IMG/VR virus record: IMGVR_UViG_3300030106_004626
Location: 1 to 61,116 of that record
Strand: one strand, 5' to 3'
DNA from: a virus
Lineage: Duplodnaviria > Caudoviricetes
DNA: 61,116 nt
This document shows, piece by piece, positions 1-61,116 of the stretch; position 1 is the first letter of the stretch, and every line of letters begins with the position of its first letter. Below the pieces are notes generated by a model, which saw nothing but the letters and a program-made list of their open reading frames with translations, was not told the DNA's origin and did not search any database. Made by a program: the position numbers and the translations under genes.

Positions 1-549
1 GCCCCCCTCGATCGGAGTCATAATGTCGAAGGGAATGATCCCCTGCCTTCGCATCTCCAGCTTGGCAGCTTCGTTCTCATCTTCCAGTTCGGCATTGATG
101 ACGAGATCGCCAGCAACATTACACGCATCCCATGTCTGGTCTGGGTTGAGCCATGGGATAAAGATCCTCGCGCCATTGAAGGGCCGGAACCTAGCAGGGT
201 GACAGTAAATGATATGCTTGTTCTCGTGACCAACTACATACGCCGCCTCGGAAGGCTTGCGCTTGTTGATCTCTTCCTCGTTGTAATACCCGAACCGCCC
301 ATCGGTGCAAGCCAAGGGAACGTCTCGCGTTGACTTAATCCCTCGGTAGCAAGGACGAGCAGTGAACCCGTTCCACTTGTGGAGGTCGCGGATGCCAACC
401 TCAAGGGGGGATTTCCCCCTTGGGTCTAGTTCAATGAATGATGACGGCATAGTTATAATGTAGGAAATGTTTTAGCAGGTTGCAAGACCTTTTAGAAATT
501 ATTTATCACAGCCCCGCAGCAGCCATCCGGTCGGAGAGATTCTCGTAGG
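1..549. repeat. Terminal direct repeat, copy 1 (probable circular overlap)
   Basis: 1-549 matches 60568-61116 with two differences seen (position 3 and about position 49). The repeat cuts through coding sequence. Confidence 0.95.
457..485 (-). promoter_or_regulatory. sigma70-like promoter, leaderless (vWA gene; copy at 61024-61052)
   Basis: TTGCAA-17-TACATT-6nt-ATG(450). Confidence 0.75.
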
Positions 550-1447
550 TCTCGTTCCATTCCTTAGCAGTCTCCTTTCGCTCGGCTGGATCGAGGTCAA
601 CCACATCCAGTCCATCAACCATACTGGCAACCGTGTTAGCCGCAGTCTCCAGCTCGGGGAGGTTCAAGAAGTTTCTCGCCTTAACATCAGCGACCAGATC
701 TTTCAGCCCTTCAAACTTCTCAGGGCGGAGGCGAGTCTTCTTGCCGTTGGCGGTCTTGCCATTAGCTGCCTCCAGTCTCTCGATGCAACTGGACACGGCG
801 TCAAGGAGGCTTTCAACTGGACGCCCGTGGGCCTCCATCATCTTTCGCTCGGTGGCTTTCTCGGCCATGCGTCTTACCCTAGTGGCAGTCTCGGCCAGTG
901 CAGTGTTCACCCAAGCTGAATCAGACAGAGTAGACTCAACATCGAAACCGAACTCGGTCCGCTTCATAAACTTCTTGAGGGAGGGGAACTTGAATCCCTC
1001 CCCGTAAACGTCAAGGTCATCCGCCCCGCGATCTTTCAACATCTCCCACTCATCGCTGATCCGCTTCACGGCTCGCTCGAAGCGGGGTTCAAATGACCGG
1101 ACCACTGATTCAAAGTGCTCAAACGAATCGAGCTTCACAATGTAGCCATTGGCACGGCCAATCTTGCTCAGGCCCTTGTAGCCTTTGTCGAGGTCTCTCC
1201 TCGTCGCATGGCGCTTGAACTCGGCGGACAGGTTGCGGAGATCTCCGATTGCAGTCCCAGCCGTGGGGACAAACTTGGACGAAGCATGAATGAGCTTCTT
1301 GATTTCTTCCCGCTTGTGAATGGGAACGTGCTTCAGGAGTTCCTTGACCATCGCATCGTTCTTCTTAGACACGGTGACGTTGGGAACTCGGAGGGATATC
1401 TCAACCACAGAGTTGAGATCGCTAGTGTTAAATTTCATAGTTGGCAT
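506..1447 (-). CDS. DUF3150-like helical protein of the AAA/vWA module
   Basis: 313 aa helical protein lying between a MoxR-like ATPase gene and a metallopeptidase-vWA gene, the typical context for this family. Confidence 0.55.
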   Translation of the reverse strand: MPTMKFNTSDLNSVVEISLRVPNVTVSKKNDAMVKELLKHVPIHKREEIKKLIHASSKFVPTAGTAIGDLRNLSAEFKRHATRRDLDKGYKGLSKIGRANGYIVKLDSFEHFESVVRSFEPRFERAVKRISDEWEMLKDRGADDLDVYGEGFKFPSLKKFMKRTEFGFDVESTLSDSAWVNTALAETATRVRRMAEKATERKMMEAHGRPVESLLDAVSSCIERLEAANGKTANGKKTRLRPEKFEGLKDLVADVKARNFLNLPELETAANTVASMVDGLDVVDLDPAERKETAKEWNETYENLSDRMAAAGL

Positions 1448-1453
1448 AGTGGG

Positions 1454-1482
1454 ATATTAATTTCTCCAGTTAAGGTTGTCAA
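1454..1482 (-). promoter_or_regulatory. sigma70-like promoter, leaderless
   Basis: TTGACA-17-TAATAT-6nt-ATG(1447). Confidence 0.8.
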
Positions 1483-1491
1483 TAATTTCTA

Positions 1492-2688
1492 TCAGTTTTT
1501 TACGAGGCCGGTCAACTGCTTGGCATTCTCATGGAAAATGATTGGGTTGTCTTCCTCGGGATCGGACGGCGTGGAGTGGGCCTTGAGCGTGGAGAATGTC
1601 CACGCCCCCAGTTCAGCGGAGCACTCCTTGAAAAGGTCGAACGCCCAGTCCCAGAGACCGCTGACGATCGCCGCCGCCTTGTCATCTCCAGCCTCGTTCA
1701 GGCATACCCTGACCGCTGCGAACGCAAGGGCCGGATGCTTGTGCTTGGGGATGTTTGAAATCTTTTTCTTCCCCGCTCGGATAGCGGACAACTCAGGCCC
1801 TACCTCCAGCACGGTGTGAATAAGGTTGGCAATATCTTTGCAGATCATCTCGGGGATACTGCTGCTTGCTCGGCGAACGAACTCATCAGGGTCACCCTTG
1901 ATTGAATCGAAGGTGGGGTAGGCTTTCAAGACTCCCTCCCATGACCGACCGGAGCAGACAGGCCCGCCCACATATCTTCCTTCTGGTCCCTTCCATGGAT
2001 CAACCCCCTCGCCGTCGGTCTCCACGCCCTTGGAAAAGAACTCAAGATACTGCCAGATAGGACTGGCGGCATAGGCAGAGAAGTAATCGAGGAATTCTTC
2101 CACGGTCAAGACCCAGTTGAAGAGGGCGAGGCGAGCCGCTTCTGGCTTAGTGAACTCACGCTTCGCAGTGGTATCGGATTCTCTCCCGTTTGCAGTGAGC
2201 ATGATCTTGACGTTCGGCCCGAGAGCGTGAGTCCCGATATATCTCTTCACACCCTTGGGGGCATACCATGTGGGGCGGAGTGCGTGGAGCACGGGGTCTT
2301 CGTAGGTCAGGGCCTCATCGAAAACCCAGAGCACCTTCTTGTCCCCGATCAGGGCCTCGGTCGGTGCCTCCTTGGGCTGGGCTGGGCGGAGAACGAAGTC
2401 CCCTTTGCCAGTCGTATCGAAGGGCATATCAACTCCAATGAGCATCTCCTCATGGACACCCTTGAAATTAGAAATTAATATCCCGCCTTCACAGGCAGGG
2501 TCGAGAAGTTCGGGCATCGTCACCTGTCTCGGAGGGATGCCCAATTCTTTGGCAACGGTAAAGGTCGAGGTGGTCTTCCCGCTCCCCGTATCACCGAGAT
2601 AGGCGAGGGGCCGATCGGAGTCCCGAGAGAACTCAACGTCTCCTTTGACGGTGGAGAAGCCGGACTTAGCAAGTTTTAATGATGGCAT
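1492..2688 (-). CDS. MoxR-like AAA+ ATPase
   Basis: Walker A GDTGSGKT, Walker B WVFDE, sensor LTAN, arginine finger AARL. Confidence 0.8.
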   Translation of the reverse strand: MPSLKLAKSGFSTVKGDVEFSRDSDRPLAYLGDTGSGKTTSTFTVAKELGIPPRQVTMPELLDPACEGGILISNFKGVHEEMLIGVDMPFDTTGKGDFVLRPAQPKEAPTEALIGDKKVLWVFDEALTYEDPVLHALRPTWYAPKGVKRYIGTHALGPNVKIMLTANGRESDTTAKREFTKPEAARLALFNWVLTVEEFLDYFSAYAASPIWQYLEFFSKGVETDGEGVDPWKGPEGRYVGGPVCSGRSWEGVLKAYPTFDSIKGDPDEFVRRASSSIPEMICKDIANLIHTVLEVGPELSAIRAGKKKISNIPKHKHPALAFAAVRVCLNEAGDDKAAAIVSGLWDWAFDLFKECSAELGAWTFSTLKAHSTPSDPEEDNPIIFHENAKQLTGLVKN

Positions 2689-2694
2689 AGTTGA

Positions 2695-2723
2695 AGGCTA
2701 AATTAGATTTTTAATTGCGTCAA
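2695..2723 (-). promoter_or_regulatory. sigma70-like promoter, leaderless
   Basis: TTGACG-17-TAGCCT-6nt-ATG(2688). Confidence 0.75.
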
Positions 2724-2729
2724 TAATTT

Positions 2730-2924
2730 TTATATCTTTTTTTTCTCAAGGCGGTCAACGGTTTTCCAGACGGCGTGTGCCACCTGCTCGTCAGTCAGGC
2801 GCGGGAGTCCCTGCATCTCCAGTTCATTCTGGACAGTAGTGATGATCCCAAGTCCGAAGACGAGGGCATTGTTCACCGCGCTATCAAGTACGGATTGCTG
2901 GCTAGGGGTGAGGGGTTCAATCAT
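2730..2924 (-). CDS. hypothetical protein
   Basis: 64 aa ORF tiling the early arm. Confidence 0.6.
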   Translation of the reverse strand: MIEPLTPSQQSVLDSAVNNALVFGLGIITTVQNELEMQGLPRLTDEQVAHAVWKTVDRLEKKKI

Positions 2925-3111
2925 TATCTCGACTTTTAATATTCAGGTTAAGCATTCTCCGGTCGGTTCCTTCTGGAGGCAAGGTCGGTTCCAGTTCGTA
3001 GTCCATGTTGACCCCGTCGAAAGAGTCACCATTAACTGTGACCTCCGCATCAGATACATCAAAGATGGCACCGTAATACCGGAGGCAGTTGATCAAGTTC
3101 GGTATGTTCAT
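2917..3111 (-). CDS. hypothetical protein
   Basis: 64 aa ORF with its own promoter (TTGAGC-16-TATTCT-6nt-ATG, 3118-3145). Confidence 0.65.
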   Translation of the reverse strand: MNIPNLINCLRYYGAIFDVSDAEVTVNGDSFDGVNMDYELEPTLPPEGTDRRMLNLNIKSRDND

Positions 3112-3158
3112 AATTATAGAATAAGAATAATGGGTTTAAGCTCAAGAACTATTTTGTA

Positions 3159-3401
3159 TTAGTTGTAATTGGATTGGACATTGTCTCTTGCAACCCAACG
3201 TGAGGTAGCGGTAATAAGTAAGACTGGTTGCCCTCCCTCCTGATCAAAATCAGGATCATCATCGCGGAGTCTCGCAAAGCAATCGATAGATTCAAACGTA
3301 TCATCCACTAGGTTATGGATAGTCACGTTTGTTTTTCGTTGCTCGGGGGTCAAATTTTGTAACCAAGCAAGTAAATCTTGATAGGTTCTTTTCGGACTCA
3401 T
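3159..3401 (-). CDS. hypothetical protein
   Basis: 80 aa ORF tiling the early arm. Confidence 0.6.
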   Translation of the reverse strand: MSPKRTYQDLLAWLQNLTPEQRKTNVTIHNLVDDTFESIDCFARLRDDDPDFDQEGGQPVLLITATSRWVARDNVQSNYN

Positions 3402-3432
3402 TTATCGGGGTTCAGGGTTCAGGGTTCAGGGT

Positions 3433-3783
3433 TCAGAAAGGGGACTCAGCTTGGGCGAGGTCCGCGAAAGAAGCAGGAGTCGCGCCCTTCTTCACGGTGT
3501 AACCGTCCACTTCATCAAAGCTGGACACATCGTCGTTGTGGAACCACCGCTCACGACCGTCTTCCGCCGTTGCCCTAGTGAAGTGATCGATGACACTCTG
3601 CGATTCAAATCGCAGCGCAAACTCTAAAGCATCCTCCTCGCGCTCGAATTCATACCATTCATTGAACGGGGATGACCCGCTAGTGACGGCGTGGAAGAAG
3701 TGGCCAAATGACTTGTTGAAGACACATCCCCAAAACCATTCGGGCTGGTGGGATTGCTTTGCGTAGTTAAGTAGTTCACTCAT
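3433..3783 (-). CDS. hypothetical protein
   Basis: 116 aa ORF. Confidence 0.65.
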   Translation of the reverse strand: MSELLNYAKQSHQPEWFWGCVFNKSFGHFFHAVTSGSSPFNEWYEFEREEDALEFALRFESQSVIDHFTRATAEDGRERWFHNDDVSSFDEVDGYTVKKGATPASFADLAQAESPF

Positions 3784-3815
3784 TGGTTTAGTGGTTCAGG
3801 TTTCGGGGTTCAGGG

Positions 3816-4046
3816 TTAGTGAGGAAAGCCTAGCACTGAGACATCAGAGACGTTTTTTCCTACGAAGCGCACGACAAATTCAAGAGGCTCCTCGGAGAGA
3901 AGATCCTTGGCTACAATTTCCCCATCCTTTACGGACAGGCTGAAGCCGCCGTCCACCGCCGCAGTTTCTAGGTGGGATAGGATTTGATCGATTCTATACA
4001 TCGTTAGTGCTTCAGGTTGCGTTACGTTCTTTGAGGATCTCATCAA
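3816..4046 (-). CDS. hypothetical protein
   Basis: 76 aa ORF; true start may be an internal Met. Confidence 0.55.
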   Translation of the reverse strand: MMRSSKNVTQPEALTMYRIDQILSHLETAAVDGGFSLSVKDGEIVAKDLLSEEPLEFVVRFVGKNVSDVSVLGFPH

Positions 4047-4233
4047 TGGCTTCTGCTTTCCCCTCCAGCCTGTTCAGTACGCCTCTGGGATCTTCAGGGA
4101 ACTCATCAAGGATCGCTCGCACACGAGTGATGTCCTCGTAGCATTTATCACGTTCCTTGCGGAGACGAGCAGTGGGGCACGAGTAAAGGAATTTAAGCAG
4201 CGACAAGTTTTCTTTTTCTTCTGTTGATAACAC
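4012..4233 (-). CDS. hypothetical protein
   Basis: 73 aa ORF with GTG start. Confidence 0.55.
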   Translation of the reverse strand: MLSTEEKENLSLLKFLYSCPTARLRKERDKCYEDITRVRAILDEFPEDPRGVLNRLEGKAEAIDEILKERNAT

Positions 4234-4241
4234 GGTTCTTC

Positions 4242-4574
4242 TTAGTGGTTCAGGTTGGGGTCATTGTCCATTGCCTCCCGAGCCTCGGCCTCACGCTCGT
4301 CGAACCATTCGTCAAGAGCGGGGTCGGGGGGAGTGACAGCTTCCAGCTTCGCGATCTCTTCAAAGACAGACCGCTCATCGTAATCGTTGTAGGCCCTCGG
4401 CCCATCGTCCAGCATCATGCGGAGATCGGCGGGGTCCATGGGCTTGAGGGATGGGGCCGGAGCAGAAGCCTCCCCCGATTCCTTGGGTGATTCGGAGGAG
4501 GCATGATGCCCAGTTCCACCTGTAAAGATTTTAGTGAGGGCGTTGTGAACTGAGAAGGGGGCGTTGTCAGGCAT
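4242..4574 (-). CDS. hypothetical acidic protein
   Basis: 110 aa; promoter TTGTTA-17-TACCTT-6nt-ATG (4581-4609). Confidence 0.65.
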   Translation of the reverse strand: MPDNAPFSVHNALTKIFTGGTGHHASSESPKESGEASAPAPSLKPMDPADLRMMLDDGPRAYNDYDERSVFEEIAKLEAVTPPDPALDEWFDEREAEAREAMDNDPNLNH

Positions 4575-4612
4575 GGTTTTAAGGTAAGAAATTAATGAGG
4601 GGATAACAAGAA

Positions 4613-5059
4613 CTATTTTGTATTTTTTTCAGAAAGAGAAAGACCCGCCGCTTTTACTGAGTCATCTTCGATGGCAGCGATCTCATCGTAGGCGTCACCC
4701 CATGGGCCGTAGGTCTCATGCTCTACCAGAGCCTCAAGCATCTCAGCGTAGGTGTATTCATAGAAGGGATACTTGTCAGGGTTCACACCACCGAGCTTAA
4801 AGTATCGGGGTGCAGGGAGCAGTCCGCCCCTGCCATTGGCAAGGTCAATGACCAGTCCCATCTCCCTGTTGAAAAGAAAGGCATGGCCGAATCGGACTCC
4901 CTCGATGGGGCCTCCCCCAGCGCACATTGTATGGACGAGGGTCCATGAATTGCGCTTGTCGGGGAGACCGAACTCAGTCCACCTGTTCTCCATGAAGGAG
5001 TTCACAGCAGACTCGTAGCAGTCGCCGAGATCCTTTGTATATTCGACGGCTACCGACAC
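4613..5059 (-). CDS. hypothetical protein, possible transglutaminase/papain-like fold
   Basis: Cys-His-Asp order in GDCYE...GHAF...VID. Confidence 0.45.
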
Positions 5060-5337
5060 TCGCTCAACGGTTTAGGGCTGAACCATCTGTCCCTCTCGAT
5101 CGGGAGACCGAGCGGACCACGGGCGGAGGCCAGTTCTGACAGGGAGAAGTAGCCGAGTTCCTTGTCGAAGCCATCGACAAGGCCGAAGAACCGATCCTCG
5201 CCATCGAACTCGGTCGCATACCAAGTCCAGTTGGAGTCCGGTGTGAAGAACTTGGCGACCGCAGTTGGGTCTTCGTCCTTCTCAGTTGAGTAGAGTGGGG
5301 GCAGCTTGGCCCTCAGTTCTTTAGTTAGCAGTTTCAT
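5050..5337 (-). CDS. DUF2958 family protein
   Basis: Characteristic motif [15 protein letters not shown]...FFGLVDG...[10 protein letters not shown]...IERD. Confidence 0.85.
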
Positions 5338-5614
5338 AAAGTGATTCGATGTGATCGTTCAGATGATCGAGAAAGTTTTCCAGCGCCGCCTCGTGATGAG
5401 ACCGCTCTCTCCGCGCCTCGCCCCACTCATCAGTGGTGAAGTAGTCACGGGGGTGGAACTCGATTGCCTCACTCGCGGTGAGGGCATCGGCCACGGCGTC
5501 ACGGGCGGCGAGGTATCCTTTCAGTAAAGTCTCGCGATGTGTCCCGCCCAAGTGGACAGTCGGGAGAGCGAATCGAAGGAAAGGGGGGTAATGGCAGTGA
5601 ACGTAATCAGGCAT
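5321..5614 (-). CDS. hypothetical protein
   Basis: 97 aa; -10 TACTCT lies 6 nt before the ATG. Confidence 0.65.
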
Positions 5615-5676
5615 GGTCTTAGAGTAAGAAAGGTTTTAACAAAAGGCGAGCATAAAATGAAATTATTTTACAGGAG

Positions 5677-5970
5677 TTAGTCCGGCAGTTCCTCCGGCTC
5701 AGGTTCACGGCAACGCTCCATCGCATCCCGCTTCAAGCCCCACTCATACTCATCCGCAATGGCGTCACGCTCTACCGTTGCTCGGCTCGGGGGAGCCAGC
5801 TCAGGCCAAGCCGCATCCCGTTCTTCGAGAGTGTCGTAGGTGAGAAGTTCAGCACCGGATCGAAGGGCGCGGAGGTAACGATCCGCCTCGGCCCTTTCGC
5901 GAGTAGTGAAACGGACGAACCGGATCGACGGGTCAGGATAGGTGGGGAAGGTAACTACGTAGTAGGACAT
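5677..5970 (-). CDS. hypothetical protein
   Basis: 97 aa ORF. Confidence 0.6.
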   Translation of the reverse strand: MSYYVVTFPTYPDPSIRFVRFTTRERAEADRYLRALRSGAELLTYDTLEERDAAWPELAPPSRATVERDAIADEYEWGLKRDAMERCREPEPEELPD

Positions 5971-5993
5971 TATCTCAGTAATTGTTTTTCAGG

Positions 5994-6332
5994 TTAAAGG
6001 GCGAGCACTTCCCCGACACAGGACGGCGGGTCAGATCCTTTGTAGTGGGCCTCGCCTTTCTCGGTCAGGTAGAGCATCAGCTTGCCTCGGGTCGGGCGGT
6101 CGGCCTTGGCTCTCCTCTTTCTCTCTTTACGGTAGGCAAGCACGGCTTCATCGAACGTCTCGTAGTGTCGCAGCTTCGTAGGCTCTGGGTTTGGCTCGGG
6201 GAGATTGTCCGGCATGAACCACAGAACCGACACGTAGAAGTGTCCCGCCGCAGTGTAATAAGGGGCGGGATGTTCTGTCAGCCATCCGAACTCGGGGCGG
6301 TAGGCATTGGGGTGATTAAACATATCAGGCAC
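5994..6332 (-). CDS. hypothetical protein (start revised to GTG at 6332, MPDMFN...)
   Basis: TTGCTC-16-TATGGT-6nt-GTG; the MPD N-terminus matches neighbouring genes. Confidence 0.65.
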   Translation of the reverse strand: MPDMFNHPNAYRPEFGWLTEHPAPYYTAAGHFYVSVLWFMPDNLPEPNPEPTKLRHYETFDEAVLAYRKERKRRAKADRPTRGKLMLYLTEKGEAHYKGSDPPSCVGEVLAL

Positions 6333-6363
6333 GGTTACACCATACACGGCGGGGACAGGGGAG

Positions 6364-6423
6364 CAAGAACATTCTGGTATTATTTTTACCTACGAAAAAG
6401 GCCCCGCCGAAGCAGGGCCTTGA
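6364..6423 (-). repeat. Terminator + promoter-upstream cassette, copy 1
   Basis: Near-identical to 7066-7126. Minus strand reads AGGCCCTGC-loop-GCGGGGCCT TTTT, then an AT-rich tract and GTTCTTG (-35). Confidence 0.85.
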
Positions 6424-6434
6424 AGGGGCTGGGG

Positions 6435-7034
6435 TCAGGCAGCTTTCGGGAAGGAGAAGAACCCGAAGTTCTCATCCTTGTCAGAGGCGCTCACCTTCGC
6501 AGTGAATCTCACCTCCTTGGCACCATCTTTAACCGCCGCGACCAGACGAGCGGGGACCGTTCCCCAGAGACGATTGCCATCGGGCAGGGCCACCGTCATC
6601 TTGAGGGTCGCGTCATTGGCGGACCCCCGCCAGCCGTCAGAATACCTCGGGCTGGGAGCGAAGGGGTTGTCCTTCCATTTCTTGGAAACAACCTTGCCCT
6701 CGATCAGGAACCTCCGCTCATCGAGCGAGAAGTTCTCAGTCTCCTCGGTCGGAACGAGGTGCCCCGACTCAAGGAGCGGGGTAGGGGGAGCAGGTTTCAC
6801 GCTATCACTGGCGATCTTGTGGAGCCAGAAGCGGCGAGCTTCTGAGAACTTGTCGCCCCACTTCTTGAGGTCGGCGACGAGACCCTTGGCGAAGACACTC
6901 GCTTTTGGATCGGCGGAAATCGCAGCGGCTGCATCAGCATCCGTTGCGAACTTACTTGTGAAGCCCTTGACCTTGCGGCCCGTGGAAGTGGTCACGGCGG
7001 CGAAGGTGAGGGCGGATTTAGTTTTATCAGGCAC
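6435..7034 (-). CDS. hypothetical protein with possible C-terminal OB-fold
   Basis: 199 aa, beta-rich C-terminus; promoter TTGACC-16-TAATAT-6nt-GTG (7041-7068). Confidence 0.65.
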   Translation of the reverse strand: MPDKTKSALTFAAVTTSTGRKVKGFTSKFATDADAAAAISADPKASVFAKGLVADLKKWGDKFSEARRFWLHKIASDSVKPAPPTPLLESGHLVPTEETENFSLDERRFLIEGKVVSKKWKDNPFAPSPRYSDGWRGSANDATLKMTVALPDGNRLWGTVPARLVAAVKDGAKEVRFTAKVSASDKDENFGFFSFPKAA

Positions 7035-7065
7035 GACTGCATATTAGCAGGACCGCATAGGGGGT

Positions 7066-7126
7066 CAAGAACTTTCTAGTATTATTTTTACCTACGAAAA
7101 AGGCCCCGCAAAAAGCAGGGCCTTGA
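7066..7126 (-). repeat. Terminator + promoter-upstream cassette, copy 2
   Basis: Near-identical to 6364-6423. Confidence 0.85.
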
Positions 7127-7149
7127 GAGAGTGTCCTGTGGAACGTGGA

Positions 7150-7527
7150 CTATGGCTTGTTTAGCTTGTTCACGACCATGTGGACCGGACGATCCTCGTC
7201 GCCATCAACATAGCCAACCTTGGCCATGACCTTGACCGAGTCCGTTCTTTCAAACGCTGGGAGAAATCCCATCGCATCGAAGAACTTGTATCGGGTCGCA
7301 TGGCTCAGGAAACCGTCACCAGAATCGATGTCATAGGTGCCATCGAGAATCACAGAGTGGTAGCTCGTGCCATAAGGCGCAATCTCGGTGATCCTGCAAC
7401 CCCATGGGGCCGCATCCTCGCGGAGATTAAGATGGCTCGGGTGGAGTCTCATCCCCTCTTCAAGGGCGGAGACCTTTTCGTCAACCCAAGCGATTTTCAG
7501 CGCGGCTGGAAATTCAATCTTGCTCAT
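7150..7527 (-). CDS. hypothetical protein
   Basis: 125 aa; perfect Shine-Dalgarno AAGGAGGT upstream. Confidence 0.7.
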   Translation of the reverse strand: MSKIEFPAALKIAWVDEKVSALEEGMRLHPSHLNLREDAAPWGCRITEIAPYGTSYHSVILDGTYDIDSGDGFLSHATRYKFFDAMGFLPAFERTDSVKVMAKVGYVDGDEDRPVHMVVNKLNKP

Positions 7528-7578
7528 TTGTTAATACCTCCTTTCTACTTGTTAGGGTTAATAATCAGGGCGGGGAAA

Positions 7579-8079
7579 TCAGTTGTTGTCAATCTCCTCA
7601 GAGGAGTCGGCGAGGTTAGTGAGGGCGGCGAAGGACTCGCGGACCACCTTGGCCTTGCCCTCGATAATGTGGACCGGCACCGTCCGCTCACGGGCCGCGT
7701 TTCTAGCGATTGAGGTTGCAGTGTCGCAGGTCACCATCAGGAGGTGGACCCGCATTCCGGCGGCATGGGCCTCGGAGATCCAGCTTGCGACCTTCTCAAC
7801 ATTGGTTGCGGTGGAATCGAGAATGTGGGTAGCGCCAGCATCTAAGGCCGCAAGGCGGCGCTTTTCGAACTCGGCCTTGCTCCAGTCATGCACCAACTCG
7901 GGGCGCTTGGGATCAAAATCGGGGTGATCCTTTTTTAGATCGTCACAGTCAAGGACTGGAAGATCAGGCCACAAGTGACGGCAAAGGGAGGACTTGCCAG
8001 CAGCGGGGAGACCAGCCGTCAGGATGACGGTCGGGGCGGTAAGATCAGCAGTGGAAGTGTTAGTGGAAAATCTGAGCAT
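7579..8079 (-). CDS. P-loop kinase (AAA_33/zeta-toxin-like); start revised to 8079
   Basis: GLPAAGKS, LDCDD, ILDST and RNAARER lid motifs; promoter TTGCAA-17-CAGACT-5nt-ATG. Confidence 0.8.
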   Translation of the reverse strand: MLRFSTNTSTADLTAPTVILTAGLPAAGKSSLCRHLWPDLPVLDCDDLKKDHPDFDPKRPELVHDWSKAEFEKRRLAALDAGATHILDSTATNVEKVASWISEAHAAGMRVHLLMVTCDTATSIARNAARERTVPVHIIEGKAKVVRESFAALTNLADSSEEIDNN

Positions 8080-8763
8080 GACCGAGTCTGATCGATGCCG
8101 GAGCTTATTGCAAGAACTATTTAGCATATTACCGAACTTTTTTTCTGGGGGGAGCGGAGCATCTAACAGAACCTCGTTCAGGATTGAATCTTGATGCTGG
8201 GAAACTAGCACACGTAATCGGCGCAACTTGTTGAAGGCCAAGGGGTTGTGGTCTAACAGAAACTGTTAGATTTGATTTCTAACAGAAACTGTTGGCCTGT
8301 AAAGTATTAACTGTCAATGAGTTGTGGCTTGCCTGTTAGAGACAAAATGTCCCGAAACGTCCAAAATCATTTAACGTCCCAAGACCCTCGGGAGAGGTGC
8401 GACGCAGCACAGGCGATCCTCGGGCCATTGAGGGCCATGTTCCAATGAACACCTTTTAGGGCTTCAGGAGTCAGGGATCGGGGGGCAGGGAATCGGGGTA
8501 AGGCCCGCCCGACTCCCGATCCCCGATTCCGGTATCGCGAACCGTGCAGCCTGAGACCGGAAGCCGGAATCATGGTAAGGTGATCAGGATAGTCAGGATG
8601 CCCGAGCCATGCAGCCGGATTCATGGTAAGTGCAGCAAGATAGTCAGGATTTCCGAAGGACGCCACCCGTGGGTATGGGGGTTTTGGGCGGCGGCGACTC
8701 ATATAAATATGTATGCGTATGAAAAAATTTGACAAATTATCCTTCATTGCTTTAATCCACCCA

Positions 8764-9018
8764 ATGGAAAAGACGACCTATTATGATCGGAACAAGGAGG
8801 CGCGGTGTGCTTACCAGCGCGAGTATTATAAAAAAAATAAGGATAAGATTAATAAAAAACGTCAAATTGACGAAGCGGTAGACCCCGAAAAGGCAGAAAA
8901 AAGATTAAAGTATAACAGGGATTATTACCGCAAACACAGAAAAAAACTTTTGCGTATGCGAGCAGAGCGGTATCGAAAACTAAAAGCGCAACAAAACAAG
9001 GATACCGCAAAGGGCTAG
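8764..9018 (+). CDS. basic helical protein (YYxKNK/RxY repeats)
   Basis: Start revised to 8764 using TTGACA-16-TTTAAT-7nt-ATG. Confidence 0.65.
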   Translation: MEKTTYYDRNKEARCAYQREYYKKNKDKINKKRQIDEAVDPEKAEKRLKYNRDYYRKHRKKLLRMRAERYRKLKAQQNKDTAKG

Positions 9019-9114
9019 CCCCAATACCCAAACCAAAAACTTTTCTTGAGGGTGTATACTAAAAGTATATATATTAATGGTATATAGAATCTCAGAGAAC
9101 TTTTCAACCGCGCT

Positions 9115-9567
9115 ATGAAACTACCCGAAGGATTTTTAAGAATACCCGATACCACGCATTATGCGTATTACCCCATCACGAACCTTGTGATGAACCTGCG
9201 AACCGAACAAGTGCTAACGCCCCAGTGGCAGGGAGGCTCGCTTCGGACAAAGATCGTTAATAAAGACGGGAAGCCATTTTACTTCCCCCATGATTTTTTC
9301 GAGCGGCCAAAACAGCCCACCCTGACTCGTGATTACGTGCTTCAGGATGAGGGAGCCAAGATCCTGCCCGACTACCCTCGGTATGCTATTACGGAGCTGG
9401 GGGTGATATACTGCATTGAACCGAAGAAGCGGGGGCGCAAGGCCAACTGTATACACGTTGTAGATACCCACGAACACCAAGGATGGGAGCAAGCGTCTTT
9501 GGCTACCCTTGAAGGCAAAACGCGCAGGGTCCGTGTGGATAAACTTATGTCGGAACTTTGGGACTAA
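9115..9567 (+). CDS. NUMOD4-like tandem-motif protein
   Basis: Two segments (IPDTTHYAY, LPDYPRYAITELG) resemble NUMOD4; no HNH motif. Confidence 0.45.
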   Translation: MKLPEGFLRIPDTTHYAYYPITNLVMNLRTEQVLTPQWQGGSLRTKIVNKDGKPFYFPHDFFERPKQPTLTRDYVLQDEGAKILPDYPRYAITELGVIYCIEPKKRGRKANCIHVVDTHEHQGWEQASLATLEGKTRRVRVDKLMSELWD

Positions 9568-9652
9568 ATCGACACGTAACAAGAACGTGTCGAGGGGCCT
9601 AACCTGAATGGTCTCTTTTGCTCTTTCGCTCCTCGTGTTACTATGCGTGGGG

Positions 9653-9847
9653 GTGAGATCCGCCACGACATTATTGGAAACCATTGTAGCTATGCTACTT
9701 GTGGCCATACTGTCTTTAGTAATTACAATAACGGCTTACAGCGTGTTCAAAGGGTTCATCGGTCTTAGTAAAGAGCACCAGCTCTTCGACCCCGACGCTT
9801 CGCATCCTTCGGGCAACACTAATTCTTTACTCGAACCCCCTCCTTGA
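9653..9847 (+). CDS. small prepilin-like membrane protein
   Basis: From GTG 9653: MRSA|TTLLETIVAMLLVAILSLVI, a class III signal peptide pattern with Glu at +5. Confidence 0.55.
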   Translation: MRSATTLLETIVAMLLVAILSLVITITAYSVFKGFIGLSKEHQLFDPDASHPSGNTNSLLEPPP

Positions 9848-9893
9848 AATCCTCTGTGTAAAAACCTATGCTTTTGTCTGGGCACAGAGATCA

Positions 9894-10172
9894 ATGTATG
9901 ACGCCACAAAAAGACCGAACAAATTTTTGCGGCGTAAACAGGTCGGCAAATGCTTAGTGTATTTGGAAGAATACGAATTCGACGACCAAAAGCGGTATTA
10001 TATAGAGGCTAACGGCCCCGACTTCAGAATTTGGCGGCGCGTAACGGGGGATTACCACAGAGCTTATGAGATATACATAATATACCGCTTCTGGGTTTGG
10101 TGGATCGAGGCTTGTTGTAACTGGTTCCCCACAACAAGATTTATTACGTGGCTAATGTTTAAAGTAATTTGA
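9894..10172 (+). CDS. hypothetical protein
   Basis: 92 aa; upstream TTGAAA-17-TATGCT. Confidence 0.55.
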   Translation: MYDATKRPNKFLRRKQVGKCLVYLEEYEFDDQKRYYIEANGPDFRIWRRVTGDYHRAYEIYIIYRFWVWWIEACCNWFPTTRFITWLMFKVI

Positions 10173-10238
10173 GCCTAGGTTTCACGCTCTTTTAGAGGTT
10201 CCCCCAACCCACCCCCGTGAAAACCTTGAGTGTCACGG

Positions 10239-10276
10239 AAAAGCCCGCCTCGGGAACCATGCTCCGAGGCGGGCTA
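10239..10276 (-). terminator. Rho-independent terminator
   Basis: Stem AGCCCGCCTCGG/CCGAGGCGGGCT followed by TTT on the minus strand. Confidence 0.7.
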
Positions 10277-10286
10277 TGCGTTGCCA

Positions 10287-10352
10287 TTACCGGCCCTTGG
10301 GTTTCCCCATCGGACGCGGTTTTGGTTTTGGTTTTGGTTTTCCGTAGGCCAT
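10287..10352 (-). CDS. 21-aa basic micropeptide MAYGKPKPKPKPRPMGKPKGR
   Basis: ATG 2 nt after the lipoprotein stop; ends before the terminator; explains the (TTTTGG)n run. Confidence 0.5.
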   Translation of the reverse strand: MAYGKPKPKPKPRPMGKPKGR

Positions 10353-10354
10353 AA

Positions 10355-10543
10355 TTACTCAGTCGGAATAAGGTCCAGTCCGATACAGAATTTAGGAGGC
10401 ATCGGACGGAATTCTAGGTCCAGCTTCGCGCTGGTCGATGGGTCGGTGAACGGGAGGGGTAGTTCGCCACCCAGATCAGCCGTGGAGCACGATACACCAA
10501 ACAGGATGCATGATGCACTTGCTGCAATCAGGTTCAACTTCAT
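10355..10543 (-). CDS. small lipoprotein
   Basis: Signal peptide with lipobox-like GVS-C. Confidence 0.65.
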   Translation of the reverse strand: MKLNLIAASASCILFGVSCSTADLGGELPLPFTDPSTSAKLDLEFRPMPPKFCIGLDLIPTE

Positions 10544-10630
10544 AGCCCCCCTTGTATGAACGTGCCCCCTGCCTGTCCAGCGAAATATACATAATTGACT
10601 ACGGGCCTACAAAAAGGTATCAACTTGACA

Positions 10631-12853
10631 ATGAGCGACACCACGCTTGAGGCTTACGACACCCTGAATCTTGGCTCTTTGGACGAAAAGGGCAAGCCAG
10701 TAGAAACCAGACTAAAAGACGTAAAGAGTGCGCTTGGTATTTACACCACCCTGCGTCAAGCTGACGAGAAGTCTGCGCTCAACCGCGCCCGCATCGATTC
10801 GATGTTCGACGGAGCGGCCCCCTACAACTCGGTGGCTCTTGCTACGAGCGGTCAGGGGTTAAAAACAAACTTAAATTTTGGAGATGCACAACGACTCTTG
10901 GATGTGGCTCTTAGTGCTTACGTTGACCTTTACAGTTCTCTTGAGAGACTCGTTGAAGTGCGCGGAACGCAGGGAGAAGCGAGCGAAATCAAACCGGCGG
11001 AAGAGATTGTCGCGGAAGAGCTAACGCACTTGATGCGTAACTGGCCTGAGTTCCACAGCGCCTATCTGCGATTATGCACGACGTTTATCAAACACGGCGT
11101 GGCGGTTGCTTACTTTGATTCGCCGGACGACTGGCGATTCCGTGTTGGCGGGTTCACGGACATACTGATTCCTCGCCAGACTCCTGCAAGCGAGGAGTGT
11201 ATCGATGTTGCTATTGGTCGCCGCAACTATCTGTTGCACGAATTATTCGCCTACATCAAGAATCCTGAAGCAGCGGCCAAGGTTGGGTGGAACGTGGAAG
11301 AGGTGAAGCGCGTTATCTTAAAAAACGCAACCACTAATACCAGTTACAAGCAATACAATGATTTTGAATCGCTGCAACAAGAGCTGAAGAACAACGACCT
11401 CTACACTGGCCTTGAGAACCCGACAGTTTCTGTGTTGCACTTCTGGGTGAAAGAGATGGATGGGAGTGTCAGCCACTACATCTCTGCCGAAGACACCCCA
11501 AAAGATTTTCTGTATAAGAAAGTTTCTCGTTACGAAAAAGCCGAACAGGCGTATGTGATGTTCACATACGGCGTCGGCAGCAATGGAACATACCATTCGA
11601 TTCGGGGCTTAGGTCAGCGCATCTTCGCCCATGTCCAGACCAGTAACCGATTGCGTTGCCAGCAGATCGACGGAGCTATGCTCGCCTCTGCGGTGATGAT
11701 CCAACCCGAAACCCAAAGGTCTCTGGACGAGTTGCAGTTTACCTACTACGGCGCATACGCCGTGTTGTCCCCGAACGTAAAAATCGTTGAGAAGGCGATC
11801 CCGAATCTTGGCACCGCTGTTCAACCTGCCTTGCAGGATCTGACGCAGCAGTTGCAGTTGAACACGGACACCATCAGCACGTATGGGCCTCAACAGAGTT
11901 CACCTTACCGGAACCAGATGCAGATTGTGGCCGACATGGATGTCACCACCCGCCTGTCTGGTGCGAGCCTCAACCTGTTCTATTCTAGTTGGAATCGCCT
12001 CCTCCGAGAAGTGGTCCGCCGCGTAGCTACTACCAAGAAGCCGGATAAGGCGGTTAAAGACTTCTTTGACCGATGCGAAGCCCGTGGGGTTCCCAAGGAG
12101 TTCGTTAAGACTCTTGATGTCGCCCGCACCAAGGCTGTTAGATCGATTGGAAACGGAAGCCACGCGAACCGCATGGTAGCCCTGAAAGAACTTCAAGGGA
12201 TAAGCGGACAGTTCGACGATGTTGGCAGACGCAACCTGACCCGCGACATTGTTTCGACCCGAGTGGGCCACGACCTTGCTGACCGTTACGTTCCGGCTGA
12301 GATCGAGAAGCGGCCTACCGTGGATCTGAAGATTGCATACTTCGAGAACCAACAGCTCACTGCGGGCCAACCTGTTCCGGTCGTAGGAAACGAGTTGCAC
12401 GGAACACATTTGGAGATTCATGTTCCGGCTCTTAACCAGATAATAGAACAACTGAATACGGGTGCGGCTGACCCGATGCAGGCACTTCCTGTTGTGCAGG
12501 CATTCTACCAGCACATTAGCGAGACTCTACAGTTCGCGGCTGGAGACCCGGCCCTTGAAGGAATGGTATCGCAGACTAAACAAGTTTTGCAGTTCGCCGA
12601 GGAGGTTATTAACAACACCACAAAAGCGGTGCAAAAAATGCAACGGGATCAAGCACAGCAGCAAGAGCAGCCTCAAGGTCAAGAGCAGCCCTCACAAGCT
12701 GATGCTAAGATGATGGAGCATCAGATAAAGATGCAGATCGCCCAAGAAAAAGCTGAACTTGATCTAGCGATCAAACAGAAAAAACATGACCAAGAAATGG
12801 CTATACGTGACGCCAAGGCTGCGCTAGAGTTCCGCCAGAACAGTGACATCTAA
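10631..12853 (+). CDS. portal protein
   Basis: About 740 aa, first gene of the head module, Q-rich coiled-coil C-terminus; promoter TTGACT-17-TATCAA-7nt-ATG. Confidence 0.75.
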   Translation: MSDTTLEAYDTLNLGSLDEKGKPVETRLKDVKSALGIYTTLRQADEKSALNRARIDSMFDGAAPYNSVALATSGQGLKTNLNFGDAQRLLDVALSAYVDLYSSLERLVEVRGTQGEASEIKPAEEIVAEELTHLMRNWPEFHSAYLRLCTTFIKHGVAVAYFDSPDDWRFRVGGFTDILIPRQTPASEECIDVAIGRRNYLLHELFAYIKNPEAAAKVGWNVEEVKRVILKNATTNTSYKQYNDFESLQQELKNNDLYTGLENPTVSVLHFWVKEMDGSVSHYISAEDTPKDFLYKKVSRYEKAEQAYVMFTYGVGSNGTYHSIRGLGQRIFAHVQTSNRLRCQQIDGAMLASAVMIQPETQRSLDELQFTYYGAYAVLSPNVKIVEKAIPNLGTAVQPALQDLTQQLQLNTDTISTYGPQQSSPYRNQMQIVADMDVTTRLSGASLNLFYSSWNRLLREVVRRVATTKKPDKAVKDFFDRCEARGVPKEFVKTLDVARTKAVRSIGNGSHANRMVALKELQGISGQFDDVGRRNLTRDIVSTRVGHDLADRYVPAEIEKRPTVDLKIAYFENQQLTAGQPVPVVGNELHGTHLEIHVPALNQIIEQLNTGAADPMQALPVVQAFYQHISETLQFAAGDPALEGMVSQTKQVLQFAEEVINNTTKAVQKMQRDQAQQQEQPQGQEQPSQADAKMMEHQIKMQIAQEKAELDLAIKQKKHDQEMAIRDAKAALEFRQNSDI

Positions 12854-13211
12854 AGAGCTACTAGACCTCCACGATGCTACTTGCGTTGAGTGCAAGGCCA
12901 TCATGCGAGCAAAAAATTCTGATTATACGGGAGGCAAAACCGCTACTGACCCGTTTGCTAATTTTAAAACTAGCGCGGTGATTGGCATCCACCCAGTTCA
13001 TGGGCTGTTGATGCGTGTCCTCGACAAAATTCAACGCATACGCTCATTTGTAAACGACTCTGAGCTTCAAGTTCCTAACGAAAGCGTCGAAGATGCTTGC
13101 CACGATATTATAAACTACGCAATTTTGGCCAAAGCGATGCTAAAAGAAGAGCGCGAACACCATGCCCAACAAGCAGATAACCCCACCAGTCCCCCTCGAC
13201 CACTGGTTTAA
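12843..13211 (+). CDS. DUF1599 / nucleotide-modification-associated (MazG-like fold) protein
   Basis: KNSDY...DPFANF...RVLDKIQR...ESVEDACHDIINY. Confidence 0.7.
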   Translation: MTSKELLDLHDATCVECKAIMRAKNSDYTGGKTATDPFANFKTSAVIGIHPVHGLLMRVLDKIQRIRSFVNDSELQVPNESVEDACHDIINYAILAKAMLKEEREHHAQQADNPTSPPRPLV

Positions 13212-13458
13212 AAACGCGGCTGCAATAGCAGAGCTACGCGCAATCCTTGAATCTGATGTTTTCCAAAAAGCAACAGCCACTTTAAAAGAAATCGCTGGAC
13301 CTTCGTTTAATACTTTGCAAGATGAATCGGGAAACGCACAGCGTCACGCTTGGTATGCGGGTTACCGAGACGCATTAAATGATTTGCATAAACTTGCACA
13401 TCCGCCCGCAGACAAACAAAATACAATAATCCCAGATGAGTGGACCCACATCGAATGA
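13162..13458 (+). CDS. small head-module protein
   Basis: 98 aa ORF between portal and scaffold. Confidence 0.6.
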   Translation: MPNKQITPPVPLDHWFKNAAAIAELRAILESDVFQKATATLKEIAGPSFNTLQDESGNAQRHAWYAGYRDALNDLHKLAHPPADKQNTIIPDEWTHIE

Positions 13459-14680
13459 AGTAGCCGAAGTGTCGGCAGCAGACCCTGTAGTAGAAGTAAC
13501 CGCTAACGTCCCTGACGCTGGTGAAGATTCAGGAACTTCTTTTATGGATGCGTTGGACGCTGCTTTTGCTGGTATGGAAACGGGCGGATCACAGGCCGAG
13601 ACTACTCCAGATCCCGCGCCGGAGCCGGAGCCGGAGCCTGAAATAGAAGCTGCGGCAGAACCAGAACCAGAACCAGAACAAGAAGCAGAAGCCGTGCCAG
13701 AGCCAGAAGCTGTTGAAGACGACACTCCTGATCCTCTCGCCGATCTTTCTGAAGATATCGGGGACGACTGGACCCCGAAAGCTGCATCTCGATTCAAGCA
13801 ACTTAAAGAAGAATTAAGATCTAGTAATACCGAGCTTCAGACTCTTCGTCAGCAGCAGCAAGAGTATGAAAAAAAAGTGCAGGAACTTACTGGTCTAGCT
13901 GAAAACAATGATGTTCAAGCTCTTCAACAAAAAATTGAAAAATATGAACAAGCCCAGATGTTCAGTGATTTGGAACAAACTGAGGCTTATCAGCAAGCCG
14001 TAGCCGAACCTCTGCAAATTATTGTCGAACAAGCCGCCGAGATCGCGGAAAAATACGGCGCGGATGCGGACGCTTTGATAGATGTTATGTCTATGTCGGA
14101 TCAAGACGAGCAAGACAGCGCCTTGAATGATATTTTGCATGAGGCTAATGACAGGGACCGTGCGAGCATTTACAATCTTATTAACAATATTGACCCAATA
14201 CTTTCCCGTCGGAACCATATGTGGGAAAATGCGGAAGCCGCTTTTAAAGAAGCCGAACTCCTTGCGGAGCAAAAATCTCAGCAAGAAGCCGCAGAAAAGT
14301 TACGCGTCCGGCAGGAAGTGGCCCAGAACGTGGCCGAGCGGGTCCAACAGAAGCTCCCATTTCTTTCTGGGGTAGAGGGGCTGGACATGAAGGCTATTCA
14401 GGAAAAAGCTGCGGAAGTAGACCCCTCTGTCATGCACCCTGTAGATTTTACCTTCAACTCGATTTCTGCACAGCTTCTTCCCACGGTGGTTCGTGAGTTT
14501 ATTGCGATGCGGGCTGAAAATGCCGCCCTGACTGACAGGCTGGCGGAATACGAAGATGCGGAGCCTACGATGTCTGGCAATGCTCCGACCTCTGGGCAGG
14601 TTGTTAGTGGCGCTGGGGCAGAATCTTCTTTTGAAGACGCCATCAATGCTGCGTTTGGATCACGCAATCTGAACAGATAA
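13436..14680 (+). CDS. scaffolding protein
   Basis: Acidic PE-rich N-terminus plus coiled coil, directly upstream of the capsid gene. Confidence 0.7.
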   Translation: MSGPTSNEVAEVSAADPVVEVTANVPDAGEDSGTSFMDALDAAFAGMETGGSQAETTPDPAPEPEPEPEIEAAAEPEPEPEQEAEAVPEPEAVEDDTPDPLADLSEDIGDDWTPKAASRFKQLKEELRSSNTELQTLRQQQQEYEKKVQELTGLAENNDVQALQQKIEKYEQAQMFSDLEQTEAYQQAVAEPLQIIVEQAAEIAEKYGADADALIDVMSMSDQDEQDSALNDILHEANDRDRASIYNLINNIDPILSRRNHMWENAEAAFKEAELLAEQKSQQEAAEKLRVRQEVAQNVAERVQQKLPFLSGVEGLDMKAIQEKAAEVDPSVMHPVDFTFNSISAQLLPTVVREFIAMRAENAALTDRLAEYEDAEPTMSGNAPTSGQVVSGAGAESSFEDAINAAFGSRNLNR

Positions 14681-14688
14681 ATCTGTTA

Positions 14689-14716
14689 TTGACCTTTTTA
14701 TATTTCTTGTTAAAAC
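14689..14716 (+). promoter_or_regulatory. sigma70-like promoter of the capsid gene
   Basis: TTGACC-16-(TGt)TAAAAC, about 210 nt before the ATG. Confidence 0.55.
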
Positions 14717-14733
14717 AAGAAGCATAACGACGA

Positions 14734-14833
14734 GGTTGCTCTAGCCAAAAGTAGTTCTACAAAGTTGTTATTGGGCTGCGTTCCAAACCATACTACCCGA
14801 ATCTGCTGGTTGCTCTAGCCATAAATAGTTCTA
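14734..14833 (+). repeat. 26-nt direct repeat pair in the capsid leader
   Basis: GGTTGCTCTAGCCAAAAGTAGTTCTA (14734) and GGTTGCTCTAGCCATAAATAGTTCTA (14808). Confidence 0.85.
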
Positions 14834-14927
14834 TGTAGGCAGTGTTCATCAACCAACTTTGGCCGCTTTTAGCCCCAAACAGGGGGAGTGGTCTATCCTC
14901 TCATTTAACTTTTTACTTTTTTAAATT

Positions 14928-16277
14928 ATGTCCGCAGATTTTGTGCTACCGCACACTTTTGAGACTGATGCCGCAGCCGCAGTTGACGCAGTGTTGACTG
15001 CTGAAGCTGGACGCATTGGTTCCGATATTCACAAGTCCACCCTCCACACCTCCCCGTGGATGGATCTTGTTAAGCAGTCCACCTTCCCTGAAGGGATGGG
15101 CTATCAACTGAGCACCCTCGTTTACGACCGCGCTCTTCCTCTCCAAGCCGAAGGAATCCACCTCCACGACACTATTGCTGGAGTTGGTGCAAATTTCCGC
15201 GCCATGGGAACCACCCATGGTTCTGCCGTCAACGGCATGTCCGCTGGTCAGCTCGACCAAGTTGGAGATGTTGCTAACAGCAAGTTCTACGGTTCTGGTG
15301 ACGCTTCCGGCGATGTCAACCTGATTGACTTCACTCGCGTTCAGAAGAGCTACAGCCTTGAGCGGGCCATCATCGAATCCCCTCGGATCAATGTCGAGGA
15401 ACTTCGTTATGCCGTCCACAGGACTGAGCAGCTTCGGGCTATCATGGACCTCCTCAAGGAAGCTACCCGCAACGTGTGGGAGAACCGCTACCGTGATGAG
15501 TATTCCAAGCTCTGCGACAACTTGGTTCTTTGTAAGACCGCTTCCTCCAGCACCACTACTGGTCAGGAAGGAACATTGGTTACTGCTGTTGATGTTGATG
15601 CTAGCGCCGATGATGGAACTTGCGACATCAACGCCAACATCTCCAACAAGATCCTTGACGATGTTTACTTCAAGCTCGTTCGGGCTGGTGCCGGAGCTAA
15701 CGCTTACGGTCGTGAAAACGGTCGCCCAGTGTTCTCTATCGTCCTCTCATCTGAGGCATCCTATCAGCTTATGACTGAGTCCGGCTTCCGCGATGATGTT
15801 CGTTACAACAACGCTAAGGTTTCTGACCTCATTGCTCCGCTCGGAGTTGAGAAGAGCTTCCGTGGTTTCTATCACTTGGTTGACGATCTCGCTCCTCGGT
15901 TTTCGTTCAACTCTTCCACTGATTTTCTGGAGCGGGTTGATCCTTACACTGTCAGCAACACAAGTGGTGCAGATGACAACAAAGTCATCGTCAACACCGC
16001 ATACGATACCGCTGATTTTGAAGCCGCCTTCGTTCTCGTTGACAACGTAATGGAGTCCCTTATTCCTGCTCCTGTGAGCAACGTAAGTGGGCTGACGTTC
16101 GACCCTGTCAACTACAAGGGCGAGTTTAAGTGGACAAACATTCCTGATGTTAGCCTCAACCCTGATGGCACCATCGGATTCTTCCGTGGTATCCTTGCTT
16201 CGGCTTCCAAGCCAATCAAGACTAACTTCGGTTACGTCATCATCTTCAAGCGCACGAGCACCACGCCCGCTGCGTAG
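14928..16277 (+). CDS. major capsid protein
   Basis: 449 aa after the scaffold gene, strongly biased codon usage, followed by a hairpin. Confidence 0.8.
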   Translation: MSADFVLPHTFETDAAAAVDAVLTAEAGRIGSDIHKSTLHTSPWMDLVKQSTFPEGMGYQLSTLVYDRALPLQAEGIHLHDTIAGVGANFRAMGTTHGSAVNGMSAGQLDQVGDVANSKFYGSGDASGDVNLIDFTRVQKSYSLERAIIESPRINVEELRYAVHRTEQLRAIMDLLKEATRNVWENRYRDEYSKLCDNLVLCKTASSSTTTGQEGTLVTAVDVDASADDGTCDINANISNKILDDVYFKLVRAGAGANAYGRENGRPVFSIVLSSEASYQLMTESGFRDDVRYNNAKVSDLIAPLGVEKSFRGFYHLVDDLAPRFSFNSSTDFLERVDPYTVSNTSGADDNKVIVNTAYDTADFEAAFVLVDNVMESLIPAPVSNVSGLTFDPVNYKGEFKWTNIPDVSLNPDGTIGFFRGILASASKPIKTNFGYVIIFKRTSTTPAA

Positions 16278-16289
16278 GTTTCATAGCTA

Positions 16290-16325
16290 GTGGGGGCGGC
16301 GGTTTATAATCCCGTCGCCCCCGCA
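16290..16325 (+). terminator. GC-rich hairpin after the capsid gene
   Basis: GTGGGGGCGGCGG...CCGTCGCCCCCGC, without a U-tract. Confidence 0.5.
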
Positions 16326-16341
16326 TAACCAACTACATATT

Positions 16342-16929
16342 ATGCCTACTCTTGATGATTTATCCACCTTGCCTACTATGGGCAACCCCAGCCCGCGTAT
16401 CGCTTCCGATGACCTTTTAGTTTTGCAAGATGCTGATGGAGCCGGTGGAAGTAGAGTTAAACAAGTTCCCGCTGGTGTTATTGCCAAGGGGTTCACCGAC
16501 GCTTATGTTGTTAATTTTAATAACTCAGAGCTTGTAGCACAAACTGGAGCCAATACAGATGAGTCAATAACTCTTTTTACTACCCCCGCAAATGCGGCGG
16601 TAACTAGAGTTAGAGTCGTGGTTACCAAACCGTTTGTTGGGCTTACTGCTTGTAACATTAATGTTGGGGATGCTGATGGCGCTGACCATTTTATCGCCGC
16701 CACATCAGTTTTGGATGAGCTAGTTGTTGAAAACACAGGTGTTCGACTTGATACCAAACAAGAAATTGAGTTCAATACTTCTAGTAAGACGTTCAAAATT
16801 AACTTTGACCCTGCTAGTAACGGAGAAGATATGGCTGATCTTACCGCAGGACAACTGATTGTTCTTGTTGAGATTGTTGATGCTGCCGACTACGCAAATC
16901 TTGCTTCTCTAATTGAAGCGACAACTTAA
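16342..16929 (+). CDS. putative capsid decoration/structural protein
   Basis: 195 aa, beta-rich, after the capsid gene. Confidence 0.5.
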   Translation: MPTLDDLSTLPTMGNPSPRIASDDLLVLQDADGAGGSRVKQVPAGVIAKGFTDAYVVNFNNSELVAQTGANTDESITLFTTPANAAVTRVRVVVTKPFVGLTACNINVGDADGADHFIAATSVLDELVVENTGVRLDTKQEIEFNTSSKTFKINFDPASNGEDMADLTAGQLIVLVEIVDAADYANLASLIEATT

Positions 16930-16952
16930 TTCCACCCGCAATCCTAACCCTA

Positions 16953-16994
16953 AATCCCGAACCCCTGAGTAACCCTTCGGGGTTCGGGATTTTC
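16953..16994 (+). terminator. Rho-independent terminator
   Basis: AAATCCCGAACCCC...GGGGTTCGGGATTTT. Confidence 0.8.
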
Positions 16995-17005
16995 TCTTTA
17001 CGATT

Positions 17006-18694
17006 ATGTCTGAACACACATCTACAAGAAACCGCACCAAAAGAGGAAGAAGAGGATATAGGGCGCAGGTAGCCGCCGCGAAACCTAAAAAGCCTAAATT
17101 TAATGTTTCGGTGGGTGCGGAAACGGAGCCGTTAGCTCCGGTCCCTACTGCTCCGGTCCCTACTGCTCCGGTCCCTACTGCTCCGGCAGCAGCAGAGCCA
17201 GCGCCAGATCCTGTAGCCACGCTACCCAACGCTTCTTTTTCTAAAGGTGGCATCCCTTTGCTTCCCGCAGACGCGCCTGACTCACTTAACACCCCACCTT
17301 CCGAACCCGAGCCAGCCCAGCCCAAAGGCCCTGTTTCTCTTGCGGGCGGGCTTGCTGTTGGCAGTGGTGCCCCCAATGTAGACATGGGAAAACTGGCCGA
17401 GTCTCGCGATGGTATCCCGTATAGTTTTGAGGAGACTGAGCAAGATCCTGTTACGGTTAAGTTCCCTGTGACGCAAGATCAGTTTGATGCGCTCTCTACT
17501 CGCCAGCAAATGCAGGCAGAGCAGAAATTAAACCAGACGGGCGTGGATCTGAGCAAAATGCTTCTGCCTACTCAGGCTGATGTAAACTTGTATCAGAGTC
17601 GTGAAGGCAGACTTCTGGAAGGTGGCGCACCAGAACCAACATTTGAAATCGAGGCCGACCCTCGTAATTACGTTGACTCCAGACGCCCTAACGAAGGCCG
17701 CTGGATCGACCCACAGACTGGAGATCAGTATAATGTCACGGAAGCCTACGGCAGACTGCTCCGGCAACGTATGCCCCAGCTTGTTCGTCCTGAAGTAATG
17801 GACCGCATGATGGCCATGGGCATGGCTCCTGAATTCATGAAATCAAAAGGCGATGAAGGCCCAGACCGCGATAAGTCTCAAGAGTTTAGGGAGCGGATGG
17901 CCAAGCAGAGGCGGGTTGAAGAATTTCCTCCCGCCGAAGGCTTTAACCGCGATAAGGCTCTTGCCGAAGCCAATGAAAGAGCTGCTGAACAAACTAGGGG
18001 CCAGCAACGTGATGCTGGCCAGACGGTGGAAAGGGAAGGTCAGCGCGATCTTCCGGGTAAAATCAAACGTGAAGAACCCTACTTTGGGCGAAGCAGTGAC
18101 CCAGAAAATCGTCCTAGTCCCGAAGAGATTGCGGCTGCTGGGCCTGAGTATACCAGAAGACAGGAAGAGCAGGAGTTTTTAGCCGCTCCTCTCCCTGATG
18201 TTTCGGATACCGTGCAACGAGAGTTAGCGCGTAGAAGTGCCCCGACCGACGCCGATGCTTTTCCTTTAGAAGCAACTATGCCGAATTATTCGGGTATGTT
18301 TTCAGCAGCAGTAGAAGACCTCCCCGACGCAATGGATGTTAGTTCTGACCTTAACCGGCCTGAAGCACAAGGAACCGCTCCTGAAGTAGACATCCCCATG
18401 GATGACGACGGCGAACCTGACGAAGGGTTTAATGTTGAGATGGACTCTGACGACGTATCTTCGTTTAGAGACGCCGTAGAGGCGAATTTTGCACAACCCA
18501 GAGTAACTCCTGAATTGTCTGACGCGGATCTTGGTCCCTTTATCGAGGCCATCTTTGGCGAAGGGACGGAAGCTACTGACGAAATTGTTGCTCAAGTGCG
18601 CGAGATACTTAGCGAAGAAAGCTACCGAGGAATGACTCCTGCACAGGTCCGTGCCGAAGTTCGCCGCCGCGCTAATGCGTCTACAGATCGATAG
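17006..18694 (+). CDS. low-complexity hypothetical protein
   Basis: 562 aa; basic N-terminus, Pro-rich middle, acidic C-terminus. Confidence 0.7.
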   Translation: MSEHTSTRNRTKRGRRGYRAQVAAAKPKKPKFNVSVGAETEPLAPVPTAPVPTAPVPTAPAAAEPAPDPVATLPNASFSKGGIPLLPADAPDSLNTPPSEPEPAQPKGPVSLAGGLAVGSGAPNVDMGKLAESRDGIPYSFEETEQDPVTVKFPVTQDQFDALSTRQQMQAEQKLNQTGVDLSKMLLPTQADVNLYQSREGRLLEGGAPEPTFEIEADPRNYVDSRRPNEGRWIDPQTGDQYNVTEAYGRLLRQRMPQLVRPEVMDRMMAMGMAPEFMKSKGDEGPDRDKSQEFRERMAKQRRVEEFPPAEGFNRDKALAEANERAAEQTRGQQRDAGQTVEREGQRDLPGKIKREEPYFGRSSDPENRPSPEEIAAAGPEYTRRQEEQEFLAAPLPDVSDTVQRELARRSAPTDADAFPLEATMPNYSGMFSAAVEDLPDAMDVSSDLNRPEAQGTAPEVDIPMDDDGEPDEGFNVEMDSDDVSSFRDAVEANFAQPRVTPELSDADLGPFIEAIFGEGTEATDEIVAQVREILSEESYRGMTPAQVRAEVRRRANASTDR

Positions 18695-18698
18695 TCAT

Positions 18699-19082
18699 AT
18701 GTATACCGACGACAACAAAAAAGGAGACATGGTCCCTGTAGATTCCCCTGATGCTAAGGGGATGTCCCCTGACAAGCATGAAGGGCACAAGATGGGCGAC
18801 GACCACAAAATGATCATGCACCAGCTAACCAACTTGAAGCAGAATGCTGAAGAGTTACTGGATCATTTGTCTCATTGCTCTACCAACCATATGGAAGAGG
18901 GATGGATTAAAAAAAAGATCACTTTGGCAACGGATTATCTCGATTCAGCACGAGACTACGTGATGAGCGGGCACGAGAAAGATCACGGCGAAAAGCCCGC
19001 CGAAGAGCACCATGACGAGAAAGAACACGATGACGGCAGTGGATTTATGGTAATGATTGAGAAGCGCCTGTCTCAGCGGTAG
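18699..19082 (+). CDS. His-rich hypothetical protein
   Basis: ATG at 18699; helical core WIKKKITLATDYL. Confidence 0.65.
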   Translation: MYTDDNKKGDMVPVDSPDAKGMSPDKHEGHKMGDDHKMIMHQLTNLKQNAEELLDHLSHCSTNHMEEGWIKKKITLATDYLDSARDYVMSGHEKDHGEKPAEEHHDEKEHDDGSGFMVMIEKRLSQR

Positions 19083-19122
19083 CCTTGCACCTTAATTAGA
19101 AATCTGTAAACTTCTTTAACGT

Positions 19123-19557
19123 ATGGCAGCTAAAACGATAGCCCACACAGTCCAGCTAGCTGTTGGCGACATTTCCCTTAATTTTTCTGATTCAATCACT
19201 TCAGGGGACACGGCCACCAGTTTTTCTGTTCAATCACAAGTCATTGCTGATTCTACCACAACAAGCACAGGCTTGGTTACTGGAGAAGTAGATACGAGTA
19301 ACTGTAACGCAATGATTTTAATTCGTAACGACGAAGCGGTTCAAACAGGTTCTAATGACTATTACAAAAACTTAAATGTTTCTTTAGACGGCGGGAGTAA
19401 CTTTCATTTGATCGTTAAACCTCAAACCACAGTTCTTTTTTCAATTGGATCAAAAAACGGGGGGTTTGGTAATTTAAGCAACGTAAGGGTCCGTAGTGGG
19501 GGCAATAACGAGAGCGTAGAGTTTCGCTATCTCCTTGTTCAAACTGAAGCATCATAA
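19123..19557 (+). CDS. putative virion structural protein
   Basis: 144 aa, beta-rich; promoter TTGCAC-16-TAAACT. Confidence 0.6.
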   Translation: MAAKTIAHTVQLAVGDISLNFSDSITSGDTATSFSVQSQVIADSTTTSTGLVTGEVDTSNCNAMILIRNDEAVQTGSNDYYKNLNVSLDGGSNFHLIVKPQTTVLFSIGSKNGGFGNLSNVRVRSGGNNESVEFRYLLVQTEAS

Positions 19558-19569
19558 CAACCAACAATC

Positions 19570-19830
19570 ATGGCAACCAATAACATCGAAAAACAATCCT
19601 TCGGGCAGGCCGGAGCGACTTTTGAATCTGGGACTACTGCTGTAACAGGTGAGTTCTGTGCTATCTTCTTTTTAGAAGACACAGTGTTTACCTCGCTTAC
19701 ATGGCCAGAACTAGACGGTGACACCGTAGCGTCAAGTTCTGTCACCTTCCCCGCAGGTTCTTCTATCTTCGGCCAGATCACCGCTTTCCAACTGTCTAGC
19801 GGAAAAGTGCTAGCTTACAAAGCTGTTTAA
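19570..19830 (+). CDS. small virion/spike-associated protein
   Basis: 86 aa, beta-rich, coupled (TAATG) to the LamG gene. Confidence 0.6.
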   Translation: MATNNIEKQSFGQAGATFESGTTAVTGEFCAIFFLEDTVFTSLTWPELDGDTVASSSVTFPAGSSIFGQITAFQLSSGKVLAYKAV

Positions 19831-22800
19831 TGCGCTTAGGATTGATAAATAGCCAGAGCGGAAGCAAAAGCCTTCGCAAATTCCTAACTCGTTCTTCCAT
19901 GAAGTTCGACGGGACGGACGATGTAATCACCACTAGCGCCGACAGCACGCTGGCCACGAAGACCTACAGCTTCTGGGCAAAGAGCACGGATACTGGTGGC
20001 AATGTAATCTTTGACCACGGTGGTGCGTTTAGCGGAGCGTTACAGTTTCATTACGGCAACAGTCACATTTTATGGATGAATGGCGGGTATGTCTTTTGGC
20101 CTAAAACACCAGAATCATCTGACGGCAACTGGCACCACCATTTGTTTGTAGTAAATACCGTTTATGCCAATTCCAAATGGTATCAAGATGGGGTGCTTCA
20201 AGCACAGACGTCTAACTCTGCACACGGTGCGTCATCTACATCTTACTCCACCGGCATCAGAATAGGGCGCGGCGGAAGTGCTTACTTTGACGGCTCCCTA
20301 GATGAGTTTGCCATATTTAATGGGGACCAATCAGCACTAGCCGACGAACTATACAACAACGGACGCCCGACAAACCTCAGCAGTTACTCCACGCTTGACC
20401 ACTGGTTCCGCATGGGTGAAGGCAAGCTGGGGTCTAAGAGTGACGGGGAGAGCAACCTTCTGTTTGACCAAGGACCGAATGGTGGAGTCGGAAGCGAGCT
20501 AATAACCAACGGAGATTTCTCAAGCTCATCTGGTTGGACTCTTGACAGCAACGCGAGCGTCAGTGGCGGCAAGCTAGTTCTCGCAAGCTCAAGTGGTATT
20601 TCGTATCAAACACTCGACCTAGATGACGGCGCGGCGTATGAAGTTACATTTACTATTGAAAACCTTACGTCAGGAACCGTAAAGCCATACCTGAACGGAA
20701 CTAATGGCACGGTGCGGAACGCTAATGGCACCTATAAAGAAATAGTTCTGGCAGGTTCATCTAACACGCTCGTTGGAATCAATCCTTCGGGCACCATGCA
20801 CATTGATAACTTCTCGGTTAAGAAGCTAACCAACGTGGGCACCATCAATGGCGCTCGGATTCAAGCGGACGGGGGAAGTGAATTAATTGTTAATGGCACG
20901 TTTGATTCAAATGTTACGAGCTGGCCTGCAAGTTCGTCAGGGACAGTAACGTGGAGCAACGGCACAGCTATTACTGGCGCAGTAGGGACAGATGACCGAG
21001 GAGGGATGTCTCAAACATTTACTACGGTCAATGGAGCAACGTATCAGTTGACCTTTGATGTCATTTCCAGAACATCAACAAAGTGGGAAGTTTACCGCCA
21101 AAGCTCAGGTGGTCCGGGAACAATTATTGAGGGGACTGATTTAGGTTCGCATTCAACCTTTTTTACTGCTGCTGCAACAAGCACGGAGCTTGCGTTCTAC
21201 GCAAAGCAAGCAGGAACAAGTGATGGCACCGTTGCTTGGGATAACATCTCCGTCAAAGAGGTCACCGAAAGCGTCCCCAAGCAGACCCAGAATCTGCCCA
21301 GCGGAGCGAGCAAGAAGAGCCTGTCTTTTGATGGGACGGACGATTTCGCAACGATTCCGTATCAACTTCCTACAACTACCTTTACTGTTAGCCAGTGGAT
21401 AAGGATTAACGAAGATAGCCTGACGAGCGCAGCAGTTTACATCTGGGATTCAAGAGACGCTTCCTACACCAACGCTAACATTTTTTTGCCCGTTAAACAT
21501 TCGGCAACGGAATACAAGTTGCGGTGGTGGAACTCGGGTACTTACCGCATCAACGATTCCACAATCTATCCCATTGGTGTCTGGCAGCACGTTGTCTTAG
21601 TAAAAGATGGGACTACGGGGACTATGTATGTTGATGGGGTCAAACTAACCGAAGGACTATCTTTTAGTAACACGACTAATGGCGCAGCGATAACTGTGGG
21701 GCGGCGGTATGCTGCTACTTTTCAGTATGCGGAAGTAGACATCGATGAGTTTGCCGTTTGGGACACCGCATTGGATGGTGACGCCGTGAAGGCCCTCTAC
21801 AACGCAGGGTTACCCACGCCTGTAATCACAAATACTGGGGCTTACGACATCTACAGGGACAACCTCAAGGCGTATTACAAGATGGGGGACGCATCGGACC
21901 CAGCGGCTGACGGGACGAGTAACCTGCTGTTTGACCAAACGAGTCCGGGAGTGGGTCCAGAAGTGGTGACCAATGGAGACTTTTCAGATAATTCTGTCCC
22001 TGACACGTATGACGGTTCGTCGGCGGTAAATTTAGTGGGATGGACGAGCGGAGGAGCAACTTTCACCGCCGATGCTCATTTTGTAATTACTGACGGCAAG
22101 TGCAGATTGATTTCTGATGGAACGAACACCGTTATCAATTCAGGAACGACCGTTGCAGGAAGAACGTATCAGTATTCAATCGACTTATTAGATGTCACTT
22201 CTGGGGGACTAACGCTCATTGGTGGTGGTGTTGTGCTTGAATCAAACGCAACCTCACCGGGTACTTACACTGGCTTCTATACCGCAGCATCTGCTACTAG
22301 CGCGATATCAATTAATCGGCAATCAGGCGTTACAGATTTTACTTTTGACAACGTCAGCGTCAAAGAGGTCAACGGAAACACCGGCACCATATCGGGAGCC
22401 ACAATCCAGACAGAGGCACCCAAGGCTATCTATGCGCTTGCCCCAGTTGACAACACAAAGAGCCTGAACTTTGACGGGACGAATGACCACTTGGTTACTC
22501 AGGTGGACGCAACAGCTCAACCGAACAACGAGAGCAGATATTATAGCTTCTGGTGTAAGGCGTCACTAACTGGGGCCACAGCAAGACAGGCAATATTTTC
22601 ACACGGAGGATTTCAAGTCGGAGCCTTTTATTTCAATTATAGCTCAAGCCGCCCACTACTTTATATGGCTCCATCGGTTTATCAATTTTGGGCAGACACC
22701 CCTACGGGCGCACAAGATGACGGCAACTGGCACCACTGGGTGGTAAAAATAAAATACAACGATATCACAGGATGCGAATTGTGGTGTGACGGAGTAAAAC

Positions 22801-23972
22801 AAACAAAATCGGATGTTGTAAATTCTGGTTCAATGAACACTTACAGTTCAGGGATAATATTTGGCGGAGAACCGGGTGGTTCCAAACGACTAGAAGGTTC
22901 CCTTGACGAATTCTCCATCCATGAGGATCTAACAGAAGAGGGAATTCGGGCGCTTTTCAATCGCGGACGCCCCATAGACATCTCTAAGTCTCAAGGAGCA
23001 TACGACCTGAGTGACAACGCGCTGCACTGGTGGCGCATGGGGGACGCGACAAGTCCTTCCGCTGATGGCACCAACGATATTATATTTCAAGGGTTCTCAC
23101 AAACAGATGACGAGCTAATCATCAACGGTGACTTTTCTTCTGGGGATTCAGACTGGACCAAGGGAACTGGGTGGACCATCGCTAATGGCGTTGCTAGCTG
23201 TGATGGCACTAACGGCAGCGAAAGCACAATAAAGACGGAATTAGTAGTCCCCAATGGTCAAAACAATGTGCTCTACGGCAAGACCTTTCAGCTTCAGTTT
23301 GACATACTAAATTATAGCGCGGGCACTTTAGCTGCTACCCTAGAAGGAACGGGTGGACTTGAACTTTCAGGACTTAACTCTGATGGCAGCTATACCGCGT
23401 TCTGCACTACAACGAGCACCAATCCACGGCTAAATTTTAATGCCAGCGCTGGGTTTGTTGGCTCAATTGACAACGTGTCTCTTAAGCAGCTCCGTGGGCA
23501 ATACATCGGTCCAGAGCTGGTGAAGGCAGACGCATACGCTTCAGGCAGTTGGCAAGGAAGCAATACAGCAGAATTCGGCAGTAATTTTGCAAAGTTTACG
23601 AGACCTTCGTCTGGGGGAAGCACTAACGCCGCAACCAGTTATCTAGGAGGAGCAAACACAAGCATTACCTCTGCTGCCCTTACAATAGGAGCCACTTATA
23701 AAATATCCGTCGATGTTGAAACAGATGACTCTGACGTTGCCGTAAGAGTCTATGATGGGTCAGCATACACAGTAGCAACCAGTGGAAACGGAACAAAGGT
23801 TTTATACTTTGTGCCAACTCACGCCACTAACCCTATCCTTCGCACGACTAGCGCGTTAGACGCTACAAAGTTCATTAAATTTTCAAACATCTCACTCAAA
23901 GAAGTCGGAGGCGCAGCAGTAATGACCAATATGGACAGCGCCAGCGACATACAAACAGATACCCCTTATTAA
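19830..23972 (+). CDS. LamG/concanavalin-A and carbohydrate-binding domain fibre protein
   Basis: Three FDGTxD...WHH/WQH...IDEF LamG units and several ELIxNGxF...DNxSxK modules. Confidence 0.8.
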   Translation: MRLGLINSQSGSKSLRKFLTRSSMKFDGTDDVITTSADSTLATKTYSFWAKSTDTGGNVIFDHGGAFSGALQFHYGNSHILWMNGGYVFWPKTPESSDGNWHHHLFVVNTVYANSKWYQDGVLQAQTSNSAHGASSTSYSTGIRIGRGGSAYFDGSLDEFAIFNGDQSALADELYNNGRPTNLSSYSTLDHWFRMGEGKLGSKSDGESNLLFDQGPNGGVGSELITNGDFSSSSGWTLDSNASVSGGKLVLASSSGISYQTLDLDDGAAYEVTFTIENLTSGTVKPYLNGTNGTVRNANGTYKEIVLAGSSNTLVGINPSGTMHIDNFSVKKLTNVGTINGARIQADGGSELIVNGTFDSNVTSWPASSSGTVTWSNGTAITGAVGTDDRGGMSQTFTTVNGATYQLTFDVISRTSTKWEVYRQSSGGPGTIIEGTDLGSHSTFFTAAATSTELAFYAKQAGTSDGTVAWDNISVKEVTESVPKQTQNLPSGASKKSLSFDGTDDFATIPYQLPTTTFTVSQWIRINEDSLTSAAVYIWDSRDASYTNANIFLPVKHSATEYKLRWWNSGTYRINDSTIYPIGVWQHVVLVKDGTTGTMYVDGVKLTEGLSFSNTTNGAAITVGRRYAATFQYAEVDIDEFAVWDTALDGDAVKALYNAGLPTPVITNTGAYDIYRDNLKAYYKMGDASDPAADGTSNLLFDQTSPGVGPEVVTNGDFSDNSVPDTYDGSSAVNLVGWTSGGATFTADAHFVITDGKCRLISDGTNTVINSGTTVAGRTYQYSIDLLDVTSGGLTLIGGGVVLESNATSPGTYTGFYTAASATSAISINRQSGVTDFTFDNVSVKEVNGNTGTISGATIQTEAPKAIYALAPVDNTKSLNFDGTNDHLVTQVDATAQPNNESRYYSFWCKASLTGATARQAIFSHGGFQVGAFYFNYSSSRPLLYMAPSVYQFWADTPTGAQDDGNWHHWVVKIKYNDITGCELWCDGVKQTKSDVVNSGSMNTYSSGIIFGGEPGGSKRLEGSLDEFSIHEDLTEEGIRALFNRGRPIDISKSQGAYDLSDNALHWWRMGDATSPSADGTNDIIFQGFSQTDDELIINGDFSSGDSDWTKGTGWTIANGVASCDGTNGSESTIKTELVVPNGQNNVLYGKTFQLQFDILNYSAGTLAATLEGTGGLELSGLNSDGSYTAFCTTTSTNPRLNFNASAGFVGSIDNVSLKQLRGQYIGPELVKADAYASGSWQGSNTAEFGSNFAKFTRPSSGGSTNAATSYLGGANTSITSAALTIGATYKISVDVETDDSDVAVRVYDGSAYTVATSGNGTKVLYFVPTHATNPILRTTSALDATKFIKFSNISLKEVGGAAVMTNMDSASDIQTDTPY

Positions 23973-23977
23973 TAACC

Positions 23978-24295
23978 ATGAGTTACGAAAATAGAAAATG
24001 GGTTATAATGACCTTAGCAGATATCAACGCCGGAGACATTACCGAAGAACAGGTAGTCATCGACGAAGAAGGAGAGGAGACTACGGAGCAAGTGGTGGTC
24101 GGCAATACGTTTATTGATGCCGCCATTGAATCCTCCAAGGCTACCCTCCGTCTATCGGTAGATGGAACCAAGACCATCCTCAAGTGGGACAACGAGACAC
24201 CTGAGCCTTTTGAAGGCATGGACACCTACACCCACGCAGAGATTCTCGCGGAGCTTGCAGGACCAGACTGGACTTCTCAGGTAGACACCCCGTAA
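23978..24295 (+). CDS. fibre-associated small protein
   Basis: 105 aa, LRLSVDGTKTILKW...YTHAEIL, follows the LamG gene. Confidence 0.6.
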   Translation: MSYENRKWVIMTLADINAGDITEEQVVIDEEGEETTEQVVVGNTFIDAAIESSKATLRLSVDGTKTILKWDNETPEPFEGMDTYTHAEILAELAGPDWTSQVDTP

Positions 24296-24303
24296 CCTGA
24301 ACC

Positions 24304-25950
24304 ATGGCTCTCCGCCGCAATCAACCGTCGCCAGAACGCCAGAGCGTCCTTTCGTTCGTTTCACCGAGCGTTGCGGACCTGTTGTTCTTTGAGACGGTTG
24401 ATGCGAAGACGGTTGGGGCTGGGGCGGCTACAACAATAACGAGTACGTCAAAGGCTACTCAGAACTTAGCAGTATCCAGCGGGTATCACGGTCCCGATCA
24501 TGACGGGGTCGGCTCTGTTGTCGGTGAATTGTTGACGTTGACTGCCGCGTCCCATTCATTGGCCGTCGATGATGTTGTCGTTGTTGAAAACTTGGGATTC
24601 TCGGGCATAAGCCCTAACGGTTCTTACAAGGTAGTCAATGTCCCCGATTCTAATAGCTTTAAGATATTTGTTCGTTCAATTAAAGACGGTAGTGGGTATG
24701 CGGGCGTGGGAACTTTATCCACCACAAGCACATCTCGTGTTTACAAATCTCACCCCAGTTACGGAACAGCTCACCCCGACACAGAAAATTTCCCCAAACA
24801 TAAACTGTGCTTCGTTAAACAAGCAGACGGAGAAGGGTTGTACTTTCAGTATTACTACGCTGCGGAACGTGAGTTCCAAGACGATTACAATTTTGAATAC
24901 AGTCAGGCCGATCTAGGTGGCAATAAATATGACACGGTTGTTCGGACCTATGTTATCCCGAGATCTGATTTCACAGATACCGACTCAGAATACCAAGCGG
25001 GTGACGCTATGCCCGACCCGACGAGTCAGTTTGCCGCCGAAAGTATAGTGGAATACCACGACGGCGCGGGGTCTACGACCGACGAAGAATTAGTTTCAAC
25101 TGATTACATCCTGATGACGCGCCAGCAAAAGCGCATTGGGGACCAAGAGCTAGACGGCCTGTTTGTTGTTGAGCAGCGTGTTTATATAAAGCGAGTTGAT
25201 ATTGTTACGCAGTCGTTAGATCCTGCTACTGGGGGTATGTTAAAAACAGTTGTGAAGCTAGTTCATCGGGGGGAAACCTTTACGACTCCTGCGGGAGCTA
25301 GAGAAGCCGGAACTACCGCTTACGAGGCTGAAGCTAATTGGGGGTTGAGCACTGCGGGTCAAAACTTTGAAACCCAGCAACTCAGCCACGACTGGTGGCG
25401 GATTACCATTCAGGATGTTATACCACAGGAGGGGCTTTCGGATCTGTATAGCGGAAAAGTTGTACGCGATTACGACACATGGCAAAATTTTACATGGCCC
25501 GCTGTTGTTGACAAACTTCATTTTAACAAGGCCAACAGAAAAGACGGAGCCAGCAAGACCACGGTGACTGTTCGAATGAAGGAGGGCAAGGACGGCTTCA
25601 GCATACCGACCAAAATGACTGTAAAACAGGTGTGGAAAAAAACGAAGTTTACGGGGAGCGACTTACCTGATCCTACAATTTTTAAGACTGTCAGCGCACA
25701 ATACAGTGGTGTTCAATACAACGTGAGCGTTAGAAATGTTCTTACTCAGGCGATTACCTTGATTGACTTAATCGGAACGGAACACCCGACTTACAAGCTG
25801 GGGGACTATGCATTTCCCAAACCTTGGTGTAGGGCGTCTGACCCGACTGATTGGGGGAACCTTTCTAATCCTTTTATTGGATCTGTTAACCAGAGACCTT
25901 TCCGTGGTGGGTATCTTCTTGAAGTTGTTTCAGTCTACCATCCGTCCTGA
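24304..25950 (+). CDS. tail/structural protein with inserted FCCH-like beta domain
   Basis: HSLAVDDVV...NGSYKV...DSNSF insert. Confidence 0.55.
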   Translation: MALRRNQPSPERQSVLSFVSPSVADLLFFETVDAKTVGAGAATTITSTSKATQNLAVSSGYHGPDHDGVGSVVGELLTLTAASHSLAVDDVVVVENLGFSGISPNGSYKVVNVPDSNSFKIFVRSIKDGSGYAGVGTLSTTSTSRVYKSHPSYGTAHPDTENFPKHKLCFVKQADGEGLYFQYYYAAEREFQDDYNFEYSQADLGGNKYDTVVRTYVIPRSDFTDTDSEYQAGDAMPDPTSQFAAESIVEYHDGAGSTTDEELVSTDYILMTRQQKRIGDQELDGLFVVEQRVYIKRVDIVTQSLDPATGGMLKTVVKLVHRGETFTTPAGAREAGTTAYEAEANWGLSTAGQNFETQQLSHDWWRITIQDVIPQEGLSDLYSGKVVRDYDTWQNFTWPAVVDKLHFNKANRKDGASKTTVTVRMKEGKDGFSIPTKMTVKQVWKKTKFTGSDLPDPTIFKTVSAQYSGVQYNVSVRNVLTQAITLIDLIGTEHPTYKLGDYAFPKPWCRASDPTDWGNLSNPFIGSVNQRPFRGGYLLEVVSVYHPS

Positions 25951-26972
25951 TGGCCAAACTAGAAGACATCCCCCCTACCATTTACCCTGAAGGATCTGTT
26001 ATTGGGGATTTTGATGCTGGAACTATCCCTCCTGAAGACCCTGAACTTTTGCACCGCCCCCATGCGTTTGCCCTTATGCACGGTGACGGCGGAGCTAAAG
26101 TTGCTTACGGGGAACTTCATTGGCGTGTTGACGTTTTAAAGTTCAAGTTTGAAACCAGCACTATTGCCGTAAACGCGCACTCTGATCACTCTCACTCTTC
26201 ACATACAACGACCAACCACCAGCACACAACTGGGTCTCACACCCATAACATAGCTGAAGATACTCACGATGGTCATACACATTCTGATACTGCGACCGCT
26301 AGTTATGGCAAAGAGGGTAGTGGAGGGAACACGGGAGATATCTACACAAGTGCAGCAGATAGTTCGGGAACTGCCGCACAAGGATCTGCCTACACCCACA
26401 AGCACGGTGGTTTTACAACTGGTCAAAGTTCATCCAACACAGGGTCTGCTGGCTCAGAAACATTAACACACTCAGGTGTTAAAGACGCTTCTGACCCATC
26501 ATCCTCCGCGCCAAGCGGGGTTCTGAACCATACAGTAACCGGACAAATAACTTATTGTGCTCAAGTAGGACAAGAATCAGTCGGTAAAATTAATCAACAA
26601 GTTCCCAAAGTTGACGCGGAAGACGGCGACTTTATGGACGCTATTATTCCTAATATATACCACCAACTAAGTTCTTACGGAGATGTGTATCTTTGTTGGA
26701 AAGCGGACCTTGAGCAAGGGGCAGGGAGCGAAGTTACTCATTGTTGGGTTCAAGTGGGAGAGCCAGCTAATGACGACATCGACGAGGTTCCACTGGGAAA
26801 TTCGACTACAAACAGGCGAAACGCAAGTGGGGACGACGGGATAACGGGCGCTAATGACAATGGAATTTATTCTATTAAGCTAGGAACTGTAAATGACGGG
26901 GGTCAAATAACGCAAAAGGTTTCTAGCGATGTCGTTTGGTCTCCTACGGTTATAGATAGAATTGGGGCATAG
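25950..26972 (+). CDS. tail fibre-like protein
   Basis: HxH repeats (HSH, HQH, HTH, HKH) typical of phage fibre tips. Confidence 0.55.
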   Translation: MAKLEDIPPTIYPEGSVIGDFDAGTIPPEDPELLHRPHAFALMHGDGGAKVAYGELHWRVDVLKFKFETSTIAVNAHSDHSHSSHTTTNHQHTTGSHTHNIAEDTHDGHTHSDTATASYGKEGSGGNTGDIYTSAADSSGTAAQGSAYTHKHGGFTTGQSSSNTGSAGSETLTHSGVKDASDPSSSAPSGVLNHTVTGQITYCAQVGQESVGKINQQVPKVDAEDGDFMDAIIPNIYHQLSSYGDVYLCWKADLEQGAGSEVTHCWVQVGEPANDDIDEVPLGNSTTNRRNASGDDGITGANDNGIYSIKLGTVNDGGQITQKVSSDVVWSPTVIDRIGA

Positions 26973-27036
26973 TTACAAATCATTTGCCCATCGGCCTGAC
27001 TCTTGACCCTTGACCCCTATTCTGGTAGCGTCAGTC

Positions 27037-28065
27037 ATGGCCACATTGACTGTTCAAGGCGTCGAGGATGCCCTGCTAGACGTATGCGGGTCCAAGGGCG
27101 CTAACTCCGCCCAGTTCCTGAAGGAGCTTAATCTGGCCCTACCCAGACTTTACAATATGGGTATGTGGCGAGACCTTGTTTTTGAGGATGTCGTCACCAC
27201 TACGAGCAGCACGTTTACTATCCCCGACAACGCTGAATCAATTATTTCGGCTCTTTCCGATAGCGATGGGAGCAGCACCGATTATTCTTTCCCGAGAACT
27301 GTCCGCAGCCAATACCACGACTACCGACTGCTTGGTCGGGACGACGATGCCGGAGAGCACACGCTTGGGTCTATGGGCATTATTGACGACGGCTACTCAG
27401 CCACTGTCGAGGAGCCTGTAGATGGTAAGACCTATAGCTTGCGGCTGGCTCCGATTAGCCCTGATGGAAACCTTCCTTCCTCTGGGGTTGTCTTTGTTAC
27501 TTACTCAGACGGGACTGATACGTCTAATCCTGCGGTAGACGAAGATTCATCTTCTCCTACTAACGGGGGCAAATTTACTTTGTCGAGTGCGTCCGCGATG
27601 AACACGCATGCTACCGACATTACAAGCATTAGTGAAATCAGGGTAGACACTACCGAGCTATCCAAGCCCGTTCAACTATTGTGGGTTGAAACAGGCTCGT
27701 CCCCCGAAGTGACGCTCGTAGCAGCTAACGCGCTCCAACAAGCCAATCAAGTTACCCGTTATCGTCGTTACCGCATTGATAACCGGAACAACAAAACCCT
27801 AAAACTTCGGTTGTTGCTTAAACGCAAGTTTCAAAAACTTCTTAGCAGCACGGACGTTGTCTACATCTCTAGTCTCAACGCGATCAAACATTCGCTTCTT
27901 GGTTCTATTGCTGAAGAAAACGCTGACATTGAGCGAGCTAATTACCACTGGTCCGTGTGCCGCGCTTTGCTAGACGAGCAACTAGACGCCCACCGTGGAG
28001 CAGCCAAACCAGTATTTCGTGTTTCGCCTGCTGGAGCAGGCGGACGCACAATCAACATAATGTAA
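27037..28065 (+). CDS. putative tail adaptor/tubular protein
   Basis: Start at 27037 from TTGACC-17-TAGCGT-5nt-ATG; helical termini with beta-rich middle. Confidence 0.5.
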   Translation: MATLTVQGVEDALLDVCGSKGANSAQFLKELNLALPRLYNMGMWRDLVFEDVVTTTSSTFTIPDNAESIISALSDSDGSSTDYSFPRTVRSQYHDYRLLGRDDDAGEHTLGSMGIIDDGYSATVEEPVDGKTYSLRLAPISPDGNLPSSGVVFVTYSDGTDTSNPAVDEDSSSPTNGGKFTLSSASAMNTHATDITSISEIRVDTTELSKPVQLLWVETGSSPEVTLVAANALQQANQVTRYRRYRIDNRNNKTLKLRLLLKRKFQKLLSSTDVVYISSLNAIKHSLLGSIAEENADIERANYHWSVCRALLDEQLDAHRGAAKPVFRVSPAGAGGRTINIM

Positions 28066-28073
28066 CCCCTACT

Positions 28074-28253
28074 ATGATCCAATACATCACAGATAATGTA
28101 GACACCCTGTTACAAATCGCAGCGAGTGTAATCGCCGTGGCGTCTCTTGTCGCTACATTGACTCCCAACGAAAGCGACAATAAGTGGGTATCCCGCGCTT
28201 CGTCTGTTATTTCGTGGCTCGCGCTCAACGTGGGCAAGGCTAAAAGCAAGTGA
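28074..28253 (+). CDS. holin-like membrane protein
   Basis: 59 aa hydrophobic protein with LTPxxSD motif and basic C-terminus, in the lysis block. Confidence 0.55.
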   Translation: MIQYITDNVDTLLQIAASVIAVASLVATLTPNESDNKWVSRASSVISWLALNVGKAKSK

Positions 28254-28468
28254 GCCATTTTTTTAAACTTTTAACCGCAGCTCTACAGGCTTATGTCGAA
28301 CATGTCCGACTGCAAAGAGACCGACATCTCGACGCTCTCGAAGATAGGCTTGATGGCCTCGCTGCCGTTGGCGATGCTCATAGCAAGCTGCTCATCGAGC
28401 GCGTACACCAACGCATCGAGCGCGAACAACAGCGCGTTATACGATCCGCCGACGATCACGTTGATTAA
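28250..28468 (+). CDS. putative i-spanin-like protein
   Basis: Short helical ORF overlapped by a lipoprotein ORF in the +1 frame. Confidence 0.4.
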   Translation: MSHFFKLLTAALQAYVEHVRLQRDRHLDALEDRLDGLAAVGDAHSKLLIERVHQRIEREQQRVIRSADDHVD

Positions 28469-28571
28469 AGGTAGATCATATCAATTCAAAGAGGGTGTCC
28501 TTGTAGGACGCGACGAGCACAGATTTCACAGCGATTATTCCTATCGTCGTGCGATGATTATCGGCAAGTAG
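28293..28571 (+). CDS. putative o-spanin-like lipoprotein
   Basis: LPLAMLIAS-C lipobox-like segment; start could be 28353. Confidence 0.5.
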   Translation: MSNMSDCKETDISTLSKIGLMASLPLAMLIASCSSSAYTNASSANNSALYDPPTITLIKGRSYQFKEGVLVGRDEHRFHSDYSYRRAMIIGK

Positions 28572-28574
28572 CAA

Positions 28575-28742
28575 ATGATCTTTAACACGCGAATATTCGA
28601 TTCTTTGGTAGGGATGGCCGCTCCGGTCATCGGTCTGATTACGAGTATGCAAGAGCAGTTTGAATACTGGTTGCGTGTCGGTTCTCTCATAGTTGGTATC
28701 GCAGTGGGTGTCGCCTCTCTCTATCGGTTACTTAAAAAATGA
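28575..28742 (+). CDS. holin-like 55-aa protein (absent from the ORF track)
   Basis: MIFNTRIFDSLVGMAAPVIGLI...GSLIVGIAVGVASLYRLLKK; two hydrophobic segments; ATGA overlap with the amidase. Confidence 0.6.
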   Translation: MIFNTRIFDSLVGMAAPVIGLITSMQEQFEYWLRVGSLIVGIAVGVASLYRLLKK

Positions 28743-29296
28743 AAATTGGTTTGGCAGTAGGGCATTCCCGTTTAGGGGACCAAGGTGCTTACAGCGCGGG
28801 CGTTTATGTTTTGTCGGAGTGGGATTTTAACCGTGATCTTGTCCGTAGAGTAGCTACTCCCCTTAAAGGGCACGTAGATTTTGTAATCTACGATCAGTAT
28901 CCAGTTAAAAGCTACGTTGCTGGGATTAACTATTTAGCTAAGAAGTTAGAAGAAGATCAGGTGGACGCGGTCATAGAATTTCATTTTAATTCAGCCGGTG
29001 CTAAATCTACCGGCCACGAGTGGCTATATTGGCATTCAAGTAAACTAGGCAGCAAATTAGCGTATCATTTGAGGGATGAAATGAGCGAATCGTATCCTGA
29101 TTTGACATCGCGAGGAGCGAAGCCTAGAGTTTCTAAACAAAGGGGTTCGTATTTTTTACGAAAAGTCAGACCTCCGGCAGTCATAGCCGAACCATTCTTT
29201 GGTAGTAACGCCGACGAGTGGGCGATGATAAATAATAATCGGGGCAAATTAGCAGGAGTCTTTGCCCGTGCGATAAAGAAATATGCCGAAGAATGA
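28739..29296 (+). CDS. endolysin, N-acetylmuramoyl-L-alanine amidase (Amidase_3)
   Basis: VGH...SE...EFHFNS...IAEPFF zinc-binding and catalytic motifs. Confidence 0.88.
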   Translation: MKIGLAVGHSRLGDQGAYSAGVYVLSEWDFNRDLVRRVATPLKGHVDFVIYDQYPVKSYVAGINYLAKKLEEDQVDAVIEFHFNSAGAKSTGHEWLYWHSSKLGSKLAYHLRDEMSESYPDLTSRGAKPRVSKQRGSYFLRKVRPPAVIAEPFFGSNADEWAMINNNRGKLAGVFARAIKKYAEE

Positions 29297-29613
29297 GTAT
29301 CCCTAAAAGCATAACAGTAGGCGGTGTTCGGGTCCGAATTCGTCTAGGAGATTTAGGTGACGACGATTGTTACGGGATGTATTCCCACAGAAGAAAACTT
29401 ATTACTATTGATAAAACACTCAGAGGAAAAGAACTTCACGACACCGTTCGTCACGAGATGCTTCACGCAGCACTTGCTATCTCTGGGCTTAGTTATTCAG
29501 AGTCCTACGAAGAAGAAAGTATAGTGCGTTGCATAGACGAAATATATTTTCCAGCGTGGGAGCGATTTTCAAAAAGATTCCAAGCCAATGTCAAAAAAGA
29601 AATCCAGAGTTAA
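29293..29613 (+). CDS. small zincin-like metallopeptidase domain protein
   Basis: HEMLH...EE motif. Confidence 0.65.
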   Translation: MSIPKSITVGGVRVRIRLGDLGDDDCYGMYSHRRKLITIDKTLRGKELHDTVRHEMLHAALAISGLSYSESYEEESIVRCIDEIYFPAWERFSKRFQANVKKEIQS

Positions 29614-29767
29614 CGAAGCGGGTAATTACACTAAGCCCAGTATGCGTAAACGACTTTTTGAACGAATTAAAGCCGGATCAAAAGGGGGACGCAGTGGTCA
29701 GTGGTCGGCGCGTAAAGCGCAGATGCTCGCCCGTGAATACAAAGCTAAAGGAGGAGGATACCGATAA
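29588..29767 (+). CDS. basic protein, DUF5872-like N-half (absent from the ORF track)
   Basis: NYTKPSMRKRLFERIKAGSKGG..GQWSARKAQMLAREYKAKGGGY. Confidence 0.7.
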   Translation: MSKKKSRVNEAGNYTKPSMRKRLFERIKAGSKGGRSGQWSARKAQMLAREYKAKGGGYR

Positions 29768-30012
29768 TGGCCCTGAAGAAGTCACAAAAGTCGTTGAAAA
29801 ATTGGACAAAAGAAGACTGGGGAACCAGCTCTGGCAAAAAGTCTTCTGAAACAGGGGAGCGTTACTTACCCCGAGCGGCTAGGAATATGTTGACTTCTGC
29901 ACAAAAAGCAGCGGGCAACCGCAAAAAACGCGAAGCTACTGCAAAGGGAAAACAGCGTGCTAAATACACAGAAGCAGAGCGACGAGCTTTTTTAAAATCC
30001 TCAAAACGATAA
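29767..30012 (+). CDS. basic protein, DUF5872-like C-half
   Basis: QKSLKNWTKEDW...ERYLP. Confidence 0.7.
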   Translation: MALKKSQKSLKNWTKEDWGTSSGKKSSETGERYLPRAARNMLTSAQKAAGNRKKREATAKGKQRAKYTEAERRAFLKSSKR

Positions 30013-30017
30013 TTAAC

Positions 30018-30251
30018 ATGAAGAAAAAAGATTTTAAACCACATAACATGTATGACCCGAAAACGGGAAAGGCTGTAGCCGCTAAAACCTACGAGCAGCA
30101 TCTTGCGCTCAAGAAAAAAGGATATGGCCATTCAGCCCCTAAAAAGAAAGCAGCCAAAAAGAAAACCGCTAAGAAAGCAGCTAAGAAAGCAGCTAAGAAA
30201 GACGAGTCTTTTATGGAGGCAGTAGAAAGGCAAATGGGGGGTGGCTACTAA
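30018..30251 (+). CDS. histone H1-like Lys/Ala-rich protein
   Basis: KKAAKK repeats. Confidence 0.65.
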   Translation: MKKKDFKPHNMYDPKTGKAVAAKTYEQHLALKKKGYGHSAPKKKAAKKKTAKKAAKKAAKKDESFMEAVERQMGGGY

Positions 30252-30534
30252 AAAGTTCAAACGGTTGCCGTCTGGTAGAATACAATACCATGGGGAAACC
30301 TTTGCGGGTTTTAACAAACCAAAACGCGCCCCTAAAGGGAGTAAAAAGAAGTTTGTTGTTCTTGGAAAACAAGGGGATAAAATTAAAAAAGTTTCCTACG
30401 GACATCGTGATTACTCTGATTTCCGAAAGCACAAAAACCCAAAACGTCGGGCTAACTTCCGAGCGCGGCATAATTGTGCCACTGCAAAAGATAAAACATC
30501 AGCAAGATACTGGGCGTGTAAACATCTTTGGTGA
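30241..30534 (+). CDS. conserved small basic phage protein
   Basis: KKVSYG...RRANFRARH-C...YWAC motif. Confidence 0.7.
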   Translation: MATKKFKRLPSGRIQYHGETFAGFNKPKRAPKGSKKKFVVLGKQGDKIKKVSYGHRDYSDFRKHKNPKRRANFRARHNCATAKDKTSARYWACKHLW

Positions 30535-31070
30535 TGAAGAAAAAACTGCCGCGTCAGTTTTCAAAAGACAAACGCGGTAAGCTCATAAGGTTCACCCCGA
30601 ACTCAGAGAACGTAAAGCAAGCGTTCGAAAGAAGCCAAAATCTTGGTATTCTCCCCAATTCGTTTACTCGTGGTGCGGGTCGCATGACCGGCTTTCTTGG
30701 CGAGATAGGCTTCGAGCTTCTTTTTTCTAGTGCGAAGTATGTTGGTAATTACAGCCTCACTCACGACTACTTATTGGGGAATAGAAAAATTGATGTAAAG
30801 TCAAAGACCTGTCACGATAAACCAAAGCCTCATTACACAGCTTCTGTTGTTTGCCCTGAAGGGAAACCCCTTAAAGCTAGCCATTATTTCTTTGTCCGCG
30901 TCCGTAAAGATCTGACTCGCGCTTGGATGTTGGGCTGGATAACTAAGAATCGTTTGCTAGAGCAGGGCGAGTTCAAGCGCAAGGGGGAAGAAGACGACTA
31001 CGGCTTTGCTTACAAAGTGTCAGGCTATCACATCCCTATCTCTGCTCTCCGGTCCCCTATGTCTTTATGA
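30528..31070 (+). CDS. PD-(D/E)XK restriction-endonuclease-like protein
   Basis: GFLGE...HDY...IDVKSK. Confidence 0.6.
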   Translation: MVMKKKLPRQFSKDKRGKLIRFTPNSENVKQAFERSQNLGILPNSFTRGAGRMTGFLGEIGFELLFSSAKYVGNYSLTHDYLLGNRKIDVKSKTCHDKPKPHYTASVVCPEGKPLKASHYFFVRVRKDLTRAWMLGWITKNRLLEQGEFKRKGEEDDYGFAYKVSGYHIPISALRSPMSL

Positions 31071-33224
31071 CGCCGAGACTAAATCGGGAATAATATCATA
31101 CTTTTCTTCGATACTGATCGACCACACTTTACCCCCGCCATGTCCTACCGACCTTACCGGACGAATATTATCGTTAGCTTTACCCGCTTCCTCAAGAGTG
31201 GACATCCCCCGTCGAACGAATTCAAGGTTGTTAGACATGCCAACGCATCGCCCGTTATTAAAATCGTGAAGAGTTACTTGGAACTCGGTCAATGTTCCTT
31301 CCCATGTCCTGTGAGCCGTATTTAGAGCGCGGCATTTTTTTGCAAAGAACTCGACAAGCTCCGCAACCGCCGACCGGCTGGAGTTGTCATAAGCGGCTGA
31401 AGATACTGAATTGTCAATGAATCCAACTATGCCAAAGCGCCCATAAGATTCGATTTCTTGCGGGACTGTCCAATCTACCAACCATTTCCCAAAATAAGGT
31501 AGCTCGTCCTTGATTGTTTTCTCCAAAATTTTGTTGGGGGGAAATTTGCTGGTAGCAGTATCTCGTACCTTTAGAGCCATGAGTTTGTCACGGTTGCTAC
31601 TGTCTAGGGCGGGTATCACTGACAGGCTATTAGCATCCATGTTTAGGCTCAGGATTACCCGCCCTGCCCACGGAATAGAAAGGGCATCCGCATACTTGGC
31701 CATGTATTCAATACGCGGGTTGGCTACGGCCCGCTTAATTAGCTCCGTTGCCTTTCTTTGGTCCTGAAATGAGCTGGCACTTGTCGTGTCATCGATAACC
31801 CAAGCCGCCACGCGCCCCAGATCTTTGTTAAATTTGGTATGCCCCGACAGGTAATCGGAAGCGTCGGAAAAACCGCCGACAAGACCGGAGATAACTCTGT
31901 TAGACAAAAGGCTCTTTCCCTTGTTGGTTGGTCCGACCAGAATAAGCGCGTGTCCTTGCCGTGACTCCCTGTCTAAAACGGCTTCGTAAAACCGCTTCAT
32001 CCATGCAAAAAAATATTCAATAGTTGGGCGTGGAGTAGAATCCTCGAACAACTGATGTAGCCATGTGTGAAGGAAGGGCCAGTTCTTCGGGTCTCCATCG
32101 TCTGCTGGCTCGACTGGCTCAATAGTGGATGTGTTTAAAATTCGGTTTCCGCTACACTCGACTATACGGTCCTTAGAGAAAACCACGGGGGCGATTTCGT
32201 GAACTCTGTTCTGGTTGCTTATAACAAGGATTGCTGACTCCACCTCAGATAACGGCTTGCCCTTTTGTTGCTTCGGAGAAAATCCCATTTGTCGCAGTTC
32301 CAAGACGAGTTGTTCTCGGGGGATCTCAACCGCCAAGTTATTCAACAGTTTGAAGAATCGTTTGCCGTTGAACCAATACTCATCGAGCAAGCTGCCCATT
32401 TTCTTTTGTTCAAACGCCTCTACAAATCCCGCTCCAAAAATGTCTCGCCACGACATGAACCCCCTACCCGCTCTATCGCTGTAGCAAATTATTCCGTCTT
32501 CGCTGACCTGACAGCCTTCACGATCAATTCCGTCATCAATCCAAAACAACGGTCCCCTGCTCCCGATCTCAAATGCGCCCATCCATCGATGACCATAATC
32601 GGCTCTGACTTTTTCTGCTACAACGTCGATAGGAATCGAAGTGTCCCCCGATTGTGGCGCGTTTGTCTCCGCAGATTTTAGTAACGCCGTGTGAACGACA
32701 TTCTTGCCGAGTTGTGGGCCGACTGATGTCCACTCCGTCCCTAACTCAAAATACTGCGATGGGTTTAAGGAGGTCTCGTCGAACCCAGCAAATATTTTAT
32801 TTAGCCGGAGAACTCGTTTCATCTCCTTAGCAAACGGCCCTACCATTTCTGGCGCAATAGGAAGCCCCTCTGCAAACTCCCATACGAGTCGTATATACCC
32901 ACTGTACGTTTTAGATCTCCACGTAGGCAATGCTCCGGCGCAGACAGTTGATATCTTTCCGTCCACCATGCTCCAGTTTACTGGCGCGTCGTAGTCAGCA
33001 ACTATCCCATATATCTTGTTAGGAGGGTTCTCCGCTGAAACTCTTTTTGATGGGGCGCGTCCTTCTACAGTCGAGTAAAATACGTGCTTTGTTTTGTTAT
33101 CCGCACACCACGCTCGGTATTCAGCTTTTGATGAAAACTTAGGGACGTTGTAGGGTAGTTTAGAAATATCTACTGCTTTACTCGCTGCGGCAGACCGCAA
33201 ATTTTCAATGTGTCTGTAAATCAT
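31065..33224 (-). CDS. primase-helicase (C-terminal SF3/DUF5906-like ATPase)
   Basis: N-terminal DYD; Walker A GPTNKGKS, Walker B VIDD; adjacent to polA. Confidence 0.75.
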   Translation of the reverse strand: MIYRHIENLRSAAASKAVDISKLPYNVPKFSSKAEYRAWCADNKTKHVFYSTVEGRAPSKRVSAENPPNKIYGIVADYDAPVNWSMVDGKISTVCAGALPTWRSKTYSGYIRLVWEFAEGLPIAPEMVGPFAKEMKRVLRLNKIFAGFDETSLNPSQYFELGTEWTSVGPQLGKNVVHTALLKSAETNAPQSGDTSIPIDVVAEKVRADYGHRWMGAFEIGSRGPLFWIDDGIDREGCQVSEDGIICYSDRAGRGFMSWRDIFGAGFVEAFEQKKMGSLLDEYWFNGKRFFKLLNNLAVEIPREQLVLELRQMGFSPKQQKGKPLSEVESAILVISNQNRVHEIAPVVFSKDRIVECSGNRILNTSTIEPVEPADDGDPKNWPFLHTWLHQLFEDSTPRPTIEYFFAWMKRFYEAVLDRESRQGHALILVGPTNKGKSLLSNRVISGLVGGFSDASDYLSGHTKFNKDLGRVAAWVIDDTTSASSFQDQRKATELIKRAVANPRIEYMAKYADALSIPWAGRVILSLNMDANSLSVIPALDSSNRDKLMALKVRDTATSKFPPNKILEKTIKDELPYFGKWLVDWTVPQEIESYGRFGIVGFIDNSVSSAAYDNSSRSAVAELVEFFAKKCRALNTAHRTWEGTLTEFQVTLHDFNNGRCVGMSNNLEFVRRGMSTLEEAGKANDNIRPVRSVGHGGGKVWSISIEEKYDIIPDLVSAS

Positions 33225-34996
33225 TTAGTGTATCTGGTAAGCGTGGTCCCTTCAGCGTCGAGGGGAATATCTGGTATCCATTCCGGCGGGGTAGACATTA
33301 TTTTTATAACGTCTTCCAGCACGGCATCCGCGTTGTCCGCATCCGCCTCCACAACAATCTCATCGTGAACGTGCATTATGACGTTATGCCCTGCGGCTGC
33401 AACCCTGACAAGCATATCACTAAAAATATCGCGGGCGAGTGCCTGAGAAGCGTTTTCGGCTACAAAACCACCCCATAATTTTATGGGGACCATCTTGACC
33501 CCTTTTGGAAAATGAGCCGTGTATTGAATCCGGCCCCCTTCAACTTTGTCCGCAGAAATCAACCCGTAGTCCAGCACCCGTCCGCTTGGCAAGTCCACCG
33601 TGAATGGGGTGGGCATCCCCTGTTGTGACAGATTATAAGCTCCGTTAATGTCCATGTTATACTTTTTCCATAAACGGACCACACTTTCCATCGTCCTTCG
33701 GTAACGAGTAACAGCGGCATCTGCTTCAAATTCGTCCATACCTGACATCTCACCAAACCGTTTATACCCCGCCCCGTATCCGCAACCTAAGACCATAGCC
33801 TTTACCTTATGTCTAAGTTTGGGGTCTTGTTTAAGTGAGCCATCCTCTTTTTTCCACCTATGAAAGCGGATCGCAAAAGCCTCATAGATATCATCGGTAG
33901 CTTCAATTTCTTTAAGCATCTCCGTGTCTCGCGCCAGCCAACACAGCGTTCGGACTTCAATCTGACTCAAGTCTACCACCACTAACCGTTTATCTTTTTT
34001 TGTAGATATAAGGTGACGAAGATTGACCCCAAACATTTCGTCACGAGGCAGATTCTGAAGGTTAAGGTTTCCTCCGCTCCCACTGAACCTCCCTGTATGC
34101 GCCCCGAAATACATACAGCCGCCGTAGTATCTTCCGTCAGGCATGGTCGCTACATCGAAACTCTCTACCTTTTTCTTGAGTGCATTGATCCGCCTCCAGT
34201 TCTGAGTAGCTTCAATCCAGTCGTGCTTCTGACTATTATATTCAATCCACTTCCTACTCTCAGGGTTGGTCTTTGCCAGACTCGCAGGAGGCTCCAGCCC
34301 AACCTTCTGGCATTCCTCGTCAAATGCCGCACGGCTCAAGAGTGGTTTATTCCCGAGCCATGGGATACGAGATTCTGCCTCGAACAATTTCTCATTTATC
34401 GTCTCCAGTTGTTCTTTTAGGAGATCCGTGTCGATAGGGATTCCGCCCTGACAAATCCTCCTGTTCAAGATGCTTATTGCTCTCTCTTCTTCCGGCCAGC
34501 GGTCACTAAACTCTTCCCACAACCGTAGACAAAGTTCGGCATCTTTAATCGCGTAGGCGCTAACCTCTTCGCGGAACTCTTCTGTCATCGACTCCCACCG
34601 CTTGCCACTCATGTTGTCGCGAGTGGTCTTGTCAATTTCTAATCCAAAAGCTGCATGAGACGCTCCTTTAAGCGACCGAGGCAAGCGAACATACGCCGCC
34701 AAATCGGCTGTACAGTGCCAGACAAGCGGCCTGACTTCCGGCCACCATCCTTGGGTAGCGCCATATAGATATAAGGTTTCATCGAACGATGCGTTGTGGC
34801 TCAGTGCTGTATTACCAATTAATAACTCCCAGTTAAACTTTTTTGGGTGGCCAACAAATTCGGTTCCGTCAGTTCCTTTTACGGTTAGCAGGTAAGCGTC
34901 AAAGTCGGGGTGAGAAAAATACCCCATTGGGCCGAGTGTTTTTATGCTGCATCTTTTGTCGTAGTAAGTCTCGTAGTCGAGAGCGTAGATTTTCAT
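33221..34996 (-). CDS. polA: DNA polymerase family A with 3'-5' exonuclease
   Basis: DYET, HNASFD, YAIKD; TGRFS, NLQN, DLSQIE, KAMVLGCGYG, VHDE. Confidence 0.93.
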   Translation of the reverse strand: MKIYALDYETYYDKRCSIKTLGPMGYFSHPDFDAYLLTVKGTDGTEFVGHPKKFNWELLIGNTALSHNASFDETLYLYGATQGWWPEVRPLVWHCTADLAAYVRLPRSLKGASHAAFGLEIDKTTRDNMSGKRWESMTEEFREEVSAYAIKDAELCLRLWEEFSDRWPEEERAISILNRRICQGGIPIDTDLLKEQLETINEKLFEAESRIPWLGNKPLLSRAAFDEECQKVGLEPPASLAKTNPESRKWIEYNSQKHDWIEATQNWRRINALKKKVESFDVATMPDGRYYGGCMYFGAHTGRFSGSGGNLNLQNLPRDEMFGVNLRHLISTKKDKRLVVVDLSQIEVRTLCWLARDTEMLKEIEATDDIYEAFAIRFHRWKKEDGSLKQDPKLRHKVKAMVLGCGYGAGYKRFGEMSGMDEFEADAAVTRYRRTMESVVRLWKKYNMDINGAYNLSQQGMPTPFTVDLPSGRVLDYGLISADKVEGGRIQYTAHFPKGVKMVPIKLWGGFVAENASQALARDIFSDMLVRVAAAGHNVIMHVHDEIVVEADADNADAVLEDVIKIMSTPPEWIPDIPLDAEGTTLTRYTK

Positions 34997-35002
34997 AGCT
35001 TC

Positions 35003-35042
35003 AAAAAACCCCCCACTGGAAAAAATGAAAACCAGTGGGGGG
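35003..35042 (-). terminator. Rho-independent terminator immediately upstream of polA
   Basis: CCCCCCACTGG-loop-CCAGTGGGGGG TTTTTT. Confidence 0.8.
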
Positions 35043-35146
35043 CGTTATAGCCGCTTTTATGTGATTACGGCTAGGGCGATGCTTTAACCAGAACAGCTTC
35101 GGATACACTAATTAACCTTAACTGCCCCGCCACAATACCCAATCTT

Positions 35147-35383
35147 TTAGTCCTCGTCTTTCTCCACCTCAGTTTTCTTCCCGTCCACGACAAAAGTCAG
35201 GTCTAACTGATTGTTGTCTTCGGTTGGGAGGTCCACCCCGATTGCACCTGCTAATGCTTTTCGGACGGCCACAAGTTTGCGCTTACTTTCGTGAGCTGAA
35301 GCGATGGATTTTTCGATTTCGTCAATCATGCCCCCAAGCATGGTCACTTCCTGTTCCACTAATATTTCGTCAAAGTCCGCCAT
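35147..35383 (-). CDS. hypothetical coiled-coil protein
   Basis: 78 aa. Confidence 0.65.
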   Translation of the reverse strand: MADFDEILVEQEVTMLGGMIDEIEKSIASAHESKRKLVAVRKALAGAIGVDLPTEDNNQLDLTFVVDGKKTEVEKDED

Positions 35384-36018
35384 TATCTTGCAAAGTTGTT
35401 GGCGAATTTCTGCACGGCCTCACTCGTATTTTTGTCAGTAAAAGTGAGGCTTGGAGCGTACCAAGAATATTTCCCCCTGCTAATTACCGAAGATGCAAAA
35501 TTCCAGTAACGAGTAGACGGAGGGGTCTCGGGGTTGAACAAGGTAAACGTAGCCAGACGTTTGAAAGTCTGCCTATACGCATCCTTAGCAACATTAATAC
35601 GACCAAGTGCGTAGAACTTGTCCCCAATAGGGAACGGAAATGCAGCATCTACTTCCGTATCCTCCGGCTTTTCAATAGCCAAAGTAATGTCAGCAAATTC
35701 TAACATTGGATAATCCGAGGATGCGGCAATCGAATCGCGCTCTTCTTGCGAATACGCAATTCGAGGAACCTCATCATCGTCATACGGGATGTCCTCGCGC
35801 CATCCCTTAGTTACCGAGACTGGCACAGCCAAAACATTCGTCTCCGGTTCTGCGATGACGAATTGTTTGTCTACGACAATGCTTCCAAAAGGGGCATCAA
35901 TCTCAGATGTTTTTTGCACCACATTAATCCTTGGGATCTCGATGTCGCTTGGTTCAATCATCATGCTCGCGGGAGACATGATTTCCGTAGTGGTGGCTTC
36001 TTTAAGTTTACCTGCCAT
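35383..36018 (-). CDS. putative ssDNA-binding protein
   Basis: ATG at 36018; DIEIPRINVVQ motif; located between the nuclease and polA. Confidence 0.5.
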   Translation of the reverse strand: MAGKLKEATTTEIMSPASMMIEPSDIEIPRINVVQKTSEIDAPFGSIVVDKQFVIAEPETNVLAVPVSVTKGWREDIPYDDDEVPRIAYSQEERDSIAASSDYPMLEFADITLAIEKPEDTEVDAAFPFPIGDKFYALGRINVAKDAYRQTFKRLATFTLFNPETPPSTRYWNFASSVISRGKYSWYAPSLTFTDKNTSEAVQKFANNFAR

Positions 36019-36052
36019 TGTGTTTCTTGTTTCTTGTTTCTTGTTTCTTTGA

Positions 36053-37183
36053 TTAGGAGAGGGTGTGCCTCGCCTGAGATGTTGTGACAATACCCGCGTC
36101 TTCACAGGCGTCAACAAATTCTTGAGATATTTTTTTCCGCTCTCCCTTTTCTGCTTTGTCGCCGAGCGTTTTAGCTATTTTTGCTAGTGGCAAATTAACT
36201 GCCTCAATAACTTCTTCTGCGCCCATCCCAAACTGTTCGGCGATTTCTAACAGTTTAATGTTATCCTCCACTTTCTTTGTGGTCCCCATATTTTTAAGGC
36301 GTAAGCTAGGAAACTCAGTCCCATTTTTTGCCATGGCTACGGCGCGTTTCTTTAGTCTGTCGGCCCAGTTAGAAACCATCTTCGCGATTACCCATAACTG
36401 TTCAATTACTTCGGGGTCTTCTACTTCATCGAGATCAACGTCTGGTAGATCCGTATTTATCTTTTTTGCTACTGAAACCACTACCCCGCCTAAAGCTGGA
36501 CAAGCGTCTTCGTGACGGCAGAACCGGCAATTAACTGTAGGTGTAAGGTCAGCAAGTTCTGGGGTTCCGTTTTCCCACTTGGGCCTAACAGACTCTCCCC
36601 TCTTAATCACTTCTGTTAGTCTTCTAACAAGAACCGGAATATCTTCTCTTTTAAATGTGTGGAACAAAGTCTCGTTCCTTACAGGAACATAGAACACAAA
36701 CGTAATTTCTTTAATCTCAGGGAACTTTTGAAAAGTCCCAACGGTATACGCTTGGGCTTGCCAGTTCTTTTCTGGTGGATCGATCATGGAGATCCCTGTC
36801 TTGTAGTCGGCCTGAACAGCCGTATCGTCGTTAAAGACAGTGAGTCGATCACAAGTGCCCCAAGTTTCTGTTCCTTCTAACTCGACAGTCAACTGAATCT
36901 CTTTGAAATCTTCTTTTAACACCCTCTTGCTTTGCGCGTAGTTAGCAAGAAATGCTTTTTCCTCTTCCATGATTTGCTCATAGATTGAAATTTCTTCTTC
37001 GCTTTGAAGGTTAGAAGAGTCTTCGACTTCCAACGCTTCGTGTATCCTTGTGCCTTTTTCAGCAGCAGCGTTTGTTCCGCTTCTTCCGTGAAACCCAGCA
37101 CAGCCCGCTATATACTTCAGGGCGGAAGGAGAAAATTCAGCGTGGTCTCTATCTGAGTGAGAATCGGGCATAGCCTCGATCAT
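36053..37183 (-). CDS. Cas4-like/DUF2800 PD-(D/E)XK exonuclease
   Basis: SPS...C, GTRIH, GTCD, DYKTG, CRFC...CP. Confidence 0.8.
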   Translation of the reverse strand: MIEAMPDSHSDRDHAEFSPSALKYIAGCAGFHGRSGTNAAAEKGTRIHEALEVEDSSNLQSEEEISIYEQIMEEEKAFLANYAQSKRVLKEDFKEIQLTVELEGTETWGTCDRLTVFNDDTAVQADYKTGISMIDPPEKNWQAQAYTVGTFQKFPEIKEITFVFYVPVRNETLFHTFKREDIPVLVRRLTEVIKRGESVRPKWENGTPELADLTPTVNCRFCRHEDACPALGGVVVSVAKKINTDLPDVDLDEVEDPEVIEQLWVIAKMVSNWADRLKKRAVAMAKNGTEFPSLRLKNMGTTKKVEDNIKLLEIAEQFGMGAEEVIEAVNLPLAKIAKTLGDKAEKGERKKISQEFVDACEDAGIVTTSQARHTLS

Positions 37184-37671
37184 ACATCCTTAGACCGCTC
37201 TGTCAAAATATATTTAGCAATTAAATACGCATCAACCATCCCGTCGTGTGGAGTGCGGCAACGCTTGTTTTTTAGCCAGTTTTCTGCGGGGGCAAGTCGC
37301 TCCGCTACGTTTAGAGCTGCAACTTTAGACATTCCTTTTGGCACGTTACCCAACATTTTCTTCTGCCACTTGTGGACCGAAACTCTAACAAGATCGTAAT
37401 CTTTTACTTCTGCTATTCCTACGATTTTGCCAAAACTTAATGCCATTGAGCGAACTGCCTGTGAACTCTTTGCGTGAGCGAGGGGTTCTTCTACAGCTAA
37501 CGTAAACGGCGTGTGCAGGTTTATTAACCACTCATTGATTTTACGCGCATCAACTTCACGCTTTTTACTCCTCTGCATTGTAGGCATCGGGATTTTATCA
37601 ACCACCCCACCGTCAAAGTCTGAAATTGCACAAAGCCCCCCGTCTAGTCCGTTGTCTACGCCGATTATCAT
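37180..37671 (-). CDS. RuvC-like Holliday junction resolvase
   Basis: IIGVDNG, VEE, W-K and DGMVDA motifs. Confidence 0.8.
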   Translation of the reverse strand: MIIGVDNGLDGGLCAISDFDGGVVDKIPMPTMQRSKKREVDARKINEWLINLHTPFTLAVEEPLAHAKSSQAVRSMALSFGKIVGIAEVKDYDLVRVSVHKWQKKMLGNVPKGMSKVAALNVAERLAPAENWLKNKRCRTPHDGMVDAYLIAKYILTERSKDV

Positions 37672-37916
37672 TGTGCATATTCTTTTAAACACGGAGGAGA
37701 AAGGATCAGTCCATTGCCTGAATCAGGAGTGAACACCGTAATGTTTTTAGCTAGTCCTTGAATAAAAAAAACTTCCTTTGCAGTATTAGGAATCACGCGA
37801 AAAAAAACCCCAACTAATTTTCTTTTGGTAAACGCAAAGTCATTTTTGTGCGGATAGTCTTCACGAATTAAAACAGTAGGATTAGTTTCCACTTCTCTTT
37901 GCTTAAAGAGTTTCAT
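37668..37916 (-). CDS. hypothetical protein
   Basis: 82 aa, translationally coupled. Confidence 0.6.
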   Translation of the reverse strand: MKLFKQREVETNPTVLIREDYPHKNDFAFTKRKLVGVFFRVIPNTAKEVFFIQGLAKNITVFTPDSGNGLILSPPCLKEYAQ

Positions 37917-38281
37917 CCTTCAAGGGCGGTAGAATCAAGAAAACACGGGGTATGCGGTCCTAAGTCACACGACTTTAGTTGATCTAAGGCCAGCTCAATT
38001 TCTTCTTCGTTAAGGCCATGTTCTTTTTTGAGGATTATGCGGGTTCCCGCGAGGGAATAACATGCGACAGTAGGATTGCGCGGATGTTCTATAACTCCTA
38101 CATACGCCTCTTTTAGTTCGCTAAACAACATGATCCCGTTTTTCTTTTCTTTGTTGTCGGGTTCTTCAATAAACGAAGTCCAACAAGTTGGGTCATTTTG
38201 CCTGTAAAAATACGGGTCGTCTGATGGCTCATATTTTGCTCCTTCAAATTCAGGAGCGCCGGAATCAAGGTTAAAAATCAT
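37913..38281 (-). CDS. hypothetical protein
   Basis: 122 aa, translationally coupled. Confidence 0.6.
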   Translation of the reverse strand: MIFNLDSGAPEFEGAKYEPSDDPYFYRQNDPTCWTSFIEEPDNKEKKNGIMLFSELKEAYVGVIEHPRNPTVACYSLAGTRIILKKEHGLNEEEIELALDQLKSCDLGPHTPCFLDSTALEG

Positions 38282-38880
38282 TAGTCTAAATCAATAATCG
38301 GTTTAACTGCTCCGCCCCCTCGGTCAGCTTTGGTATTATTAAGGATAGAAATATCAATTTGCATTTTACCACTCCCTCCTGACTTGGCGTTAAGGCCAAG
38401 ATTTCGGCGTATGAATTGGTCAAGTTCAGAAAGTTCACGGACAGTTTTAGCTGGGCGTAAGTTCTTTACACTGTCGCGCATAAGTTTAATGCCCGTAGCC
38501 GCAGCGTAGTGCTGATATTTATCAGCGGGGCTTGATTGACTTTCTGCTATTTCTAGAATTGCTGCGTCTTCTTCTTTGCGGGCGTCGTGGCTCGCTCGAA
38601 GAATTGCTTCGTCTGTAGTAGCCTCTAGTTGATGGTCTATTGCGTCAGCCAGTTCATCAACAGGTGTTTCTTCTGGAACCTCTTCTCGTGGGTGTAGCCC
38701 ATTCTTTTTAGCGGGGATACCCATTTTTTTGAACCAACGACGAACTGTGCCGGGGTGAACTCCAAGCTCTCTAGCAATAGAGACTGTCTTCCAGTCTGCT
38801 TTATACAACGTCAAGGCTCTTTGTTGGAGGCTATTTTCTTTAGGTTTGTCAGACACTTTGTTGGGGCGTAATCTACGCAT
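38281..38880 (-). CDS. HTH protein, putative terminase small subunit
   Basis: SIARELGVHPGTVRRW helix-turn-helix; alternative start GTG at 38856. Confidence 0.55.
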   Translation of the reverse strand: MRRLRPNKVSDKPKENSLQQRALTLYKADWKTVSIARELGVHPGTVRRWFKKMGIPAKKNGLHPREEVPEETPVDELADAIDHQLEATTDEAILRASHDARKEEDAAILEIAESQSSPADKYQHYAAATGIKLMRDSVKNLRPAKTVRELSELDQFIRRNLGLNAKSGGSGKMQIDISILNNTKADRGGGAVKPIIDLD

Positions 38881-38886
38881 CTGATT

Positions 38887-40674
38887 ATGGCGGTAAGCAA
38901 TCCTTCCATCAAGCAGATACTCGAACCACGAATCGACGGTAAAACAAAACGCATGGATGTAGGGGGATTGTTAATCCCACCGACCAGTCTTATCACCGCT
39001 TTGTTGTATGGTTTTGCAAACCACGAACACTTGCGTGCAAAAGAATATTATTTTTGGCGCGTCTGCGATGAGCTGTGGAACCATGATGATCTTCCTGAAA
39101 AGTTAATGATCCGACATCCGTGGGCAGAACACATGGTATGGGCAGCTTTGAATAATAAGTATCTGGCTATCGGAGGGTCTGCATCTTCTGGCAAGTCACA
39201 TACAATGGCCGCTTGGGGGATAATTAACTGGCTTTCTAAGCCCAAGGATACGCTTGTTCTTATGACATCAACCACGTTACGCGAGGCTCGCAAGAGGATC
39301 TGGGGGTCGGTTATGTCTTTATTATCCGTAATCGACGGAGCGCCGATCAAGATCCGCGACTCGATCGGTAATGCTGCCTACATCGATGAAAAAGGAACGC
39401 TTATTGAACGAGCGGGGATTTCACTCATTGCTGCGGAAAAGTCAAAGACACGCGAGGCCGTAGGTAAGTTTATTGGTATTAAACAAAAAAGAGTAATCCT
39501 GATCGGGGATGAGCTTTCTGAACTGTCAGAGGCTATTTTGCAAGCAGGGTTGTCTAACTTATCTAAGAACCCTGAGTTCCAGCTAATTGGAATGTCGAAC
39601 CCCAATAGCAGATTTGATGCCTTTGGAGTATGGTCGGAGCCGATTAATGGGTGGGACTCAGTTGACACCAGTATGGAAGATGGATGGCCGACCAAATGGG
39701 GCGGCGATTATATCCGGTTAGACGGAGAACGCTCTCCCAACATAATTGCGGGAGAGGTTCTTTATCCTTGGCTACCTACTCAGGAAAAGATTGACGAGGA
39801 TAAGGGGCTACTCGGCCCCGAGTCTCGTGGTTATATGCGGATGATTCGCGCTATCTTTTTTGACTCGGACGAAACGACAGGAATCTATGGCGAGAACGAA
39901 CTAGCCATGTCAAAAGCGATGAACAAAGTTGAGTGGCAAGGTTCTCCCGTCAGAGTAGCTGGGGTTGACCCTGCTTTTACAAACGGGGGAGACCGGACAA
40001 TTCTTTATACTGCTTCAGTGGGATACGATACTACGGGCCAATACGTCATTGAGTTTGGAGAAGCAATCCACTTGAATGACGACGCTACTAACAAGGCGGT
40101 TCCTCGGACTTATCAGATTGTTAAACAGATTAAAGACCACTGTGAAAAACGACATATTTTACCTGAGAATGTTGCCGTTGATGCCACTGGTGCAGGGGCA
40201 CCTTTTTGCGATGTGTTATCTGGAGAATGGGGGAGCGGGTTTTTGCGGGTTGGGTTTGGTGGAAAAGCCAGCGACAAGCGGGTAAGCGCGAACAGTCGGT
40301 CGGTAGGCACGGAGTTGTATGTGAACAGAGTTTCTGAGCTTTGGTTTGTCGGGAAAGAATTGATGAGAACCCGTCAAGTATTTGGAGTCAGCACTGATCT
40401 GGCTCAAGAGATAACTAGCCGAAATTATGACATGGTAAAAAGCGGAACTTTGCGGGTAAAAATCGAGTCAAAACCTGAATTTAAGTCTCGTTTCGGACGC
40501 AGCCCTGACCTTGCTGATGCCGCTTTTTTGGCATTAGATTGTGCCCGACAACGGCTTGGTCTTGTAGCGGTTGATCCCCCTGAAGAAAGAAAGGATGGTC
40601 GCCCCCACCGTCGGACTACAATTAAGCAGTTGGGACAAGCATTACAGAACCAAGATGCGGTTTTGCTGGATTGA
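38887..40674 (+). CDS. terL: terminase large subunit
   Basis: GSASSGKS, IGDE, SNP, GVDPA, VDATG and SPDLADA motifs. Confidence 0.92.
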   Translation: MAVSNPSIKQILEPRIDGKTKRMDVGGLLIPPTSLITALLYGFANHEHLRAKEYYFWRVCDELWNHDDLPEKLMIRHPWAEHMVWAALNNKYLAIGGSASSGKSHTMAAWGIINWLSKPKDTLVLMTSTTLREARKRIWGSVMSLLSVIDGAPIKIRDSIGNAAYIDEKGTLIERAGISLIAAEKSKTREAVGKFIGIKQKRVILIGDELSELSEAILQAGLSNLSKNPEFQLIGMSNPNSRFDAFGVWSEPINGWDSVDTSMEDGWPTKWGGDYIRLDGERSPNIIAGEVLYPWLPTQEKIDEDKGLLGPESRGYMRMIRAIFFDSDETTGIYGENELAMSKAMNKVEWQGSPVRVAGVDPAFTNGGDRTILYTASVGYDTTGQYVIEFGEAIHLNDDATNKAVPRTYQIVKQIKDHCEKRHILPENVAVDATGAGAPFCDVLSGEWGSGFLRVGFGGKASDKRVSANSRSVGTELYVNRVSELWFVGKELMRTRQVFGVSTDLAQEITSRNYDMVKSGTLRVKIESKPEFKSRFGRSPDLADAAFLALDCARQRLGLVAVDPPEERKDGRPHRRTTIKQLGQALQNQDAVLLD

Positions 40675-40723
40675 CACTTTACCGCTTAACTAATATTCTT
40701 ATCCCGCACTTTAGTCGTTTTGT

Positions 40724-41176
40724 ATGTCTGAATTTAAATTTTTTGGTCCCCTTGATCCGTTTACGGGCAAGCCAGTAACGCAAGCCGATATTGACGCACA
40801 GGTCGCCAGTTATGGTCAAGACATGACCGATCCGTTTACGGGCAAGCCAGTAACGCAAGCCGATATTGACGCACAAGTTGCCAGTTATGGTCAAGATGAT
40901 GAAGAAGATGATGACCCTTTTGTTGAGGAGCCTGATTCACGTAGAACGCTTCAACAGACACAAATGGTAAATCCTGATAGGCAAGCTGCACTGAGAGACG
41001 CAAAAAAAAGATCCAACATCGAAAAATCAGAACCAAAATCAGGTCTTAGTGCCGGAGACGATGGCAGGGGGCTTCAAACTGGTGGTGTGGGGGATTCAAC
41101 TCTTCCTAGCACATCCCCAATGGCTCCATACCGTGGTCTAGGCCGCAATCCGAATACACAGTTCAAGGAAAAATAA
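40724..41176 (+). CDS. hypothetical protein with 25-aa tandem duplication
   Basis: Promoter TTGACA-17-TATTCT; 75-nt period repeat at 40754/40829. Confidence 0.65.
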   Translation: MSEFKFFGPLDPFTGKPVTQADIDAQVASYGQDMTDPFTGKPVTQADIDAQVASYGQDDEEDDDPFVEEPDSRRTLQQTQMVNPDRQAALRDAKKRSNIEKSEPKSGLSAGDDGRGLQTGGVGDSTLPSTSPMAPYRGLGRNPNTQFKEK

Positions 41177-41182
41177 TAAGTT

Positions 41183-42526
41183 ATGGCCGCAAAGAAAAAA
41201 GCGCCAAAAGGACGGGTCTACGCGGATAGCCCACAAAACAGAAATTTTAAAGGGGCGGGCGGAAAAATATACAATCGAGTAGGTAAACCGCACGGCTCCA
41301 AGCCATCTACGTGGCCGGAGGTAAAGAAGCCTACTGCTGCGAAGCCTACCCCTGCTGGTGGTTTGGGACGGGGTTACGGCGGCACTAAAAAACCTAAGGC
41401 CACTACGTCAAAGCCTATCCCTGCTGGTGGTTTGGGACGCGGTTACGGGGGCACTCGAACACCGAAAGAAAAAGCAAAGGTTATTAAAGAAGCGGGGCGG
41501 GCAAAAAAACTGGGGAGCGTTTTGAAAAAAGCTCCGTATGCCCAAGCATTGATTCAGGGAATCTCGGGGATAAGGCAAGCAACTAGCGAAGAAGCCCGCA
41601 AAAAGGCGTTGCAACAATACGGTGAAGATCTTGGGCTTGCTGGTAACGTAGGCCGTGCGCTTGCAGGTGGCTTTCTTGACCCTGCACGGGCAACGTCTGC
41701 TGTAGTGCAGGGACTCGCAGAATTAGGGAGGGGACCAGAAGAAATGAATCTCCGAACAAAAGAAGAAATAATAGCTACTATGGCCCCCGAGGATTTAGCG
41801 CGGCGAAAAGCGATGCTCGCTGCTTTTAAATCTCGTAAAGCTGCTAAAACCTCAGAAGCCCCTGAAGCTCCTGAAGCTCCTGAAGCCCCTGAAGTTGTTG
41901 AAGCTCCCGAAGTTTCTCAAGAACCTTTGACTGGAAGAACCTTGGCGCGGGCCATGCGGGTTTCTTTTGAACAGCTACAAAATGATCCTAAAGCTCTTCG
42001 CGCAAGTATGTCTGGTTTGAGGCAAGCTGCTATTGACGCGGGGATCGCGGATGCAGACAAGTTTAACCGCGTAGGCCGCAAGATGTATGCGGACTTTAAA
42101 AGACAGCAAAAAGCCGCCCCTACCGTAGACCCACGGTCCCCTGAAGCGAGTGCCTATGTAAAGACGCCGGGACTTGATGCCCTCGCAGAAATGCAAAAGC
42201 GAGAGTTTGGGACCAGCACGGCGCTTCGTGGTTCTGTAGGCGGTTTAAAAGATCCTTCTCGCAGACTTGGAACGAGGGCCGGAGACGCTAGACGACGAGC
42301 ACGGGAACTTGAAAGAAGAGGCTACCGAAAAGAAGCAGGGGCGTTACGCGCAGCCGCTGCTGCTAGTGGAGAGCCACGTTTACAGACGCAAGCCTATCGT
42401 GAAGCTGTTCGCGCTGAAGAGGAAGAAGCTCGTAGAAAAGCTGCGGCAAAAAGAGCAGAGGACGCTAGGCGAAAAGAAGATGCGGCTATAGGGCGTCAAT
42501 TTACAGATCAAATGGATCAGACTTAA
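41183..42526 (+). CDS. putative internal virion protein
   Basis: 447 aa, basic, Ala/Gly-rich, helical. Confidence 0.55.
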   Translation: MAAKKKAPKGRVYADSPQNRNFKGAGGKIYNRVGKPHGSKPSTWPEVKKPTAAKPTPAGGLGRGYGGTKKPKATTSKPIPAGGLGRGYGGTRTPKEKAKVIKEAGRAKKLGSVLKKAPYAQALIQGISGIRQATSEEARKKALQQYGEDLGLAGNVGRALAGGFLDPARATSAVVQGLAELGRGPEEMNLRTKEEIIATMAPEDLARRKAMLAAFKSRKAAKTSEAPEAPEAPEAPEVVEAPEVSQEPLTGRTLARAMRVSFEQLQNDPKALRASMSGLRQAAIDAGIADADKFNRVGRKMYADFKRQQKAAPTVDPRSPEASAYVKTPGLDALAEMQKREFGTSTALRGSVGGLKDPSRRLGTRAGDARRRARELERRGYRKEAGALRAAAAASGEPRLQTQAYREAVRAEEEEARRKAAAKRAEDARRKEDAAIGRQFTDQMDQT

Positions 42527-42537
42527 CGAACGTATAA

Positions 42538-43506
42538 ATGGCTGAGTTTTCTTACAGTGACGACATCGCCCCGCTCAAGGGCGACTTTTTTGGAATGAGA
42601 CCGCTCTCACAACGGGAGAGTGATTATTTGATGGCCCGCCAACGAAATACGCGGGCTGAAGAACGAAAAGAAGAAATTGCAGAATTAAATTATCAACGTG
42701 CTGTGCTTGCTTTTGACAGTGCGCGTGAAGAAAGTGCGCGTCAAAAACAAGAAGCAGATTATTTAGGGCAAGTATCAGCTAATCTTTCTCAGATTGCTAA
42801 GTCAAATATGTCTTCTTTCGATAAGGTGCGGAGTATAAACGACACCCGTGTCAGTTTGTTTGCCGACAAGCCTATGCTGGCAAAAAGCGCAATGACAAAT
42901 AGTTTGTTTAGTTCTGCATTGTCTTCAGTGCAAGCTCAAGACTCTCAAGATAATCGTTATCTGCCGCAGATACAGACACTCGCTCAACTTGGAGACGCGG
43001 AAGCTGCAAAGCGCATGGCCAATGTTGATGGCCTAGTTACTGAGCAAGAAGAAGGAATGATTGAAATAGCGGAAGCGCAAGCCAGAGCTAAACAACAACA
43101 AACTAGATCTCAATACGGAGCTAAACAGATACAGAGTCAAACTGCGGCTTTAAAATCTGACATTACACTTGTAAGAAATTTTGGCGACGAAACAGCTTAT
43201 ATGCCTGACTCTGATGGAGGAGACGACGACGGGGTTAGTGTCGCCTCTCAGCTCGTTCTGAAGGACGACGAAAAACAACAAATGCGGGGCATCGCCCAAC
43301 GGCAACTTAAAGGGCCTAAATATGAGAAGGTGTTAAATACATATCTCACATTTAAGTTTTATGATGATGCTTCCCGTAAAAATTATCTTATCAATGCCCT
43401 TAGTGAAAAAGCTATCGACTTGCTAGATTCTGTGTACCCAGTAGATTCTGATTCAGCTATTACTGGGTCATCTGAAATAAATGCTGGCACAGGTTTTTTT
43501 AAATAG
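42538..43506 (+). CDS. putative internal virion protein
   Basis: 322 aa helical protein before the giant gene. Confidence 0.55.
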   Translation: MAEFSYSDDIAPLKGDFFGMRPLSQRESDYLMARQRNTRAEERKEEIAELNYQRAVLAFDSAREESARQKQEADYLGQVSANLSQIAKSNMSSFDKVRSINDTRVSLFADKPMLAKSAMTNSLFSSALSSVQAQDSQDNRYLPQIQTLAQLGDAEAAKRMANVDGLVTEQEEGMIEIAEAQARAKQQQTRSQYGAKQIQSQTAALKSDITLVRNFGDETAYMPDSDGGDDDGVSVASQLVLKDDEKQQMRGIAQRQLKGPKYEKVLNTYLTFKFYDDASRKNYLINALSEKAIDLLDSVYPVDSDSAITGSSEINAGTGFFK

Positions 43507-43541
43507 TTCTCTAAATAACTACATATCCCATCGCATCTGCT

Positions 43542-46500
43542 ATGTCAGAGCAAACTGATACCCAACCCACTGTCAATCCGTTAGGATTCTCCGAATGGTC
43601 ATCTGAAAATAATTTTAATGACCCACTTGAAAGTAGAGTAAAATACGGAGATTATCTGCGAGAGCAGTATATTAACGCCGAGGCGTATAATCCTACAGTA
43701 GAACAAGAAATCTCTACGGCGTTTGCACAGTCTTTGCAACAAGAAGGGTTGCTGACAGAAGAAAATGTTGGTGATGTAGAACAAAGGATATCAGCCATTC
43801 AAGGTAGCGTTTCTCTTGATCAAGAAGCTCGCAATATGCGCGACTCTTTGTCGTCTACCGAAGACGCACAGACCTTGTCGGACTACTTGTCTGCCGCAGA
43901 CGTAGACGCCCCGTCGCCAGAATACTTGGAAGAATTACAGCCTCTCAAGAGCAAGGCGACGGAGATTGTAAACAACGAAAAGGATGCGCGGGCGCGGGCA
44001 ATGATAGACGCGGGTGAAATCCCCATGGCTAAACTGTCTTCTGGAGAGCTTTTAGTGGGCGAGGCGGCAGAAAGAATGGGGATCGTTGCCGCAATCAAAT
44101 CTTCTAAATCGGGCGGGGTTACTATGTCCGATGCTATAGCGGCTAAAGCGCAACTGAATACTCCTGATGGGTGGGAGATTCCGCTGTATAAAATTAAAAA
44201 CTTAACAGATATTTATCGTCTACTTGAAGTAGAGCAAAAAGCAGACGAAGACTTTTCTCTTATTATAGACGGGCTCTCAACAGAGCTTGCGGAGTCTGAA
44301 TATGACGCCGGAGACCGTATGGAAAAATGGCTCGATGGTTTGGGCCGTTCTGGAGTTAATTTTATCAGACGGATTTCAGGTAAAGGCGAGGATGTTGACA
44401 AAGAGAACGCTCGCCGCAGAGCAATAGAAGAAGCTAGAGGAACTAACATCAGGCAACTTGCTGCAAAGTATGCGCTAAAGTTTGATAAACGACCTGAAGA
44501 TGTCGAGAGGGCTCTCAAACAGTTGTCTGTTGATAATGCGAACAAAAAACAAATGTTTGAGTTCCATGATGAAGATGACGAGATCGGTAAAAACATTAGG
44601 TTTTTAGGATTCGGCCTTCCTTCGGTTTCACCGCAAGCGTTGGTAAACAAAGACGTTTTTGACAAGGCTATCGCTGCCCACCCCGACATGAGCCAGAATG
44701 TTAAAGACGCTCTGGACCGGCAACGGGTCAATTACCTTCAATCGCAGTTTGTAGATTACAACAAACTACTTTCTCAAACCAGTGTTGCGGATGAATGGAG
44801 CAAAGCCTTAATCACAGGCAGGGCATCGGGTGTTGAAGACTACCGGATTCTTGAAGCCTTTGTTGCTGATGAGGATAACTACAATGAGTTTAAAGAGCGG
44901 TTGTCTGGGCTAGGAGCATCCGTGTGGCACGGATTTGGTCAAATAATCCATGCGATTCCTGCTGGTTTTGGATTGCAGATGTCAAAAGATTACTTGGCTT
45001 CAGTGGCCCAGAAGAACTCAAACCGCCGACAACTGGCCGAAGTGTTTGGTGAGGAGTTTGGATTTTTGCAAGACGTTGGGGAAACTGCCTTTCCTATGCT
45101 CATAGATGTGGGGCTTACTGCCTTGCTCGCAGCGGGAACGGCTCCTTTGGGAGGCTCTGGTGCTGTAGCTTATGCTTCTATGAAAGCGGGGGGCCGCGCT
45201 TCGGCCTCCTTAGCAGGTAAGGGAGTTACAAAAGCGTTATTTTCTAATGTCTTCAGAAGAAAAGCGGGGAAGAGCATTACCGAACAGGCCGACGAACTTC
45301 TTGGCGAAGGGTTGATTAAAGGAACTAGATCTGGCGCGGTTGATATCCTTAAAAACTATAACGGAAAACTAGCGTCTAAACTTGGTATCGCCCCCGCTGT
45401 TTTTGTCCCAGCAGCTACTAGGTCGGGATCAGCAACTTATGGTGCGGTGTATAACCAGTTACGGCAAAACCCTGACATAACTGAAGAAGAGGCCCACGAC
45501 AGGGCGCTTGGTTCCATGCTTTTGGCCGGAACTTTTACAGGTATTATTACCTCCTCATTTTCTCTTATTGGAAAAGGAGGTCTTGAAGACGCCTTGTTAA
45601 AGGGACTGACCTACAAGCAGATGAATACGGTTGCTAAAAGTGTAACCAACATGGTTGAAGGAGACCTATTCGAGACGGCTCAAAAAGCCATCTCTACCAC
45701 CATGAAAAAATATGCTTTCGGTGGGGTAAAAGGACTAATGAAAAACTTTGCAGATGAAGGCGTCGAGGAGGGCATCGATGAGTTTGTCAATGGGCTAATA
45801 ACTGATGCTGCCCTGAATGAAAACACACCGTTTTTAGAACGGCTGCAACAAACATGGCATGCTGTTGTTTTGGGCGGCACAATGGGGGCGGGTGTCCCCG
45901 TAGCCCAATTTGCTCTACGCCCGCTAAAACCGGCGGCAACAAGTAGTGCTCAAATGGGGGCGATGTTTGATGAAGTTTTAACAGATATGGCGCGTGATCT
46001 TACTGACAACGGAGCGCCTATAACCGCAGAAGTGCTTTCTGCAATAGCATCAGACACACGAAGAAAAGACGCAAGGTTGTCAGTAGTTCCTACGCCGCAA
46101 GAACAAGAAGACATTCTCGAAGAACAAAGAACACGAACGCTTGTCCCTCAAGATAGCGGTGTCCCTCTTGCATCAGGTATTACTTCTGACGAGAAGTTTA
46201 GCCAAGAACTAGAAACGTCAGTTAACCCTGACTCGGTCGCCGAAGCTGTAGCCGAGACATTAGCAAGTAGCACCCCAGTTGTGTCTGGGGCAGACCCTAA
46301 TACGGTTGAAACTAAAGGTAGCCTGATGCGGTCGTTAGGGATGCAGGTTCGAGAAGCAAGTTCAGTTGAAAACACAGACCATCAGTCTGTTCGTGATCTT
46401 CTTGTTCCCCCTGTTGCAGGTACAGAACCTGATTATTTTGAAGGCGCTCGTCCGCTTGCGCGTCAACTGGTGTTAGACCCATCTCGTCAAAGTGAGGCTG

Positions 46501-49500
46501 ACGCTATTGAGGCTTCCTATACTGAGCGGATTCAAAAAGTTAACGAAGCCGAGGCCCGCTACAGAAAAATGGACCGAGAAGCGCAGCCATTTGAAATGGC
46601 GGCGGGTCTTGAGTCTCCTGTCAGGAAAGGACTTCGGCGAGCGGTTCAAGAAGGTAAAGCAATAAGCCCTGAAAAAGCTGCTGAATTACGGGGGGATGTT
46701 TTTAAAGACAGGATTCTTGCGCTCAAGAAACTTAAAATTGAGCAGTCGGTAGAACAAGAAGAGCAAGAGGCACAAGAGTTGCCAGCATCTATTGAAGCGC
46801 CGGTTAATTTTCTTATTAATAGTGGGTTCCAGCACATCGTTACAATCCCCAAGCTAAAAAGACTAGGCATACCTGTTAATGCGAGGACTACCTCCGAGCC
46901 ATTCTTACGTTCTGTAAACCGACGTATTGCTAAAGAAGTAACAGAAAAATTTCCCAAGCTAAAAATTACCAAGCCAGCAAACGGTTCAGCAATCAAGTCT
47001 GTTTACGGGCAAGGCCAAGTGTTTGTTGACCAGAACCAAGTAGGTCAGTTTGACAACGATCCGGTAGCCATGCTGACTTTGTTAGAACTCGGAACGCCGA
47101 TCGTAGTTTCTGAAGAAGCTCTCTCATCCCCTACCTTGAACCCCGCTTTCCGGTTTACACAAGTTGGGGAGACCACTGTGGTTTCTAACATTATGGTTCC
47201 CGAGTCACGGGGCCTTGTTTCTGCACTCACTCCTGCTGAACGTGCGCTTGCACTTCGTCCAGATTATAGCCCGCTTAGTGAGTTAGTTAATACGGTCACA
47301 TCTCTCCGTGGAGAAGGTATCCAAAACCCTGACGCCTTGATTTCTTCCCCGTTCAACCCCGACGAAAAAATTACCGTCGAGGAAGCTATGTCAAAGTTAG
47401 AGCAGAGCGCGGACGTTACTGAATTTTTACAGCCAACACGGCGGGGCCTGACTGAGCCTTTTGCAGCTACTGCGGCTATCGAACTAAGACTCAGGGCGCA
47501 GGAAGCCTTGTTCAGGGGTGACACCGTATCTCTTGAAGGACTCGGCAATCAAGTTGCTAACCGCTACCAGCAAGAACAGGAAGCTCGTTTAAATCATCAG
47601 AAAGAAGTCTTTATGTCTACGGTCTCTCCTGAGAACGCGGCGGAACTTCAGGCGGACCCCGACTTTAACCCAGAATCTGAAACTTCAGATACCTATACGG
47701 CTTACCCCGAAGAAGATCCTATCCTGTTTTCTCCGTCTGAGCTTTCAGGTTTACTCAAAGACGCCCAATCAAATGCGATAGCGGCTATCACTGGTGACCA
47801 AGAACTAAAAACTCGGGTTGTAAATCTGGTTCAAAACGAAGTCTTTACCTCAACCACTATTGATTTCGACCGTGTATCCAACAAAGCATTGTGGGGTTAT
47901 CTAGTTCAGTGGATGGCGCAGGGAAACAGCAGGGCACATCCGGCCAGCATTACGTTTCAGAAAGAACTAAAAGGTAACAGGTTCGACATGGGTCGCCCTG
48001 TCAGGGACGCCCTCCGCATAATGACTTTGTCGTCGAACTCTATTGAAGGGACAATTCAAAATAATTCTGAATATAGGTCTTTCTTAAAAGATCAGATACG
48101 CTCCCTTAGAGGAGTAGAGGCTTCTGATGGTCAAGTAACCGAGTTCTTTAACTTTATACGCCGGTCTATTGGCGAGCTTCACCTTCGTTCGCAACCCACT
48201 GCAATGTCTCTTGCTGAAGTCCAGCAAGTTAATCTTGAGGCCATCGCTGCGCTGGGCTTAAAAAGCGGGGATTCGTCTTCGATTATTGAAGCCCTTCGTC
48301 GTATTGCCGGAGTGTCTTCTCGCACACAGAAAAAATACGACAAGAATCTAGTTGCACTGGCTCGGCTTCTTTTGAAGTCGCCAGACTACATCAATACAAT
48401 TGAGCTTACTATTGATGAGACAAACCAAAATTACGCAGGTAATTTTGACATTCTTAATGATGGCACCCCTGCTATCTCAATAAACATTAGCGGACATAAC
48501 CCGCGCGGGGTCGCCGACACGCTACTGCACGAACTTACTCATGCTTTTGTAACTAATGTTACCCGCAAATCTCCGGCTCAACAGACTCGCCAAGAAGCCA
48601 ACGCGATTGGTGTTCTGGAACAAACGGTCCGAGGGATACGCGAACGCCTTAACGTGCGCGGCTCTCAGTTAACTAAGGTTGGTTACACGAACAACGACCC
48701 TCGTGTTCTCGACGGGGTAGAAAATATAGACGAGTTCGTGGCTCATTTTCTCACCTCGACCGACTTTCAAGCGGTAGTAAAAGTAATTTCTGACCAACAG
48801 AATAATTTCTTTCAGCGAGCTATTGATGCAATCGTCGCGTTCTTTAATCCTACCCAAACTGAAATTCCTCAGTTCACAGAAATATTTTCTTCTGTGCTCG
48901 ACCTGTCTCAAGCGGCTATTGCCACGGCAGGTCCAAGAAAAAAGAAAGCAACCATCTCGATGGATGAGTTTGTAGCTTTGCAAGATGAAGGCAGAGTAAA
49001 CTCTGAATCTCTTTCCACAACCGCAGCAGACTATATTGCAGATAAGGTATTCCCCGCGTCTCCCGCGACCAACAGCACGATTCGCAAAGAACCTGTCACG
49101 GCCAATTCGTTAGCAAATAAAGTAGCTCACGACATCATTCAGTCGCAGCAAGAACAGGTCCGCCTTGCATCGAACGTCCAAGCCGCAACGGGAGTTGATC
49201 CAACTACCCAACAAGAAATAATCTCGCGTATCGAAGAAACTGTTTCTTATGTTGAAGGACTTGTTAGTCCTGAAACACAGATAGAAATAAACAACGAGAT
49301 CCCCGTCATGGCCGAGGTGGACCCCAAGACTGGAGTCCTGACGATAAATCCTTTGAAATTGTCTGGCCTTGTCTTAGAGCTTCAACAACGCAATGGAGGT
49401 CGTCCTGTCCCTGTGCATACTCGTCGGGGGATATTGGCGGTAGTGATTAATGAGGAAGTTGCTCATGCCGCTTCTGTTTCCGCGCTTACTACTACAGAGA

Positions 49501-52500
49501 TCCAAGAAATCATGGACTCCATGACTCTTGCAGATGCTTATCGGGCGATTGATGCCTACGGAGATGATTCAGCAAAAGCAGGGGAGGTTCGCGAGAGCAT
49601 GAAAATGGGTTGGCGGACTGGCAACCCCGAAGTGAAATCACAAGTTGTTGAAGAAATGCTACGGCAACACGCCCAACGGGTCACCCGAGGTTTCACTACC
49701 GAAGAAGATGTAGCCTTCCTTAGATCTAACCCGAGCTTGTTGCAGTATATCATTCGTTACTTCAAAAGTTTCTTGAAGAAGTTGGGCTACTACAGGTCTC
49801 GTGGAGATATCACCCCGCAGTTGCGTGTGGCTGTTGACCGAATGGTCAATGAAATCAGGGCCATGGAATCAGGGTTCAGGGTTCAATCTAACTTTGCCCC
49901 GTTCGATGCAAACAATCCTGCGTCTGCTGTAGAGAAATTCAGAAAGCAGATCAACATGAACAAGCCTATCGAGCGGCCTGATGCAGGCGTGCCTGCGCTC
50001 GCTTCAGGGATCACAACGCTTGATGATGAAGCTCAACCAACAAAGTATCAAATCATAGACCGTCACACCGGACTGCAAGTTGGTGCGGATTACACCGATA
50101 AGAAACGCGCACGATCTAGAAGAGAGCGCCTTGATTTGGAATACGGGGGCTACCGTTATGGCGTAAGGGAGGTTTCCTCGGGGAGGATGTTGTCTTCAGG
50201 CATCACGGCTGATGCTTTATCTCTTTCCCCTGTAGACGCACCACTAGATCTGTCAGGCATCGGAGTCACCGCCGGATCGAGAGTCAACACAGCACAAGGC
50301 CGCGAGGCAGAAGACAGCACGTTTGAAGCCTACGAGCAGCAGGATAGCTATGTAATCAACAGCGTTTCTGTCGCCAAGTATGTAGCGTTCCAAGGGCGCA
50401 AGAACCTTAGAGGCCGACCTACTCAGGTTCGCGGCAAGGATACTCTTGTTTATAAACAACTGAAGGCTCTGGACGACCGCAGGGTGGAGATGTTTCCTGC
50501 CACTGCAATAAAAGCAACGCTTATCAAAGAAATTAATTCTGCGAGTAGAGTCAGTGACGCCCTCGTTAAGCGTATAGCCAACAAGCTATACACTGGGGAA
50601 GCCGGATTTACTGGAACTGAAGCACAGATGGCCAACGTAAAAGGTCTTATTGATTTTGTCAGAGGTGCGGACAGAACAACATTAGCCGCTGCAAAAGAAT
50701 GGAGATCGCAAACAAACAAAGATATTCTTGATGAGATGCGTCCTCTGGCGGACGAGGTTTACGACACCGTAAGTGCTTTCGCCGTCGATAACTTGGTTCA
50801 TCTTTATGACTCCATGCACCCCGTTATGAGAGAACGGGCCAAGCTGTGGTATGAAGGAGCAAACAGGATCGCGCAGGATATGGCGAAGAGATATAACATT
50901 ACTCTTGAGCAATCCTCAACCGCACTTGCAGTTCTAAGCCCGCAGAAGGATTGGTTCCAGAACGTGTCCCTCGCGGGCCGTGTCATGGAAGTTGTCACCA
51001 AGAACAAACAGAATAAGTATACAAAGTCCATGGCAGATAAAGCACTGCAAATGGCTGAGAACATTTCTAAAAGTGCCGCTGAAACAGCGGGTCAGTTCCA
51101 GAAGCGGAAGAAAGAAGTTATTTACGATACAAAGAAGTTCAACGATATGATGCTCGGCAAGACTTTGGGGCAACTAATTAAACAGGCCAAAAAAGGAACC
51201 GAGTCTGAAACCCTTCCTGCCAGATACGTCCGCATATTTGATCAACTAAACCATCCGCGTGGTTATGCCATCTTATCCCCAGAAGGAGACAGGCTAGGGT
51301 TACAGGTAACAAAGAAAAACACCATCGCCGCAGTAGGATGGGGGTCTTACAAAGAAATTCAAAAAGCAATTGACGCTTTGCTGACTACTGATGAAGCCGT
51401 TCATAGTGATCTTCTTGGGGAGCAACACAAGGTAAGAAACTTTAGAAACAATATTGCCGACCCTGCTAATTCAGATGACGGGACTATTGACACTCATGCA
51501 GTGAGCGCACTTTACTTTATTCCTGTTGCTGGTGCGGACACTGAGGTAGCGCACAATTTTGCGTCCTCTAAAGGAGAGGACAAGATCAGCAGTAGTGGTT
51601 CAAAACAATTTGGTATTAACGGGACGTATGCCTTGAATTTAAAGGCGCATCAAGATGCGGCTGCGTTTATCAACGAACGAGACGGGACTAACTTGTCTAC
51701 CCGAGAAATCCAATCAATAACGTGGGAGCAAATACGGACATTGTTCTTGCCAGAACAAAAACGCGAGAAAGCCAGCTACGCTAAGAAAGAAGACAAGGAA
51801 ACAGTCCTTGATGAATCTCGTCAAATATGGGATAAAACAACTGACGATGGCGAAGCGAGACAACTTATTGAGGAAAGATTTGGAGGCTATGGCTTCCCAG
51901 ACTGGGCCACACCAAGGGAGCTGCGCTCTGTTGCTGAAGATACGGCCTACGCAGAAAAAGTTCGACTCAAGCGACTTCCTTCGAGTTCTGCATCCGGACT
52001 ATCCGATCCCGACGCCAGCGGAGATCCTGACGGAACTAGTTCCGCCGGAGTTACTGGATTAAAATCCGGCATTTGGAGTCCGGCAGCGCATATGCTGGAC
52101 GTTTCTTCTAATGAGGCAGCCGAGCTTTTGTCAGACATCCGGTTGGATGGAGCTAAAGAATCTTCTAAAAATAGATTCTTAACTGCCGCTGAAGAAGCTA
52201 ACAAGAGTTTAGACGACTTTGATTTAGAAGGGGCGAGTATTTTCTTGGCCGAAGATAACTCGGCTGGAGTTGCAGTCAGTCCTGTTACTGAATCTGAAGG
52301 GGGAGATCTTTTCATCTTTGATTCCCGCGACGATAATAAAAATGTCATCGGTATATTAGAGTTGCTAGAGGTAGCAACATCGCAAGAGGCAATAGCAGAT
52401 TCTTCAGGGAACCCGATCAAAGTAGCTACGGTAAAGGTCAAAGATATTAATAATTTACCGACCGTAATGCATCAGACATTTGGGTTCAGCCCATACAGCC

Positions 52501-55500
52501 GCGTCTTGAGCGAAGACGCACCGGAAACTGTGTTCATGGGGAGAGATTCGATTGACGGGTTTTATAACTCTGTAGCGCACCCATATGAAAATCAGAGGGA
52601 AACAATACCTACCTTTAACTCTGAAGAACTTGCTAGTGATTACCGTGCGCGGCGTATGGCGGACATAGGTATTTCTCTTGTAAGGAGACCCATGACCACA
52701 CGGGAAAAAATACGCAAGCAGACAGAACAAGAAGAGCCAAGCGTAACTCTTGGAGATATTATCAAAGGGCTTCCGGCGACACTTGTGTCAGGTGGCTTGG
52801 CAACAGACACAAAAAGAAATTTGTTTGGCACGACAATTAAAGAGAACGCAAGAATGCGTATCAGTGCTAAAGCTCTTGATAGAATTCGCCAAGAGAAAGC
52901 CAGAATCGCAGAAGAAGAACCTATGTTCCGCGAAGAAGGCGCGATTGAAACAAAAGCGTTACGGTCGGGTGTTCAAGTAGAGAGCGCAAAGATTCTTACT
53001 TTGAGTGAACTGAGAGGGCTTGATAGTTCTGTTAACGAAGCGGTTCAGGATATTGAAAATGATCAGGGCCGTCCTCTCGACGAGGGGCAGCAAGCCTCTA
53101 TTATGTCCGGCATCTTCGGGGCCGTGTCTGATCTTCCGTCTGAGTTTAATGACGCTGGTGTAGACTATAGCGAGTTTATCGAATTGTTGGAGCTGCCCCT
53201 TATCGAAAAAAGTGTTGGCTTCAATAAGATCGGCGGGACATTCAAGAAGCTATTCCTCGGGGAGACTGACCCCACAGTTCAGCGGTTCTCTCGGCAAAGG
53301 GATGCGTTCCTTAGATCAGGAGACAAGATAGTTGAGGAGTATCATTTGAAATATAAGAGGGCGATCGAGAAAGACTACGACCCCGACAATACCCCGTGGG
53401 AAACAATCCAGACAGCTAGCGGAACGACCAATAACATTGACCCTGACCCTGACGGAGCGATAGCTGATGCTAGGGACAAGGCTAAGATTGATATCCAGAG
53501 GAAGTATGCCGCCGAGTTATCAAATAAAATAACGCAGATAGAAGATGCGTATGACAACGCACGCGCCAACATCAAGGCTACAGAACCTGATGCAGGTAAG
53601 CGCAGGCAGCTTCGCAATCAAGAGAGGAAAAAGAAGAATGAAGCGATTACGCGAGAGACTGAGTTGAATAAGGCAGCTAAAGGAGCTGAAGAGGATCTAG
53701 CCGACATCAGTTATAAGGCCGACATAAAGAAAGCGTTCGCGGCTAGAAAAGATAAAATGATGCGTGACCGTGACGCAGCCTTAAAACAAATACAAGTAGA
53801 GTCCCCAGACTTATTCAACGTCCTTCTTGATCTCCGGCGGCTCACAGACGAGCTATCCGTAAAAGCAAGAGACCTGTTCGGGCGGCATGATAAAGGGGTG
53901 CTCGTTAAGTTTGATAACAATCTTGGGCTTTACGTCACCCGTAGATACCGGATGTTCTCTGAGACAGACTACGTCGATCGCATTCTTAAATCCAATGAGG
54001 AAGCGGACGTTGCCGTCAGGTCTGCGGCGATTGATTTTATGCACGACCAGTTTATCGAGAACGAAACTCGACGGCAGATAGCTGCCAACCCCTCGATATC
54101 TGAGTCAGATGCACGGGCAGAAGCAGAGAGGGTATACAACTCCAAAGAGCTAGGAGGACAGTCACTGGGGTATCAGATGATCACTGAGTTTCTCTCATCG
54201 TATGATACAGAAACGGGGCCGGAGGATTTTGCTTCCGCCTTTGCATTGGCTGGAATGCCCAAGACCAAAGAGCCACAGGCTACAGGAGCACTCCGCGCAA
54301 TCGTTAAGAACCTGCAAGGCAGGGCGGAAATACCCAAGCCGCTCGCGGACCTTATGGGCGCGAACAACATTCCAGAAGACAGCGTAGACAACCTGCTTTA
54401 TGCCTTCTCTACCGTAGCCAAGATTGCATCACATCAGCATTTCCTTGAGTCGATGCGGCAACAAGGAATAGAGAACGGGTGGCTCTTTACAAAAGAAAAG
54501 TATAACGACCTTCTAAAGGAACCCGATGGGTATACAAAATACGCTAATCGTTTCAGACAGATACAAAATTCTGGGGCGGACAGTGGGCTAAATCCTCTGG
54601 CTGGTTTGTATGTTGAGAAGGATATCTACAATAGCATCTTGCCAATGTTCCAGCAGACAACGAGGGCGGGCAATGACGCCGCGTCTTCCGTGATGGGCAC
54701 TTCCTTGGCGGTAGCGCAGAGACTTACCGGAGCAGCAATGGCTGCGAAGACTCTGTTCTCATTAGGATTCTACCTCCGAAATGCACTCGGTAACGTGCTC
54801 TTCTTCGGCCCCGCGCAGGGATATATCCATTCGGCTAAGGATATTTTTTCTGGTAACCCGATGTCTGGCACGGGGATGAGTATGTTCTCTGCGATTAAAC
54901 GGGCCGTTCAAGGCAACAGGGCCGAGACTAGCGCATACCTCAGATCGCTTGAGGGGCTTGATGTCTTCGGAAACGAAGTCCGTTCGGAGATTATGATCCG
55001 GCTGCTTCGGGGAGAAGAAACAACTGATGGAGTTCAAGCCCAGCTTTCAGATCTAGCGTCTAAGGCATCCAGCAAAAAGACACCTGCACACGCTAGAAGA
55101 GTCGCAGCGGATACGATGGCGCGTCTAGCAGGGGCCATGGATACCTTCTACAAGATTGGTTACTTTGAACACGAACTAGCCGTGCTGCGAAAAGCATACA
55201 AAGCAGATCTGGCTGCGGGTAAAATCTCGGAAATAGATCTAAAGCGTGAAGCAGCAGAGATCATAGGGGACACCGCGCAGTCATATTCTCGCGCCCTTCC
55301 GATTATTAAAAAGTTCACTGGCTCCGGCGCTGGGTTGCTCATCGCACCTTTCGTTCGGTTCACGGCTGAAGTCCCACGGATTGCGGTCAATACAATCAGA
55401 CGAGGAGTCAAAGAGATGGGGTCGGACAACCCCGTCATCAAAGCGAGGGGATATCAACGGCTGGCAGGGTTCGCCGCAGTCACTGGGGGCCTCAGTATGG

Positions 55501-56453
55501 CGGTGCCTACGCTCTTGCGAGTCGTGCTCTCTGGGATGGGCGAGGAAGAAGATGAAGCGTTCCGTATGTCTTTACCTCCATACCTTCGGAATCATACTTT
55601 CTTCATTCAGAAGTTAGACAACGGAGACATCAAGTCATGGGATCTTACTTACTTAAATCCTTTTTCAGTTATCGCGGACCCGATGTTGCGGACCCTAGAA
55701 CACGCCGTGCGGGGAGAGCCGCTCACTGCCGCTACTAAGCTAGTCACATCCAGCTTCGTTGATCCTTATCTCGGCGATCAGATCTTTGCCGGAGCGGTCT
55801 TTGATATTAGAGAGAACCGGAATGCGCGTAACGATAATCCTATTTGGGAGGAGACAGATACATTACCGCTTAGGATTGCTAAGATGGCTAGGTATCTAGG
55901 GGAAGAAGCCTACGGGCCGAGGACTCCCCTGAAGTTAATCGAGGCTTACCAAGCACTCGGGCGGGACGAGCAGAGTTTTGATAACTCAGCGTTCGGCATT
56001 ATCTTTAACGAAGCAATGCCCGTGGTGCCTAAGACCAAGGCCCCCATCGATATGTTTGAGCGAGTCGTGTTTAAGATGCGCGACGAGCAGACAAGAGCGC
56101 AACGTAAGTTTGGGGAGCTAAAGAAAACCGCAGGGATGACCGAGGGTCAAGTGGCAAGAATCCACCGAGACATCAGGAAGAGCAGGATGCGTATCAACAG
56201 CCAACTGTCCCGCGCCATGAAAGGTTTCAGGGGGATGGGCGTCTCGAACAATGATATGTATCAGGCAATGAAAGGGGCCAGATACGGGAAGCGGAGATCC
56301 CAGCTTCTGTTCACAGGGTTCATGGAGAACCCTGTCCCACCCAAGAATCTGGTAGATGATTTAATGTCTACTGAAGTGGGGAGGGAAAGACTGAGAATAC
56401 TCATGGAAGAACACGCTAATTACGCAAGGTTCCTCCGGCTGGACGATGATTAA
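43542..56453 (+). CDS. giant polyvalent/internal virion (ejection) protein
   Basis: 4303 aa; HELTH zincin motif, DUF7178/HhH-like domain, GNAT-like segment, helical N- and C-terminal regions. Confidence 0.8.
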   Translation: MSEQTDTQPTVNPLGFSEWSSENNFNDPLESRVKYGDYLREQYINAEAYNPTVEQEISTAFAQSLQQEGLLTEENVGDVEQRISAIQGSVSLDQEARNMRDSLSSTEDAQTLSDYLSAADVDAPSPEYLEELQPLKSKATEIVNNEKDARARAMIDAGEIPMAKLSSGELLVGEAAERMGIVAAIKSSKSGGVTMSDAIAAKAQLNTPDGWEIPLYKIKNLTDIYRLLEVEQKADEDFSLIIDGLSTELAESEYDAGDRMEKWLDGLGRSGVNFIRRISGKGEDVDKENARRRAIEEARGTNIRQLAAKYALKFDKRPEDVERALKQLSVDNANKKQMFEFHDEDDEIGKNIRFLGFGLPSVSPQALVNKDVFDKAIAAHPDMSQNVKDALDRQRVNYLQSQFVDYNKLLSQTSVADEWSKALITGRASGVEDYRILEAFVADEDNYNEFKERLSGLGASVWHGFGQIIHAIPAGFGLQMSKDYLASVAQKNSNRRQLAEVFGEEFGFLQDVGETAFPMLIDVGLTALLAAGTAPLGGSGAVAYASMKAGGRASASLAGKGVTKALFSNVFRRKAGKSITEQADELLGEGLIKGTRSGAVDILKNYNGKLASKLGIAPAVFVPAATRSGSATYGAVYNQLRQNPDITEEEAHDRALGSMLLAGTFTGIITSSFSLIGKGGLEDALLKGLTYKQMNTVAKSVTNMVEGDLFETAQKAISTTMKKYAFGGVKGLMKNFADEGVEEGIDEFVNGLITDAALNENTPFLERLQQTWHAVVLGGTMGAGVPVAQFALRPLKPAATSSAQMGAMFDEVLTDMARDLTDNGAPITAEVLSAIASDTRRKDARLSVVPTPQEQEDILEEQRTRTLVPQDSGVPLASGITSDEKFSQELETSVNPDSVAEAVAETLASSTPVVSGADPNTVETKGSLMRSLGMQVREASSVENTDHQSVRDLLVPPVAGTEPDYFEGARPLARQLVLDPSRQSEADAIEASYTERIQKVNEAEARYRKMDREAQPFEMAAGLESPVRKGLRRAVQEGKAISPEKAAELRGDVFKDRILALKKLKIEQSVEQEEQEAQELPASIEAPVNFLINSGFQHIVTIPKLKRLGIPVNARTTSEPFLRSVNRRIAKEVTEKFPKLKITKPANGSAIKSVYGQGQVFVDQNQVGQFDNDPVAMLTLLELGTPIVVSEEALSSPTLNPAFRFTQVGETTVVSNIMVPESRGLVSALTPAERALALRPDYSPLSELVNTVTSLRGEGIQNPDALISSPFNPDEKITVEEAMSKLEQSADVTEFLQPTRRGLTEPFAATAAIELRLRAQEALFRGDTVSLEGLGNQVANRYQQEQEARLNHQKEVFMSTVSPENAAELQADPDFNPESETSDTYTAYPEEDPILFSPSELSGLLKDAQSNAIAAITGDQELKTRVVNLVQNEVFTSTTIDFDRVSNKALWGYLVQWMAQGNSRAHPASITFQKELKGNRFDMGRPVRDALRIMTLSSNSIEGTIQNNSEYRSFLKDQIRSLRGVEASDGQVTEFFNFIRRSIGELHLRSQPTAMSLAEVQQVNLEAIAALGLKSGDSSSIIEALRRIAGVSSRTQKKYDKNLVALARLLLKSPDYINTIELTIDETNQNYAGNFDILNDGTPAISINISGHNPRGVADTLLHELTHAFVTNVTRKSPAQQTRQEANAIGVLEQTVRGIRERLNVRGSQLTKVGYTNNDPRVLDGVENIDEFVAHFLTSTDFQAVVKVISDQQNNFFQRAIDAIVAFFNPTQTEIPQFTEIFSSVLDLSQAAIATAGPRKKKATISMDEFVALQDEGRVNSESLSTTAADYIADKVFPASPATNSTIRKEPVTANSLANKVAHDIIQSQQEQVRLASNVQAATGVDPTTQQEIISRIEETVSYVEGLVSPETQIEINNEIPVMAEVDPKTGVLTINPLKLSGLVLELQQRNGGRPVPVHTRRGILAVVINEEVAHAASVSALTTTEIQEIMDSMTLADAYRAIDAYGDDSAKAGEVRESMKMGWRTGNPEVKSQVVEEMLRQHAQRVTRGFTTEEDVAFLRSNPSLLQYIIRYFKSFLKKLGYYRSRGDITPQLRVAVDRMVNEIRAMESGFRVQSNFAPFDANNPASAVEKFRKQINMNKPIERPDAGVPALASGITTLDDEAQPTKYQIIDRHTGLQVGADYTDKKRARSRRERLDLEYGGYRYGVREVSSGRMLSSGITADALSLSPVDAPLDLSGIGVTAGSRVNTAQGREAEDSTFEAYEQQDSYVINSVSVAKYVAFQGRKNLRGRPTQVRGKDTLVYKQLKALDDRRVEMFPATAIKATLIKEINSASRVSDALVKRIANKLYTGEAGFTGTEAQMANVKGLIDFVRGADRTTLAAAKEWRSQTNKDILDEMRPLADEVYDTVSAFAVDNLVHLYDSMHPVMRERAKLWYEGANRIAQDMAKRYNITLEQSSTALAVLSPQKDWFQNVSLAGRVMEVVTKNKQNKYTKSMADKALQMAENISKSAAETAGQFQKRKKEVIYDTKKFNDMMLGKTLGQLIKQAKKGTESETLPARYVRIFDQLNHPRGYAILSPEGDRLGLQVTKKNTIAAVGWGSYKEIQKAIDALLTTDEAVHSDLLGEQHKVRNFRNNIADPANSDDGTIDTHAVSALYFIPVAGADTEVAHNFASSKGEDKISSSGSKQFGINGTYALNLKAHQDAAAFINERDGTNLSTREIQSITWEQIRTLFLPEQKREKASYAKKEDKETVLDESRQIWDKTTDDGEARQLIEERFGGYGFPDWATPRELRSVAEDTAYAEKVRLKRLPSSSASGLSDPDASGDPDGTSSAGVTGLKSGIWSPAAHMLDVSSNEAAELLSDIRLDGAKESSKNRFLTAAEEANKSLDDFDLEGASIFLAEDNSAGVAVSPVTESEGGDLFIFDSRDDNKNVIGILELLEVATSQEAIADSSGNPIKVATVKVKDINNLPTVMHQTFGFSPYSRVLSEDAPETVFMGRDSIDGFYNSVAHPYENQRETIPTFNSEELASDYRARRMADIGISLVRRPMTTREKIRKQTEQEEPSVTLGDIIKGLPATLVSGGLATDTKRNLFGTTIKENARMRISAKALDRIRQEKARIAEEEPMFREEGAIETKALRSGVQVESAKILTLSELRGLDSSVNEAVQDIENDQGRPLDEGQQASIMSGIFGAVSDLPSEFNDAGVDYSEFIELLELPLIEKSVGFNKIGGTFKKLFLGETDPTVQRFSRQRDAFLRSGDKIVEEYHLKYKRAIEKDYDPDNTPWETIQTASGTTNNIDPDPDGAIADARDKAKIDIQRKYAAELSNKITQIEDAYDNARANIKATEPDAGKRRQLRNQERKKKNEAITRETELNKAAKGAEEDLADISYKADIKKAFAARKDKMMRDRDAALKQIQVESPDLFNVLLDLRRLTDELSVKARDLFGRHDKGVLVKFDNNLGLYVTRRYRMFSETDYVDRILKSNEEADVAVRSAAIDFMHDQFIENETRRQIAANPSISESDARAEAERVYNSKELGGQSLGYQMITEFLSSYDTETGPEDFASAFALAGMPKTKEPQATGALRAIVKNLQGRAEIPKPLADLMGANNIPEDSVDNLLYAFSTVAKIASHQHFLESMRQQGIENGWLFTKEKYNDLLKEPDGYTKYANRFRQIQNSGADSGLNPLAGLYVEKDIYNSILPMFQQTTRAGNDAASSVMGTSLAVAQRLTGAAMAAKTLFSLGFYLRNALGNVLFFGPAQGYIHSAKDIFSGNPMSGTGMSMFSAIKRAVQGNRAETSAYLRSLEGLDVFGNEVRSEIMIRLLRGEETTDGVQAQLSDLASKASSKKTPAHARRVAADTMARLAGAMDTFYKIGYFEHELAVLRKAYKADLAAGKISEIDLKREAAEIIGDTAQSYSRALPIIKKFTGSGAGLLIAPFVRFTAEVPRIAVNTIRRGVKEMGSDNPVIKARGYQRLAGFAAVTGGLSMAVPTLLRVVLSGMGEEEDEAFRMSLPPYLRNHTFFIQKLDNGDIKSWDLTYLNPFSVIADPMLRTLEHAVRGEPLTAATKLVTSSFVDPYLGDQIFAGAVFDIRENRNARNDNPIWEETDTLPLRIAKMARYLGEEAYGPRTPLKLIEAYQALGRDEQSFDNSAFGIIFNEAMPVVPKTKAPIDMFERVVFKMRDEQTRAQRKFGELKKTAGMTEGQVARIHRDIRKSRMRINSQLSRAMKGFRGMGVSNNDMYQAMKGARYGKRRSQLLFTGFMENPVPPKNLVDDLMSTEVGRERLRILMEEHANYARFLRLDDD

Positions 56454-56638
56454 TCCCCGCCCTCGACGCAGAGTTGAGCAGCCTCCCACCCGTGCCGCAT
56501 CCCCATCATGTAAAGGGCATCGAGGTTTTTAGAGAGAGTGTCCTTCGTCCACTTGCGGTTGGCTACGTTCTTGACGATCTCGTCGGTTCGCTTCTGATGC
56601 TCGGTAGCTTGGCGGCTTTTCAGTTTGTCTAATGTCAT
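56450..56638 (-). CDS. hypothetical protein
   Basis: 62 aa. Confidence 0.55.
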   Translation of the reverse strand: MTLDKLKSRQATEHQKRTDEIVKNVANRKWTKDTLSKNLDALYMMGMRHGWEAAQLCVEGGD

Positions 56639-56639
56639 T

Positions 56640-56855
56640 TTAATTTTTTAGAATAATGTTGGTGAGTCGGAGGGCGATATTATTGCGGGTCTTGTCATCA
56701 AGCATGGGCGAAGCGGGGAGCACCTTGTCATCAAAGACAGGATACAAGGCGCAGGTATCAGGGTTCACGGTAGACTCATTCGGCTGAATCTCCCCCTGTA
56801 TCATCATGGGCATTCCGCTCGGGTATACTTCCCTGACTACGTGTCTATACTCCAT
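56640..56855 (-). CDS. hypothetical protein
   Basis: 71 aa. Confidence 0.55.
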   Translation of the reverse strand: MEYRHVVREVYPSGMPMMIQGEIQPNESTVNPDTCALYPVFDDKVLPASPMLDDKTRNNIALRLTNIILKN

Positions 56856-58146
56856 GGAGTGTGTGAAGGTTATCCAGACGCCGGTTGATCGAAGTCATAA
56901 CGTGTTCTTCAATAGAGTTCGTTGCAACTAAAACTTTCTGAACCGCATCGCTCTTGCCGCCGTTGCGGTGGATCCGCCCCAGCACTTGCTTGTAAACTTT
57001 GCAGTTGAATGTCGGAGAGATCAAAGAGGTTCGGGGTCTGTTGCCCACCGTGTCGTGAAGGGAGATGCCGGTCCCACCCGCCGCTGCATTCACCACAAGA
57101 CAGTGTGACTTGTCCTCCTGAAAGTCATCGATAACTTGCTGACGTTTGTCACCAGTCTGGCGACCGTCAATCCAATCACACTTGAGTCGGATACGGAGAG
57201 CGTCAACCGTGTCCTTGTAGTTGACAAAAAGAACAACGGACTTGCCACGGGCCATGAGGTCTTCCGCCATCTCGGCGAGGTCAACGACCTTAAATGATTC
57301 CGCCAACTGACGGGCAGCAGTGATGTTAGCCAGAACGTGATCTCTATCTGTGACCGTTCCCTTTTCGATAAACTCTTCCACAATCTGAGGTGTAATGCCT
57401 AGACTATCATAAGCCTTGATGATCTTCTTGTTCTCTCTGAACTCAATCGGGACAGTGAATATCCGGTTCAGCTTAAAAGATGCAGGGAAGTCATCGACGG
57501 TGAGGCGCATGGTGTTTGTGGAATACATCTCTGCTCGTAGCCGTGGAAGATGCGCGGGGTTTTCAAGCACCCATGAACCCCACTCGTTCTTGACGCACCC
57601 GTATTCCTTCATCCAAGGCCACCATCTCTTCAGACCAGCTACCTTCTGATCTCCAGAGTGGAGACCGAGAGCCATCCCGAGGGGGCGCATCTCGGTCGGG
57701 TCTTCACAGGAGGTCGCACTCATGCAGTGGACACTGAAGCCTTGCTTGATTAATGCTATGAACAAAGCCGCGTTCTGAGTAAACGGCCCCTTGCACTGGT
57801 GGACTTCATCGACAAGGAACAATGTGTCAGGGTCCATGTGCCATTTGAAGGACTTCTTGCCTACCTTGGTAAGGAACTGAGTCTTGCCCGTTCGCAACCG
57901 CTCAAGGTTCAGGATGAAGGTAGCAGTCAACCCCTGTTCTTCCAGCTCCCGTTCCCATGAGGGGATGACAGACTTAGGGCAAATGATCGCAACGGGCCGA
58001 CCAAGTTTCTTGGCCATGAGTATGGCCATGAGGGTCTTGCCAACTCCGGCATCAGACTGGTCACAGGTATTAAATCCGGCGGATTGCCTCCGGTGAAAGA
58101 AATCAATCGCCGAGCTTTGGATTTTGTAAGGCTTCTTTTTGCTCAT
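56845..58146 (-). CDS. SF2 (SNF2-like) helicase
   Basis: GVGKT, DEVH, SAT, GTGISL and QVLGRIHR motifs. Confidence 0.88.
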   Translation of the reverse strand: MSKKKPYKIQSSAIDFFHRRQSAGFNTCDQSDAGVGKTLMAILMAKKLGRPVAIICPKSVIPSWERELEEQGLTATFILNLERLRTGKTQFLTKVGKKSFKWHMDPDTLFLVDEVHQCKGPFTQNAALFIALIKQGFSVHCMSATSCEDPTEMRPLGMALGLHSGDQKVAGLKRWWPWMKEYGCVKNEWGSWVLENPAHLPRLRAEMYSTNTMRLTVDDFPASFKLNRIFTVPIEFRENKKIIKAYDSLGITPQIVEEFIEKGTVTDRDHVLANITAARQLAESFKVVDLAEMAEDLMARGKSVVLFVNYKDTVDALRIRLKCDWIDGRQTGDKRQQVIDDFQEDKSHCLVVNAAAGGTGISLHDTVGNRPRTSLISPTFNCKVYKQVLGRIHRNGGKSDAVQKVLVATNSIEEHVMTSINRRLDNLHTLHGV

Positions 58147-58291
58147 TTCAATACTGGCAGTATGGCCTAATGGGGCAGGATTACAAGAACTTTCTGGTAT
58201 TTTTTAAAGCGGTCGCCGCTCGGGTGTTTCATTAGGAACTAGCTAAACCCGTTGCAGGATCTCCCTGCATACCATGCCCGAGCGGCGAAAG

Positions 58292-58405
58292 CTATTTAGT
58301 AAGAAATTGCAACAGCGCAAACCCTACGTGGATAAAGAGGAATGTAGCTACGAAGGAAGTGAGCACGAGCGTAACCGTTTCGTAAACTGCTAATTCTTTT
58401 TTCAC
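58292..58405 (-). CDS. small membrane peptide
   Basis: GTG at 58405, 37 aa, one hydrophobic helix. Confidence 0.45.
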   Translation of the reverse strand: MKKELAVYETVTLVLTSFVATFLFIHVGFALLQFLTK

Positions 58406-58406
58406 G

Positions 58407-58568
58407 TTAAAGCGCGTGATCGAATTCAACTTTTTCTCTGACTTCCGATATCCGACATCCAAAAGAGAAGTCCAACTCGCCGTCTTCTTCAGCTCTCGTG
58501 AGTATCGACAAGATGAGACGGGCTTGCGTTTCATTATCGGTAGTGATGTTTAAGGTAGCTCCTTCCAT
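58407..58568 (-). CDS. hypothetical 53-aa protein (absent from the ORF track)
   Basis: MEGATLNITTDNETQARLILSIL...; tiles the gap exactly. Confidence 0.55.
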   Translation of the reverse strand: MEGATLNITTDNETQARLILSILTRAEEDGELDFSFGCRISEVREKVEFDHAL

Positions 58569-58583
58569 GGTTCAGGGATCGGG

Positions 58584-58739
58584 TTACATTTGTTTGAGCA
58601 GGTAGAGAATAGCGTCAATCCTCGGCTTGAGTCCTGCGCGTTCTTCGGCGATGGCTTCTAGTTCTTTCTGAATTACGTATCGGGTTGACCCTTTACGCAT
58701 GGCAGGAAACCAATGCCGAACATCAATTATCTTACTCAC
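58584..58739 (-). CDS. hypothetical 51-aa protein (absent from the ORF track)
   Basis: TGGACA-16-TATAAT-6nt-GTG; MSKIIDVRHWFPAMRKG... Confidence 0.6.
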   Translation of the reverse strand: MSKIIDVRHWFPAMRKGSTRYVIQKELEAIAEERAGLKPRIDAILYLLKQM

Positions 58740-58774
58740 AAAAGAATTATACATATTTCTAACAGAATGTCCAA

Positions 58775-59056
58775 TTACTTTTTGGCGAGCACTCCAGTCG
58801 CGTTAGCATGGGCGCTGCCGAACCGGAACTGCTCGGCGGTTGGACGCCGGACCCCGCTTGGTTTCTCGTCAGCAGTCTGAACTGCGAGCGTCCAGAAAGA
58901 AGCGCAGAAGTTCACGAGGCTTTTCTTATCGGTGCCTACATCAAAGGACACCACATCGTCGTTCGTTTCCTTGGCTGCTTTGTTGGCTGCTGCTTTTGTT
59001 CCAAAGAACTCGCGCCGCCACGGCTCTTGCTTACTTATCACTTGATATAATTTCAT
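58775..59056 (-). CDS. hypothetical protein
   Basis: 93 aa. Confidence 0.6.
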   Translation of the reverse strand: MKLYQVISKQEPWRREFFGTKAAANKAAKETNDDVVSFDVGTDKKSLVNFCASFWTLAVQTADEKPSGVRRPTAEQFRFGSAHANATGVLAKK

Positions 59057-59430
59057 GCGTTATTGTTAATTTTGTTTTTTCTTTTTAGTGGGCGGTCGTG
59101 CCCTTCCCAGTCGCCGCCTTTTTCAAGACGCTTCTTATAGATTCCACACAAATCAAGGTGACAACTTTCGATGTCAACCTCACCTGCGATACCTGCAATC
59201 CTAGTCCCTGCATAATCTCCCACACCATCAATAATTTCTCGGTAGGCAACGGTGTGATAGACATCGACTTGCGGATTTTCAATTTCCTTACCCATATACC
59301 TAGTGACCACATAAAAGTAGTCTCCTATCTTTGTCTTAAATATTATCTCATTCAGTTCCATTGCTTTTTCTGTGTTCATTATATTTCTCAACCATTTCGT
59401 CAGCCAGTCGCGCCATGTCTCCCATGGCAT
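59053..59430 (-). CDS. hypothetical protein
   Basis: ORF; true start is probably an internal Met. Confidence 0.55.
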   Translation of the reverse strand: MPWETWRDWLTKWLRNIMNTEKAMELNEIIFKTKIGDYFYVVTRYMGKEIENPQVDVYHTVAYREIIDGVGDYAGTRIAGIAGEVDIESCHLDLCGIYKKRLEKGGDWEGHDRPLKRKNKINNNA

Positions 59431-59671
59431 CGATGGCCTGTTGCCTGAACTCGTGGAACGTAGCGTGTTCTAGAACGTAAACGATCATCTTGCTCGCATC
59501 TTTCCAAGTAGCGCAGACTTCGATTTCCTCGGCCATTGCTTTTTCTGTAGCGTATAGGGTTGGTTTTTCGTCCATTATACTTTCTTTCCAAGTGTGACGG
59601 GGACTCGATCCCCGAAGTGAAACTTCCTTGTCCCGATGTCTGAGGGCTTGTGGTAACCGTAATCGAGCCAC
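59348..59671 (-). CDS. hypothetical protein
   Basis: Likely start MDEKPTL at about 59575, coupled to the vWA gene stop. Confidence 0.55.
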   Translation of the reverse strand: MARLRLPQALRHRDKEVSLRGSSPRHTWKESIMDEKPTLYATEKAMAEEIEVCATWKDASKMIVYVLEHATFHEFRQQAIDAMGDMARLADEMVEKYNEHRKSNGTE

Positions 59672-61017
59672 AGCACGGGCCAGTCAGGTGCAGTGAGCGA
59701 GTCCCAATGCTTCAGGGTGCAGTGTCCATCAGTAAGGAAGACCATCCCGTCAACCCATGGCACGTTCTCCTCAACCCACTCGAATGCAGGGGCGAAGCGA
59801 GTTCCACCACCACCACCGAGAAAGTCAGGCAGGGCCTCGCCAGCGTAGACCGTAGTAGTCTCGTGAACACGCACATCGATCGGGATCACATGGACTGCCT
59901 TGGGATTGAACTCATCGAGAACCTCCTGAATCTTGACGATCATCTCAGGTATCCGGTCGATGTTAGAGCCAGAGGTATCAACGGCAAAGGCCAGTTCAGC
60001 CGCAGCCATACTCCCGCGAGCGCGTTTTACCAGTCCCCTCCGGTTATATGTCCGATGGCAGAAAGGTCGGTTGAACCCCTTAGTGTCACGGTTGGTGAAC
60101 CAGTTACGGAGATGGGTATCCCATGCCACGGGGTCAGATGTTCTGGCTAGGTCGCGGTCCACCTTGGAACCAGCACCGGAGCCAAGAACTCCCTTGGTCT
60201 CATTCAAGCGGTCCTCGAAAGCTGCCTTCCGAGAAGACTCCTCATTAGCGGCATCGAACTCTTTCAGGGTCTCACCCTCATCCAGTTCAGGCTCGATGAA
60301 ATCGTTGTGCCCCCCACCGAACTCGCCGGAGGTAGCTGGCTCGCCGTCCACATCAGGAGCCGGAGCAGCAGCGTCACCGTCACCGTCACCGTCACCATCA
60401 GGAGCAGCAGCGTCCTCGTCAGAAGGATCGCCGTCACCAGACTCAGGCGGCGGGGTGGAGCCTATGATCGCAGGAGGAACAGGGTAGAGCTTGAGGAGCT
60501 TGTCCGCTAACTGCTCGGCGGAAATATCCTCCTGATCCTTATCGTAAAGTTTTTTTAAGTTAGTAAAGCACCCCTCGATCGGAGTCATAATGTCGAAGGG
60601 AATGATCCCCTGCCTCCGCATCTCCAGCTTGGCAGCTTCGTTCTCATCTTCCAGTTCGGCATTGATGACGAGATCGCCAGCAACATTACACGCATCCCAT
60701 GTCTGGTCTGGGTTGAGCCATGGGATAAAGATCCTCGCGCCATTGAAGGGCCGGAACCTAGCAGGGTGACAGTAAATGATATGCTTGTTCTCGTGACCAA
60801 CTACATACGCCGCCTCGGAAGGCTTGCGCTTGTTGATCTCTTCCTCGTTGTAATACCCGAACCGCCCATCGGTGCAAGCCAAGGGAACGTCTCGCGTTGA
60901 CTTAATCCCTCGGTAGCAAGGACGAGCAGTGAACCCGTTCCACTTGTGGAGGTCGCGGATGCCAACCTCAAGGGGGGATTTCCCCCTTGGGTCTAGTTCA
61001 ATGAATGATGACGGCAT
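59575..61017 (-). CDS. metallopeptidase + vWA domain protein (DUF2201-like)
   Basis: ACTDG, HENKH, NVAGD..IN; acidic linker; MIDAS VDTSGS, GGGT and FLTDG. Confidence 0.85.
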   Translation of the reverse strand: MPSSFIELDPRGKSPLEVGIRDLHKWNGFTARPCYRGIKSTRDVPLACTDGRFGYYNEEEINKRKPSEAAYVVGHENKHIIYCHPARFRPFNGARIFIPWLNPDQTWDACNVAGDLVINAELEDENEAAKLEMRRQGIIPFDIMTPIEGCFTNLKKLYDKDQEDISAEQLADKLLKLYPVPPAIIGSTPPPESGDGDPSDEDAAAPDGDGDGDGDAAAPAPDVDGEPATSGEFGGGHNDFIEPELDEGETLKEFDAANEESSRKAAFEDRLNETKGVLGSGAGSKVDRDLARTSDPVAWDTHLRNWFTNRDTKGFNRPFCHRTYNRRGLVKRARGSMAAAELAFAVDTSGSNIDRIPEMIVKIQEVLDEFNPKAVHVIPIDVRVHETTTVYAGEALPDFLGGGGGTRFAPAFEWVEENVPWVDGMVFLTDGHCTLKHWDSLTAPDWPVLWLDYGYHKPSDIGTRKFHFGDRVPVTLGKKV

Positions 61018-61116
61018 AGTTATAATGTAGGAAATGTTTTAGCAGGTTGCAAGACCTTTTAGAAATTATTTATCACAGCCCCGCAGCAGCCATCCGGTCG
61101 GAGAGATTCTCGTAGG
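60568..61116. repeat. Terminal direct repeat, copy 2
   Basis: Same sequence as 1-549; implies a unit genome length of 60,567 bp. Confidence 0.95.

Follow-up and report, generated by a model that had tools for sequence, protein, structure and literature searches.

Phage-type polyvalent proteins carrying a zincin-like MPTase domain were described by Iyer, Burroughs, Anand, de Souza and Aravind (2017, J Bacteriol; PMC5512222), who suggested that functional units are released from the chain by the MPTase. In the available text of that paper the passages on cleavage give no site or junction motif and the word 'linker' occurs 0 times; no published joint motif was found. According to the same source, LPD38 is restricted to phage-type polyvalent proteins. 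In MARTX toxins, as described in the available part of PMC2900308, the effectors are separated by unstructured segments that hold processing sites with a fixed Leu, and the protease domain is in the same chain.

The window analysed here, a stretch of 61,116 nucleotides, encodes a giant protein of 4303 aa and about 470 kDa. Its source is an uncultured marine phage. The kind of protein is already known (polyvalent proteins; Iyer 2017), and the sequence is best explained as a phage-type polyvalent protein built as a cargo carrier. A conserved chassis, formed by aa 1-2158 and aa 3193-4303, encloses a variable cargo array (Table 1), and homologues reach 3250-5394 aa at full length. Block A shows three moderately hydrophobic Gly/Ala-rich segments (aa 515-538, 658-677 and 774-792) and block C a single hydrophobic segment (aa 3974-3997). 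The cargo consists of a 64-aa module with a mini-domain of ~45 aa, a DUF7178 module, a 300-aa module of no assigned function and a 47-aa tail. Besides DUF7178, none of the Pfam polyvalent-protein models matched the protein at E ≤ 1.

Table 1. Positions in the window of the giant ORF, its blocks, modules, domains and joints.
Feature	Position (nt)	Strand	Residues (aa)	Remarks
Giant ORF	43542..56453	+	4303 aa	One polypeptide chain: chassis A and B, then the cargo array, then chassis C
Chassis block A	43542..46184	+	1-881	Conservation extends to distant relatives
Joint 1, LASGIT	46167..46184	+	876-881	In GVPLASGIT (from aa 873, nt 46158); A/B joint
Chassis block B	46185..50015	+	882-2158	Contains zincin-like domains Z1 and Z2
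Z1, zincin-like domain	48189..48911	+	~1550-1790	AF2 mean pLDDT 82.4
HELTH in Z1	48528..48542	+	1663-1667
Glu1685 in Z1	48594..48596	+	1685	Beginning of the helix after the HELTH helix
Z2, second zincin-like domain	49101..49961	+	~1854-2140	From AF2
LASNVQ, degenerate joint	49164..49181	+	1875-1880	Between Z1 and Z2
NEEVAH in Z2	49449..49466	+	1970-1975	EExxH variant of HExxH
Joint 2, LASGIT	49998..50015	+	2153-2158	In GVPALASGIT (from aa 2149, nt 49986); chassis to cargo
Module L	50016..50207	+	2159-2222	64 aa; ends in joint 3
Module L mini-domain	50043..50174	+	2168-2211	Strand-helix-strand; AF2 pLDDT 69-74
Joint 3, LSSGIT	50190..50207	+	from 2217	In RMLSSGIT (from aa 2215, nt 50184); end of module L
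Module F	50208..52076	+	2223-2845	Disordered lead-in, DUF7178 fold, degenerate joint LKSGIW
DUF7178 fold in module F	50517..51776	+	~2326-2745	AF2 pLDDT 70-92
LKSGIW, degenerate joint	52059..52076	+		In GLKSGIW (from aa 2839, nt 52056); end of module F
Module I	52077..52976	+	2846-3145	Ends in candidate degenerate joint LRSGVQ; AF2 pLDDT <50
TLVSGGL	52779..52799	+	3080-3086	Kept by P0006 (99% identical) only
LRSGVQ, candidate degenerate joint	52959..52976	+		In ALRSGVQ (from aa 3139, nt 52956); end of module I
Segment J	52977..53117	+	3146-3192	Low-confidence AF2 helix; ends in IMSGIF
IMSGIF, degenerate joint	53100..53117	+	from 3187	In SIMSGIF (from aa 3186, nt 53097); cargo to chassis C
Chassis block C	53118..56450	+	3193-4303

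The initial annotation had listed seven LxSG-like strings together with HELTH and NEEVAH, and all of these lie in the ORF at the positions given there. The recurrence it pointed to was borne out by 3000 residue shuffles of the 4303-aa protein: L.SG[IV] occurs 5 times (shuffled mean 0.207; 0/3000 reach 5), [LIVM].SGIT 3 times (0.014) and SGIT 3 times (0.070), the last two counts also being reached by 0/3000 shuffles. The loosest form that had been proposed, [LIVM].SG[IVGL], occurs 7 times against 1.24 (1/3000). LASGIT is the sole hexamer found twice in the protein. On comparison of the sequences, the true motif is [LIVM]-x-S-G-[IV]-T, and it terminates every module across the 19 homologues. Within the clade S-G is invariant over 90 distinct joints, with Ile at position 5 in 78/90 and Thr at position 6 in 61/90, and aligned joints keep the motif between proteins that are only 47-55% identical. 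The three strict copies are spelled with different codons (CTT GCA TCA GGT ATT ACT; CTC GCT TCA GGG ATC ACA; TTG TCT TCA GGC ATC ACG), which indicates selection on the peptide; recombination microhomology is thus not the conserved feature. That this joint peptide is functional and under selection we regard as almost certain.

Not every one of the seven strings qualifies. Those at aa 876, 2153, 2217 and 3187 are conserved joints at homology breaks. TLVSGGL is not conserved and was rejected as a joint, being lost in P0007-9 with no break point there. The place of joint 1 is occupied by LASGIT, LPSGIT or LGSGIN in 19/19 clade homologues and is preceded by a variable acidic/Pro linker. At the place of LASNVQ, relatives carry LSSGIQ, LSSGVQ, LSSGLQ or LASGLG, and homologues without modules I and J have IHSGIT, LESGIT or IFSGVF at that of IMSGIF. 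LKSGIW and LRSGVQ are each kept in the 4 close relatives; the former lies 15 aa past the end (q2825) of homology to P0010-12, and the two sides of the latter, a candidate joint, are never found apart among relatives.

Twenty clade proteins, namely the 4303-aa protein (P0001, whose residues are given as q numbers) and 19 homologues, were compared by blastp. Of 937 internal HSP ends, 483 were no more than 10 aa away from the end of a motif. Since the proteins share ancestry, these ends do not count as independent; random positions gave 25.3 on average and at most 42 over 500 trials. N-side alignments to P0001 stop at q2158-2159, the T of LASGIT, in 9/19 homologues, and C-side alignments restart at q3185-3189 in 14/14 homologues without modules I and J. 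The resulting map runs A, B, cargo, C; the cargo modules fall into 16 families, which are shuffled across the set of 20. P0006 is P0001 with one extra module of 275 aa, placed exactly behind ...LASGIT, and P0006 and P0016 share module H at 79% identity over 275 aa, compared with 52-61% for their chassis blocks. The x residue of the motif goes with the upstream module. The suggestion that the motif marks swappable cargo slots is therefore strongly supported: homologues gain, lose and swap whole modules exactly at the motif.

Sister lineages have their own versions at the same joints, for example LETRFG, LQSRYG and LGSGLGP, the last belonging to a lineage version L[AG]SGLGP. HSPs break at the motif also for the versions LETR[FIV]G and LQSR[WFVYL]G, and further versions are VGTSFG, GLQSAIG, LFSAPTG and L.SELGA. 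Among the 107 family proteins of more than 2000 aa, 33 have at least three copies of a 6-mer with one wildcard, versus 9/107 after shuffling. The joint motif versions change in concert within each lineage.

The modules are predicted to be independent folding units between disordered linkers. Within 15 aa on each side of the 90 joints Pro and Glu/Asp are enriched and hydrophobic residues depleted relative to the whole proteins. Motifs 2 and 3 (AF2 pLDDT 21-35) lie between the mini-domain (69-74) and the DUF7178 fold (70-92); motif 2 stays below 50 in both AF2 models, in one of which it lies in the tail that follows two domains averaging pLDDT 82. AF2 is uninformative on motifs 4-6, since aa 2804-3167 are all below 50. 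The view that the motifs fall in linkers bounding domains holds for motifs 2 and 3, which are disordered between folds; IMSGIF, in contrast, was modelled within a helix, though with low confidence (pLDDT 32-55).

The unit of about 60 aa that had been placed exactly between two motifs is module L. Its mini-domain is 60-68% identical to complete proteins of 48-51 aa from three phages (Pseudomonas phages Boevelstad and phiPto-bp6g and Achromobacter phage vB_Ade_ART), and the module is present in P0006/7 and absent in P0008. A DUF7178 domain between two motifs was likewise found as described, flanked by LSSGIT and LKSGIW (Pfam PF23802, aa 2414-2509, E 2.2e-19). Module I is confined to the 4 closest relatives, and a search for a phage match to it returned none. 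In relatives, ART-PolyVal (E 2e-06; 29.0 bits, Pfam cut-off 31.2 bits) lies inside one module, as does each of the weak GNAT and methyltransferase matches (E 2.6e-04 to 5.2e-04), of which only the Acetyltransf_1 GNAT model comes near its cut-off, the others being ~6 bits short.

Both zincin-type elements of the initial annotation, HELTH and the degenerate NEEVAH, reside in this chain, the former in a confidently modelled domain of zincin topology. In Z1, AF2 predicts three strands, then a helix with HELTH and a helix from E1685, a layout that matches the MPTase core as given by Iyer et al. (PMC5512222). The H, E, H and E1685 are invariant in 7/7 aligned clade members. HExxH occurs at the Z1 place in 90 of 167 family proteins; at the Z2 place EExxH is found in 89 and HExxH in 35. 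No match to Z1 was obtained in Pfam at E ≤ 1 or in the PDB (phmmer) at E ≤ 10, and the top Foldseek matches were zincins, none significant (E ≥ 0.15). The chains of P0028, P0136, P0045 and P0055 contain no HExxH, their Z1 and Z2, where present, being EExxH, yet they have recurring joint motifs; either EExxH would be active or the cutter would be elsewhere.

By tblastn, block C matched Cellulophaga phage phi18:3 gp123 (E 1e-10, 22% identity). The annotation of gp123 reads 'virion structural protein ... MS/MS'. A further match (E 3e-22) was to a protein of Pseudoalteromonas phage vB_Pun_Y3 annotated as ADP-ribosyltransferase, and the Atlas lead for block C is LPD38. From the 22%-identity match to Cellulophaga phage virion proteins, the 4303-aa protein may be virion-associated.

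We favour, at a probability of about 0.55, the explanation that the protein is a modular cargo carrier whose modules are freed at the joint peptide by an endopeptidase, most likely Z1. The peptide, set in a Pro/Glu/Asp-rich disordered linker, would be what a sequence-specific endopeptidase recognises; the odds slightly favour the motif being a protease site. The likeliest enzyme would be the chain's own Z1 (H1663-E-L-T-H1667 with E1685), an assignment that taken by itself is tentative, the odds leaning against it. Zincins usually select a bulky P1' residue, and every lineage version retains the one hydrophobic position, position 5, so the scissile bond may lie between motif positions 4 and 5 (after SG, before IT). 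A common end-tag would allow modules to be exchanged among phages with function retained. Of the self-processing, injected effector polyprotein proposed in the initial annotation, the swappable slots stand, backed by modular folds and a free-standing homologue; cleavage, the identity of the protease (HELTH as cutter), the scissile bond, packaging and injection we infer.

Cleavage in trans, by a prohead protease of capsid maturation, another phage protein or a host protease, would account for joint motifs persisting in lineages without any HExxH and has a precedent in the prohead proteases of T4 and phiKZ-like phages. A candidate is encoded at 59575-61017, a phage protein matching Pfam DUF2201_N 'putative metallopeptidase' (E 8.3e-09) with a vWA-like domain. 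However, the motif was found in none of the other real ORFs of the phage, the putative portal, scaffold and capsid proteins included, and no prohead protease family was recognised by PHROGs or Pfam among 30 ORFs scanned, a weak argument with genes so divergent. A host protease would not explain motif versions that change in step per phage lineage. We consider a cutter in trans unlikely.

Nor is it very probable that the joint stays uncut and the protein works whole, the motif being a selected joint between modules, for example a repeated peptide on which a partner in the capsid interior or at the portal docks, a threading hinge for the tail or an end-tag for exchange. The position, conservation and exchange of the motif are equally expected from a binding tag, and the gene is a single open frame in 20/20 related IMG/VR loci (18/20 frames terminate within the locus), so that no natural pre-cut form backs separability in the clade. 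The N4 virion RNA polymerase carries an MPTase domain and is packaged unprocessed according to Iyer et al. (PMC5512222); an MPTase in a giant virion protein thus does not imply processing. A pure hinge, however, needs no sequence as strict as S-G with the preferred Ile and Thr, recombination microhomology is at odds with the differing codons, and cargo that exists as a free 48-aa protein, like enzymes with different targets, is easier to understand if released, an argument of Iyer et al. (PMC5512222). Functionless chance or low-complexity recurrence could claim that the loosest pattern is expected 1.24 times and that TLVSGGL is not conserved, but it is refuted by the shuffles for the stricter patterns, by conserved aligned joints, by the coincidence with homology breaks and by the replication of the result in another lineage, whose motif differs.

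Release of modules by an endopeptidase would have parallels in several systems. In T4 and phiKZ-like phages, internal head proteins carry short motifs at which the prohead protease cleaves them, as T4 gp21 does with IPI-III and Alt. For phiKZ/SPN3US-type enzymes, processing of internal head and ejected proteins is described (PMC10052503). The short consensus sites, which there set the cut positions in virion-packaged proteins, are shared; there the motif is also on capsid and scaffold, whereas in this phage only the giant protein carries it, and none of the 30 ORFs scanned was recognised as a prohead protease. In RNA-virus polyproteins, such as those processed by picornavirus 3C and coronavirus Mpro, protease and cleavage sites co-evolve. 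Here too a short lineage-specific consensus lies between units predicted to fold independently, and all copies shift together; unlike those replication polyproteins, the present protein comes from a single gene of a dsDNA tailed phage, with exchangeable accessory cargo and presumed cleavage. In design the protein is analogous to MARTX toxins (PMC2900308), in which conserved N- and C-terminal regions surround an exchangeable central effector array. There is no homology; Pfam found neither RTX repeats nor an InsP6-activated cysteine protease domain in the 4303-aa protein, and in place of a secreted toxin there is a phage carrier with a candidate zincin and putative cleavage. With the polyvalent proteins, as far as the available text describes them, several features are shared: giant multi-domain phage proteins joining unrelated effector-type domains, with ART-PolyVal carried by relatives, one or two HExxH-type domains of the described core and LPD38 as lead for block C. 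Unlike those described, the present protein has its modules delimited by a defined hexapeptide with lineage versions, and a variable middle between a fixed N- and C-terminal chassis.

About a fifth of the 61,116-bp IMG/VR record, which is complete or nearly so (99%), is taken up by one open reading frame encoding a protein of 4303 aa (P0001), here called the giant protein. Between the large terminase and this gene lie genes for a very basic, repetitive protein of 447 aa and a protein of 322 aa. The order terminase, basic protein, protein of ~310–380 aa and giant gene is kept in 20/20 related IMG/VR loci, and in every one of them the giant gene forms one uninterrupted frame of 1871–5402 aa, the two shortest frames reaching the end of their locus. 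The place of the basic protein, which may be an internal or DNA-associated virion protein, is filled by a protein of 251–712 aa in 19 of the 20 loci. Elsewhere in the genome, three Laminin_G_3 (concanavalin-like) stretches (E 4.9e-35) occur in a 1380-aa protein, a probable tail fibre or spike, and no PHROG or Pfam family was matched by the remaining presumed structural ORFs at 10.6–28 kb.

Coordinates of the features discussed (nt, window; aa, residues of the giant protein)
Feature	Position	Strand	Remarks
Laminin_G_3 protein	nt 19830–23972	+	1380 aa
Large terminase	nt 38887–40674	+	PHROG 2; giant gene downstream in the same orientation
Basic protein	nt 41183–42526	+	447 aa; low complexity; repeated PAGGLGRGYGGT unit and APEAPEAPEAPE run
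Giant gene	nt 43542–56453	+	4303 aa
DUF2201 protein	nt 59575–61017	-	480 aa
Chassis blocks A, B, C	aa 1–881, 882–2158, 3193–4303		Cargo between B and C
Conserved joints	aa 876, 2153, 2217, 3187		LASGIT, LASGIT, LSSGIT, IMSGIF
Z1 domain	aa ~1550–1790		HELTH at H1663–H1667
Z1 model (aa minus 1540), strands	81–85, 93–97, 103–108
Z1 model (aa minus 1540), helices	116–134, 143–165		H123, E124, H127; second helix from E145
Z2 domain	aa ~1854–2140		EEVAH
Degenerate site LASNVQ	aa 1875–1880		Between Z1 and Z2
Mini-domain	aa 2168–2211 (nt 50043–50174)		Strand-helix-strand; pLDDT 69–74
DUF7178 fold	aa ~2326–2745		pLDDT 70–92; Pfam match aa 2414–2509

DUF7178 was the sole Pfam match of the giant protein at E ≤ 1 (E 2.2e-19), and the two PHROGs families matched, both of unknown function, fall on the same stretch. 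Comparison of the region with phages by megablast, and of block A and modules I and J (300 and 47 aa) by tblastn, gave no match.

The initial annotation had proposed that a recurring LxSG(I/V) peptide punctuates this protein and that the chain, which also holds a zincin motif, might process itself there. Its seven strings, HELTH and NEEVAH were all located. L.SG[IV] occurs five times against 0.207 expected and [LIVM].SGIT three times against 0.014, values that none of 3000 shuffles of the protein reached, and no hexamer other than LASGIT occurs twice. The loosest form of the motif (7 observed against 1.24 expected) adds little. Six-frame scanning of the whole 61-kb genome found the motif in the giant ORF only, with two antisense-frame matches within the same gene. 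The codons of the three strict copies differ at nearly every wobble position, and so it is the peptide that is conserved; a nucleotide-level recombination signal was rejected on the same ground. In the clade the motif conforms to [LIVM]-x-S-G-[IV]-T, with the spellings LASGIT, LPSGIT, LGSGIT/M, LRSGIT, VSSGIT, VDSGIT, MYSGIT, IHSGIT and LESGIT. Among 90 distinct joint contexts, chosen by a loose pattern which itself fixes S and G, 61 begin with Leu, 78 have Ile at position 5 and 61 end in Thr. There is no constraint at position 2, and sortase-like LPxTG and 3C-like LQ/S readings were rejected for this reason.

A word-index search returned 31 giant proteins of 3012–5394 aa, one of them identical to the query, and 19 proteins (P0006–P0024) are 47–99% identical to it over the N-terminal part. 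In pairwise blastp, residues 1–2158 and ~3187–4303 are conserved and the middle differs. The N-side alignments stop at q2158–2159, the last residue of LASGIT, in 9 of the 19 and at q2215, two residues ahead of LSSGIT, in three; homology resumes at q3185–3189 (IMSGIF) in each of the 14 proteins without modules I and J. When 20 proteins were cut at the motif and the pieces clustered, the order was A, B, cargo modules and C, with 16 cargo module families in varied combinations. When these proteins were all compared with one another, 483 of 937 internal HSP ends, which are not independent events, lay within 10 aa of a motif end, against about 25 for random positions. Neither block A nor any single module was seen as a separate gene ending at the motif in the 20 IMG/VR loci.

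Gain and loss of modules at the motif, as expected if it marks exchangeable cargo, was indeed found: P0006 equals P0001 plus one 275-aa module (H) placed exactly after LASGIT, and P0008 contains this module and lacks the 64-aa module. In 6/7 proteins with module H, LRSGIT follows FDxxQxS[IV]; in the seventh, P0007, a match of the pattern at SQSGLL had already cut the module further upstream. Residue x thus travels with the upstream module, and the tag is the C-terminal end of each module. Modules move between chassis, since P0006 and P0016 share 79% identity along all 275 aa of module H and 52–61% in their chassis blocks; a second pair (P0008, P0018) is only 40% identical in H, so recent transfer does not account for every shared module. 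In P0014 two joint motifs stand 11 aa apart (VSSGIT VGRDVQR SGIT, aa 2405–2425), which looks like what remains after the module between two tags has been lost; in P0015 a module of 133 aa occupies this place.

Four of the seven strings originally listed thus stand as conserved joints, and LKSGIW is a probable fifth. TLVSGGL had to be dropped, being lost in relatives 86–95% identical, and LRSGVQ, whose two sides always co-occur, is at most a candidate joint. At the degenerate site between Z1 and Z2, relatives read LSSGIQ, LSSGVQ or LASGLG.

The AF2 model of residues 2100–3250 (16-row alignment, mean pLDDT 44.5) is usable locally only. The placement of joints in linkers agrees with it at the second LASGIT and at LSSGIT (pLDDT 21–35); residues 2804–3167, all below pLDDT 50, are uninformative on LKSGIW, TLVSGGL and LRSGVQ, and IMSGIF lies within a helix of low confidence. 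The flanks of the joints, taken as 15 residues either way, contain more Pro (0.09 upstream and 0.06 downstream, against 0.04 overall), more Glu/Asp and fewer hydrophobic residues than the proteins as a whole. Between the second LASGIT and LSSGIT the mini-domain is 60–68% identical to complete proteins of 48–51 aa from Pseudomonas phages Boevelstad and phiPto-bp6g and Achromobacter phage vB_Ade_ART, which begin and end within a few residues of its limits in the giant protein; in both Pseudomonas phages their genes sit among small early-type genes. The mini-domain (KYQIID...YGGYRYGV), which defines this small phage protein family, had no Pfam match at E ≤ 1 in the whole-protein scan. A word-index search with the surrounding 64-aa module (aa 2159–2222) gave no candidate, and tblastn against phages returned the same three phages. 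An 835-aa protein of Roseobacter phage CRP-738, encoded one small gene downstream of the portal, likewise has DUF7178 as its C-terminal part. Matches of relatives to ART-PolyVal and, weakly, to GNAT and methyltransferase are each confined to one module. Foldseek with the cargo model returned nothing from the PDB below E 0.35, hence no structural relative of DUF7178 or module I. The clusters returned by the ESM Atlas were all viral and of unknown function, the leads among them being LPD38 and LPD22.

The candidate protease was modelled separately (AF2, residues 1541–2160, 51-row alignment, mean pLDDT 82.4), and two similar domains were seen. Z1 consists of three strands, a helix with HELTH and a next helix starting at E1685, with pLDDT 84–97 across the core; both His, the Glu and E1685 are invariant in 7/7 aligned clade proteins. 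Z1 matched no Pfam family, and sequence searches of the PDB with Z1 and Z2 gave nothing useful. The top Foldseek rows for Z1 included MATCAP, anthrax lethal factor, abylysin, selecase and jannalysin, which we take to be zincins, all at E of at least 0.15 and with low TM-scores. Z1 is a predicted zincin from motif and topology, and not from a significant match. Its model has the three-stranded sheet, HExxH helix and Glu-bearing helix that define the MPTase core in the accessible part of PMC5512222. At the place equivalent to the HELTH of Z1, Z2 carries EEVAH, within NEEVAH at aa 1970–1975 (nt 49449–49466). A full HMMER scan with residues 1401–2158 over 1.84 billion representatives found 143 proteins, mostly of 3000–5200 aa. 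Among 167 family proteins, close clade members included, Z1 reads HExxH in 90 and EExxH in 20, and Z2 reads EExxH in 89 and HExxH in 35. Such persistence of EExxH suggests a working metal site with a Glu ligand rather than decay. A clean link between intact HExxH and the joint motif was sought across the family and rejected, as EExxH lineages and lineages with no Z1 have motifs as well. Also in this genome, a 480-aa protein combines the Pfam 'putative metallopeptidase' domain DUF2201_N (E 8.3e-09) with a vWA-like DUF2201 domain (E 1.3e-12); PHROGs labels its family HNH endonuclease. It is a possible trans-acting protease.

Distant members have no LxSGIT, yet recurring peptides of their own. 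L[AG]SGLGP is present in five to six copies in the giant protein of locus L017, LETR[FIV]G in four copies in P0039, and LQSR[WFVYL]G in P0175–177, P0041 and L025; further versions are VGTSFG, GLQSAIG, LFSAPTG, L.SAPV, L.SELGA and L.TSIG. At least three spaced copies of a one-wildcard 6-mer were found in 33/107 family proteins over 2000 aa, some of them low-complexity words, against 9/107 shuffled versions. Alignments of P0039 with its own relatives break at q2072–2100, 2759–2772, 3169–3174 and 3443–3478, which are its four LETRxG sites. Most versions conform to L-x-(S/T)-x-hydrophobic-(G/T), and between lineages all copies within one protein change together. Such concerted change is what a recognition site co-evolving with its reader would look like.

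We favour, at a probability of about 0.55, the reading that the giant protein is a carrier whose modules would be freed by a site-specific endopeptidase cutting at the tag. The scissile bond would lie ahead of position 5, because no other position beyond the Leu is consistently hydrophobic and because it is chiefly the P1' residue that zincins such as thermolysin select. Should cutting occur, Z1 would be the foremost candidate, although this assignment is tentative: four family proteins have clear joint motifs and no HExxH in the chain. Complex prediction for Z1 and Z2 (residues 1541–2140, with zinc) and 41 aa around LSSGIT scored 0.01 (mark 0.32), which speaks neither for nor against binding.

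Cleavage in trans, which shares part of its probability with cutting as such, appears unlikely. It would accommodate the proteins without HExxH; substrates of a prohead protease would also have the site in head-assembly proteins, whereas here it is confined to the giant gene, and neither a prohead protease nor a portal was recognised in the 30 other ORFs with PHROGs and Pfam. A tag that is never cut and serves for docking or as a hinge is rather improbable too. It counts against self-cutting that no cut has been seen and that the virion RNA polymerase of N4 has an MPTase and is nevertheless packaged whole, according to the accessible part of PMC5512222.

The giant protein may be packaged into the virion, as judged from its late-operon position, its ART-PolyVal relatives, the LPD38 lead and a Cellulophaga match: block C is 22% identical over 72% of its length (E 1e-10) to gp123 of Cellulophaga phage phi18:3 and homologues, annotated as virion proteins from MS/MS. 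Cellulophaga phages phi13:2 and phi19:3 likewise encode distant relatives of block C. A bolder proposal, which as a whole we consider improbable, is that the uncultured, mostly marine phages of a large family might carry a MARTX-like self-processing platform for effector delivery. A conserved, partly hydrophobic chassis would bring exchangeable anti-host modules into the cell one after another in a single chain, a zincin of that chain, with HExxH or an EExxH that has kept its activity, would cut before the hydrophobic residue of L-x-(S/T)-x-hydrophobic-(G/T), and the hexapeptide would co-evolve with the protease in each lineage. If so, cuts in sister lineages between LETR and F, or between LQSR and Y, W, F or L, would leave Phe, Tyr, Trp or Leu at the new N-termini; since such residues act as N-degrons in bacteria, the released effectors would be short-lived by design.

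Polyvalent proteins are regarded as the earliest weapons that a phage or plasmid brings into the cell, and their processing, like the sites of it, has been a matter of proposal since 2017. With a hexapeptide at each boundary between modules, in a version peculiar to each lineage, the proposal would become directly testable. The motif also offers an annotation rule for dividing proteins of 3000–5400 aa into functional units, many of them unknown families that may be anti-defence proteins, and the comparisons show evolution by swapping of whole modules at a shared end-tag. The cultured Pseudoalteromonas phage vB_Pun_Y3 (OR779980.1, 1–10266; locus L007) could serve as an experimental model. There the design is spread over two neighbouring genes. 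The first encodes a ~3421-aa protein annotated 'DdrB-like ParB superfamily domain'; the product of the second, 1027 aa long and annotated 'ADP-ribosyltransferase', matches block C in its C-terminal part (E 3e-22).

Neither polyvalent proteins nor the idea of their processing by an MPTase is new. Neither a literature search nor the accessible part of PMC5512222 yielded a defined joint or cleavage peptide in them, though the 2017 supplements might show such linkers; the search found no paper on DUF7178. Like phage-type polyvalent proteins (Iyer et al., 2017), P0001 has several unrelated effector-type domains in one chain, namely DUF7178 and the mini-domain, the latter a free protein elsewhere, and homologues add ART-PolyVal, GNAT-like and methyltransferase-like modules. 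It does not match the polyvalent-protein models of Pfam (MPTase-PolyVal, LPDs, ART-PolyVal), whereas relatives match ART-PolyVal; its Atlas leads are LPD38 (61% of cluster members) and LPD22 (12%). From MARTX toxins it differs in having neither RTX repeats nor an InsP6-activated cysteine protease domain (Pfam, E ≤ 1). The likeness is one of design, an analogy without homology: conserved termini flank exchangeable effectors, and in MARTX, according to the accessible part of PMC2900308, the cuts by the in-chain protease are marked by a fixed Leu in unstructured segments between the effectors.
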